A stretch of DNA of 64,000 bases from Eledone cirrhosa. Lineage: Eukaryota. The notes beneath the pieces are model-generated. The model saw only the letters and a list, made by a program, of their open reading frames with translations, searched no databases and was not told the origin of the DNA. Shown one piece after another: positions 1 to 64,000 of the stretch (its first letter is position 1; every line of letters begins with the position of its first letter). The position numbers and the translations under genes were made by a program. The stretch spans positions 313,906,001 to 313,970,000 of the forward strand of contig OZ024743.1 of assembly GCA_964016885.1 (NCBI GenBank), in the 5' to 3' direction.

Positions 1-420
1 ATTGTTTCACGGTTGGCATTAATCTGGCTAAAATCTTCAGTCTTCATTTTGCACACCGTGCATTTATTGTCAACTGATGATTTTCCTTTTTGTATATTAG
101 GTATCTGTTGGGGATATCTTGTTCCTAGAATACATGGAGATATACTTGTCGGTTATGTTATGTTATGAGCTTGTCGGTACTCCGTATCAGGCTTTGAGTA
201 TAGTGTATTCCCTTTATGGTCTGTTTTTCATCTTAAGTACCCATGTACCCACGTATACACTTCTCAGTGAATTGTTCCATTGTTTATTTTGTTCGAGCAT
301 TGACTAGAGTCTTCCAATATTCCGGGGAGAAAGATTTGTATCAGGCTTTATTTCGTGTCCCTCCACTGGATAGGTGGCTATCCTAACAATTAGTTTCATG
401 ATCATAACCCTGGGCGAGAT
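1..420 (-). pseudogene. Highly decayed fragment of an RLE-type (R4/Dong-like) non-LTR retrotransposon
   Basis: Manual minus-strand translation across stops and frameshifts gives patches (..YLHVF*EQDIPT..TKRK..) resembling the YAFAIREQEINTKYLIHKR region of the ORF at 39241-40686. Weak. Confidence 0.3.
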
Positions 421-847
421 AGCTGCTGACCTTTTCTTCTGTTGAAGATGTTAATTCTGTGTTATTATCCGTGTCTCGTAGGTTTTATTTTCTTGTGGAC
501 AAAGAGATTCTTAGTTTTCATTAAAACATCTCTCTAGAACAAGGTCACTCTGATATAAAACCTGCGACTTCGTTTGCATCCAATGATGTAGACCAGTTCT
601 TCTTTTTAGGCAAATGCATTCGATGTTCATAGAGTGGGATTGACTCCGTGCACAGCCATCGCTTTATATGTGACATATTTTGCTACGCATTGTATTGCTG
701 GTCATGGGCAAGGCTGTAAAAAAAGCCACGTCTATGGTGCTCATGCTTACGTATCAAGCGGTGGAATTACTCGAAATCGAGTTGCAGCCATCATGTATGT
801 ATGTATGTGAAACGTAAAAGGTAGGAAACGTATGTTAGGAAAATAAT

Positions 848-884
848 CTTAACGTTTCGCACATTAGCCCCTCTTCAGACGAAA
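848..884 (-). ncRNA. Degenerate minimal hammerhead-like motif
   Basis: Reverse complement reads tcgt-CTGAAGA-ggggctaatgtgc-GAAA-cgttaaga. Core boxes are present but stems I and II pair poorly. Confidence 0.35.
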
Positions 885-3819
885 GAATGAGATAAAGGTG
901 AGAGAACGGATTTCTTTGATTTTAAACTCACTGACATTTTAGTTTCTTTTAATGTACCTGCTACGTCCCCAATATATCCCCTATCTGCCAATCAACTCAT
1001 ATGTCTGCCCCTCGGTGAGATAAATCTGAATGAATCAGATTAATTTCTCATTTGTTATTAAAATGCGATAATCTTTATCTAAGTGGAATAATGCTTTTGT
1101 TGGTAACGTCGTATCCATACATACGTATGCATGTATGTATACATACATTGCCTTTAATATATATATATATATATATAAGCTTACGAATATAATATAATGT
1201 GTTATAAGTCTCTGATACTTAACAACGCTTAAAATAAACAGTATTGTAGTATTATACTTTCTTCTTCCGTTTGTCGGAATGTAATATCCTGAAAATGTAA
1301 GAATTCCGACAAACTATGGCGGAATACGATCACAGTAGTTTGATGTAAATATATAATAGTCGCCTGTCTTTTACAGATTTACGTAATCGCATGCGCACGT
1401 ACACGCAGACAAATAGAAGCATCTCTTACACATAAACACTCACACGCATTGCATAGACACGTGACTATTTACTCTTAGTGGTGTTTAATTTTCAGTTATC
1501 TTAAATATTTCTTCATGTTGTTTTCTTTCTTGAGCTTTTCTTCTCTGGATGTTACTCTTTTTTAATGTGAAATCCGAGTAAAGGAACAATTTTCTTTATG
1601 CTCTGTTTGTTTGCGGTTCTAATTATGTTTTGCCTATATACCTTTTTCCGTTTGTTTTACACCAATATAAACTTACATATTCCGTACTTGAGTGTATTTA
1701 CTGTTCTCTAGGTAAATATTCAGAAAATCTACTAGTTACTTTCGACAATAGGTCAGCAATATATCATGATGTTAGATAAATCAGAGACTAACATATTTGA
1801 TAAATATGATATAAATATAAATTCAGAAATATTAGTACGATGTACAAATATATACCAATTGGAGTCTGGCCTCAGCACAAGAGACCCAACATATACACAG
1901 GAGAGCTTCGTTTACTGTCTTTTGAAAAAGAGGTCCTAACTACAAAATATAAAACAAAGATATGTAAACCTGTATTTTTCCGTAATTTACTGTATTTTCC
2001 CTCTTATATTTCCAATATGCATTATAAACAGCTTTCTCAAATCCATCATACCAGCATATCTCCCAATTCTTCGTGAATAACAAACCATACTGCGATGGAT
2101 TTAAGAGGTCCCACCTGTTAGATATGAAACAGAACCACCATATTCCATTAGATGTAAGACAAATGAAAATATTGTGCTGTGATGGCAATAAGTGAGTCGA
2201 TATTTTGCTAGAACTTAAGACAAATGTGTCCCTTCACTGGAAATTATACAAAGGCGGAGAAATGGCAAAGACGTTAGAGTATCAGATTAATATTTGTTCC
2301 ACCTCTTTGAATGTTGAGGTGAGATCCTGTCGAGGTCATCATTGCCTTTAAATATTTCGATGTCTATAAACAAACTTCCAATGTAGTAATGTGGATGAGC
2401 ATAATACCCTGCAGCATTTCATCAAATGTTCGTGTTCTAAGTTGGCGAGCAACGATCCTGGTGCCAATCTGGATCGGTTCCTGTCTTTCATTTAGAAAAC
2501 ATCAGTTACGTTGAGGCGGGGTAGAATCTGACATGTCTGAACCACTACAGGTCATCCAGCGAAAGACCTTCCCGGACTTGTAGTTTGGAGATGAACGTTT
2601 CTGGTGCAGACAGATTTTATTACACGCACGTTTGTATTTAAGAAAATTATATAAAAAAAGATTATTTTATCTCAATGAATCTCGGAGAATTAAGCTGAAG
2701 GATGCATCAGTACATTTGATAAGAGTCCGCTAGGCTTTCCTATCACATTGAAACACCAGCTCCCTAAAATCCAAACTTAAATTAAGAAAATTACTGATTA
2801 GTCCTAGGTAAACTAGATTCTTATAGTATGAAGGTCTTTTCTCATGTCTTATCAATCAAGGTTGACCCCACGTATCCACAACCAATAACAACAGCAACTA
2901 TCATTGTGAGTATTTCGAATGTTTAAATCATGATAATGTTCCCACTTAATTTTCCTAGCTGTATTTCAATACTTATATGCTAGTTTCATTCTTTCTTCTT
3001 TAGTCCCCAACTCTATGCTATAGTTCATTCAATTATTACTTTGTCCTGTTTTCTAATCTTTTCCAGCTTTCAAAACCCTCCTTTATCTCAATTGCAGCTA
3101 TTGTTCAAAGCACACCGTAAGAGATTTACCCATGAACGATATGTATCTGAATATGATTATCTCTATGTATATTTCCTGAAATGTGAATAGAACTAAACTG
3201 AACATTAATCCTATTACTATCTGTTATGTACCACTACATTCCATTGTTGAAAGTTCTGAGGAGGCTGAAGGTATTGCTCCCAGCTTTTGATACTGACAAA
3301 TGAAAATATATGAAGACTCCTGCGTTTCCTGCTGTGCATTACACAATGTATTATATTCAATTTAAAAAATGATCCACACGAATTCATACACTGAAAATGA
3401 ATAATATTGAAAATCCGATTATATTTCATTCATATTTAGTTGATTGAAATCAGGAATCTTATTCATAAAAAAAAAAGGTATTTGGAAGACAAATAGGATA
3501 TTTTTGTGCTACCAATGTTGACAAATGTGTAGGAAATGGCACCGATATCATTGTAATGTTAAAAAATCAATAGCAAGACAGACGAAGAAAAATCAATAGA
3601 ATTTCGAGGCTCAAAATAGTTCTGAAAAGACAGACCGTCTTGATCTTTGACTCTGAGATATAAGTTGATTTTAAACGCTCACATCGAAACGACAGAACAA
3701 ACAAACTACATACATTATAGATTTCTCATAGATGATGATTATATGCTACTCCACCTAATGTATTTGTATAGCTGTAGGTACACATAAATCTATACCACAA
3801 TATTGTATGTATTTATGTT

Positions 3820-3967
<148 letters not shown>

Positions 3968-4091
3968 GCATGTGTGTGTATAGAAATGTATTTTAATAAA
4001 CTCAAATAATAAATTTATTCTATATTTATACGCGAGGAAACTTGATAAATAAAAGTGATAGAACCTCCTATATAACCTGAACCACGCATGT

Positions 4092-4136
<45 letters not shown>

Positions 4137-4829
4137 TATATGACATATACCGTACAAAAACCCCCACACATACGCCAAAATATATATATTGTTGAAGTTT
4201 ATTGTACATTGCCATTATTTCAGGTGTCGTGTCGAAGAGGCGTTTATAGGTTGGCACAACAATAAAGGATGTTTTTAAACATGTGACTGTATTATATTTG
4301 ATGTTCAATTGCACGAAAGCTTATATTCTAGTCGTGCAGGTGGCAACATCTGTTTACACCAAGTAGATAAAAGAAGGTAAATATCACTGCTGCAGTTGCC
4401 AGGTAGAATGTTATTTCGTGATACTATTTTAGTATGATTATTTCATTTATCTAAAGTAACCCTTTGTTTTGTTATTATATTTACGCATGTCATATACGTG
4501 TGATGATTCCTCAAATGATATTTAGAAAAGTCATTCGGACGGTACACATATCTAGATGACACTCAAAACTATTTGAGATGCTGTATATAATAGTATTATA
4601 TATGAGATCTGTGGCGTAATATTCCCATGTACCCAGAGTCTCAAGTGTAGTAGTCCTATAATGAGGGTACAATTATATCTGAAATGCAATGGAATGATCT
4701 CTTCTGTTTTCTACGTATATTGGAACAATATATCACAGATATATTTCTTTATTTACCATAAAGGCATAGACAATATATCACAGATAGAGATCTAAAGTGT
4801 GGGGTAGCTGCAAATTCCTCATTAGTTCA

Positions 4830-5300
4830 GCATAAATGTTCTCCTTTTCCCAAATCTTTAGCATTATATTGACATTTGCTGGGCAACTGATTTGTAATAC
4901 TGTGCTAGCCTTATTTTCTCTGTCACATATCATTATGTTGGTCTGGTATGTTTACATTTTAATTGGATTTTGACTGGAACATTCCACTAGTACTTTTTCA
5001 TATTATCTGTGCATATGTCCACATCACTGTAACGCTTTATCTTTATTCTCCGAACTATCATATCTACGGATTGCATTATATATTGTTTTAGCCACTACAC
5101 CATGCCTCATATGGAGATAGTATTGAAATGGCATCTTCGGATAGCTAAATATGTTGTGGGTCGCCTACTTAGTCTTATTTCGCAGTCAGCTTATGTTGCC
5201 ACATCTAGGTGTTTTGCCAGCATCCCTATCTCCTTTGAGCATCAGGTAGGTATTTTGCTGTTATTTCCTGTTCTTTGATTGCAAATGCATATTCTGCAAA
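4830..5300 (-). pseudogene. 3' fragment of an R4/Dong-like LINE (Zn knuckle to RLE region)
   Basis: Minus strand encodes FAEYAFAIKEQEITAKYL and ..RHGVVAKTIYNAIRR.., closely matching the C-terminus of ORF 39241-40686 (FEGYAFAIREQEINTKYL..RHGVLAKTLYNAIRK). Confidence 0.7.
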
Positions 5301-5836
5301 GTGCGAGCGATTAGATCGGTTGTATGTATATATCTCTATCTCGTCTTGACTCTTCCCATCCTCATTCCGAGGGTCGAGACGATGGACAGTCTGTATATCC
5401 ATGATTCTCACCGGGAAACATGTGACGTATGTGGGTCCGAAATCATCGTTCCACCAATATTCACAAGCTGGATATCGAGTTCCAGCTCATTCACTTTCAT
5501 GACAAAAATGAAGCCCTTCGCATCTTTAAAAGTTGTCACCAAAATGACTGAAGGGGTCCCATCTACGGCGGTTTTGAAATCAGTGTTACACTTCTTCTAG
5601 ACGGGCTGCCCACTAAGGCTTATGAGCTCCGTCTGCCCGTATTGGGTGGCCGTAGATTCTCCCAAGTTCCAAATCTCCATCTTCAGCAAACAAGCTTAAT
5701 GGTGAGTTTTGGGATCGTCCACAACGATCCGATTGAGATAGTTATTCTAGGAGTGTTCGAGAACGACCTAATGTCATGTATGTATGTGCTTAAGTGCCTG
5801 TGTATGTATGTATGTTCTGGTTTTATTATTTTATAA

Positions 5837-6215
5837 GGGCGGTGAATTGGCAGTATCGGTAGAGGGTCAGACATGCTTCCCAGCATAGTTACGTCCCTTT
5901 ACGTTCTGAGTTCAAATCCCACCGAGGTTAACTTTTCCTTTCATCCTTACGGGGTCGATAAAATAAAGTACTAGTAATGTACTGGGTAATTGCTGGCCTT
6001 GTGCCAAAAATAGAAACAATTATTTTATAAGGGCGGTGAATTGGCAGTATCGGTAGAGGGTCAGACATGCTTTCCAGCATAGTTATGTCCCTTTACGATC
6101 TGAGTTCAAATCTGGCCGAGGTTAACTTTGCCTTTCATCCTTACGAGGTCGATAAAATAAAGTACCAGTAATGCACTGGGTAATTGCTGGCCTTGTGCCA
6201 AAAATAGAAACAATT
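5837..6215 (+). mobile_element. Two tandem copies (period about 194 bp) of a tRNA-derived SINE
   Basis: Each copy has an A-box-like tggcagtatcgg, B-box gagttcaaatc, core gaggttaactttgcctttcatcc and tail ggccttgtgccaaaaatagaaac. The same family recurs at 8662, 22485, 33598 and 47525. Confidence 0.85.
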
Positions 6216-8127
6216 ATTTTATACATTTTCACCGATATATTATTGTTTGTGTAGATCTGCATGTTTTGGGTTATATGTGAACATGTACATATGTTTCTAA
6301 ATCTACAATATGCAGATATTGCTGAATTTCTGAAATGTTTTACATAATTTTACATTTCTACTAATGGACTGTACTCGCAATTTCCTAACTAGCCGTCCTG
6401 TTTCTAGTTCTGTGAAGCCAAGCTCTTCAATATTAATGTATGTGTATATGTATACGTATATATATATATGTATGTGTGTATGTATGTGTATATATGTGTA
6501 TGCATGTTTCCCTATATAATACAATAAGCTTGATGCAGTAAAAAGTCCTTTCTACTGTTTATTTTATTCGATCAATCCTCCTGTTTTTTCGTTTGTTTTA
6601 AAAGATTTCCTGTGATGCATTTATAACATATTTCATACATACTTATAATGTGCTGATTCTCTTGTTAGTTACATTGAAAGAGCCCTTCCTTGGAAAATAT
6701 TGGAATTGACATGAAACATCGCCATCATATGGAAATTTCTTGATGAATGCAATATAGAAAGATTAAGGTACAGCAAATAGGCTTATAGATTTCAGGAAAG
6801 CTAACCTTGTTTTTTTTTTGCAAAAATATTCCTGAATACTTTTCAAACACTATCATTCATTCGTAGTTGCAGTTCCAATAGAATTATATCCTTAATGTTC
6901 TTTTTTTCTGGTTCAATCACCGTACTTAAAGAAAAGATATATTTGTTTCCATTTAACTATTACCAGCCATTTGACTACATTCCGATTTTTGCTAGTTTAT
7001 GATCAAGCGGGAATTACAGAATAATTTTCCTTGCTCTGTTCAGCCATTTCTTTTTCCTATTCAAATGAACCATGGTTCTAAAAGCATTTTTTTTTCTCAA
7101 TGCTCGTGCTATCTCGATTGGAAGAAAAGCATTAAACTTTCTTTGATCCTTCTTCATTCGAAATCCCTCAAGCTGATCATATAAAATGCGTCAAACGTGA
7201 CAAAAAATAAAACAAAACCCCAAAACAGCCAAACAAAAAATCCCTGATTATTATGTATTTCAGCTCCCACGAGAATGTTTTACAGATACTTTCTTACTAA
7301 TAAATAACTTTCAGATAATATTTAAAAAAAAAATTAATCGTTACAAATGGGAAAATTTCCATTACCTTTATTTCCAGCTACACAGGATACCATTTTCCTT
7401 GGAAATCTTAAGAATAAAGAAAAAAAAAATTCAATTTGATTTTCTATTCTTCTATATTCTTTGGGGAAATTTGTATTTATCCCGAAATTCCATTTGGTTA
7501 TGAAAGCGGTGTTTACTTTCGGGCTTGAAAAAAGCTGTTCTATAATGATAAAGCGAAGATGAACGTTTAAAATCAAGTAAAAATGAAAAAAAATGGGGGA
7601 AATCCTTTTTTTATAAAAATTAAATTCTTTCTTTACTTCAATACATTTTAATAAATGGTTCTCATATTATTCCTTCTATCTTTTCTTACATAATATTATT
7701 ACGTTTTTTTTTCCTCATGCACATCGTTTAAAGTATTTTCTACAAGCTTCCACTTTTAACTGAAATATGCAATCTTAAAATGATCCTTATTGGTTTGTAC
7801 ATATGATATTTTGTTTCGGATAATTCCTTCCAATGATTACCCGAAATTACTTATGTCCAGAATTGTATATTTTGAGTGCTCAGATAGAATTGAGTATTCC
7901 TCAGAAAAATATGTCATTAATATAACACTAAAATAGAAATATTGTGATACAATTTGTCGTGGATGAACATTTAAATTAAGATTCCAGTCCATTTTATAGA
8001 CATCCTCATAGTGTATGTCTACCAAATTTTACTCTCAGCGTTTGTGTTGACACTGGGCTTTGGTAAAATGCTCATTCCGAAGAGACCTCGTGATATTGAA
8101 TCAAATTTTGTATCCAGCTGCCTACAA

Positions 8128-8235
<108 letters not shown>

Positions 8236-8415
8236 GTGTGTGTATATAAATTTGAGTATGTGAGTGTGTTTGTTAGTTACCGACCACTTCAGTATGCACG
8301 GTGGACCACTCAACGAAGTGCGCATGTGCGTCTGTTTACTCCGGAGTAATTTAAAAACAGAAAAAAACAACAGAGGTAAACTTTGTTCCATGATTATATT
8401 TTTCTATTTAAGTTC

Positions 8416-8478
8416 TAGCTGCCTGATGAGGTCATAGCTGTCAAATAATGGTCATTACCGAAATACATATAATAGCTA
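8416..8478 (+). ncRNA. Type I hammerhead ribozyme (long stem II) in a solo pLTR-like insert ending at (TA)n
   Basis: tagctgc-CTGATGA-ggt..acc-GAAA-tacata-TA-atagcta. Stem I has 6 pairs with a mismatch next to the core. Same layout as the pLTR HHR at 49748. Confidence 0.7.
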
Positions 8479-8523
8479 ACATGAATAAACGAAGTTATTT
8501 TAACCTGTTGACTTACACTTCTT

Positions 8524-8579
<56 letters not shown>

Positions 8580-8661
8580 CATACAGATACATCCTATTAA
8601 CAGTTAATGTTCCTGCTAAGCGCAGACACTCGTTTGCCGAGTGTTTATCTCCATCTCATTA

Positions 8662-8772
8662 GTAATTGTTTCTACTTTTGGCACAAGGCCATCAATTATC
8701 CTAGTGTATTACTGGTGCTTTAATTTATCGACCCCGTAAGGATTAACGGCAAAGTTAAACTCGGTGGGATTT
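8662..8772 (-). mobile_element. SINE copy (3' half), same family as 5837-6215
   Basis: Reverse-complement match to the SINE core and tail (aattgtttctacttttggcacaaggcc..ttatcgaccccgtaagga..ggcaaagttaa). Confidence 0.8.
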
Positions 8773-10639
8773 GCGAACAAGAGAAATGAGAATCTCTTCT
8801 CGATGGAACGCAAGTTCATAGTAGAGTTAAGTCCCAGTCACAACTGGTATTCATATCTTGTCATCCTAGTATACTGAAGCAATGTGAAATGAAGGGATTT
8901 GCTCAAAGTCGCAAGGTAACTCCCACTCCTAGAAGCAAAACTACGGCGTTACGTTCTTGAACCCAAGTACCCAACCATTAAAGCGAGAGATTTTATTCCA
9001 ACGCCCAATAATTGATTCAAATTTATGTAATGAAGTATAAGCCATAGGTTGAAGTTCAGGCCTAACACAACACATCGCTCAGTCAGATGCATTTATATAG
9101 AACATATAATGTCTAGACGTTTATAATTTGTTCTATCTATTAATCTAATCTTTAGCGCGCTATTCTTATTTGTCTGTTATAATCATATACAATTGCTTGG
9201 CATTATGAGGAGACAAGGAGGACCGAATTATTAGATATAACGTAATACAAATACATTAAATAATATAAAAATGGCGTTGATTAGTTACTGAAACCAGCTA
9301 TAAAATTACAGCCCTGGGAATTGGTTTGGTCTACGATGTCATATATGAACCAAAGTGCATCAAAGTGTAGAGTGTTGATGACGGTTTTAAATTTAGGCAG
9401 AAGTCCAGCAATCATTTGCGGTCGTATCCGCCTCGAACGAATGAGAACAGAAATTCTCCTGTATTTTAATAGAAGGCTAGATAGAATATCACACGGCAAT
9501 ACACGCCAAGTTTAAGATGAATAAGCCAGTGTCATTAAAACTCCATTAGAAATTAAGGATCAGTGATAATAGTTTATATTTTCTTATGTGCCATTTTGCT
9601 GTAAGGAATGAGTTAACAGCGATTTGTCTACTTATACCTACAGATTGAAACACTACATAGAGACTCTATAGAAATTTCGATTTGTTCCATTGAATACATT
9701 GGAAAACATTGAAGGATTTGCAAAGGAATTTAGATAATAGTTAATTGGTCTAGACGAACGACTTCAAGAATGACACAAGTTCGTACAATTACAAATCTCT
9801 TTCAATGAAAACTAATTGATTTACTATCAATAAGAGGACTATGTAGAAACCAAAGTTGAACATAGATCCAATGACCAACATAAACCAGTTTCGTTTGCTA
9901 TAAATAGTTATATTTCTATGAATATACTGATTTAAATTGGCTATACAACAGAGATAAAACAACATCATTTTATAGCCAGACATTCACCATTATGCATAGA
10001 TGTATGAATTGATAGCTGCACACACACATGTGTGTGTATGTTTGCAAATCCCGAGTAATGTCGGGGGTAACCACAATTAAAAAAGATACTCAATACATTA
10101 GCAGTATGTAAGCATCATTACTTAATATAGAAATGACTTCTACAGGACGAGAAATATTTTATTCGTATGAAATCATCAAGAGTGTCCATATATATATTCT
10201 TAACTATAAGTTCTCTCAACATCTTGCCTGCATTAATTTCATCTCTTCTTTTTAATAACTGCATTGTCTCTTTCCTTGGACTACGTTAGATATTTTTTAA
10301 TGTGATTTTAAGCTCCGGTTTTCTCAGTTAATAAAAGCCAGCCCCTTGTGTCTTGCGTTTTTCTCTGTACCCGCCATGTGATTATGAACTACACAGATCT
10401 ATATTTATAATCCATAAATAATCACCAGATTTTTCGATGGTTTTAGTTCAGGGTCTCTAAATGTCGAAACATGGGTATAATGCTTAAAATGATATCCTAA
10501 AAGACACTCATATCTTTCATTATCCGCAGTTTGGTTAGTATTCTCAAAGGTAATTTCTGGTTCATATATATATATATATTAGAAAGTGAGGTTTTTTACA
10601 AATTGAAAAATAACCGAGGTGTCCTACACGAGTGAAAGT

Positions 10640-11061
<422 letters not shown>

Positions 11062-11096
11062 TATATACATATATATATAGATATATATATACATAT

Positions 11097-11136
<40 letters not shown>

Positions 11137-11139
11137 ATC

Positions 11140-11315
11140 TAGATGAGATTCTACAGGACTAGAACTGTTTCATTCTTCAGAAATCGATGATTTCTCAAGA
11201 ATAAAACAGTTCTAATCCTGTAGAATCTCATCTATATTAAAACTGTTATACTCTGCTATGTATTGAGTACCTTACTTACTGTGGTTTCCTCCGATTCAAC
11301 CCGGAATAACTTACC
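11140..11315 (+). mobile_element. Short foldback insert: 3' tail of the HHR-bearing family seen at 54245-55275
   Basis: 11140-11186 is inverted against 11188-11234. The right part matches 55168-55270 almost exactly. Flanked by (TA)n on both sides. Confidence 0.85.
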
Positions 11316-11352
<37 letters not shown>

Positions 11353-11385
11353 GTATATATACATATACATATATGTATATATATG

Positions 11386-11475
<90 letters not shown>

Positions 11476-12292
11476 CAAGATTGCCCATGTGATAGATGTT
11501 GGCATCGTCTTTACATTACACCTAAGGCTCGAGCCCTGTGCTATCCGCCCACAACAAAAATCAAACTCGCATCTCATAACATTTCGGCACAATTATTCCA
11601 CCTGAACTGGTCCCGTTTTTTGTAACCTTACGCCGAAACGCATTAAAACAACCAGATCACATAAAATTCAAAACGTCTCCGGGCAAAATACACTGAGAAA
11701 GCCATGGTATCCATATGATGATTCGTTAGACTTCGCCATGTGGTGTTATTAAGTTCGACATGACCCCGGCCATGTTTTATTTTTAATTCTCGTAAACTAA
11801 AGACTTTGCTTTTTTCTGATATCTTTTGCTGATATATTGTGTTCTGTTTTGTTTTGTTCTATTCTCTGAAATATAATTGTATTTCGTTGTACTTTTAATT
11901 GATTGGTTACTGAAATATTGATATTCTGGTGCTCTGTATTGCTATCTTTCGCTAAGGTAAGGTATTATATTTTTAACTTATTTTATTTTCTGAGATAGTT
12001 ATTGTATTTTGTTTTTGCATTTGTTTTGCGAGATTACTTATCTGAAAACGTGTGTTGAAACAGATAGTGTTGTACTTTGGGAGGGTCATGTTGCCAATTG
12101 GCAATAACAATTATTGTATTTTGTTTTATTTATATTTTAAATTAAGTGAAATATTGTAACTTGTTCTCTGTATTGTTATCATTCATTAAGCTACCATATT
12201 TCTGGAGTATTATATTTTTAAATTATATTATTTTCGAAGATAGTTATTGTATTTCGTTTTAATTTTAATTACTTGATTATTATAATTGAAAT

Positions 12293-12960
12293 ATGGAACA
12301 TAATACGAATACAAAGGCTCAGGTAGATGCGATCCGAATTCACCGAAATTGGAATCTGTGGGAACAACTTATGCTCAATGCCTGGTGTTCAGCAAATGGC
12401 TTTCTTTCAAACAAACTAATTAAGGAGACCTTGCAGAGCTGTGGTTTTCTGAGAACTTTGGCGCAGATAAAACTAAGAAAGAATGAATTCTTTCGTGGCT
12501 ACTCTCATATTAGGCTACACAAGGATCAGGTGAGAGCTATTTTCACAGAAGAGATAAAAAAAAAGAGGAAAAATAGAACAAAATACGAACCACAAAGGGC
12601 TCACGGAAGCCCAGAAGCACAGGAAAGCTGCTCAGAGGGAGATGGCCTCCGCCATAGACAACATCAGTGAAGACGATGGAAGAGAAGATGAAACACTCCA
12701 ATGCAGAAAAGGTAAACTGAAGACCCACCAGGGGAGTCCACCAACAGAAGAAATACGTAAATAAGAAGACAGGAGATGATCAGTGGATAAATGATAAGGC
12801 GAAGAAGACTAGGCTAAGAAAAATAGAGAGCCTGTAAAAAAGGAAATCCAAGTATTCTGTAAGTTCTACAAGAAAGGGCTCTGCTGACATAGGGAGGCTG
12901 GGATACGCTGCAGCTTTGCACATCCCAGACTTTATGCAAGTTGCGCCCAGCTGCAAATGC
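12293..12960 (+). pseudogene. Disrupted ORF1-like coding sequence: basic N-terminal domain, then a CCCH zinc finger in another frame
   Basis: 125-aa ATG ORF at 12293-12670. At 12858-12926 the sequence reads CKFYKKGLC*HREAGIRCSFAHP (C-x7-C-x8-C-x3-H with one in-frame stop). Confidence 0.5.
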
Positions 12961-13145
12961 TAACTAACGAAGCCAAAACCAGCATAAGCAAGCAACACAA
13001 CACACTGAGGCACTGCCCAGGATAGTATGCAGCGGCAGTACACACTGCTGCCAAGAAACCTGAGAGATATGCATGGTGTGGACGTTGATGTTTTCAAAAA
13101 AATCTTGACACTCTGCTATCCAGGATCCCTGATAAACCCACAACA

Positions 13146-13194
13146 CGGAATGAAGATACCGTTAAGGGTGAAAGCAGCGATTCTTTGCTTAAAC
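13146..13194 (+). ncRNA. Degenerate hammerhead, paralogous to the Penelope pLTR HHR at 21420
   Basis: aTGAAGA-tacc-gttaa-gggt-GAAA-gca-gcgattctt-tgc-TT-aaac. About 70 nt are near-identical to 21426-21490. Confidence 0.6.
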
Positions 13195-13302
13195 GTTAGT
13201 CTGTAATTTTAATAAATATTTGCTTTAGGGTTCTTATATATTTGATATATATTTATCCTTATCGAGCCCTCTTTGGATTTTAGTCTTCACATGTTTTATT
13301 AT

Positions 13303-13401
<99 letters not shown>

Positions 13402-13748
13402 TAGATAGATAGATAGGTAGATATAAATATAGATATAAATATACATATATACAAATATACATATATATACATACATATATATACACACACATATATATAT
13501 ATATCAAAGTTATCAAAGTTGTATACGCACACACATATATATATATATATGAATGTATATATAGTGTATTTTGCCATACACGGTATGCTTAATTAAAAGC
13601 AGTTCGAAGACCTTATGCTATTTCAGAGCACCAATTCTAATTTTCAATTTATACTTGACCAGCAACCGCTCTGTATAATCAGTTCCTGATTATTACTAGA
13701 ATTCTATAAGAATCAAACATTCATGATTTTCAGCAAACAGGAGTAGTT

Positions 13749-13793
13749 AGCTTTGATAAGCATAAAAAAATGCGAAACAGAGCTCTGTCAGCT
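13749..13793 (+). ncRNA. Type I hammerhead with U3-A8 variant core
   Basis: agct-TTGATAA-gcat-aaaaaa-atgc-GAAA-cagagctctg-TC-agct. Stem I is extended by ttttcagcaaacagg/cctgtttgctgaaaa. Confidence 0.85.
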
Positions 13794-14067
13794 TTAGCTC
13801 CCCTGTTTGCTGAAAATTAAAGTAAGTGAGACTGTCACTACTCTAAATCAATAGCATAAGGTCTTCGAAATGCTTTTAATTAAGCATATAGTGTATTGCA
13901 AAATACACTATATAGACATTCATATATATATCGCTATTTCAGAGCACCAATTCTAATTATCAATTTCTGCTTGACCGGCAACCGCTCTGTGTAAGCAGTT
14001 CCTGATTATTACTAAAATTCTATAAGAATCAAACATTCATGATTTTCAGCAAACAGGAGGAGTAGTT

Positions 14068-14112
14068 AGCTTTGATAAGCATAAAAAAATGCGAAACAGA
14101 GCTCTGTCACCT
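14068..14112 (+). ncRNA. Type I hammerhead with U3-A8 variant core, second copy (one stem I mismatch)
   Basis: agct-TTGATAA-gcat-aaaaaa-atgc-GAAA-cagagctctg-TC-acct. Confidence 0.75.
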
Positions 14113-14271
14113 CTATCTCCCCTGTTTGCTGAAAATTAAAGTAAGTGAGACTGTCACTACTCTAAAACAATAGCAGAAGGTCTTCGAAATGCTTTCAATT
14201 AAGCATACAGTGTATTGCAAAATACACTGTATATACATTCATATATATAAATCGCTATTTCAGAGCACCAA

Positions 14272-14312
<41 letters not shown>

Positions 14313-14533
14313 AATTAAGTTAAGAATGTACATCCACATATGTATACTGAAATACTAGTATGCATATGAATACACACACGTGTACATATGTAGATGTACC
14401 GAGTTTTTCACTGGTCACTTTACTGTGAGTGTCCAGCTATTCTGTATGTAAACACACAGACAAACCGGTTTTTAGAGTCATACTGGTTTTTGAGGAAACA
14501 CCTTTCCTCTATTCTCCAGAAAGCCAGACAAGG

Positions 14534-14578
14534 AATATTGGACTAGTTTCGATGTTGTTACATCTCATCAGCAATATT
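14534..14578 (-). ncRNA. Type I hammerhead ribozyme (466-bp unit)
   Basis: Reverse complement: aatattg-CTGATGA-gatgt-aaca-acatc-GAAA-ctag-TC-caatatt. Confidence 0.95.
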
Positions 14579-14617
14579 TACCCATCTTCCGGCCTTTCTA
14601 GAGAATCGTAAAAGCAC

Positions 14618-14710
14618 ATATCGTTATATGCTTTTTCTATGAAAATTAGTAGTGGGCAGACTAATTTGCATAGAGCGTGAGTACGTACCGGTTCAACGGA
14701 GACGATAAAA
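14618..14710 (-). promoter_or_regulatory. Candidate snRNA-type promoter block in each 466-bp unit (octamer ATGCAAAT plus flanking motifs)
   Basis: On the HHR-sense strand: tttatcgt..actcac..tATGCAAATtag..cata.aaaa.gcaTATAA, octamer about 90 nt upstream of the HHR core. The same ordered motifs occur at 30738-30826 in an otherwise dissimilar element. Confidence 0.5.
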
Positions 14711-14999
14711 ACAAATAACGAAACGAAATTAAATTTTGTTTCGTTTGTAACTCACTTTTGTATGACTGACGCTTAAACAATTAAGTTAAGAATGTACATC
14801 CACATATGTATACTGAAATACTAGTATGCATATGAATACACACACGTGTACATATGTAGATGTACCGAGTTTTTCACTGGTCACTTTACTGTGAGTGTCC
14901 AGCTATTCTGTATGTAAACACACAGACAAACCGGTTTTTAGAGTCATACTGGTTTTTGAGGAAACACCTTTCCTCTATTCTCCAGAAAGCCAGACAAGG

Positions 15000-15044
15000 A
15001 ATATTGGACTAGTTTCGATGTTGTTACATCTCATCAGCAATATT
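15000..15044 (-). ncRNA. Type I hammerhead ribozyme (466-bp unit)
   Basis: Identical to 14534-14578. Confidence 0.95.
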
Positions 15045-15465
15045 TACCCATCTTCCGGCCTTTCTAGAGAATCGTAAAAGCACATATCGTTATATGCTTT
15101 TTCTATGAAAATTAGTAGTGGGCAGACTAATTTGCATAGAGCGTGAGTACGTACCGGTTCAACGGAGACGATAAAAACAAATAACGAAACGAAATTAAAT
15201 TTTGTTTCGTTTGTAACTCACTTTTGTATGACTGACGCTTAAACAATTAAGTTAAGAATGTACATCCACATATGTATACTGAAATACTAGTATGCATATG
15301 AATACACACACGTGTACATATGTAGATGTACCGAGTTTTTCACTGGTCACTTTACTGTGAGTGTCCAGCTATTCTGTATGTAAACACACAGACAAACCGG
15401 TTTTTAGAGTCATACTGGTTTTTGAGGAAACACCTTTCCTCTATTCTCCAGAAAGCCAGACAAGG

Positions 15466-15510
15466 AATATTGGACTAGTTTCGATGTTGTTACATCTCAT
15501 CAGCAATATT
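15466..15510 (-). ncRNA. Type I hammerhead ribozyme (466-bp unit)
   Basis: Identical to 14534-14578. Confidence 0.95.
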
Positions 15511-15931
15511 TACCCATCTTCCGGCCTTTCTAGAGAATCGTAAAAGCACATATCGTTATATGCTTTTTCTATGAAAATTAGTAGTGGGCAGACTAATTTG
15601 CATAGAGCGTGAGTACGTACCGGTTCAACGGAGACGATAAAAACAAATAACGAAACGAAATTAAATTTTGTTTCGTTTGTAACTCACTTTTGTATGACTG
15701 ACGCTTAAACAATTAAGTTAAGAATGTACATCCACATATGTATACTGAAATACTAGTATGCATATGAATACACACACGTGTACATATGTAGATGTACCGA
15801 GTTTTTCACTGGTCACTTTACTGTGAGTGTCCAGCTATTCTGTATGTAAACACACAGACAAACCGGTTTTTAGAGTCATACTGGTTTTTGAGGAAACACC
15901 TTTCCTCTATTCTCCAGAAAGCCAGACAAGG

Positions 15932-15976
15932 AATATTGGACTAGTTTCGATGTTGTTACATCTCATCAGCAATATT
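15932..15976 (-). ncRNA. Type I hammerhead ribozyme (466-bp unit)
   Basis: Identical to 14534-14578. Confidence 0.95.
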
Positions 15977-16725
15977 TACCCATCTTCCGGCCTTTCTAGA
16001 GAATCGTAAAAGCACATATCGTTATATGCTTTTTCTATGAAAATTAGTAGTGGGCAGACTAATTTGCATAGAGCGTTAGTACGTACCGGTTCAACGGAGA
16101 CGATAAAAACAAATAACGAAACGAAATTAAATTTTGTTTCGTTTGTAACTCACTTTTGTATGACTGACGCTTAAACAATTAAGTTAAGAATGTACATCCA
16201 CATATGTATACTGAAATACTAGTATGCATATGAATACAGTATGCATATGAATACACACACGTGTACATATGTAGATGTAACAACATCGAAACTAGTCCAA
16301 TATTCCTTGTCTGGCTTTCTGGAGAATAGAGGAAAGGTGTTTCCTCAAAAACCAGTATGACTCTAAAAACCGGTTTGTCTGTGTGTTTACATACAGAATA
16401 GCTGGACACTCACAGTAAAGTGACCAGTGAAAAACTCGGTACATCTACATATGTACACGTGTGTGTATTCATATGCATACTAGTATTTCAGTATACATAT
16501 GTGGATGTACATTCTTAACTTAATTGTTTAAGCGTCAGTCATACAAAAGTGAGTTACAAACGAAACAAAATTTAATTTCGTTTCGTTATTTGTTTTTATC
16601 GTCTCCGTTGAACCGGTACGTACTCACGCTCTATGCAAATTAGTCTGCCCACTACTAATTTTCATAGAAAAAGCATATAACGATATGTGCTTTTACGATT
16701 CTCTAGAAAGGCCGGAAGATGGGTA

Positions 16726-16770
16726 AATATTGCTGATGAGATGTAACAACATCGAAACTAGTCCAATATT
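16726..16770 (+). ncRNA. Type I hammerhead ribozyme (466-bp unit)
   Basis: aatattg-CTGATGA-gatgt-aaca-acatc-GAAA-ctag-TC-caatatt. Predicted cleavage after C16763. Confidence 0.95.
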
Positions 16771-17191
16771 CCTTGTCTGGCTTTCTAGAGAATAGAGGAA
16801 AGGTGTTTCCTCAAAAACCAGTATGACTCTAAAAACCGGTTTGTCTGTGTGTTTACATACAGAATAGCTGGACACTCACAGTAAAGTGACCAGTGAAAAA
16901 CTCGGTACATCTACATATGTACACGTGTGTGTATTCATATGCATACTAGTATTTCAGTATACATATGTGGATGTACATTCTTAACTTAATTGTTTAAGCG
17001 TCAGTCATACAAAAGTGAGTTACAAACGAAACAAAATTTAATTTCGTTTCGTTATTTGTTTTTATCGTCTCCGTTGAACCGGTACGTACTCACGCTCTAT
17101 GCAAATTAGTCTGCCCACTACTAATTCTCATAGAAAAAGCATATAACGATATGTGCTTTTACGATTCTCTAGAAAGGCCGGAAGATGGGTA

Positions 17192-17236
17192 AATATTGCT
17201 GATGAGATGTAACAACATCGAAACTAGTCCACTATT
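17192..17236 (+). ncRNA. Type I hammerhead ribozyme (466-bp unit, one stem I mismatch)
   Basis: As 16726, but the 3' stem I strand reads cactatt. Confidence 0.9.
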
Positions 17237-17658
17237 CCTTGTCTGGCTTTCTGGAGAATAGAGGAAAGGTGTTTCCTCAAAAACCAGTATGACTCTAAAA
17301 ACCGGTTTGTCTGTGTGTTTACATACAGAATAGCTGGACACTCACAGTAAAGTGACCAGTGAAAAACTCGGTACATCTACATATGTACACGTGTGTGTAT
17401 TCATATGCATACTAGTATTTCAGTATACATATGTGGATGTACATTCTTAACTTAATTGTTTAAGCGTCAGTCATACAAAAGTGAGTTACAAACGAAACAA
17501 AATTTAATTTCGTTTCGTTATTTGTTTTTATCGTCTCCGTTGAACCGGTACGTACTCACGCTCTATGCAAATTAGTCTTGCCCACTACTAATTTTCATAG
17601 AAAAAGCATATAACGATATGTGCTTTTGCGATTCTCTAGAAAGGCCGGAAGATGGGTA

Positions 17659-17703
17659 AATATTGCTGATGAGATGTAACAACATCGAAACTAGTCCAAT
17701 ATT
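17659..17703 (+). ncRNA. Type I hammerhead ribozyme (466-bp unit)
   Basis: Identical to 16726-16770. Confidence 0.95.
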
Positions 17704-18124
17704 CCTTGTCTGGCTTTCTGGAGAATAGAGGAAAGGTGTTTCCTCAAAAACCAGTATGACTCTAAAAACCGGTTTGTCTGTGTGTTTACATACAGAATAG
17801 CTGGACACTCACAGTAAAGTGACCAGTGAAAAACTCGGTACATCTACATATGTACACGTGTGTGTATTCATATGCATACTAGTATTTCAGTATACATATG
17901 TGGATGTACATTCTTAACTTAATTGTTTAAGCGTCAGTCATACAAAAGTGAGTTACAAACGAAACAAAATTTAATTTCGTTTCGTTATTTGTTTTTATCG
18001 TCTCCGTTGAACCGGTACGTACTCACGCTCTATGCAAATTAGTCTGCCCACTACTAATTTTCATAGAAAAAGCATATAACGATATGTGCTTTTACGATTC
18101 TCTAGAAAGGCCGGAAGATGGGTA

Positions 18125-18169
18125 AATATTGCTGATGAGATGTAACAACATCGAAACTAGTCCAATATT
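18125..18169 (+). ncRNA. Type I hammerhead ribozyme (466-bp unit)
   Basis: Identical to 16726-16770. Confidence 0.95.
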
Positions 18170-18590
18170 CCTTGTCTGGCTTTCTAGAGAATAGAGGAAA
18201 GGTGTTTCCTAAAAAACCAGTATGACTCTAAAAACCGGTTTGTCTGTGTGTTTACATACAGAATAGCTGGACACTCACAGTAAAGTGACCAGTGAAAAAC
18301 TCGGTACATCTACATATGTACACGTGTGTGTATTCATATGCATACTAGTATTTCAGTATACATATGTGGATGTACATTCTTAACTTAATTGTTTAAGCGT
18401 CAGTCATACAAAAGTGAGTTACAAACGAAACAAAATTTAATTTCGTTTCGTTATTTGTTTTTATCGTCTCCGTTGAACCGGTACGTACTCACGCTCTATG
18501 CAAATTAGTCTGCCCACTACTAATTTTCATAGAAAAAGCATATAACGATATGTGCTTTTACGATTCTCTAGAAAGGCCGGAAGATGGGTA

Positions 18591-18635
18591 AATATTGCTG
18601 ATGAGATGTAACAACATCGAAACTAGTCCAATATT
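18591..18635 (+). ncRNA. Type I hammerhead ribozyme (466-bp unit)
   Basis: Identical to 16726-16770. Confidence 0.95.
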
Positions 18636-19056
18636 CCTTGTCTGGCTTTCTGGAGAATAGAGGAAAGGTGTTTCCTCAAAAACCAGTATGACTCTAAAAA
18701 CCGGTTTGTCTGTGTGTTTACATACAGAATAGCTGGACACTCACAGTAAAGTGACCAGTGAAAAACTCGGTACATCTACATATGTACACGTGTGTGTATT
18801 CATATGCATACTAGTATTTCAGTATACATATGTGGATGTACATTCTTAACTTAATTGTTTAAGCGTCAGTCATACAAAAGTGAGTTACAAACGAAACAAA
18901 ATTTAATTTCGTTTCGTTATTTGTTTTTATCGTCTCCGTTGAACCGGTACGTACTCACGCTCTATGCAAATTAGTCTGCCCACTACTAATTTTCATAGAA
19001 AAAGCATATAACGATATGTGCTTTTACGATTCTCTAGAAAGGCCGGAAGATGGGTA

Positions 19057-19101
19057 AATATTGCTGATGAGATGTAACAACATCGAAACTAGTCCAATAT
19101 T
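19057..19101 (+). ncRNA. Type I hammerhead ribozyme (466-bp unit)
   Basis: Identical to 16726-16770. Confidence 0.95.
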
Positions 19102-19389
19102 CCTTGTCTGGCTTTCTGGAGAATAGAGGAAAGGTGTTTCCTCAAAAACCAGTATGACTCTAAAAACCGGTTTGTCTGTGCGTTTACATACAGAATAGCT
19201 GGACACTCACAGTAAAGTGACCAGTGAAAAACTCGGTACATCTACATATGTACACGTGTGTGTATTCATATGCATACTAGTATTTCAGTATACATATGTG
19301 GATGTACATTCTTAACTTAATTGTTTAAGCGTCAGTCATACAAAAGTGAGTTACAAACGAAACAAAATTTAATTTCGTTTCGTCATTTG

Positions 19390-19459
<70 letters not shown>

Positions 19460-19555
19460 ATGGACGAAGAATGAAATATATATATGTATGTAAAAGGTGG
19501 ACAGAAATAACAACACAATCGGTACAATATATGGAAGGAAATATATTAGGTTACC

Positions 19556-19681
19556 GCTCTTCGTCCATTTTCTTTTCATTCTTTTAATAAGTATTTAATA
19601 TTATTTTATTCGTATTTCTCCACTTGTTTCTTCTTTCAGCATCTACTACCTTCCGAGCGGTCTTTCCCACTCTGCCACTCT

Positions 19682-19685
<4 letters not shown>
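19556..19685 (+). repeat. Dispersed repeat tail ending at (TA)n, paralogue at about 27376-27503
   Basis: Shared tcttc.tccattttcttt..tttcttctttcagcatctactaccttcc..ccactct.actatata. Confidence 0.75.
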
Positions 19686-19769
<84 letters not shown>

Positions 19770-20558
19770 TTGTCTGTGTGTGTCCTTAATTTAAGTGTTT
19801 TACAGAAGTACTTTTCGTTCAGAACAAGAATTCGAACATAGTTTACAACTGTCATAATTTTTGAATATGTGTAATTTAAGCAGAAGAGTACAACATTTGG
19901 AGAGGCAAAGGCGATTCTATAGATTGGGGTTTTTTCACGATTTTCTTTCATTAACAATCAAAGTATAAAAAGAAGCTTAGCAGAAGATATTCAAAATCAG
20001 TAGATTCACCAATGTGTTATCCAACACATCTACATTTTCGTTATAAATAATTCATCGGTGCAAAATGTCTGACTGAAATAAGGTGAGATAATATATTTCT
20101 TTTAAAGCGATAATTAATATATTCTTGCCAAGATATCTCTTGAAACAATTTTGTCTCTTTTATTTCTGAAATCTTATGGCTGTGCTCTAGTCTTTCAATC
20201 ATTTAATCCAATTTGTGTAACATTAGAAAATATTTAATGGCCTATAAAATGTCTAACTTGAGAATTATATTTTAATTGACTCTTATTTTCACAATTATAT
20301 CTTTCGTGCTGCTATTGTACAGATATCAATTAAAGATCAAATATATCGGTTTTCAACCTTATATAATTTGTTTATCGCACCCATGATATTAATAGTATAT
20401 TTGTCAGTATAATTTGCTTTAACACATATAATGTTCACATCTAGTTTGTATTACACATTGTTTGTTATGAGTATTATAGAATTAGCTTTGCTGGATTAAA
20501 TTGTGAGCTACAATATAAATAGCGGGCAAGGTCATGCCTTGTCGTACTCACTGCACAC

Positions 20559-20601
<43 letters not shown>

Positions 20602-20603
<2 letters not shown>

Positions 20604-21488
20604 GGTGGCCACGCCATTAGCTAAGATCTTTCTTTCCCTTATTACGAAGCATTTTCCCCCTACACATAAACATAGTAAAATTTTTAATAGAAATACTATT
20701 AAAATTTCTTACTCTACGACTCCTAACCTTGCACATAACATCACAGCTTCAACTTTCGCTAAACTACCTAGCCGTAGGAACATGTGCAACCCTGTAGTTA
20801 GTACTAACTGTAATTGTAGGAATCGGGTTGATTGCCCCCTATCCGGGAAATGCCTCTCTAGTAACATTGTCTACAAATGTAAGGTTGTAAGACCCACGTC
20901 CCGTAGGGCCTACATAGGGTTAACCGCCAATAGATTCAAGCAGCGTCTTTACATGCATACCCATTCTTTTCGAGAAGGAATATGACGTCATTTTCAGCTT
21001 ATATCTGGAGTCTAAAAGACTACCACACCCAATATAAGTTACACTGGGAGATCCTAGCTAGGGCTAGATCGTATAACGGAAATAAAAGACCATGTGACCT
21101 CTGCGCCGCTGAGGCCCTGGAAATACTCTACGCCACAGACCACATCTTAAACAAAAAATCTGAGGCAATTTCAGCTTGTAAACATAAATTGCACAAAACT
21201 TTCCTGTATTACAGCCCAACGTTATACCCTAACGGATAGCACGATCTATACGTGGATATTTTACGTCTTGATGTGGGAGCTAAGTATATATTTTGTTTAT
21301 ACCATTACTTATTTGCATAGCGAACGTTTCCACGAACCAAAGTATCGTCTTCCTGTCTTCCTCCGGTTGCAACGTTTTTTTGAAATATCCACTTCTGCGT
21401 TTACAGATTGACTTTGTCAGTTTCAGAAGATCCCGTTAAGGGTGAAAGCAGCGATTCTTTGTTAAACTTTAATTTGTTATTTTAATAA

Positions 21489-21490
<2 letters not shown>
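20602..21490 (+). mobile_element. 5'-truncated Penelope-like element: linker, GIY-YIG endonuclease (frameshifted) and pLTR
   Basis: ORFs give KIFNRNTIKISYS..CNCRNRVDCPLSGKCLSSNIVYKC..AYIGLTANRFKQR and ..YIWSLK..W..CDLC..E..C.H. Flanked by (TA)n. Confidence 0.9.
21420..21467 (+). ncRNA. Penelope pLTR hammerhead, mutated core (CAGAAGA)
   Basis: gttt-CAGAAGA-tccc-gttaa-gggt-GAAA-gca-gcgattctt-tgt-TA-aac. Confidence 0.65.
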
Positions 21491-21520
<30 letters not shown>

Positions 21521-21521
21521 A

Positions 21522-21596
<75 letters not shown>

Positions 21597-21865
21597 GAAT
21601 GTATGTATAGTATATTTGGCAATATAGCGTTTGTTTAATTAAAAACATTTTGAAGACGGAAGCAGGGAGTGCGTGGCTCTGATGAACGCCAACCAACGTG
21701 AAACAGACTGTTAGCTTCTCTCCCTTCTTTCGCCGAAAAGAAGTGACATAGTCACTACTTTAAAACCGATAGCGTATGGTCTTCACATTATTTTTAATTA
21801 AACATACGGTATATTGCCAAATATACTATACATACATTCATGTATACATCGCTATTTCAGAGCAA
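21597..21865 (+). mobile_element. Retrozyme-like insert related to 13551-14277 (inverted tail, HHR, direct tail)
   Basis: 21597-21658 is inverted against 21779-21840. It shares the tail gtcactact.taaa..atagc..ggtcttc..ttaattaa..cattca..tcgctatttcagagca with the 13.6-14.3 kb family. Confidence 0.8.
21675..21716 (+). ncRNA. Type I hammerhead, canonical C3-G8 core
   Basis: ggct-CTGATGA-acg-ccaaccaa-cgt-GAAA-cagactg-TT-agct. Stem I can extend with gaagcagggag/ctcccttctt. Confidence 0.8.
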
Positions 21866-22484
21866 TACTTTACAAATCAATACTTTACAAATGTTTCAAT
21901 GCAAATACTTTAACTAATACTTATGCTATAACAATGTAATAAAAATAAGGGGTTATATTGAATATAACAAAGTATCATCAAATATTATATACCTTCATGT
22001 GTAATATAAATGATTAAATATAATGATATGTTGAAAAGCAAACCCAGAGGAAAATTATGTATCTTCGAAGGATTACAGCTTTAATGAAAATATAAACAAT
22101 GGCGGTTGTTTATGACGTCATGTAAGAAACGCTATTGATTATTTGAAATAATGAAAATTATAAAATATTTAAAATAGAAATATATAAATAAATAAACTAG
22201 ATAAATTATTACAATAAGGAAGGAAAACTAATAATAGGGATGCAAACTAAGATAAAGTAAAATATTAAAATTATTTTCTTAGTTTCTACAAGTGATGGAT
22301 GGGTGGATGGATGGTCTCGTCATGTTTGAGGGTGTCATAGGGGCGCCGTATTGACATACGGCGTATCTAGGTCATTATGTAAACCTAGCAGCACTCATCT
22401 CTTCTCCAGGTCTGAATGTAGCAGATTTCCCGAGGATAGTGGATGAGAGAACAGAAATGAGAAAGAGATATAAAGGAAGAATCG

Positions 22485-22640
22485 ACCCTAGTACTAGACC
22501 GGTACTCTTTTTATAGACTTCGAATGGATAAAAACCAAAGTTGACTTCAGCGGGATTTGAATTCAGAGAAGAGAAAAACGGAACGCATACCACAAAGAAT
22601 CCTATCCAACGTTCTAACGACTCTGCCAATATGCAGCCTT
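22485..22640 (-). mobile_element. Diverged tRNA-derived SINE
   Basis: Reverse complement has tggcagagtcgttaga (A box), gaattcaaatccc (B box) and gtcaactttggtttttatcc. Confidence 0.7.
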
Positions 22641-24760
22641 AAAGCTAAGTATACATTCACACAGTTATCTCCCTTACACTGCTTGCTACTAAACATCTTT
22701 ATTCTGGTTCAATAAATCATGCCGATAGCTACGAATGGTGTATATCCGTTTGAATTCCATATCATTTTCGCCCAAATATTTTCCCTCACAAGTCTTGGGT
22801 AAACCCTAGGCTATGATAAACATGTTTGCTGAAAATGCCATGCAGTGGAATAGAAAACACGACCTTATGGTGGCGAACTGAAATTCTTTTAACGACTCAA
22901 TCAATTCAGTGCTATATGTTATATGATGGATTTAAATATTAGTTCTCTACTGGAAAATACTTTATTACTAGTATATATTAGTTTCAATCGAATCTTCTAT
23001 ATCTGTTTGATTTAATGAGATTTTATTTATATAGAACATTTCACAAACGAAGTACCACTGCCTCTAGCATATTCAAGGAAAATAAGTGTTTTTGATATCA
23101 CACGAATAGCCGGTTCAGCGTCTGTAGCTATCATTCCTTTGATGTCAACCAACCACTGATTTAGCATAAATTATTCAGAAGTCGCGTGGGCTGGTTTTGT
23201 GTATTGGTCAATAACGTCATGACAAATTTTCTCTAAGGCCGGATTCGATTCTTAGTTGAACGTATATTATTTAGGTATTTGGAATGAAAAGGAATGGAAC
23301 GAACCTCCGTCGCTTTCAACGGTGTTTCAGTTAATACTGGACGTTTGAATAATGTTTGGACAAAGTCATTCCTTTTAAGATATATTTCCATTTCATCTAT
23401 CTTATAGACAGTGTATCGTTGTTAATTGTTTTTTCTTTTTTTTTTGTACGTGATATGCAAAATCTCTTTCTGATAGCATCATATTCAACTATTGTTCTTT
23501 TGTAACATTTTATAAAACATATTTCAACTTGTTTCCTGTATTGCAATTTTACAATAAATTATGCAATCTGAACACGTAATATGTACAATGTTTTAATTAA
23601 ATTTCAGAAAATTATACGAAGAATATAAGAATACTATGATATGTTTTCAAAATGTTAGATTTCAAAAAGTAAGATTCACTCTGCAATACAATTTCCTTTA
23701 TATTTTTATGAAAAGAAAATATATTGAGAATATTTTATTCGAAAGTTTTGGGACCGGAGATGTTTTGGATAACCAAGTTTAGAATTTCTCTAAAATGTTT
23801 TGAAAAAAAATGTCGCAAACTTCAGTTAGCCTCGCCATCCTTGGGTGAGGCCATTTACAACAGCTGCATACAACATACGAACCTTTCCATTATTTGTGGA
23901 ATTCTCATTTGTAGCACGTTTCAGAAATGTATTTCTGACAACAGGAAATACAGGACCAAACGTGCCACCGGTAACCTAACGCACAAAAACCATAATCATT
24001 AAACTACATGCCTTCACACTGAATGTATAATGAAGAACTAGTAAATAAGTTTATATCATTCCAAACTGAATTTCCCATTAATCAATTGAAGAAGATCACT
24101 AACCACATAAAGCATATTATAATTCATAATATTTGGTTAGCTTAATTAAATATTAAAGGTTAATTAAATTGATATACTTAACATGGCGTGGAATATGAAT
24201 ACGTGCGGTATTCTAATTTAATATTCTGAATACAAAAATGTAACATGATTGAATGTGAGCTCGGCTACGTGTGAGGTTTTACAAATCCTTATGACAAGAG
24301 CAAATGAACCTTAGAGAAGATTGATTGCTATAACCTAACAAGAGATACGAAAATACCTCTAGTGGAATTTTGCAAATACAAAAACGTCTTGGTTTGGCTG
24401 TGTAAACTGGATAAAATAAACAATACATGGTTAGAGGGATGAGTAATTAATTTTATTATAGTTGTAATATAATTCTACCTTCATGGTAGACTCCTATTCT
24501 ACTATCTGGATAGACTCGTATTTTACATTGTCCGCGTGCTGTTAAAGGTCGATAAGATACACCAGGTTGATCAATCAGATTTATATTTTGTAACAGTAGC
24601 CGACGATCAAGTCTATCCCTGATGCTATCTTGTCCTAATATTTTTCTATTACAATATCATCATTAATTCTATTATGGCATTGACGTCCAGCTTCGGCTGT
24701 ACAAACGGTGAAATTAAAATTCAATACAGAGAGAGCGATGAATATTGTATTTTATTCTAG

Positions 24761-24940
24761 GTGTACCAGATTGGTCTGATTTGGTGCTAGAGTCACTTGT
24801 ATCTCTTCACAACTACAATGTATTAGATGTGGCGGCTATGATACAAATCAACCTCCTTGAAATGCCAAGGACGAAAAACAGAATAGAATCTTCACATTTA
24901 TCGCCTTCTTCCGTGAGCTGTGAGACAACATATTTCATTC
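24761..24940 (+). other. Candidate 180-nt internal exon of an unidentified host gene
   Basis: Acceptor tattttattctag|g and donor c|gtgagt. One open frame (GVPDWSDLVLESL..TTYFI), symmetric phase 1-1. No recognisable homology. Confidence 0.3.
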
Positions 24941-26978
24941 GTGAGTAAATTGTGTAGGCTGAATGATAAACAATTCCTAAGAAGCCCATCCACCATCAAA
25001 TCGCTATTAATATTGCTGACTGCAGAAAAATGATTTATATGATCCATGTTAGATGGAGCGATGGCTTAGAAATAGACAGAAAAAAGGAGATAGGCGAACA
25101 TTATTATTCATATAAGACGAAAGTCTCTAAGGAATGCAATTAACTTTTAGTTGAATAAAATAAAATAATTGAGAACATTTCTTGTTTACTTTGCCGGGAA
25201 AAAACAAATTGATTTTATGTTACAGAATTGTGTTAAAACATTTAGGCTGTCAATCCAATATTTTTTGTTTATATTAATTAGCGATAATACTAATGCAACT
25301 TGTTCAGAGTAAAGAGATATATAACACAATATGTTTCTGTATCATAAACATACATTTAGTTTCACAGTGAGTATTTTATGCTGTGCTATATAGCTACATC
25401 GGTGTCGATGCTAGTGCATTGTATATATGCCCTAGTTATTATTCAAGTAAACTTCTACTGACGATAAGTAATCATTTTGAAATCCATCTATGAACCCCAT
25501 TGCAGTGAAATCGAGTGTGACATGTTTATTGCCTGAACCAATCACAGAAGGACTAAATGTGTGTTTATTATATATAAACATTCTGTACATATACATCTTT
25601 GTAATATAAATGATATAAAGGAACTCGGTAAACACATTATAGGAAGATGTTGATTTTGAAAAGATTGGGGGATGCCTGAAAACCTGAAAAAATGGTAGTT
25701 ATTTTCATACAGTCACAGGGCCACATATGTAGACGAGGTGGTTACTATATTATCTCGGCGGAAAGAAGAAACGCAGAATCAACATTGGTGGGATTGGAAA
25801 ACAGAACATAAATCGTCGTGGTTTTATGCCATAAGGCATTTTGCCTAACGTTCTATCCTTCCTCAAGCTGGAGCCGCATCACAATTACCATCGCTATTAT
25901 TATCACCATTACTATCACCATCAGCATCAGTAACTCCAGCTCATAACTACTGGATATGCCACTTTCTCACTTTCTACTGACAACACAAAGCCCATTATTA
26001 CTACGACTACTATTATTACGACCACCACCACTTCCGATGTAACCACTTAATAATAGTTTGCTCCTCAAATTCTCAAACTGATTTTTTATCCAATTGATTG
26101 TTCAACTGTAGTGATAGTTATTATCACAGTGAACCAAGAGAAAGAGGTTCAGACACGTCTGTATATATTTTATATTTTACATTCTAGCTTGTAATTTGGC
26201 CTCAAGACTTTCGCCATTTGAGTGGCTTTGGTTTTGACTACAAGCATTGTTTATGCCAATGTCAGTCAACTAGGTATATACATAACATCCATTGAAAGCG
26301 TGTTGGTAAAGGTCAATACGATGCAGTTAATAGACTGCCAGATAGTTGTGCAAGTATCTGACAATTATGTCTATTCTTGGTGCTTTCCTAATCTATTTTT
26401 TTTCTATCACAATATCGCCGATGTCCTCATTGATGCTCAATGCTTTTGATGTAATACAGCAACAATGTTTTTTTTTTTAAATTTTTCCTGGCCTTTCTGT
26501 ATCCTCATTAAACTTAAGTTTACCTCTCCAGTAGCTAGATATTTACGTTCGTATGTATGTGAGCACACATAACCGATTGATGTTGTGAGTTAGAATATAT
26601 TTAAAATACACGCGTTCTAAACAGGTTTGCGTTAGCAATATGAAATACTTATCAAGCGATACAAATCAATGGACAAAACACAGAAAGAAAAAAATCTCCC
26701 CAAATCATAAAACAACCTATGTATATATGAAAAAAACACTAGAGGTTGTAAAGGTATCTCTATTAATAAATCAAATACACAATAGTGACGAACATCCGCA
26801 TTCCGTCCTGAATCTCCATTCATAAAACTTCTCCATAAACGTACATTAAGTCACGCTTCACCACACGATATATCACATGTGAATTATCTATGAGTCCCTT
26901 CAAGTTCTTCCGTTCTCTACCACGACTTTCTTACATTAATTTCTTACGGTCTTTCTGCTTTGCTATCTCCACAACATT

Positions 26979-27057
<79 letters not shown>

Positions 27058-27498
27058 CCCTCTCTCTCTCTCCCCCTCTCTCTCTCTCTCTCTCTTCCGC
27101 TATCAATTTCTCTTTGTACCTGTCACCATTTAAATCTCAGTTCCTTTTATACTACCATCCTCTTTCGCTATCGAACAAATTCCCTCCGTTCACCGTAACA
27201 GTCTTTCATTCTGTCCACCTCAATATCATTCACAATCTCACATAACCTCTCTTTCTCATTCACACTTTTTCTATCACTAACTATCCTCTTTACATATTCT
27301 CTCCCTCTCAAGAACTCTATTCATTTTTCGTCACAGAACTAATAATTTTTATATATTTTTGTTTTGTGTTTTCATTCTTCCTCCATTTTCTTTCTATTCT
27401 TTTAATATGTATTTTATATTATTTTATTTGTATTTCTCCTCTTATTTCTTCTTTCAGCATCTACTACCTTCCTATCATTCTTTCCCGTCCTACCACTC

Positions 27499-27564
<66 letters not shown>

Positions 27565-27608
27565 TGTGTGTGTGTTTGTGCAAGTATATATGTATGGCTA
27601 CATATACT

Positions 27609-27659
<51 letters not shown>

Positions 27660-27778
27660 GTGTGTATGCATGTGTATATTTGTCTATCGTTTTTCCAAAC
27701 ACACCACATTCAGTTTGAGATATGGGATATTTATGAGCTGAAAATGATTTCCTTTCTCCAAAATAGTCTCCATACATT

Positions 27779-27831
<53 letters not shown>

Positions 27832-28901
27832 TCTCTCAGTCTGCCGTCTCCTAGTGAGTTATGAATGTAAAACTACTCTTATAGTGATAAACCACAAATA
27901 TTCTATTACAAGTTCTATGCCGACAACTAATACCTTGTGAAAATCCGGATGATGAGCGAATATCTATGTAGTCGTTCTCCTTGCTAGAAAGAGTAGCCAA
28001 ATACCTTTCAAATTCAATGATACTCTATTTAAATATGACATGTAAAAATAATATGGTCAATCGCATTCCTATTCCTTCAGTCTTGCTTCCGTCATTCATT
28101 CATTCATTTATTCCTTCATTTATTCCTTCCTTCATTCATTCACTATTTTGCTAATATTTCTAGGTGTCCATGCAATCGCGAGCAGACACATACATCCTAT
28201 AGAACGCCACACCATTGCGGATGTGACACCTATAAGAAAAAAGGACAACTCAAACACAGTGCTGTTACGTTATTTATAAACGCCGGAAGACAAAGCTAGA
28301 TTTGAACGTATTACTCACTGAGTTTGAACACATATCTCAACGTGTTCTATCAGACATTTTAACAAGTGTGACTTTATATATGTATATTTAATCAGAAAAC
28401 ACAAGGTCATTGAAAATCACTCTGTGCTAACGTAGACAGGGAAATGGCAATTTCATATCTTTTTCTCTGCCTAGCTCTATCAGATAGATTTGGCAAAATG
28501 TTCAGTGGTCACGCCGAGTTACCTACATATCTATATATCTATTTATCAATATGTTGACAATAAATAAAACAACTATCTATCTATCTAGCTAACTGTCTGT
28601 CTACCTGTCTGAGTTTATCTATCTATCTATCTATCTATCCTCTCTCTATCTATCTATCTATCTATCTATCTATCCTCTCTCCACCTATCTATCTCCGGAT
28701 GGTATAGACGTTCTTCACATCGGCTCCTAGAGTATTGGAGATATTACGTGTTAACAGTAAGTGTTTGTCTGTATTCTTGCGTTAGTGTGTTAATTAACCC
28801 CCGTGCCTGGGTCTTCGGACATTAGTGTTAATTTATTTCACCCCTTTTGGGGTGAAATTTTTCATCCTAAAAATCTTGTAATTGTCTCTACGCTAGTGGT
28901 A

Positions 28902-30214
28902 ATGGAAGCCATTACCACAGGTAACGATGACACGCCCACTAAACAAACTGAAGGAGAGCGGCAACAAGCTCCCTACTGAAAGAATAATGATTATTAGAAA
29001 CATTGAAAAAATGGAGCCTAACCCTAATGAAAAAAATGTGAAAAAAATTGACTCGGAGAAATTGCCAAAATTAATGGATGCCGTTTCGACATTTCATGAT
29101 GCCATGCCCACCAGAAAAGGTGAAAGAGACCTAGTAACTGTAACTACAAGTCTCTCGGATACTGAAAATATAAGTGAACATTTTGAAAAAATGGAGTCTA
29201 ACCCCAACGGGGAAAAAATATGAACGCATACATCAACATAAATAACACAAACACAACAAAAAATGAAAATTGTAACAACAAAAAACAAGAAAACCACATT
29301 TCGACAAATGTAAACAGAGAGGGGCCAAACAAAATGACGTTCGCACAAAGCATAACAAAACTATTGTGTACGAACCTATTGACATTTCGAACATGGCCCA
29401 GCAAATGGAAAATGCATGGAAGTATATAACTTTGGAGGAGAATGGTCTATTTTCTTTAAATTCTCCCCCAGAGCTAAAATAGGAAAATAGCTTAAAAACT
29501 ATTATTTATAGGACAATAACAAACAAAACCCGTAAGCCAGTACAACTCACACAGACAGAGATTGAACTGGCGTTAAAAGATCATCTGAAAAACATTGTAT
29601 TCATTCGGAAGGATAGACTCTACGGTCGTCTATCCATCCGAATGAAAGATAAATTGACGACCGATAAACATTCCCTGACCCCTATTGTGTCCCACTTATT
29701 TACCTTCTTCCCCACTTATTTGGGAAGAAAAACACAAAGATTGACCATACACAGTATCGATCCAGATATTGATTTCTGGGCGGTACTGTGTGGCCTCCTC
29801 AAATTGAAAGAGGATGCAGTAATTTCGGTAGGTAAGTCTTCCAGTAACGTGTTCGGTGGAACTAACCTGCAAGTTCTGGTGCAAATGCAGCCAGAACGAA
29901 TTGCTAGGATCCCCGACCGCATATTGCTGGATGGGGTTGCCTACTTACACATCACAGTGGAGGGTAGACGACCCGCTTGTTACCTCTGTGGTGGCAGAGG
30001 TCATCTGAGAACTGCCTGTTTCCAAGCAAACAAAAAGACACCGATTTTGCCCACACCAACAACTACAACACTAACAACACAACCTCCACCACCACCACAA
30101 AAACAACTAACAGCACAAGTTAAAACACAACTGAAAACAATCCCCCCCCCCCCCTACCCCCACACAGAAAACAAATACAATAAAACCCACACCACAAACA
30201 AGAACCGAAAATGA
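28902..30214 (+). pseudogene. Frameshifted gag-like ORF1 of a non-LTR retrotransposon with a CCHC zinc knuckle; no ORF2 follows
   Basis: IPDRILLDGVAYLHITVEGRRPACYLCGGRGHLRTAC (C-x2-C-x4-H-x4-C), upstream TFAQ motif, downstream P/T/K-rich tail. Confidence 0.75.
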
Positions 30215-30395
30215 ACCCCTCCCCTCGAATACGGAAGACGACCTTTCGTCGACAGACGAGAGGAGGGGGGGGGGGGGCACTTTCATAAAGAAAAAGAAAA
30301 AAAAACACACCACAGGAACACAGATACAAACAAGCCCTTAGTGCATAGAGTGCTTGATTTGGTACCAACGCCAGTATTTCACCGTACTACCTACA

Positions 30396-30452
<57 letters not shown>

Positions 30453-30660
30453 GAAAATAATGAACCGAAATTTCATTTCTTACTCTTAGTACGGCTGGTA
30501 CTTAAATGTAAGTATGTATGTATACGTGCATACATATATGAATACAGACGTACAGTAGTATGTATATATATACCTACATGCACACATATATATATGTACG
30601 TATGGGTTTACCGAACATTTATTATAATGCTCGGTTTGTTTGCTCAACACTGACACAGGA

Positions 30661-30703
30661 ACGATGTACAAGTTTCAAGCTTATTAGCTATCGTCAGCAT
30701 CGT
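30661..30703 (-). ncRNA. Type I minimal hammerhead
   Basis: Reverse complement: acgatg-CTGACGA-tagct-aata-agctt-GAAA-cttg-TA-catcgt. Confidence 0.88.
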
Positions 30704-30852
30704 ATAACTTTCTGTTAGATGGTTGAACGTCTGAAAGTATATACTTTCCTTATGCATATTAACGGCTTAGTAGCCTAATTTGCATATCGAGTGAGTTAGT
30801 CGGCCGGGCGCACCGAAAACGATAAATGGAAAACCATCTGACAGAAAGGTAT

Positions 30853-30895
30853 ACGATGCTGACGATAGCTAATAAGCTTGAAACTAATACATCGT
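30853..30895 (+). ncRNA. Type I minimal hammerhead
   Basis: acgatg-CTGACGA-tagct-aata-agctt-GAAA-ctaa-TA-catcgt. Confidence 0.85.
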
Positions 30896-31169
30896 TCCTG
30901 TGTCAGTGTTGAGCAAAAAGGTGACGATGGTTGCCTGAAAACTGTACGGCTTAATTCGGGCTGTTTGTTTGTTTACAAACAAACCGACCATTATAATAAA
31001 TGTTCGGTAAAGCCATACGTACATATATATATGTGTGTGCATGTATGTATATATATATATACATACTACTGTACATCTGTATACATATATGTATGTACGT
31101 ATACATACATACATACATTTACGTACCAGCCGTACTAAGAGTGAGAAATGAAATTTTGTTTCATTCTTT

Positions 31170-31333
<164 letters not shown>

Positions 31334-31552
31334 TGTAGGTAGTAAGGTGAAATACTGGTGTTGGCACTATATCAAGCACTCTATGCGCAGACAGAGTTTA
31401 TATGATGGAAAAAACGAGGAAGTTTCGTTTACATATGAATAATATAACTTCTATGGGCCAACTTGAGCCAATCCTCTGCGAAACGCGCCTAACATGTCGG
31501 TAAGCAATAGAAATATTTCATATGTAAACGGAATTTCCCCGTTTTTTCTATG

Positions 31553-31655
<103 letters not shown>

Positions 31656-31747
31656 AGGTGAGTTTTATTGTAGCACAATAAAGCATGCAAATATCGGACT
31701 GGAGTATAAATAATATAAGATCAAATGATGGTTAAAAGAGTTCCTAG

Positions 31748-31818
31748 TATTTTATTATGCGCATTTCAAAAACAAGTTTCATCATGGGATGATATTTGCG
31801 TTCTCATCAGATAAAATA
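31748..31818 (-). ncRNA. Type I hammerhead (long stem II, palindromic stem III)
   Basis: Reverse complement: tattttat-CTGATGA-gaac..ttttt-GAAA-tgcgca-TA-ataaaata. Confidence 0.75.
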
Positions 31819-31907
31819 GGGAGACATGATATGTCGATTTTACAACATATGTTGATTTTACACTTCACTGCTCGCAAGTGTTTTTTAATCTTCATATCAT
31901 GTCTCTC

Positions 31908-31978
31908 TATTTTATCTGATGAGAACACAGATATCATCCCATGATGATAATTTTTTTTGAAATGTGCATAATAAAATA
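31908..31978 (+). ncRNA. Type I hammerhead (long stem II)
   Basis: tattttat-CTGATGA-gaacacagatatcatcccatgatgataattttttt..-GAAA-tgtgca-TA-ataaaata. Confidence 0.75.
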
Positions 31979-32264
31979 CTTGGAATTCTTTTAACCATCT
32001 TTTGATCTTATATTATTTATATATATATATATATATAATATACATATATATATATAATATACATATATATACATAATATACATATATATAATATACATAT
32101 ATATATATAATATACATATATATACATAATATACATATACATATATATATATATATATAATATACATATATATATATAATATACCTATATATATAATATA
32201 CATATATATACATAATATACATATATAATATATATATACCTATATATACATAATATACATATAT

Positions 32265-32325
<61 letters not shown>

Positions 32326-33597
32326 CATATATATATATATATATAGAGAGAGAGACAGAGACAGAGGGGGGGGGGTAAGGAAAGAGAGATAGGGAAGCGA
32401 CGTCATCGTAATTCATTGGATGTCTTTGAAAATGATTAAAGAAAATGTGGAGGAATATTTTTGTTATTGATTTAAATGTATATGCACTTCATATTTAGCT
32501 TTCAAAGGGATAACAATACTCAACCTACGCACTTTTGATGAATTGTTGAATGGAGAAGAAGGAAAATTATCTTCGGTTGATCTAATTTTATTTCTAATTT
32601 TCAACGCTGAATTACTTTCGTGATATAACTTTAAAGTCACGATGAAAGCAATACACGTCTAATAAGGGAAAAAAAAAGAAAAAAAAAACACAATCAAACT
32701 GATATATATATATATGTGTAATTCTTAACCACAGAGAAATGAAATGCTTTAAATATTCTCGTCTTGTGAATAGTATAGCCTTTAAAAACATTGATAAGAA
32801 CACATGAACATCTTCTCGGTTTAGACGCAGACATGGCAATGGATGTAATGATCTCTGAAACATCTTCTTTTAGGGTTAGGTTCTAATGCGTTTGGACGGC
32901 ATGTATCGTCTATTATAAGCTTCAGTTAATCAACACCTTGGCCTTGTGGTATAAAAAATTGCTTCACAATCATGAATTTCTGAGTTTGATCCCATTGCGT
33001 GGTGTCTTTGCTAATGAATTTTCTGAAACGAAGTGGGAGAGCAAACACAATGAGGGAGAGAGAGAAAGAAAGAATGTGCGAGAAAAAGTGGAAGAGAGAG
33101 AGAGGGAGAAAGAGAGCCGTGTGCTGCTGTTTTTAGTTTTAGATTTTTTCTAATTTGTGTATATGTTACTGGTATATTCTAATCAAACGCCAAAATGCCT
33201 AAGTGTGAGTGTGTGTCCGTGAAACATATACTCATACACTATGTCCGAAAACAAAGGAACCAAATTCTCACTATCACCGTCTCCGTCTCTACCGCTCTCC
33301 CTATCTCTCAATTGTGACTGAAATTTCGTTGACAGAAACTGTCAGAGCGATTGTACCTGGAATTCAATGATCCAGCCTTGTCGCATATTGTCGCATGTTA
33401 TATCTCCCTACTAATTTTATTGATTGGTTATTTCGTTGATTGAACAGTTGAGACACTCAGAGTCGAAACCGACGAAGGTCCATTTCAAAAACGGAAACCA
33501 TACCATTTCGTGATATTTCGGCCAGCTGCTGAGATTATAACTTTTACTATTCTTGAGAAACAGAATGTTAGCAATAAAACCTAACATTTTACAACAC

Positions 33598-33780
33598 CGG
33601 CAGTATCGGTAGAGGGTCGGACGCCATGCTTTGCAGCATAGAGTTACGGCACGTTATGATCTGAGTTCAAATCCCGCCGAGGTTAACTTTGCCTTTCATC
33701 ATTACGGTGTCGATAAAATAAAGCACCAGTAATGCACTGGAATAATTGCTGGCTTTGTGCCAAAAGTAGAAACAATTATT
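33598..33780 (+). mobile_element. tRNA-derived SINE, same family as 5837-6215
   Basis: ggcagtatcggtagagggtc..gagttcaaatcccgccgaggttaactttgcc..gtgccaaaagtagaaacaatt. Confidence 0.85.
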
Positions 33781-34572
33781 TGTTTATGGAAACCCACTTT
33801 AGTGAAAGTGTTGTCTGACAGGTGGCGGTTGAATAACTATGAAGGAGAACATTAGCGAACAATATGACATCAAAGTGACTCAGAACTAAAAATTTACTAT
33901 AAAGATGTAAAATATAAAAAGAATTTCAGCTCATGCCCATATAAGATTAGCCAGCCCTTACAAAACTAAATTATATAAGCGAAATGTTGGGTGTTTTAAT
34001 GATATGGTACACTGTCCTGACATGAAATGCACCGTAAAATTGTCTTGCTTAGAGTATAACGTTCTGGCTCTAAAGGAATCAAAACCATGACCCTGTGATC
34101 CTGAATTCAATACTTTACTCTCTAGATTATACGTTTATGCATATATAAATCTAACTTTTTTATGCGTCTCTCCGCATGTCTTTCTAGCGCATTCAGTAAA
34201 TAAACCGTGAAATCAAATGTACCCTTTAAGTTCGAAAGAAATTTTGCTTTTTAATTATGAGAGATTCACATCAAGACGCGCTCCTAGAGTGGCGACTAGG
34301 AAGTTGTCCAAGGATTACAGAAAAACTATTTCATACGAAAATCAGTTCTGGTTTGGATTTCAACGCAGGTACTCTGCTGGGATCTTTCAATCATACTTTT
34401 ACGTATTACTGGTTGATATCCTAAATTTGTTTAGGTTTTTTGGAGGAGTGTGAGCTCATCATTTTATAAAAAGTAAATGCCGCTGTATTAAGTTAGATAA
34501 ACCACAAGACGAAACATGTGTGTGCGTGTTTGACTTGGTATCATTTGTATATACAAAATGTGGTTTTCACAC

Positions 34573-34870
34573 GTGGCTTAGTAATTAGGGTATTCGGGGA
34601 TTCGATTCCCGTCATCGCGTTGAGTATTTGATAATGACCTTATTTCACTTTGCTCCAGTCCATTCAACTGGCGAAAATGAGTTATACCTTTAATTCGAAG
34701 GGGAAGCCTTCACACATTCTGCGTCATGTTGAATCTCCCTACATTAAGGGTATGCGTGTCTTCGAAAGGCTCATCTACTTGCAGGTTAAATTCAAGGGCA
34801 AGCTGTTCCGTTGATCGTATCAACTGGAATACTCGTCGTAATAACCGACTGAGTGCCATAGCTAACCAAC
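34573..34870 (+). mobile_element. tRNA-derived SINE, second family (diverged)
   Basis: A box gtggcttagtaatt, B box gattcgattccc. Core ttatttcac.ttgctccagt..a.tca.ctg..gaaa.tgagt is shared with 35982-36130. Confidence 0.65.
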
Positions 34871-35981
34871 ATTTGTATACATAAATAAATACATTACGAC
34901 ACACATATGAGCACATACATACACTTGCAGATCTACCGCCCGGAGGTTGGTAATTCTTCTAATACATAATAATCAATGAAGAACAGTTTATAATCCATAA
35001 AACCTTAGGTTGGTTATTCAGTAATATCTCAACAGGATGAAGAGGAATCACGTGGTGCCACCGAGGTAAAATAATCTCGTACTTCCGTTTATTAATGTTG
35101 TCTATCGAATTATTCTTTTTGTATTTAATTAATGAGATCACAGCTATATTACAGAGACTTCTAAGAATGAAATATTCATGATACAAATTAGATTTATCAT
35201 ATTACTAATCGTTAAAGTTATACATCTAATGTTTCATTTACCAGCGTGTGTTAGCCTGGCAGGAGAAAATAAATTGATAGGACTAATGATTTCTAATTTT
35301 CGAAGAAACAGTAAATAAATATACAATCGTGTATATGGCTGGTAGGTATATCATTGATTCGTGAATGATAAGCATTATTTAGTGAGTTACATCGTTCTCC
35401 CGCTAGGATCAACAGAATAAATTCCTTGTCCCAAAGGTTAACTACTTATCATTGCCATCTTCAGTTCCTGGATAGAATCCAGATCAATATCTCCTTTCAG
35501 GTTCTCAATGAATGTTACATGAGGTGCACCACAATCCACTGTCCACGATTGCTCTCATCCCGTAAATATTGAAGACTAGTATCGAGCTTCAGGTGTCAAT
35601 ATACCCGGAAAGTTAACATTTATTGACTTAGGCTAGTTCCCTATTGACGCCTACAGTTACTGGATATATTTAAAAAGACCAATATCTTGTGTCATGTTCT
35701 CAATGACTCACCACGCTAACCAACATCCAGCCGTGGAACTCCAACATGCATGTTGACGTACACAATGTCCTGAAATATCGAGTCGACGCTCTTTGACTTC
35801 AATTATCTTTGGGACGGTTCAAATACAGCTGTTATTTCACATCAAGGGAAAAGGGCTAAGTCAAACCGGCCAGTATTTGGGCAAACAATCCTAAGAGTAA
35901 AAGATGATTTACATGTTAATTTCACAATCCCATTGTTTGAATCATCTGTAACATATGTCCTCCTTATATATATATATGTGA

Positions 35982-36130
35982 AGGCGCATGGCTTAGTGGT
36001 TAGAGCATTGAGCTTGCAATCGAAAGGTTGTGAGTTCAATTTTCGGACAGGGTGATGTGTTGTTTCCTAGAGCAAGACACTTTATTTCACGTTGCTCCAG
36101 TGTACTCAGCTGTAGAAATGAGTACCAGCC
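35982..36130 (+). mobile_element. tRNA-derived SINE 5' portion, second family
   Basis: tggcttagtggttaga (A box), gagttcaatt (B box), gagcaagacactttatttcacgttgctccag core. Confidence 0.75.
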
Positions 36131-36244
36131 TGCCCGCCCAGCCACTGGGATGGCGTTATCTTATGGCTAAAACAGCACGACGTGCTGTGACAGCACCCAA
36201 GCGATAGAAAACCACGGGCGAAAGGTGTAAGGGAATAACTGCGA

Positions 36245-37405
36245 ATTTCCGGAAACAGTGCTGACGTATGCGACTTGGTTGGATTATTCATTTTAGATAT
36301 ATTACGTGTTAGATTCCCGGACTTCAACAGGGGAATATACCGCGACGATGCTCTGACCTTATCGAGCCATAAAAGTGGTCACGACCTGAAGCGGTTTAAA
36401 TAAGATTTAACTTCTACTTTTAATGAGTTAGGACTTATGATAAGGGTGGCTAGCAACCTCTCTAGCGTAGATTTCTTAGACATTAATTTAGACCTTCGCA
36501 CGCATACCTCCAGACCCTTCCATAAGCTAAACGAAAAACTTAATTACATACACATGGACTCATGCCACCCTCCTACTGTTTTTAGAAACTTCGTAAATAA
36601 GATCAGTACTAGAATTTCTAAACTCTCCCCTAATAAGGCTATCTTTGACAGAGCGGCCCCTTACTATAACACGGCGTTAGCTAACAATGGCTTCTCGCAA
36701 CCAATTACTTACTCCCCCGCTAACAACAACAGCAATAAGAAAAGAAATCGTAACAATAGACAAACTATCTGGTTTTCTCCTCCCTTATCACTCAACGTTA
36801 AAACTAATGTAGAAAAAAAAGGTTTTAGCCCACTTAGATAGACACTTTCCCATAGGTCACAAATACCGCTCCATCTTTAACAGACACAGAGTAAAACTAG
36901 GGTACTCCTGCGCTAAGAATAGGAAGGCCCACATCACCAACAGTCCTAAGAGCGACACCCCACCAGGACGCTCTTGCGGAAAGCCTGAAGCTTGTCCCCT
37001 TCAACAGCAATGCAACACACCCGCTGTAGTTTATGAAGCTGTGGCCAAATCAACCAGAGGAGGTCAAATTCTATGTGGGTATGGCGGAGGGCCGATTTAA
37101 GGAACGCTTCCTGAACCATCAGTCGACCTTTAGGTACCCAGACAAATGAGCATCCACGAAGCTCGCGAGTCACGTATGGTCCCTCAAAGACTTAGGTATA
37201 GGCTACTCCATTCAATGGAAAGCTATCACTAAGTCCAAGCCATACGCAAGAGGCAATCCGTCTTTTTGACTGTGTATTGAAGAAAGGATAAATATTTTAA
37301 AGAGATTACGCAATAGCGATTGCCTTAATTCAAGGAATGAAATCTTCTCACGTTTTCCGCATGTCTGGAAACACCTCTTGCATAGCTACAAAGCTCCGGA
37401 TTGAA
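36245..37405 (+). mobile_element. 5'-truncated, frameshifted Penelope-like element (RT C-half plus GIY-YIG)
   Basis: SADVCDLVGLFIL..GIYRDDAL at about 36257-36355, then VDFLDINLDL..YIHMDSCHP..IWFSPP, then CPLQQQC..VVY..FYVGMAEGRFKERF. Confidence 0.9.
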
Positions 37406-37819
37406 TAACAACTAATTTTCTAATCAACATGTATATATATATTTATATATATATATTTACATATACTTATATGTATATATATCTATATATGTATAGATAT
37501 ATGTATATGATAACTTCACTTCGTTACACTAAATAGCCATCTCTTCAACTAATTCCCTGCTATTGTGAATCACCGCCAACTGCTGGCTGCTGGACAGTTT
37601 GATGACTGAACAGAGTTTGTTTAGTTCAACTTTGCTAGATGTTTCCCATGTGGTATGGTGTGCCGAGTGTCCAAAAATAGGTCTGACCAGACGCTCAGAT
37701 CTCCGCCGAAGCCTGTTGCTGTTCAAACCTATCAGAGTCTAGCGATTAGGATAAGTGGAAACCCAGCAGCACTAAAACACAATATATGTAAGCCGAATTC
37801 TCGGAAACTTTAGAGCTCA

Positions 37820-37888
<69 letters not shown>

Positions 37889-38137
37889 TGTAATAAACAA
37901 CATAAGGCAATTATTTCATTTACCAGTGGTTTCTAGAAAGCAAACAAATTTTGTTTTCAATCATCAGAATGAAAACATCCTGGTGTATTTATTGACATTG
38001 AATTTTAAAAACAGAAATATAATCTATATGAAAGTAAGGCTGGAAAAAGAAGAAGGAAAGGAAACATAAACACACATGCACACACACAATTACATACACA
38101 CACATATATATATATACACATATATATACATACTTAT

Positions 38138-38178
<41 letters not shown>

Positions 38179-38303
38179 TACATACACATATACATACACG
38201 TACATATACACATACATATACATATACATAGATACACACATATATATCAACATATCCATACATACACACACATACAAATACACAAACACACACGCACACA
38301 CAA

Positions 38304-38340
<37 letters not shown>

Positions 38341-38863
38341 CACACACTCATACATATATACACACATACATACACAAAACATACATACACACATATATAC
38401 ACGCATACATACGCATACACAAATATAGATATATGTATACACACCTAGATACGCACACAAATAATTATAAGAAAAAATATAATAATAAAAATACCGTCAC
38501 ATAAGAATAAAAATAAATGTAAATGTAAAAATTATTATAAAGTTGACAGCGATACAGGCACACGTGGTAAGCAATATACACAATTGCACATACACACATA
38601 AACATAAATACATACACACACACACACACACATACACATACATATACATATACACATACATACACATACACATATACACTCACACACACACACGCACACA
38701 TATATATATATACATATATATATATACACATACATATACATACATATACACACACGCATACAAATACATACACACACATGTATGTCTGTAAAACTCATTC
38801 TTAGATGTATTCATTGAACCTTGTTTAACTCTTAAATATATATATATATACACACACACACAT

Positions 38864-38898
<35 letters not shown>

Positions 38899-38982
38899 AC
38901 CTACCCCCCACTCTCCTGAGCGTGAATTTAATAAACATTTATTGTACTGCCTCTCTGTTCTGTCCCTGTTCAATTTTTCATT

Positions 38983-39047
<65 letters not shown>

Positions 39048-39240
39048 CACACACATACATATATAAGAAAATACATAAATATTATATATATATAAAACTA
39101 AAAATGTGAAAGGGGTAAATAAATAGTTGGGAATACGACAAATAATAAATGAATAAATAATTAGAAAAGGGTATAAATGTTTATAGCTGATTTAGAGCAC
39201 TCAGCAAGTTCCTGGAGCAAATGATCAATGAAAATAAGCA

Positions 39241-40686
39241 TTAAATCACTGTATGTAATTTTTTACGGATTGCATTGTACAGTGTTTTGGCCAGTACACC
39301 ATGTCTCATAGGTAGATAGTACCGCGAGGGCATATCTGGACAGCTGCTGATGACATGGGTGATATCTTCGATGTTAGCTCTGCAGAGTCTGCGCTTGTTA
39401 TCACATCTAGGTGTTTTGCCTGCATGACTATCTCTTTTGTGAATCAGGTATTTCGTGTTAATTTCCTGTTCTCGGATTGCAAAAGCGTATCCTTCAAAGT
39501 AGGAGCCAATATAGCGGTTGTTGGTCCAATATAGACTAATTTCCTTATCTATATTACACTCACTCTGGAGCTTCTTGGCAACATATGCATGCATCATTTT
39601 TTGCTGATAAGCATGCAGGTTTTCATCCATGGATTCACTGCGATACTGCTGAGCGACTTCCCTGGGTGTGAGCTTTTGATTATCACACAGGGAATATCTC
39701 TCGAGGAGTTCCTTCCCAACTCTCATGATCTTATCTGTTTCATGCAGATAGACTTGCTCGAGAGACGGGCTCCTACGCTTAGATATTCGTAGATGTTGTC
39801 GGAGGGATATGATGCGATATTCAAATGCTGTCTGGACAGATGTCAGGCCTCTGCCTCCCTGCTTACGTTTCAAGTAAAGGCGGTCTATCTCACTGATGAT
39901 GTGGAAGTTTCCGGTGTTGTTTAGTATTTTTCGAGTTCCAACATCAACTGCTCGGATTTCGTCAAACGTTGGTGTTAGGACAGGCACAGGAAACACATTC
40001 TGAGCCACTGTTTTGTTTTGCGCAGAGAGTTCCGATGACCAAATCTTTCTTAATCGGATGGAGTATTCCCTGGTTACGCGTTCCTTATTACAAATATCAT
40101 TATAGGATATGTTCTCATCTATCCTGAGGTATCTGTAGCAGTCCTCATCAGATATCGGTGAAACAGTTACGCCATTGATGACAATGTTGCTAGATTGGGT
40201 TGTTGTTTTTCCCCGCTTTACAGTCATATATGAGCATTTATCTTGGCCAAACTCCATTCCTATATCCTTTGAGAGCGTTGTAACCAGGTCAAGATTTTTG
40301 TTCATCCCATCCATGCTCTTGGCATAGAGTTTCAGATCATCCACAAAGAAATGATGGGTTAGGTTCGTATTTCTGTTCTCCTGTGAGCCAATCATGTAAC
40401 CTTCACATTTCTTGAGCAGAAAGGATAATGGGTTTAATGACAAGATGAATAATATCACAGAGAGACTGTCTCCCTGAAATATGCTCCTGCGATATTTTAT
40501 TTTATCAGTGAAAATAGAGTCCTCCCTCTCTGTCTTTAACCTTAGGATAGTAGCCCAAGAAGAAGACAGCTTCTCTATGGCTCTGATAATAATGTCTGGG
40601 GCTTTAGCAAGTTGGAAGGCCTCTATCATCCAAGAGTGGGGAACATAATCGAAAGCTTTCCTGTAGTCCAGCCAGACTGTAACCAT
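39241..40686 (-). pseudogene. Reverse transcriptase ORF segment of the R4/Dong-like LINE
   Basis: WLDYRKAFDYVPHSW, IFQGDSLS, HHFFVDDLKLY, and degenerate CCHC RRLCRANIEDITHVISSCP..RH. Confidence 0.88.
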
Positions 40687-42474
40687 ATTCCCCCTAGTTG
40701 TCGCACCTCCGACATCGCAGTTTTGTTGATTAGGAGTTGTTCAGCACATCCCCAAACCCCTTTCATTCCAGCTGCTTGTTCATCTGTGATATGTTATTAT
40801 TTTCACAGTGATCTTGGAGGAATAGGTTCAGGCAGGCTGTATACATCTTATACATCAGGTTCTTTCATGCAATGGGTCGGTAGTTTTTTGCCAAGTGGGT
40901 GTCTTTGTTCTTGGGGACCAGTAATGTTTGTGCTAATGTCAACCATTCTGGTATAAGTGTATCTTCCTTAAGAACTTGTTAGTAGAGGTCAGTAAGATAC
41001 CTCCGATAGAATATCAGTTTTTTGTACCTTTAACCGACAATCATGTCTCTTCCTGGTGTTTTCTTATCTTGAAGTTTTCCTATCACAGTCTCAAGGGTAC
41101 CCTCACTTATTTCGTATGTTTTTGTTGTAGTGTAGGTTCTTTCGGATTTCTTTTAGCCACACTGCATCTTGGTTGACATTCTTCTTTTCACCCCATATTT
41201 TTCTTCAAAAGAAATCTATGCTTTTCTGTCATGGGGCCTCAGTGACACTTATTATTTTGTTCTTCATATCTCTATAGACTAATGTTTGGTTTCGTCTGAA
41301 TCTTTTATTAAGCACTTTTATCTCCTCTACCTTATTCAGGTATCGGCCATTTTTGCTAACAGCTCTCAATTCTTGCTTAGGATGATCAGCTTATATTGAA
41401 GAGTTCTACTGTTACCAAACATCGTCTCTATTTTGTTTTTCAACTTTATTGGTGAGGAGTGAAGTTTTTGTGTTTGTTTGCATGTAAGGAGCATTGTCAC
41501 ATATCCTATGGTTTTTCGTAGGTCAGTAATCTTTTTTTCTATTTTAGTTACATATGATGGCATTTTTGGTGGTGTTTTGTTATTGTTAATATCTCTGCTA
41601 TCACCAAGATAATGCTTCACTGTCGTTGCTAAGGCATATAAACAGGCGTTCATTTGCCAACATGTTGGGGTTTTTATCCGTCGTAAATATTCATCCCCTA
41701 TTTCGTCAAAAACACGTAATATTTCATTATTTGTTTTTTTTTATTAAATATTGTCGTTTTAATACGTTCAGCAAGAGAGATATGTATACATGAATTAATT
41801 TCTCTCTGGAAGATTTCGTTGAGGGAAATTTTCAATTGTTTATAATTTTGATTATTATCATTATCGATAGTATTTTCGACAGCAGTATAAGTAGACTCAG
41901 ATAGTACACGTGGTGTCGAATTTCTTCGATTATTATTATTATTTCTTCGATTATTATTATTATCGATAGTGTTTTCCCCATCATTCGAGGTAGACTTAGA
42001 TGGTACATGTAGTGTCAAGTTTCTTACAGGCATAGTTGTTTCAAGGCATTGTTCGACCTTGCTGCTAGGAAGTCTAGTAGCATGGCGACCTGTAGCACGT
42101 GTTGTTGATCACATGTTTGTTGTGGGGGACTTACAATTAATAATATTTATCTTATTTTTACGCTCAACAAACGTCGCTTGTTGGCGTAATTGTTTCACTG
42201 TGAAATAATTTAGCTCTGGGTGCATTTCGTCTTAGTGTAGCTTCATTCAGTTCATATAGCCAATGGAGGGATTGTTTTTTGCCATTTTATAACAATTAAA
42301 TAAATCATCATTAAGTTCGCAACTACAAGAGAAATGCGATTTATAATTTCGATTTCTTCTGTAGCTACAAACGAATAAAGTTTGTTTACCTTTCTCGTTG
42401 TTTGTCTTCGATACTTCCTTAATTTTGTTGATGGTGTTGTGTTCAGCCATGCTGTTTGTAGCAAATCCTTGCAA
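39241..42474 (-). mobile_element. R4/Dong-like (RLE-type) non-LTR retrotransposon, decayed and truncated before the endonuclease
   Basis: Intact 481-aa segment at 39241-40686 with RT motifs. Upstream minus-strand frames (41366-42474) give broken N-terminal pieces. Clade assignment is from motif recall. Confidence 0.8.
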
Positions 42475-43100
42475 AATGAATTATATATTTAGCCTGATAT
42501 CTCTAGGAATTCAAATAAAAGGTGTCTTCAGAAGATATAGTTAGAAGAATAACCAGATATTCAACATGACTGTAGTTGTGGCATTACTGTCAGAGATAGT
42601 ATTCATCTTAAATTTAATTTAATAAATAGTCTCCCACGCCCAAATATGCGACTGATCACCTTAACTATGTATGTATGTATGTATGTATGTATGTATGTAT
42701 GTATGTATGTATGTATGTATGTATGTATGTATGTATGTATCATGTATGTATGCATGTGTGTATATGTATGTATGTACATATATGTATTCATATATATGAG
42801 TGTATATATGTAAATGGATATATACATTATGTATATATATATATGTATATATTCCAAATTCTCGGAAACTTAATAGCTGAGAATATATATATATATATAT
42901 ATATAAGTATGGTACCACAAAAAAACAGAAAGAACTGGACAGGGAGGTCAGTAGGAGACATTTATTAAGTGTTCAATCTTTATCATATATATATATATAT
43001 AAAGGATGATGGGCTCAACGCACAGATGCTATAAAATAGAAGGAAGGTCCTTCTACGAGAGAAAACGAAGTTGCCAACGGTTGGTATGAGTAATTGAAAC

Positions 43101-43229
<129 letters not shown>

Positions 43230-43256
43230 ACAAATATATATATATATATATATATT

Positions 43257-44194
43257 CTAGCGGCTTCCCGCCTACATTAGTGATCCCCTCTGGTTTCTCA
43301 CCATTCTGCACCAGATATTTTGTTTTAGTCTCATTCATTCTCAGCCCCACACTCATCGACACAGTCTCAACCTCCTGCATCAAATCCTCTGCCTCCTTCA
43401 CTTATTTGTCACCAAAACTATGTCGGCAAATTCAGCATCCGATACCTTTTTCGCCCTAACTCTCCTGCTCTGAGCCGGTGCTACAGTAAAGTCAGAGTCC
43501 TGGTGTTTCTCCAGTGCAAGGCGCATACAATAGTCCACTACGATGATAAAAAGGTAGGGAGCCAATGTATCTCCCTGGAGCACTCCAGCCAGTATCTCAA
43601 ATAACTCTGTCATCCCATTGGTTGAGGGCTTCCTGTATTTGGGAGCAAAGATTGGGAATACGAAGGATGATGTGGTTGAGAGGAAGAGCAAGGCCTGGGC
43701 GGCGTGCTACAGCTTGAGATCGGTGTGGAAGTCAGACCTTCGTAGAGACCTGAAAATCCGCCTCTTCATTGCTGTAGTGGAGTCTGTGCTGCTGTATGGG
43801 TCTGAGACTTGGACACTGACCACGAAACTCACTCAGATGGTGGATGGGTGCTACACGAGAATGCTGAGTATGGCTCTGAACATTAATCAGTATACACTGA
43901 GGATGAAAAACTCAGAGCTGTATGGGAGCATCCCAAAAGTCAGCTCAAAAGTGACACAGAGGAGACTGAGGTTAGCTGGACATGCTCACCGACATCCAGA
44001 GTTGATATTGCACTCAGTGCTCCTTTGGGAGCCCCTACATGGACACACTAGAATAGGAAGACCAAGATTAACGTATGTTGATGCCCTAAGGACAGACACT
44101 GGTCTGTTGGAGACGCAGGACATGGCAGCGATGATGAGGGACAGAGACCGCTGGAGAGAGCTCGTCCATGGATCTCGGGAATTTTACCCGCCTT

Positions 44195-44196
<2 letters not shown>
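43257..44196 (+). mobile_element. RTE-clade LINE 3' fragment with an inverted 5' segment
   Basis: 43257-43620 (-) encodes GVLQGDTLAPYLF..EFAD..GLRMNETKTK..KPLE. 43621-44196 (+) continues VEGFLYLG..VESVLLYGSETWTL..RRLRLAGH..GRPRLTY..DRDRWR. (TA)n on both sides. Confidence 0.9.
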
Positions 44197-44234
<38 letters not shown>

Positions 44235-44254
44235 CGTTTGTGAATTTGTTTAGC

Positions 44255-44345
44255 AAGATTCTTTATCTGAAATCGTGTGTTGAAACCGATATTGTTATAC
44301 TTTGGGAGGGTGTTTCTTATTGGCAACATGATCCTCCCAAAGTAT

Positions 44346-44352
<7 letters not shown>
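44255..44352. repeat. Short foldback repeat tail, paralogues at about 12030-12110 and 63895-63930
   Basis: attgttatactttgggaggg..cctcccaaagtataacaat inverted pair. Matches gattacttatctgaaaacgtgtgttgaaac..ctttgggagggtcatgttgccaat at about 12032. Confidence 0.7.
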
Positions 44353-44377
<25 letters not shown>

Positions 44378-44380
<3 letters not shown>

Positions 44381-44505
44381 TGAATGTATGTATAGTATAT
44401 TTGGCAATATACTGTATGTTTAATTAAAAACATTTAGAAGACCATTCGCTATCAGTTTTAAAGTAGTGACTATGTCACTTATTTACGGCGAAAGTAGGGA
44501 GAGGA
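44378..44505 (-). mobile_element. Tail fragment of the 21597-21865 retrozyme-like family
   Basis: Reverse-complement match to about 21716-21841. Confidence 0.8.
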
Positions 44506-44879
44506 ATGTGTGTGTCTGTGTGTGTGTGTATAATACTTTGTGATATATTAGTAGTGCTAAAGATTAAATTTATTAGTCTAGTGCCTTTGTCATTATTATC
44601 TATAGTTTCAACAAAACAGATGTCAGTTGATTATTGTAGATTTAATGTGTGAATTTTCTTTCAAAATGAGAAGGGTATGATTTAATCAAAAAATACATAA
44701 TGGATATTTTAGTAGTGCGAATATAAGCAGACAACATTGGATTCCTACGATGTGTTTTTGAATTAACGTCACTCGATTGAGCTCGTGACTCGTACATCAA
44801 AGTGACGATCCAGGTAGAGCCGCTGCTTCTCCGAATTGAGAGACCACAGCTTCGATAATATAGAAATGTGAATAAAATG

Positions 44880-45100
44880 ATTAAGGAAAAAATTGCTGGA
44901 TATACTTTACGGGTAAAACCAATCAGCAGGAGACCCAGGGGCAGACATCGTGCAGCACGGATGGATAATATCCATGACCTCGACTGATCTTGCTTGGGGA
45001 TCCAGCCAGATTAGATGAAGACGGTTGATTTTGACAGGACACACTGGAAGAATTGTTTAAGCACTCTGCCTCCACGGCCCACCCAGGAATATGCGAGCGA
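44880..45100 (+). mobile_element. Decayed RTE-type LINE 3' end
   Basis: Translates as ..KPISRRPRGRHRAARMDNIHDL..DRTHWKN.., followed by an A-rich tail. Confidence 0.5.
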
Positions 45101-45986
45101 TGACAAAAAAAGCAGAAAAAGAAGAAAAACGAAACGAAACAGAAAAGAAAAAGAGAAGAAAAAAAAGAAGAAAAAAAAGTAAAAGAAAAAAAGAAAAAAA
45201 GTAAAAGAAGGAGAAGAAGAATTTTTTTAATTTATTTTACAAACTCAAATTTATGTCTTTGAAAATCTCACACATTTTCTGTAAGCAAAATGACATAGTT
45301 TCCTCCTCTTGAAGCTATATGTAAAGTGTGAAATTATCAAACTTTAACAACCGCTGGGAAGAATCAATATTTTAAAAAATGGCTCTCTCTAGAAATGACT
45401 TTTCATGTTATTGGTTTGCATTATTACAGTTTTCATTAATATCGAAGATTAATCCCAAAAGCTTTTAAAATAAAACGAAAGAAAATCAGATAGTTATTAG
45501 TTTTCGACATTAAGCCATTTAACTTGCAAATTACTATTCCCCCTCTTTTCCCATTACTGTAATCTCATGCCAGACAATATCGTACAGGGGAATTCAGATG
45601 TTCAACCAAATTAAGTCAGTCAATTGTTATTTCAGAGAGAATTATTTTGCAATATAACAGATATTTATGTTGCACACTATAATAACTGAAAATTACAAAA
45701 TTTTACAGTTAGCATTCATTGTTTATTGGGCAGTTTCTATTGTGAAAACAAGTACAGGAAAGAGAAACTAAATGTTAGAAAACAAATGAAAATACACGGG
45801 TTGTAATAACCGAGGATTACCTAAGTTTTATTATGGAAAATTACATTGCGATTGATAAATATTCTATATTAATTAGAGTGTTCAGTCATTTAAATATACT
45901 TTGTTCCATATACTATCAGTGTTTTGCCCTCCCGATATCTATATATTCCTTACTCTATACCTTGGCTATTTCTACCAAATAATTAC

Positions 45987-46048
<62 letters not shown>

Positions 46049-48880
46049 CAATAATAATGAGTTCAAATCTCAGGCGATCATTTACAATAAAATAGCTCGA
46101 AGAAAGAGTATTTCTGAGCCGTGTAATATAGGTTAACATAAATCAATCTATTTGATAAACACAAATACCCTCATATTTATGTTTGTATTGTAAATGACCA
46201 AGTTAGCTAGATAGAAATATACTAATAATAATATTACAGTTTGCCTATCATGACTTAAGATAATACATCATAAATCAACAAAAGCAAATTGTATTGGCAA
46301 TGGCCGTAGTGCTTGGACAAATTTAAATTTCAAAACCAAACCTGTTCCGTAGAGAGGTTTAAACCTTAAAATCCAAATATGTTTCGAATAATGAAAAAGT
46401 GGAAGAAAATACCGCATTTTGATCTCCTCAGCAAGCACTATAAAAATTGGTATGTTCCACTTCAAAATATTTAGGAAGACTGTTTAGCGCACGAGGTAAC
46501 CTCATGCGGTTATCCAGTGTCTAGCTAGCCACATACTCGTGCTGCTAGAAATAACAGCCGTTTGTATGGGGCTAAATTCAGCTCAACGAAGAAGCAGTGA
46601 AAAATCAATAATAATGAGTTCAAATCTCAGGCGATCATTTACAATGAAATAGCTCGAAGAAAGAGTATTTCTGAGCCGTATAATATAGGTTAACATAAAT
46701 CAATCTATTTGATAAACACAAATATCCTCATATTTATGTTTGTATTGTAAATGACCAAGTTAGCTAGATAGAAATATACTAATAATAATATTAACGTTTC
46801 ACTGCTCCTTCGTTGAGCTGTACAATAATTAAAATTAAAAATTAAAAAGGCACAGAGTGGAATGCATACGATAGAAATTACAAGGGAATAGTATAATAAT
46901 TAAAGGGGCATTAAGGTAGAAAGTTACTCGTAAAACGAGGACACTAGCAGTATATATGCAAGCGTAGAGAGAGTGCAAATGCGTTAGGCATATACAGGAA
47001 GGAAACAAGCAATGGTACTAGGCATATATAAATACTGCATGGCGAAGGTATCACATAAGATAACATATGTTTACAAGCATATCAGGCAGGGAAAGATGTG
47101 TATGTATTAAAATTGTGGGTTTATGGTGTATGTAGTGTGACGATTGTTTCTGTAGTGTTCAAATGTGTATGTGCTGAGAGTATCAATGTTATTGCTATCT
47201 TTTCCATCACATTGGCTATATTTTATTTTAGTGAATGTTTTTAATCAGTCACAGCCATGGATTGTACACCGGTCCTATTATATTGTTATCCGGGGTTCGA
47301 TTGTTGTGGAGTGATTCTTCTAACGGTTTAATTTCCGGAAGTGAGTTTGCGATCTATATTAAGGGGAGCTAATGCGAAAAGGGAGGGAACTAAAGATTAA
47401 ATTGTATATGATAGAAGAAATTAGAAAAAAATGGGAAAAATGTATAGTTGTTTACATTTCCAATTATTTAAATTCTTTGTGTTGATATACATTATATTGT
47501 TTTATAGGTGAATCCCTTTTATATAATTGTTTCTACTTTTGGCACAAGGCCAGCAATTACCCAGTGCATTACTGGTACTTTATTTTATCGACCCCGTAAG
47601 GATGAATAAAATAAAATAAAATAAAATAAATCCCTTTTATATAATGCTATTTGTTTATATTTAATTTTAAATATAATCTATTTTCCTATAATACATTAAA
47701 GGTCTCATTATATTGTTATCTATCCATTACTGAATAAAGTATAAGTAAGCTATAGGAAAACAATGTATAGTTGTTTACAGGTCAAATTAATTAAAACTAT
47801 TGTGTTATTAATATACATTATATGATGTTATAAGTGAATCCCTTATATATAATGCTATTAATTTATATATTTAATTATAAATATAATTTATTTTCCTATA
47901 ATACATTAAGTGTCTCATCATATTATTATCTATCCAATACTGAATATAATATAAGCAAGCTATAGTGGTTATATTAATTGGTGTTAACTTTATGTTTATT
48001 CCTAATACTTATTGTATAGTATAATGTTAGAGATAAAAAGGAGTTAGGTAGAGGGATGAGCTGATCATAGAGTGTGATGTTGTGGGGGTACTTATATACT
48101 GATAAGACTTAGAGGTAAAGTGTTAAAGGTGGTGAGAAATTCAGATCTGACATTGTTATTTACTAGCAGCTAGGTTTAAAGCTATGGAAAGAGTGCCGGT
48201 GTTAGTGCTGGCACATGGAAAAAAACCTGATTTTCTATTTAGGGGTCTAGTTTAGAATAGATTATAGTGCGGGTCTCTAGAAGACAGAGGTTATATAATT
48301 TATTCGGTGGTTTATACGATGCGGCCCTATCTACTATTTACCAATGAAGTGTATATGGTCTATTCCTAGTTTTCAGAGAGTGTATGTAGCTAGATAAAGA
48401 AATGAAGTTGGCTAGATTGCGATTTTTGAAAGTGTGGAGATGCGAGTTATATCTCGTCTTGAAGCAGTTCGAAGTTGAACCAATATATGTTTAAGAAGAG
48501 TTGTTTGTGTTGACCGTGCATGAAAAATTGATGTCTTTGATTAAGCAATTTTTGCCTAAGGGGCAATTTCTATTTGTTCTACAGTTACAGTTATTCTGCT
48601 TAAGACGAGATATTACTTATAAACATATGTTATCTTATGTGATACCTTCGCCATGCATTATTTATATATGCCTAGTACCATTGCTTGTTTCCTTCCTGTA
48701 TAAGCCTAACGTGTTTGCACTCTCTATACGCTTGCATATGTACTGATAGTGTCCTCGTTTTACGAGTAACTTTCTACCGTAATGCCCCTTTAATTATTAT
48801 ACTATTCCCTTGTAATCTCTATCGCATGCATTCCACACTGTGCCTCTTTAATTTTTAATTTTTAATTTTAATTATTGTAC
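46049..48880 (-). mobile_element. Rearranged Penelope-like 3' fragment (GIY-YIG at about 48200-48600) with long 3' region and an inverted pLTR copy
   Basis: Minus strand: NCNCRTNRNCPLGKNCL..TYIGSTSNCFKTRYNSH..LSSYIHSLK..LC. 46820-47090 is inverted at 48600-48880. 46049-46233 is duplicated at about 46606-46792. HHR-like remnant CAACGAAG..GAAACGTT at 46793-46820. Confidence 0.8.
47525..47605 (-). mobile_element. SINE 3' fragment (5837 family) nested in the Penelope 3' region
   Basis: aattgtttctacttttggcacaaggccagcaattacccagtgcattactggtactttattttatcgaccccgtaaggatgaa. Confidence 0.85.
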
Positions 48881-49105
48881 ACTTCTCTTGATATCTATGT
48901 CGCATCCATTACTCTGTAAATACGAAACTGTTGTTGACAACATTAATATCCATGTATCTATATGATTGTTCAGTTGAATAGGAGGTTAATTGTATGTACA
49001 AACATTGCTAATGATCCGATAATTCCAAACGATAGTTTGGAAGAAACGATTGTCAGCAATAAAATGATTTGAACATAGCTTTGATTATTGTGTAATTTAT
49101 ATATG

Positions 49106-49170
<65 letters not shown>

Positions 49171-49747
49171 GTCCCATTCATGAATATTAATATTTATATT
49201 TATATTATTCATTTCATATGAATTGTTAACTCAACTTAATATGACATGACGTAAAGTTTTCATTATCTCCCCTTCTCTCTCTATATTATTTTTCTCTCTT
49301 GAGTGTTTCTATCTGTCTGATGACTTGATATCTCTCTGTTGCTTTCCTCTGTTCTTCTTATTTCTTCCTTTTTTCTTTTTTCTTTTTTCTTTTTTCTTTT
49401 TTCTTTTTTCTTTTTTCTTTTTTCTTTTTTCTTTTTTCTTTTTTCTTTTTTCTTTTTTCTTTTTTCTTTTTTCTTTTTTCTTTTTTCTTTCTTTCCTCCT
49501 GTCTTTATTTATCTCTCTCTTTTTTTCTCCATGCATTTCTCTCTCTCCGATATTTCTCCACGTTTTTTTCTTTTTCTTTTTTCTCTCTCTCCGTCTTTTT
49601 TCTTTCTCTCCGTCTTTTTCTAATTGTCCTTAACACTAAGACTTATTAAAATAATATAAACAATTCACTATCCAGATGGCTTCCAAAAATAATGGTTGCA
49701 TTTTAAAAGGGTACGTCAAGACGTATTTGTAAAACTGTTATATATTG

Positions 49748-49812
49748 TATTTTGTCTGATGAAGGCATACCATAATTTAATTTGGTATCCCTGAAATATG
49801 TATAATGAAATA
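49748..49812 (+). ncRNA. Type I hammerhead in the 5' pLTR
   Basis: tattttgt-CTGATGA-agg-c-atacca..tggtat-c-cct-GAAA-tatgta-TA-atgaaata. Stem I is 8 bp with two G-U pairs. Confidence 0.85.
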
Positions 49813-49992
49813 AATATGGTTTTATAAATATAGTTTCCATTTATTAATATTGTATATCTACTCCAAATACTTGTCGAGTGCTTTATATTAGTTATAAAAA
49901 TATTTACTTGTTGTATCCCAACAATTTTAAATAGAACTTTTGCATATATTCTGCTCCTGTATTGTTGAGCGCTTTACATTATAACTGGAAAA

Positions 49993-52197
49993 ATGGAATT
50001 CTTTAAGATCTCTTCTTCTCTAAAAGACATACCTCTACCTAGGAACAAAGATTTTATGAAACAATTAATAGAAAGATCAGACTCTTTTATAAGAAGAATC
50101 AGGTGGCGTGCTTTCCACTTTGATAAATCTAATCTAAATGAAAATGTTTCTAATCTGTATAAAATTTTCAAATCTAAAAAAAATCCACCCCTCAACAAAC
50201 TACTAATGAAAATGATATCATATCTATCATCCAAGGCATCAAATTAAAAAAAAACTTCAAAGGCCAGGATTACTTAAGAAGTATTAAGGATAATATTGAA
50301 AACTTGGAGAAAACAGAGAAAATTCTAGTGAAGTCGGACAAAACTAATAATCTTTATGGAATACAAAAGGACATTTATAACGACCTTATATTGAAGGAAC
50401 TAAGGAAAACGTACAAGGTAGCAAATAAGGACGAACTTGAAAAACTGAATACAGATGCATCTTGTATAATGCATGAATTAGACATTGAGAATAAAACACA
50501 ACCCTTCATGCCTAGGAAACCTAAGATCACAAAAAGGATCACAAAAGAAACTTTGAAAATGATTTACCAGTCAGATTAATTGCACCATCTAAATCTGACC
50601 TGGGAAAACTTAGCAAATATATTCTAGACAGAGTACAACAAATTAAAAACTTACCTAATTTATCTTACTTAAAATTATGGAAAGGGACTAGTGAGGTTAT
50701 CGATTGGTTTAAAGAAATTAAATATAACTATAATAATAAGTTTATTCAGCTGGATATTGCTAACTACTATTCATCTATCACTCCTAATCTACTGAATAAG
50801 GCACTAAATTACGCATTTAAACATACAGACCTAACTAGCAATGAAATGAACATTATATTATCGGCAAGGAAAACATTGATAGAATTTAATAACCAACTCT
50901 GGTCTAGGGCAGATAGAAATAATAATTTCGACATAACTATGGGATCATCAGACTCAGCTCAGGTAACGGACCTTGTGGGCCTATTTATAATTAATTCGCT
51001 ACATAGAAAAGTACCAGGTGTAACCGGAGGCTTATATCGTGATGACATAGAAAATAATAGCTGTGAACTAAATAGAAAAAGAAAACAAATTATACAATTT
51101 TTTAATTACCTTAATCTAAAAGTAGAAATAGAGAATAACCATAAAATAGTCAATTTTCTTGATGTAACACTAAATCTCAACACATGTCTTCATTATCCAT
51201 TTCACAAACTAAATGAGAACTTGATTTATGTTAATTTAAACTGTAATCACCCCAGATCTGTTAAAAATACTATAGTGAACTCTGTTCCAGAAGGAATTTC
51301 AAGAATTTCATCCAATAAAAATATATTTGATGAACAAGCGCAGTATTACAACGAAGCGTTAGGTAGAGCTGGATATCGAAATAAAATTAAATACATCGAT
51401 AATAATAATAATAAGCAAACTAACCAACATAATAACAATTTTAATTATGGTAACAACTTTAACAACTATAATAGAAAACATTACAATAATTCCAAAAGCC
51501 GAAAAAGAAATGGAACTAGAAATATATTATGGTTTGGTCCCCTTTCTCACTAAATATTAAAACCCCTATTGCTAAACTATTCTTTAAAGCTCTTGACAAA
51601 CGCTTCCCTAGAACACATAAATATTACTCAATTTTTAATAGACATACTATAAAATTAACTTACTCGTCCACCAAAAATTTAGCACAAAATATTAATAGAA
51701 TTAATAATAGAAACTTAAAACCTAACCAAAATACCAATAATAACCCAAGCAATATTCAATTGAATAACTGTAACTGTAGAAATAAATCTAACTGTCCATT
51801 AAATAACAACTGCTTAGCTAAAAATGTAGTGTACAATTGTAATGTTAAAACTAATTTAAATTCATTTAACTATGTCGGTTCTACCTCTACAGAATTTAAA
51901 TTTTGCTTCAATAATCATAAAAATTCTTTCACAGATCCAAACAAAAAATCTTCAACTTCGCTATCTAGCCTACTATGGGACCTTAAACGAGATAATGTTA
52001 AATATTCGATGACTTGGAATATTATTTCAAAAGCTAGTCCTTTTAATTTCTCTTCAGAAAATTGTGATCTTTGTATTGAAGAAATATTCTTTATATTAAA
52101 GTCCAAAAATTCCCTTAATTTAAGGAATAATTTATTCAGTTGCTGCAGACATAGATTGAACTCAACGTTTAAATATAAATATAAATTTAAAATGTAG
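49993..52197 (+). pseudogene. Penelope-like RT-GIY-YIG polyprotein, broken by several frameshifts
   Basis: SFIRRIRWRAFHF, KSDKTNNLY, FIQLDIANYYSSI, TMGSSDSAQVTDLVGL, GLYRDD, VNFLDVTL, CNHP, CNCRNKSNCPLNNNCL..VVY..YVGST, CDLCIEE, CRH. Confidence 0.92.
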
Positions 52198-52497
52198 TAT
52201 AAGTAATTAAGTAATTTAGTTAATATATGAAACCTGTCGATGAGTCATTAGATTCCTTCACCTTTTTCTTTTTAAATTTTCTTCCTAAATATAAACATAG
52301 ATATAATAAACTACTCTAAAATGTTTATACTTCCAATGTCTTAAATAAAATATACGTAAGATAAATTTCTATACTAAATATAAGGATATCTGTAGAATCC
52401 TTGGCTTTTTTAATTTTTTAATTTTTAATTTTTTAATTTTTTAAACTTTTTAAAATTTAAAAATTTTTAAATTATATTGATATAATATTTATTTAAC

Positions 52498-52688
52498 TTT
52501 TATTTTTATTTTTATTTTTATTTTTATTTTTATTTTTATTTTTATTTTTATTTTTATTTTTATTTTTATTTTTATTTTTATTTTTATTTTTATTTTTATT
52601 TTTATTTTTATTTTTATTTTTATTTTTAGTTTTATTTTTATTTTTATTTTTATTTTTATTTTTATTTTTATTTTTATTTATTTTTATT
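52498..52688. repeat. (TTTTTA)n simple repeat in the Penelope 3' region
   Basis: Directly visible. Confidence 0.95.
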
Positions 52689-54029
52689 AGGTTTGTTTTG
52701 ATTCTGATAGCTTCTCATAATCTTCATAAGTCTACCCTTTCAATATCATGATTAAAATATACGTAGGATAAATTTCTATACTAAATATATGAAACATATT
52801 ATTTTAACTTAAGATACTCTATAGTGTTTTTGAAGATATTTAATGTTTTGATATTTCTAGAATTCGTTTGTCCTTTAGACTATACTGATATAATGGTATT
52901 TCCAAAATATAATCCTTTGGTATTTTAAATTTATATTGTTATAATTATATTTCCAAAGTATAATCCTTTAGTAATATATTGATATTTGATTATCTCTATA
53001 CAGATGTGTATGTGTGTATTAACATGCATATAAAAGTGTTATATGTTTTTTTAATGATTGTATATCTGTCTGTATGTGTACATAAGCGATGCGGGTCTAA
53101 CAATTGGTGAAGACGCACGCAAATATTTATTTATACATATGTATGTATATATATATGTATATGTATGTGTGTGGGTGAGAGTTATGCGTGTGCATGCCTA
53201 CCCGCGCAGTTTTGATGCAGATATGCATAATTTTAACAGAATGTTAAATGCATGAATGTTAAAGGCATGAATGTTAATCGTATATATTTATGTATATATA
53301 CTGTGAACTTTTTATAACACAAGGAATGTATAGCAGTGATTAAGAGAAAGCATTTGCCTTTTGTATGTCTATATTGTACACCTGAGTAGATATAATTTCT
53401 ATTTTCAGGACGTGTGTATATATATATATATATTTGTCTATCTTTGCCGTAACATAGTGGTTTCTCAAATTTTAGTATATTGATCTCAAGTTTTAAACTA
53501 AACATATAATCATTATTAAACAATGTTTAATTTCTCATATTATATATTTATATCCCATTCATGAATATTAATATTTATATTTTTATTATTCATTTCATAT
53601 AAATTGTTAACTCAACTTAATATGACATGACGTAAAGTTTTCATTATCTCCCCCTCTCTCTATATATTATTTCTCTCTCTTGAGTTTTTCTATCTGTCTG
53701 ATGACTTGATATCTCTCTGTTGCTTTCCTCTGTTCTTCTTATTTCTTCCTTTTTCCTTTTTTCTTTTTTCTTTCTTTCCTCCTGTCTTTATTTATCTCTC
53801 TCTTTTTTTTCTCCATGCATTTCTCTCTCTCCGATATTTCTCCACGTTTTTTTTCTTCTTTTTTCTCTCTATCCGTCTTTATTCTTTTTCTCCGTCTTTT
53901 TCTAATTGTCTTTAACACTAAGACTTATTAAAATAATATAAACAATTCACTATCCAGATGGCTTCCAAAAATAATGGTTGCATTTTAAAAGGGTACGTCA
54001 AAGCTTATTTGTAAAACTGTTATATATTG

Positions 54030-54094
54030 TATTTTGTCTGATGAAGGCATACCATAATTTAATTTGGTATCCCTGAAATATGTATAATGAAATA
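54030..54094 (+). ncRNA. Type I hammerhead in the 3' pLTR
   Basis: Identical to 49748-49812. Confidence 0.85.
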
Positions 54095-54260
54095 AATATT
54101 GTTTTATAAATATAGTTTTCATTTATTAATATCGTATATCTACTCCAAATACTTGTCGAGTGCTTTATATCAGTTATAAAAATATTTACTTGTTGTATCC
54201 CAACAATTTTAAATAGAACTTTTGCATATATTTATATATATATAGTTTTAATATAGATGA

Positions 54261-54309
54261 GATTCTACAGGACTAGAACTGTTTCATTCTTTAGAAATCA
54301 TCAGGAATC
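54261..54309 (-). ncRNA. Type I hammerhead (inverted copy)
   Basis: Reverse complement of 55161-55209. Confidence 0.88.
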
Positions 54310-54457
54310 TGGGTATCAAAAAATAAGTATGGTATTTATAGGTCTCTACAAGTGGTAGGAGAGGGTGGGGAGTGGGATGGGTGTAGGTCATTGGTTGATA
54401 GAAAAGGGAATTCATTAAAAGCTAATTCTACAAATTTTTTCCTTATATATGTGTATT

Positions 54458-54496
<39 letters not shown>

Positions 54497-55160
54497 GTGT
54501 GTATGTATATGTATGTATATATATATATACTTATATATATATATATACATATATATGTGTGTATGTATGTGTGTGTATGTGTATGTATATATGTATATAT
54601 ATATATATATATAAATATATTTATATGTGTGTGTATATGTGTGTATATGTGTATGTGTATGTGTGTTTATGGGTGCGCGCGAGTGTGTGAGTGAGTGTGT
54701 TTTGTGAATGTGTCTGTTGATTTTTGGCATATAGTTGAATAGTTTAAGGGAAATTTGAAGATAATTGTAAGATATGCACTCAAATTTTTTTAAATTGTCT
54801 ACAGAATTCTCTAAACCTTTGTCACTTAGTAGAACCTTAATGAATTTAGCTTTTAAAGAATCTCCCTCCACTTTAAATCTATCTACCATGACTGACCCCC
54901 CACTGATCTTATAGACACCTGTTAGCTTAAGAGAAACTTAATAATAAGGAGTTGCATGCCATCCTGAACCTGTTTATAGAATTCTGTCTGCCTTTGTTAC
55001 TCTAAAAACAAAAATAAATAAAAATAAACTATAGCTTTGTAGAATTAGCTTTTAATGAATTCCCTTTTCTATCAACCAATGACCTACACCCATCCCACTC
55101 CCCACCCTCTCCTACCACTTGTAGAGACCTATAAATACCATACTTATTTTTTGATACCCA

Positions 55161-55209
55161 GATTCCTGATGATTTCTAAAGAATGAAACAGTTCTAGTCC
55201 TGTAGAATC
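55161..55209 (+). ncRNA. Type I hammerhead with a stable stem III
   Basis: gattc-CTGATGA-tttc-taaa-gaat-GAAA-cag-ttctagtc-ctg-TA-gaatc. Confidence 0.9.
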
Positions 55210-55349
55210 TCATCTATATTAAAACTTTTATACTCTCTATGTATTGAGTACCTTACTTACTGTGGTTACCTCCGATTCAACCCGGAATAACGTACTATAT
55301 ATATATATATATAATCGAAAAATTTGAACAGGGACAAAACAGAGAGGCA

Positions 55350-55387
<38 letters not shown>

Positions 55388-55587
55388 GGAGAGGAAATCC
55401 TGAGTTCTTTAAAATAGAATATGTTGAAAAGGTAACACACTAGAGAGAGATACAGTGCGCCATCAATAAAACACGCTGTGACTTCTCTCCCACGTGTAGC
55501 TGGATGGTCGCTTTAAAAATTCTCTTAGTGTTGTCTGAAATGTATAGCCTTACACACGCTGATGAATCGGGGTTATTTCATTTCTGT

Positions 55588-55756
55588 GAAATGGGATAGT
55601 CAATAGAAAACCAATCTGCCTAAAAAACACAACATATGAATCAATCAATTGGGTGTGATTGTTAAGTTTAATTAATATCCTACTACTTTGTAATTTTGAT
55701 TGATTCATATGTTATATTTTTTAGACAGATTGGTTTTCTAATGACTATCCCATTTC
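55588..55756. repeat. Foldback of about 170 bp (arms about 60 bp)
   Basis: gaaatgggatagtca.tagaaaaccaatctg.ctaaaaaa..aacatatgaatcaatcaa followed by its reverse complement. Confidence 0.9.
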
Positions 55757-56851
55757 TGTTTGACCCGTAGAAATTTGGGAAATATGTAACCATTTGGTCT
55801 AGCCTGTGTTGCTAATATGCATGAGTAATAACTTTGCCGGTTGTATTACAGCAACTAATATAATAAGATTGCTTCAGCTCTATCTTACAATAATCTGCTT
55901 GTGCATAGCTTGTTTTTATGCCGTGACTGTCTATTTACTTGTTTTACTCAGCCCTACCATATAATAACCATATTTTACTTGTGTAAGGCTTGTGCTTTTG
56001 TGATACCTTCCTATATGCTTGTGAACACCCATTGGCTACCTAGTTCGGGTACCTACCAATATACCTTGTGTATGTATATCATGTTGGTGATTCGGATTAC
56101 TGTGGTCTTTCGGGATGTACCAAAAAGACCTCTTAACGCTTATATATAACTTACCGAGATCCTACTCACTCGTGTTACTAGGGACCAGCGCTTGTACTCT
56201 TTTGGCTTCTCTATGTGCTTATAACTTGTAACTTTTTCTTCTTTCTGCATTTATTTCTTATTTAAAATAATTTCTCTTAGGAACATTTTTTAATTTTTTA
56301 TTTCTTATTTTTTATTTTTTAATTAAAAATCTTTAAAAAATGTATTTACTTTTTTAATTTCTTAATTTTTTTATTTTTTTATTTTTTAAATCTTTTTAAT
56401 TTTTTTTAATTTTTAATTTTATTATATTATTATATATTATATTATTTTATTATCTTATTATCTTTTATTATTTTATTATTTTTATTTTATTATTTTTCAT
56501 TATATTTTATTAATTTTTTTTTTATTGTTTTACTTTATTTTATTTTATTATCTTTATTATTTTTATATGTTTTATTACTTTATTATAATTTATATTATGT
56601 TTTAACCATTGTCTGTATTTTTTATGTATTTTTTTATGCTTTTGCATTTTTTGCTTTTGCATTCTTTGTTTTTGTGTGACATCTATTATATTTGCATCTT
56701 GTTGAATCCGGTTATGCCCTGGCATTTAGGAGCGATACTTAGCAACCCCAGCATGCACCTCTTTGTTCGCCATCTCCAATCTGCATATCTTTATTCTGAT
56801 TGTTCGTGTGACTAGGTTTTTGTGGGGCTTATACTCAATACTGTATTTATT

Positions 56852-56926
56852 AGGCTCTGAGGATCCTGCCAAAAGGTAAGGATGAAACATTGCAAGTAAA
56901 TAAAGAATGTTTGAGTATGTAAGCCT
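56852..56926 (+). ncRNA. Type I hammerhead with a large loop III at the end of a pLTR-like tail
   Basis: aggct-CTGAGGA-tcct..agga-t-GAAA-cat-[26 nt]-atg-TA-agcct, 17 nt before (TA)n. Confidence 0.7.
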
Positions 56927-56940
56927 TCTTCGGTTTCTTT

Positions 56941-57033
<93 letters not shown>

Positions 57034-57188
57034 GCACACATATACATATATCCATATATATGTATACAGTATATATATATTTATATATATATATATATAC
57101 ACATATATATATATATGTATATATACATATATACATATATATATATATTCATATATGTACATATATATACGTATATATGTATATATAC

Positions 57189-57269
<81 letters not shown>

Positions 57270-57272
<3 letters not shown>

Positions 57273-60200
57273 TATATATAAAATGAAGTTGGGCCGTTGT
57301 TTGTTTGGTGTCCCGAACTTGCAGGCTACACCGCTCATCTGATTTTCATGACACTTGATACATATATAGAACTCGACGCGTAGATTGAAATAGGCGACAT
57401 GAAATTTTCGAAACATCAAAAATCGTCTGATTTCGATGAAACTCAACGCAAGTGTGCATTTTGATCCGGGGATGAACTTGGGCTACATTAAATTTTCGAC
57501 AAATCGATAATTGTATCACCAGAGGCAAAAATCGATATTTACGAAATTTGTCCGATTCCAATGAAATTTGACGTAGGCATGTATTTTGATGCGGGGATCA
57601 ACGTGGGGGCACTTGAAATTGGACCCCCAGAGGCAAATATCCGGCAACCGAAAAAACGCCATTCTTCATGCTTCCATTTTTCGCGACTCCCGCCATGCAA
57701 AAAACGTTCAAATCTATCAGGATTATCCACCCTAAGTCTCTTTAAATTAACGCTCATCATATTCAGCAAACCTTTTATGCTGATTCTTCCATTTCTTATA
57801 TAAGGAGTCTCAAGACTATATCGCCGCGCATCATCCTGTTTTGCGCCCAGTCTTCTCAAGAAATCATGGAGCCTCCATGCGCTCTCCTCATTCCTGTCGT
57901 CCCACTACCGTAACATAATGAGACATCCATTAACCCCTGCCCTCTCCCTTCCCTGCACGCCGTCAACCCACTGCATCGTTGTGCATAACCATGCGCATCT
58001 CTTCCCTGTCAGCCGCAATTCATTCCCTGGCCCTTTCCATTGCCTGCCCTCCGTGGGCCCGAAGGACAGTCACGGCTCAACATGTCGAATCTCTGCCACC
58101 TTCCACCCCTGCCCATTTCCATTGCCTACACTACGGGAGAGCTCATGACTTCCATGCTTGACCAAGCCGCATCCCTACCGCCATCAAGTCCTGCCCTCTC
58201 CCTTACACGTACACCTTGGTCCTTAACGAGTGCCATGGCTCACCATGCGAAATCCCTGCAACCGTCAATCCCGGCCATCTCCCTTCCCTGCACGCCGTCG
58301 ACCCACTGCATCGTTATTCTTCACCATGCCACATCCCTGATCTGTCAGCCGCCATCCCCTCCTCAGCCCTTTATTTTGCTTGCCAGCCGTGCTCCTTAAA
58401 CACTGCCATGCCTAACCAAGCCGCATCCCTGCCACCGTCAACCCTGCCCTCTCCCTTGCCCGCACGCCTTGGTCCCCCACGACTGCCATGGCTCACCAAG
58501 CGGCATTCCTGCCCTGTCAGCAACATGCCGAAATGTCATCCGCATGGTTTATTCCTGCACCGTACATAACCGCCCATTATCTCAGATCAAAGACAACACC
58601 GAACATGAAGACGATCCTGTGTACGTCTTTTTACATTCATTTTGACCATATTTAACAAAATTAAACAAACATTCATCCCTTTCTCCTCCAAAGCCTACCG
58701 ATCATGTATGGCCGATAAACATCCTGCCTTGCACCCGGTTTTCTCAAACAATCATCGTGCTTCCCAGTGATCTCTACATTCCCGAGGTGCAACTCAATTG
58801 GCATGCCGCATCCACGCCCTGTCAGCCGCCATGCACCCTGCCCTTTCGTCATGCCTCATCATATGTTGTATCCCTGCCCTGTCAGCCGCCATCCACTCAC
58901 TCCCCGATCCTTTCCACTGCCTAGGCATGGCAGTCTTGAGGGACCAAGTCGCATCCCTGCCACCGTCGACTCTGCCCTCTCTGTTCCCAGCACGCCGTCG
59001 TCCCACTGCATCGTCATGCATCATCATGCCACATCAATGCTCTGTCAGCGGCCATCCCCTCCTCGGCCCTTTCTTTTTCCTGCTCGCAGTGCTCCTTCAA
59101 GACTGCCATGGCTCACCATGCGGCATCCTTGCCACCGTCCACCTCTTCCTTGCCTGCTGGCCGTCGTCCCACTGCATCGTCATGACTCAGGATGCCGCAT
59201 CCATGCACTGTCAGCCACCATCCCCTCCTCAGCCCTTTCTTTTGCCTGACCGCCGTGCTCCTTCAAGACTCCCATGGCTATCTATGCCGCATCAATTCCT
59301 TGCCACCCGCTTAAACGTCATCAGCATGGCTTATTGTTGCCTCATTTGACCTCCGATTTTCGCAGGCTAAACACAATACCAACGTGCACGATAGTCCATG
59401 GTAAATCTTTTTAATTACATGTTCATCATGCTAAGCAAATGATGAATAGCAACTCTTTCATTTCTCCTGACATGCCTTTCTGTTAATTATGGCCGAGAAG
59501 CATCCTGTGTAGTATCGCGTCTTCTCAAGCGATCAGCGTGCCTTCCACTGTCGTCAAAATTGACTCAGAACGCCGCATCTATTCCCTGCGACACCCCTAA
59601 ACATCATAAGCATGGCTTATTTTTCTGCCGCGTTTAACCGGCCCTCATTCTAGGCCATAAACAACAAAACCGCACGATGATGCTGCGTAAGTCTATTTAA
59701 ATTAATGGTCAACATGTTCAGCAAAACAATTGTGCCAATTCTTCCGCTTCACCTCCAAGGCCTATTCATTACGTCTTAGAGGTCGGGATTCGCAATTTCT
59801 AAGATTTTAATATTGACACAACAGTCTGTCAGGTTTTTCGGGACATGTTGCTCCGATAGGAATATCAACGTGATTTTCACTTAATTCGTAAGTGTTCAGT
59901 CTTCCGTATGCTTTTATTTTTTATTGATACAACACCGACTACAATCATCTAACTTCACTTTGTAGGCTAGACGCGAATCACAAGGAAAACAATCCTCTGA
60001 TATACAACCCCACCAAATTCTTTGGTCTACCTAGATTTCAATGGCTATATCCATTGCTTTTGTACGGTTGTACATTTGACAATGTTGCAAAACATTATTC
60101 CACTTATTCAGCTATGAATTGGGCAGTGCCTTAAAATCCCGGTTTATTTGGTATCTTATGAATGGAGAATCGAAAACCCTTTTTCTCATAAACTGATACA

Positions 60201-61089
60201 TGCGTTATACATGCTCCATGGATGTTTGTGGACTATTTTTCAAAATATCAATTCACAGATTGGAGCACACAAAAAAACGTTTGTTCTTCATTTATTTCGG
60301 TTAAAGCATCCTGCTGGAATTTAGCGCAGACCTGTTTAACTCCAGCGCCTTATAACCCCGAGTGTAACCGGGTACACCAGTTAGAAAGACAAATGGAAAC
60401 ATTATTTCCTTGGTCCGATTTGACGAAAGTCGATTTTGTTCCACAACAAATTAACAAACCATACTTGAAGACACGTTGAGGCGTTGCATAGGACAATAAC
60501 CCTAGACACAATTTTGATCAACTTTTTTTCATCTATAGCAAATTTAACGGGACAGGTTTCTAGCTACTCAAATCTACTTCAGAGGTCACGTATTCATATA
60601 AAAAGATCAATGAAACTGAAGCGGGGGTTCGACTTTGCGTAAAAAAACAAGTCAAAGTTGCACATGGGAAAACTTTTTACAGGAACGTCCGATTTTCTTG
60701 AAAACTGTCGTAAAAGACTCGCCATTATGCCGCGGTTCTGATAAGTTCCTTTTATTTCTTCTTCTGCATATGTGAGCGCAAAAATTGTAAAAAAAAAAAA
60801 AAAAAATTTTAAATCGACTTTTTAAAAATCAACTGAAAATTCAATTTCAAGTGAATTTGACTTCCGTCATTCGTGCAAAGAATAATTTCAACGATACACT
60901 GTGAACCTACAATTGATCCATTATTTATGCTCAATTACACACCCGCGTCAACTAACTAACTTCTGTTTTTTTCCTTGAGGTTCGAAGGTTTTTGCACCTG
61001 TGATGCGCGGGAAGTAAATTTCACACATTTTAACAGCAGAGCAAAGGTCGACTTACTTACATCCGGGCAACGCCGGCTACTTCTGCTAG
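57270..61089 (+). mobile_element. Non-autonomous Helitron
   Basis: 5' TC (tcttatatataaaa) directly after A. 3' GC hairpin ccgggcaacgccgg (61063-61076), then CTAG (61086-61089) followed by T. No target duplication, no Rep/helicase ORF. Confidence 0.8.
57920..59340 (+). repeat. Diverged GC-rich subrepeats (roughly 75-80 bp) inside the Helitron
   Basis: Recurrent catccctgccaccgtc / ccctgccctctccctt / cccactgcatcgt / gactgccatggctcacc modules. Unit length estimated by eye. Confidence 0.75.
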
Positions 61090-61127
61090 TATATATATAT
61101 ATATATATGTACATGTACACACACATA

Positions 61128-61182
<55 letters not shown>

Positions 61183-61220
61183 AGAATATTTTCGAAACAG
61201 CGAGTGGGTTTGAAATTATT

Positions 61221-61573
61221 ATAAATGTAAGCTATCGCCGTATTTTGACTAAATAAATTAAAGAAATTATTTAGCCTGATAGTGGGGTTAAAAACCCTCG
61301 GAGAAATGGAAAAAAATGAGTATTGACGTACATGGGACTCGAACCCACATCTTTCGTTATCCGGACCACTGTGATACTATTTACACCAACACATCATGCG
61401 ATGTGTTTGTGTAAATGGTTCACAGTGGTCCGGATAACGAAAAATGTGGGTTCGAGTCCCATGTACGTCAATACTCATCTTTTTCCATTTCTCCGATGGT
61501 TCTTAACCCCACTATCAGGCTAAATAATTTCTTTAATTTATTTAGTCAAAATACGGCGATAGCTTACATTTAT
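61221..61573. mobile_element. Foldback of about 350 bp with a tRNA-like B box in each arm
   Basis: Near-perfect palindrome centred near 61397. ggttcgagtcc at 61449-61459 and its reverse complement at about 61336-61346. (TA)n on the right. Confidence 0.8.
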
Positions 61574-61593
61574 ATATATATATATATATATAT

Positions 61594-62838
61594 GAAACAG
61601 TTTGTCCTCATCAGTGGCCTTCCAACCGTCGTTGGCATTTCGTCGCATTAAAGGCCATATACCTCAGGTTGGTGCGAGCAACGGCTAAAAAGAGTCGTTG
61701 GGACACGTAAATAAGGGGGACGCTAGGGTAAACAAACAAAATGGTTTAAGCAACAGAAAGTGATGAAGAAGAAACAAGTCCCAGATTTCTATGAATATAA
61801 ATTCGGTGGAATCGTGAACGAGAGAATAAGGACCATCAAACCTGGTTGAAATGTGAGCAAGGAAGGAATTTCGCACAGGTCTAACGGGAGGAAGAAGGGG
61901 TCTGGTCTGCGAATTCGGTAAACATAAGTTCTGTGAAGTCGCAGACGAGAGAGAGAGAAAAAAATTCATACCGGCTTGTCCAAGTGCCCGCGAGAAAAGG
62001 ATTACGGACAGGTCAAACGGGAAGAAAGGGGAGGAGGAGAGGTAGTGACAGAGAGGGAGTGAGTGAAAGGTGACTTTTTTTAGCCGTTGCTCGCACCAAC
62101 CTGAGGTATACGGCCTTTAATGCGACGAAATGCCTTCGAGGGTTGGAAGGCCACTGATGAGGACAAACTTTTTCATATGTAACCCATTTGCAGCGCCGCA
62201 GCTCCATTATTATCATATTTACACATATATTTTTTTCTCCGCTGCCACCAGTCTGTTTCGTTCTTTGTGTCTTTACCCTTTCTAGCAGTCTCTCTCTCTC
62301 TTTTAGCCTCTTCCTCACCTTTCACTCACTCACTCTCTGTCACTACCTCTCCTCCTGCCCTTTCTTCCCGTTTGATCTGTCCGTAATCTTTTTCTCGCGG
62401 GCACTTGGCCAAGCCGGTATGAATTTTTTTCTCTCTCTCTCGTCTGCGACTTCACAGAACTTATGTTTACCGAATTCGCAGACCAGACCCCTTCTTCCTC
62501 CCGTTAGACCTGTGCGAAATTCCTTCCTTGCTCACATTTCAACCAGGTTTGATGGTCTTTATTCTCTCGTTCACGATTCCACCGAATTTATATTCATAGA
62601 AATCTGGGACTTGTTTCTTCTTCATCACTTTCTGTTGCTTAAACCATTTTGTTTGTTTACCATAGCGTCCCCCTTATTTACGTGTCCCAACGACTCTTTT
62701 TAGCCGTTGCTCGCACCAACCTGAGGTATATGGCCTTTAATGCGACGAAATGCCTACGACGGTTGGAAGGAGGCCACTGATGAGGACAAACATTTTCATA
62801 TGTAACCCACCTGCAGCGCCGCAGCTCCATTATTATCA
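61594..62838. mobile_element. Inverted plus tandem element with a 620-bp period and a hammerhead-like CTGATGA box
   Basis: tagccgttgctcgcacc at 62081 and 62701. 61594-62073 is the reverse complement of about 62317-62799. (TA)n flanks. Confidence 0.85.
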
Positions 62839-63924
62839 TATATATATATTTATATATATATTGGAAAATGTGTGAGATCCTTGGTAGAATTGGGTATATT
62901 TGAAAGAAAAAAAATGAGTTCACTTGTAGTTGGTATTCTATAGCATTTTATTTTTACAATTCTGTGGAAAACATTGGTAACAGTATTTTTAAAAATCCTG
63001 GTTAACTTTCTGGAGAACTTTCTCGTATTGGTCGGTGGCGATTGTCAAACTGATCTACAGTTAAAATGTGTTGGTGTATATATAAGCAATATATAGGGCA
63101 GTTCCGGTAGCAAAGCATTTACAATTCAACATTTAGGAAAACAAACCAAAGCTGTTATTATTATTAGTCATTTATTTATACATCGTTACTGACGTGTCGA
63201 CGCGGCTAGAATATCACATCTATTTGTGGAGAAAGCTGGATCTTACCGGTTAATTATTTTCTCCATTATACGTGCTTAATTCAGAACATATCTCTTTAGG
63301 AAATATTTATGAAATATAACAATACATTTATATCATAAGGAAAGATATCAAGAATAACAGAGGAACCAAAGCATGGTGCATTCAAGCATCGAATTTAAAT
63401 TTTCAAATGTAAAACATAAGCTTGTTTACGTCTTCAGATATGCAAAATGAAATGCTCATCTGTGTTTTTTTCAGAAAGTATGTTACAATATGCTAAAACT
63501 ATATATTTGTTACAGCAGGGGTTGGTAACATTTCTTTTTCTAGATATATGGCAGTATTTTAGTTATATATATATATATAAAAAAAAAATAAATATATAGA
63601 CAGACTGAACAAAAAAAAAAAAAAAAATGGCGTAGACATACAACACAACAGGGGGAACAATGAATATAACACCACTGACGATGTTGCAGATGTGCAACGA
63701 AAGATTTATGTAGATTATGTAAACTATATATATATGTGTTTGTCTATATTGTATCTGTATTATTTTTGACCGCCGGTCAGTCAATGGCAACATTGAGGAC
63801 CGAGTAAGTTAGATCGCAGATATATATATATAAAAGACAGCGAGAAGCGAAAACCAACCAAACAGTGAGTGTGTTCTGTTATTAATTCTGGCAATATTAC
63901 GCAAATATGACCCTCCCCAAATAT

Positions 63925-63997
<73 letters not shown>

Positions 63998-64000
63998 TAA

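What the first reader, a model, noticed from the sequence alone, without database searches (positions are those of the whole stretch)
30720..30832. Octamer-containing promoter-like block shared by two unrelated hammerhead elements
Seen: on the HHR-sense strand the 466-bp unit reads tttatcgt..cgt..ccgg..actcacgctcTATGCAAATTAG..ctactaa..cata.gaaaaagcatataa, then the HHR. The 30.4-31.2 kb element reads tttatcgt..cggt..ccgg..actcactcgaTATGCAAATTAG.ctactaa..cataaggaaagtatatac, then the HHR. The octamer lies about 80-95 nt upstream of the core in both, while the HHR stems differ completely. Established: ATGCAAAT is the octamer of snRNA distal elements, and newt satellite 2, an HHR repeat, is driven by an snRNA-type octamer/PSE promoter. 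Inference: these elements carry their own snRNA/U6-like promoter inside the unit, so each tandem copy regenerates a promoter for the next, giving a self-transcribing, self-processing RNA parasite. The block could instead be a conserved RNA element recognised by the RT.
Basis: partly seen in the sequence, partly recalled or inferred. Interest (0 to 1): 0.82.

Follow-up and report, generated by a model that had tools for sequence, protein, structure and literature searches.

The report
Ribozyme repeats carry hybrid snRNA promoter
Tens of thousands of small self-cutting-RNA repeats in this animal genome contain, in each unit, the same 12-letter signal that lies in front of the host's U6-type RNA genes, followed by a TATA-like box, so they likely switch on their own transcription (untested), as was reported for one newt repeat.

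Summary
The block is real, but the two elements are not unrelated. Families A (30.4-31.2 kb) and B (466-bp unit) are homologous over their whole length (about 62% identity), and only the 12-mer TATGCAAATTAG stands above that background. This 12-mer, with its T/G variant, sits at -77 to -80 before the host's U6, U6atac, MRP and tRNA-Sec genes. It is absent before the U1, U2, U3, U4, U5, U11, U12, 7SK, RNase P and SRP loci examined. It recurs, with a TATA-like box and a hammerhead, in family C, whose body is unrelated, and in other families. About 24,400 A/B units match genome-wide (control 0). In A-D the TATA is about 5 nt closer than in host U6-type genes, and a YCA core lies 26-27 nt before it, the geometry of host Pol II snRNA genes. 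Best reading: an internal hybrid snRNA-type promoter, probably read by Pol II, in Penelope-mobilised retrozymes. The block's first letters are also a fixed insertion end. Transcription is untested: no RNA run was listed and 5' ends do not pile up at the predicted start. One hammerhead family lacks the 12-mer. The scan noted this earlier elsewhere in this genome.

The parts
30775..30786 (-). Extended octamer 12-mer (TATGCAAATTAG), offset 0-11; same element as at -77 to -80 of host U6, U6atac, MRP and tRNA-Sec
30766..30769 (-). Position of the YCAG core (offset 17-20), 26 nt before TATA as in host Pol II snRNA genes; mutated C>A in this copy, while 76 of 76 other family-A copies scored have TCAG or CCAG
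30751..30762 (-). Inverted partner of the 12-mer (10 of 12 Watson-Crick pairs): hairpin or dyad
30737..30744 (-). TATA-like box (GTATATAC), T at offset 43
30710..30716 (-). Predicted transcription start, 30 nt after the TATA T by analogy with host genes; inferred, not shown
   Evidence: no pile-up of 5' ends here
30822..30826 (-). TTTAT: distal fixed 3' insertion end of the family (offset -35/-36), likely a reverse-transcription start
30787..30821 (-). 35 nt between the distal 3' end and the 12-mer; shared by A and B only at background identity; absent from families C and E
30660..30704 (-). Type I hammerhead, minus-strand copy; loop III palindrome broken by one substitution
30853..30897 (+). 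Type I hammerhead, plus-strand inverted copy; stem III pair broken by one substitution
30452..30833 (-). Family-A copy, 5'-truncated at offset -47, 3' end next to (TA)n
30832..31173 (+). Inverted family-A copy, 5'-truncated at offset +62 (no promoter block)
16273..19396 (+). Family-B 466-bp tandem array, 12-mer and hammerhead in each full unit, ends at GTTTTTA before (TA)n
14308..16272 (-). Inverted family-B array, back to back with the plus-strand array

Best explanation
The block is likely an internal snRNA-type promoter carried in every unit of an abundant hammerhead retrozyme: it contains the 12-mer found before the host's U6-type genes, then a YCA core and a TATA-like box spaced as in the host's Pol II snRNA genes. 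Inferred cycle: (1) Transcription would start about 16-28 nt before the hammerhead core and, most likely by Pol II, run through the T-runs into the next unit. (2) Hammerheads with a minimal palindromic stem III would cut as dimers, giving unit-length RNAs or circles that contain the promoter sequence internally. (3) A Penelope-type RT/endonuclease would prime at (TA)n and start at one of two fixed sites, the distal one at the 5' edge of the block, then copy round the unit. That gives tandem arrays with fixed 3' ends and variable or inverted 5' ends, in which each full unit restores a promoter. Shown: motifs, spacing, copy number, homology and end structure. Inferred: promoter activity, polymerase, cleavage, circles and the Penelope partner.
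For: Host match: the 12-mer lies at -77 to -80 in 12 of 20 U6 loci (two single loci and 10 array copies; 6 others have a SINE inserted upstream, 2 have unrelated flanks). It is also there in MRP (1 of 1), 1 of 5 U6atac loci and 2 of 2 best tRNA-Sec loci, each with TATA at -30/-31. It is absent in 400 nt upstream of 13 of 13 U1/U2/U5 loci tabulated, 14 of 14 U3/U4/U11/U12 loci, 6 of 6 SRP loci, 7SK and RNase P. Host and elements share the T/G variant at position 9. Constraint: 12/12 identity between A and B against 62% background. The motif recurs with TATA and a hammerhead about 100-110 nt downstream in family C (body unrelated: 61 and 20 of 300 shuffles score as well) and E, and with degenerate cores in D and F. 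Genome counts: 24,449 vs 0 control and 20,003 vs 18. A host-only profile scores A1, A2 and B at 25-26 bits, 0 of 40 shuffles. Pol II geometry: YCA lies 25-28 nt before TATA in 10 of 10 host Pol II rows, 0 of 7 U6-type rows, 8 of 9 element rows and 31 of 360 background TATAs. Read-through: copies extend past T5-T7 runs and arrays keep the block. Penelope marks: 44 of 101 family-A 3' ends at -35/-36 and 36 near -102; 8 and 5 of 26 in B. A Penelope-like family in the window has the same two-site ends, 11 and 9 of 20.
Against: No RNA data. Only 1 of 64 family-A 5' ends and 0 of 6 family-B ends fall at the predicted start, though loci were mostly chosen for holding the block. The 12-mer-to-TATA offset is 43-44 in A-D against 47-49 in the host, and no host gene examined has this combination. 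A Pol II PSE+TATA profile alone is not significant in most units (A1 4/40, A2 1/40, B 11/40, C 14/40 shuffles as good). The YCA test was post hoc, with TATA registers chosen by me, and the families are not all independent. C, D, E and F were found by patterns containing the 12-mer, so they show recurrence, not frequency. Family G, an abundant hammerhead repeat, lacks the 12-mer (0 of 15 hammerhead upstream regions in 14 loci). In A, B and C the 12-mer is one arm of a hairpin with one compensatory change, so RNA structure also constrains it. B has CATATAA rather than GTATATA. No autonomous partner was identified.
Confidence: 0.6

Rival explanations
1. The block is a U6-type (type 3) Pol III promoter. 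Most transcripts stop at the T-run just before the next block, and rare read-through supplies the templates that are copied.
For: The 12-mer is found only before Pol III genes in the host. All T>=4 runs in A1, A2 and B lie in or next to the block, none between offsets 73 and 388, so a unit looks like promoter-RNA-terminator. Family E has exactly the host offset of 48. Schistosome hammerhead repeats use Pol III (PMC6765202, passages).
Against: The offset is 4-6 nt short in A-D. Insertions routinely include sequence beyond T6-T7 runs. Family E has T5-T8 shortly after its hammerhead in several copies. There is no excess of promoter-less monomers starting at the predicted start, in a biased sample. 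U-rich tracts also mark the 3' ends of the window's Penelope-like family.
Confidence: 0.22
2. The block is conserved as an RNA element (a hairpin next to the reverse-transcription start) recognised by the Penelope protein, and the elements are transcribed passively by read-through from host or Penelope promoters.
For: The distal 3' end lies at the first letters of the block. The 12-mer pairs with a downstream arm, 10-11 of 12 Watson-Crick pairs in A, B and C, with T>G matched by A>C in C. The B block folds better than 200 of 200 shuffles (z -4.2). A Penelope RT starts internally at two adjacent sites and needs RNA beyond them (PMC11167929, parts 1-2 of 4). Family G spreads without the 12-mer.
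Against: It does not explain letter-for-letter identity with a host Pol III promoter element, including its T/G variant, or the TATA at fixed spacing. The 5' arm is invariant while the 3' arm varies. The hairpin is weak in D, E and F (6-8 pairs), which keep the 12-mer. The window's A block folds only modestly (10 of 200 shuffles as good).
Confidence: 0.13
3. The block is an inert relic of a host promoter or Penelope pLTR, shared by descent without current function.
For: A and B are homologous throughout. This window's copy is decayed in the YCAG core and in both hammerheads. One Penelope-like pLTR has a reversed octamer in 20 of 20 near-identical copies. Vertebrate retrozymes are related to pLTRs (10.64898/2026.07.22.740005, passages).
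Against: 12/12 conservation against 62% background, and recurrence in family C with an unrelated body. The full 12-mer is absent from 20 of 20 and 30 of 30 copies of two Penelope-like 3' regions, which do not align to A, B or C better than shuffles.
Confidence: 0.05

Closest known systems
Newt satellite 2 (Coats, Zhang and Epstein 1994; paper not held; seen as cited in PMC2220036 and, for Cremisi 1992, in PMC6765202)
   Same: Tandem hammerhead repeat with an internal snRNA-type promoter, reported as Pol II-driven.
   Different: Tested experimentally there, untested here. Here the upstream 12-mer is proximal and is the host's U6-class element. That satellite 2 uses an octamer plus PSE is recalled, not seen in any call.
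Metazoan non-LTR retrozymes (Cervera and de la Pena 2020, PMC7229834; Li, Clavereau and Pollet 2026, 10.64898/2026.07.22.740005)
   Same: Non-coding tandem units with a type I hammerhead each, low GC, proposed or inferred link to Penelope-like elements.
   Different: Units of 436-494 bp are longer than the 170-400 nt RNAs reported. Neither text describes an internal promoter: 'promoter' occurs only as T7 in the first and 0 times in the second, and neither mentions octopus or cephalopods (supplements not seen).
Schistosoma SM-alpha hammerhead SINE-like repeats (PMC6765202 passages)
   Same: An internal promoter placed so that tandem units drive the next unit's hammerhead RNA.
   Different: Pol III promoter there (tRNA-type, recalled); here an upstream-type snRNA promoter.
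Penelope-like element pLTRs (PMC11167929, PMC8557442, PMC4209133)
   Same: Hammerhead in the terminal repeat, tandem and inverted insertions, (TA)n targets, two RT start sites, promoter in the upstream repeat.
   Different: No ORF here. The two 3' ends are about 67-69 nt apart rather than the 30-40 nt tail. No sequence match to the two Penelope-like 3' regions tested.

Membership tests
Metazoan non-LTR retrozyme | Type I hammerhead in each tandem unit | tested here: met
   Core, stems I/II and palindromic stem III in A and B. Rfam gathering search found no hammerhead in the window, and this window's A copies each carry one substitution in stem/loop III.
Metazoan non-LTR retrozyme | Short non-coding tandem units dispersed at high copy number | tested here: met
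   436-494 bp units; 24,449 pattern hits vs 0 control; no family-A/B ORF of note.
Metazoan non-LTR retrozyme | Self-cleavage and circular RNA in vivo | not testable with these tools
   No RNA holder listed.
Host U6-class (type 3 Pol III) promoter | 12-mer upstream element | tested here: met
   Identical to that of host U6 L032 and tRNA-Sec.
Host U6-class (type 3 Pol III) promoter | TATA at offset 47-49 from the 12-mer | tested here: not met
   43-44 in A, B, C, D2; met only in family E (48).
Host U6-class (type 3 Pol III) promoter | T-run terminator ending the transcript | tested here: inconclusive
   T4-T7 runs flank the block, but copies extend past them.
Host Pol II snRNA promoter | YCAG(T) core 25-28 nt before a TATA-like box | tested here: inconclusive
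   YCA at the right distance in 8 of 9 element rows vs 31 of 360 background, but a profile of core plus TATA is not significant on its own, and the host T after YCAG is usually missing.
Host Pol II snRNA promoter | No 12-mer upstream; 3' box downstream | tested here: not met
   The elements carry the 12-mer. A 3'-box-like match is absent in A1 and A2 and weak in B; the pattern found only 3 of 9 host genes.
Functional promoter of either class | Transcription start and factor dependence | not testable with these tools
   Needs RNA or assay data. The proxy test on 5' ends was negative in a biased sample.
Penelope-mobilised element | Fixed 3' ends at two sites, (TA)n target, inverted 5'-truncated partner | tested here: met
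   same two-site pattern in a Penelope-like family of the window.
Penelope-mobilised element | Autonomous partner with a shared 3' region | tested here: not met
   Only two of many Penelope-like families were tested; no match to A, B or C.

The most novel reading that the evidence does not exclude
Several hammerhead retrozyme lineages with unrelated bodies have each acquired a chimeric promoter that no examined host gene has. The activator element of the host's Pol III (U6-class) genes is fused to a Pol II-spaced PSE core and TATA box, so the repeat is strongly transcribed yet reads through T-runs and copies its own promoter. The same DNA doubles as an RNA hairpin beside the Penelope reverse-transcription start.
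Probability: 0.3. Interest if true: 0.75.

Novelty: new variant of a known kind. Interest (0 to 1): 0.55.

Why it matters
How animal retrozymes become highly expressed is unexplained in the papers read; the only snRNA-type precedent found is newt satellite 2. Here the element's motifs can be set against the host's own small-RNA promoters, which gives exact bases to mutate and a clear Pol II versus Pol III prediction. More than 24,000 potential small-RNA promoters in one genome could titrate transcription factors or drive nearby transcription. The comparison also defines candidate U6-class and Pol II snRNA promoter elements for this animal, useful for expressing guide RNAs. The element class and the idea of an internal promoter are known, so the finding extends rather than overturns.

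Tried and rejected
- Rfam gathering search: no hammerhead or snRNA match in the window.
- Sequencing runs: no RNA holder listed; this is no evidence on expression. Contigs of four runs of unknown kind laid on the 466-bp unit were used only for the (AT)n loose ends. The single unit-length contigs in X5 and X6 cannot be read as circles. The same check for family A was not obtained.
- 5'-end pile-up at the predicted start or the cleavage site: not seen.
- A generic hammerhead pattern over the genome did not beat its control (5,445 vs 5,425); it served only as a lead to family G.
- T-run depletion as proof of Pol III: suggestive only, A and B are not independent, and no formal test was run.
- A host gene with the 12-mer at the short spacing: none among U1, U2, U3, U4, U5, U6, U6atac, U11, U12, 7SK, RNase P, MRP, tRNA-Sec and SRP; vault, Y, U7 and U4atac were not examined.
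- Derivation from the window's Penelope-like pLTRs: no match for A, B or C; G scored just above 200 shuffles against one AT-rich region. Pfam found no RT or GIY-YIG domain in those ORFs, so their Penelope label rests on recalled motifs and their end structure.
- A Pol II-type promoter in family G: YCAG 26 nt before TATAA, but the profile is not significant (8/40, 37/40, 1/40).
- Coats 1994 could not be read.
- Literature searches listed no paper on cephalopod retrozyme or snRNA promoters; most subscription papers and all supplements were not seen.

Full report
Observation. The block lies at 30725-30831 on the minus strand, between the inverted arms of a hammerhead element (arms 30639-30724 and 30832-30917). 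The octamer is at 30778-30785, and each full unit of the two back-to-back 466-bp arrays (14308-16272 minus, 16273-19396 plus) has one. Both elements have a type I hammerhead core with a minimal palindromic stem III, although Rfam's gathering search did not detect them. I call them families A and B and count offsets from the first T of TATGCAAATTAG.

The two families are related. Outside the block, natural A and B units align with score 164, against a mean of 45 and maximum of 67 in 300 shuffles. In a global alignment, identity is 26/40 upstream of the 12-mer, 12/12 in it, 19/30 after it, 31/47 in the hammerhead and 62% in the body. Only the 12-mer is exceptional. The shared 'ctactaa' is an accident of two substitutions in this copy: 76 of 76 family-A copies scored have TCAG or CCAG at offset 17 (copies not deduplicated). 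Both hammerheads of this copy also carry a substitution in stem or loop III, so this insertion is probably decayed. The genome is 3.0 Gb. The pattern octamer-to-hammerhead has 24,449 matches against 0 for the reversed control, and 12-mer-to-TATA has 20,003 against 18. That the host is a cephalopod is my recollection from its repeats and the wording of earlier scan notes; I did not test it.

Comparison with host small-RNA genes. I fetched subsets of the Rfam matches for 14 RNA families. The 12-mer TATG(C/G)(A/T)AAT(T/G)AG lies at -77 to -80, with TATA at -30/-31, in 12 of 20 U6 loci (6 more have a SINE inserted upstream, 2 have unrelated flanks). It is also in MRP, in 1 of 5 U6atac loci and in both best tRNA-Sec loci. 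It is missing in 400 nt upstream of 13 U1/U2/U5 loci, 14 U3/U4/U11/U12 loci, 6 SRP loci, 7SK and RNase P. The Pol II genes instead have a YCAG(T)-like core near -57: 18 of 19 sequences gave a gap of 25-28 nt to a TATA-like box, within search windows I set. 7SK and RNase P have the core 32-35 nt before TATA. A weight matrix built from host genes alone scores A1, A2 and B at 25-26 bits, above all 40 shuffles each.

Further families. Patterns with the 12-mer found family C (TGAG variant, hammerhead at about +100, 6 of 6 loci), whose body is unrelated to A or B (61 and 20 of 300 shuffles as good). They also found family E (hammerhead at +106 to +110 where intact) and D and F with degenerate cores. 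These show recurrence, not frequency, because the pattern selected them. Family G, another abundant hammerhead repeat represented in the window, has no 12-mer or octamer in 15 of 15 hammerhead upstream regions from 14 loci.

Which polymerase. The TATA T lies at offset 47-49 in seven host U6-class promoters, but at 43-44 in A, B, C and D2, 46 or 50 in F and 48 in E. In insects the spacing between the upstream element and TATA is tightly conserved (PMC1761439, passages), so the block is not a plain U6 copy. Aligning on TATA, YCA lies 25-28 nt upstream in 10 of 10 host Pol II rows, 0 of 7 U6-class rows, 8 of 9 element rows (the miss is this window's mutated copy) and 31 of 360 background TATAs. 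This suggests a hybrid: the U6-class 12-mer in front of a Pol II-spaced core and TATA. The caveats are real. The test was post hoc, I chose the TATA registers, A, B and D are related, and a Pol II profile alone is not significant in most units. For Pol III, all T>=4 runs of A1, A2 and B lie in or beside the block. Against it, insertions extend past T5-T7 runs and arrays keep the block, which needs read-through, and E has a T-run just after its hammerhead. I put Pol II ahead of Pol III by roughly 2 to 1.

Ends and mobilisation. In 79 loci plus the window (some overlapping, not deduplicated), 44 of 101 family-A 3' ends fall at -35/-36 and 36 near -102; the calls at -92 are the same junction extended into TA repeats. 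In B, 8 of 26 fall at -32/-33 and 5 at -101, the rest being mostly locus edges or inversion junctions. Public contigs show (AT)n loose ends at 16599 and 17065, the distal site. 5' ends are scattered: 1 of 64 in A and 0 of 6 in B fall at the predicted start, in a sample biased towards copies with the block. A Penelope-like family in the window has the same two-site 3' ends next to (TA)n, 11 and 9 of 20 copies. A purified Penelope protein starts reverse transcription at two internal sites (PMC11167929, parts 1-2 of 4). In A, B and C the 12-mer also pairs with a downstream arm (10-11 of 12 pairs, one compensatory change in C), against 6-8 in six of seven host promoters and in D, E and F. I found no partner element: two Penelope-like 3' regions lack the 12-mer (0 of 20, 0 of 30) and do not align to A, B or C.

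What is known. Non-LTR retrozymes are described (PMC7229834: abstract, passages and discussion) and linked to Penelope pLTRs (10.64898/2026.07.22.740005, passages). Neither main text describes an internal promoter or mentions cephalopods; supplements were not seen. Newt satellite 2 is cited as having an snRNA promoter read by Pol II, and the schistosome repeat a Pol III promoter (PMC2220036 and PMC6765202, passages); the primary newt paper was not held. PMC8557442 and PMC4209133 (passages) give the Penelope insertion structure and dimeric hammerheads; PMC10886601 (passages) describes other small-RNA-promoter elements. Eight searches listed nothing on this system. Earlier notes of this scan report the same families and a U6- or snRNA-like promoter elsewhere in this genome; they are not independent evidence.

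Verdict. A real and constrained promoter-like element in a known class of mobile repeat, with a newt precedent: a new variant of a known kind. The hybrid geometry is the most interesting point and the least proven. No RNA run was listed, so activity is untested. Interest 0.55.

Noticed in passing
L031, L032, L034, L066, L068, L168, L169 versus L167, L067, L103, L053, L118: The host seems to have two classes of upstream Pol III promoter: a 12-mer class (U6, U6atac, MRP, tRNA-Sec) and a TCAGT class (7SK, RNase P) that shares its core with Pol II snRNA genes at about 6 nt longer spacing. Pol II snRNA genes here also have a TATA-like box at -30.
   Followed up: partly
window 13617-14278 and 21590-21860; L223-L236: Family G, a roughly 315-bp hammerhead repeat, and a related 319-bp dimer lack the 12-mer but have TCAG 26 nt before TATAA, again as one arm of a hairpin; a possible Pol II-type snRNA promoter, not significant by profile.
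   Followed up: partly
window 20500-21490; L243-L262: 3' part of a young Penelope-like family (3,796 candidates) with a reversed octamer in its terminal repeat, a hammerhead-like core reading CAGAAGA, and two 3' end sites about 90 nt apart.
   Followed up: partly
window 49640-52200 and 53900-54230: Nearly full Penelope-like element broken by frameshifts, with hammerhead-like motifs at 49756 and 54038.
   Followed up: partly
L037, L038, L040-L043: Six copies in the tandem U6 array on contig C19 have a SINE inserted just upstream of the TATA box, displacing the 12-mer; a natural promoter mutant.
   Followed up: no
window 30343-30398 and 31331-31386: The inverted symmetry continues beyond the (TA)n tracts flanking the family-A element, for about 55 nt of other sequence.
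   Followed up: no
window 31705-32021: Another inverted repeat (143-nt arms) with hammerhead-like CTGATGAG motifs in both arms and an octamer at 31685.
   Followed up: no
window 29483-30214: 243-aa frame with a weak zinc knuckle (Pfam E 0.015), resembling a LINE ORF1 fragment.
   Followed up: partly
window 39241-40740 (-), 43558-44196 (-), 36404-36841 (+): Further reverse-transcriptase-like fragments, judged by eye from the translations.
   Followed up: no
window 61324-61395 (-) and 5825-6223: tRNA-like match just over the Rfam cut-off and a tandem pair of SINE-like units.
   Followed up: no
L183, L186, L192, L197, L174: Family E has host-like U6 spacing and a T5-T8 run shortly after its hammerhead, as if a complete short Pol III gene; copies are old and diverged.
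   Followed up: partly
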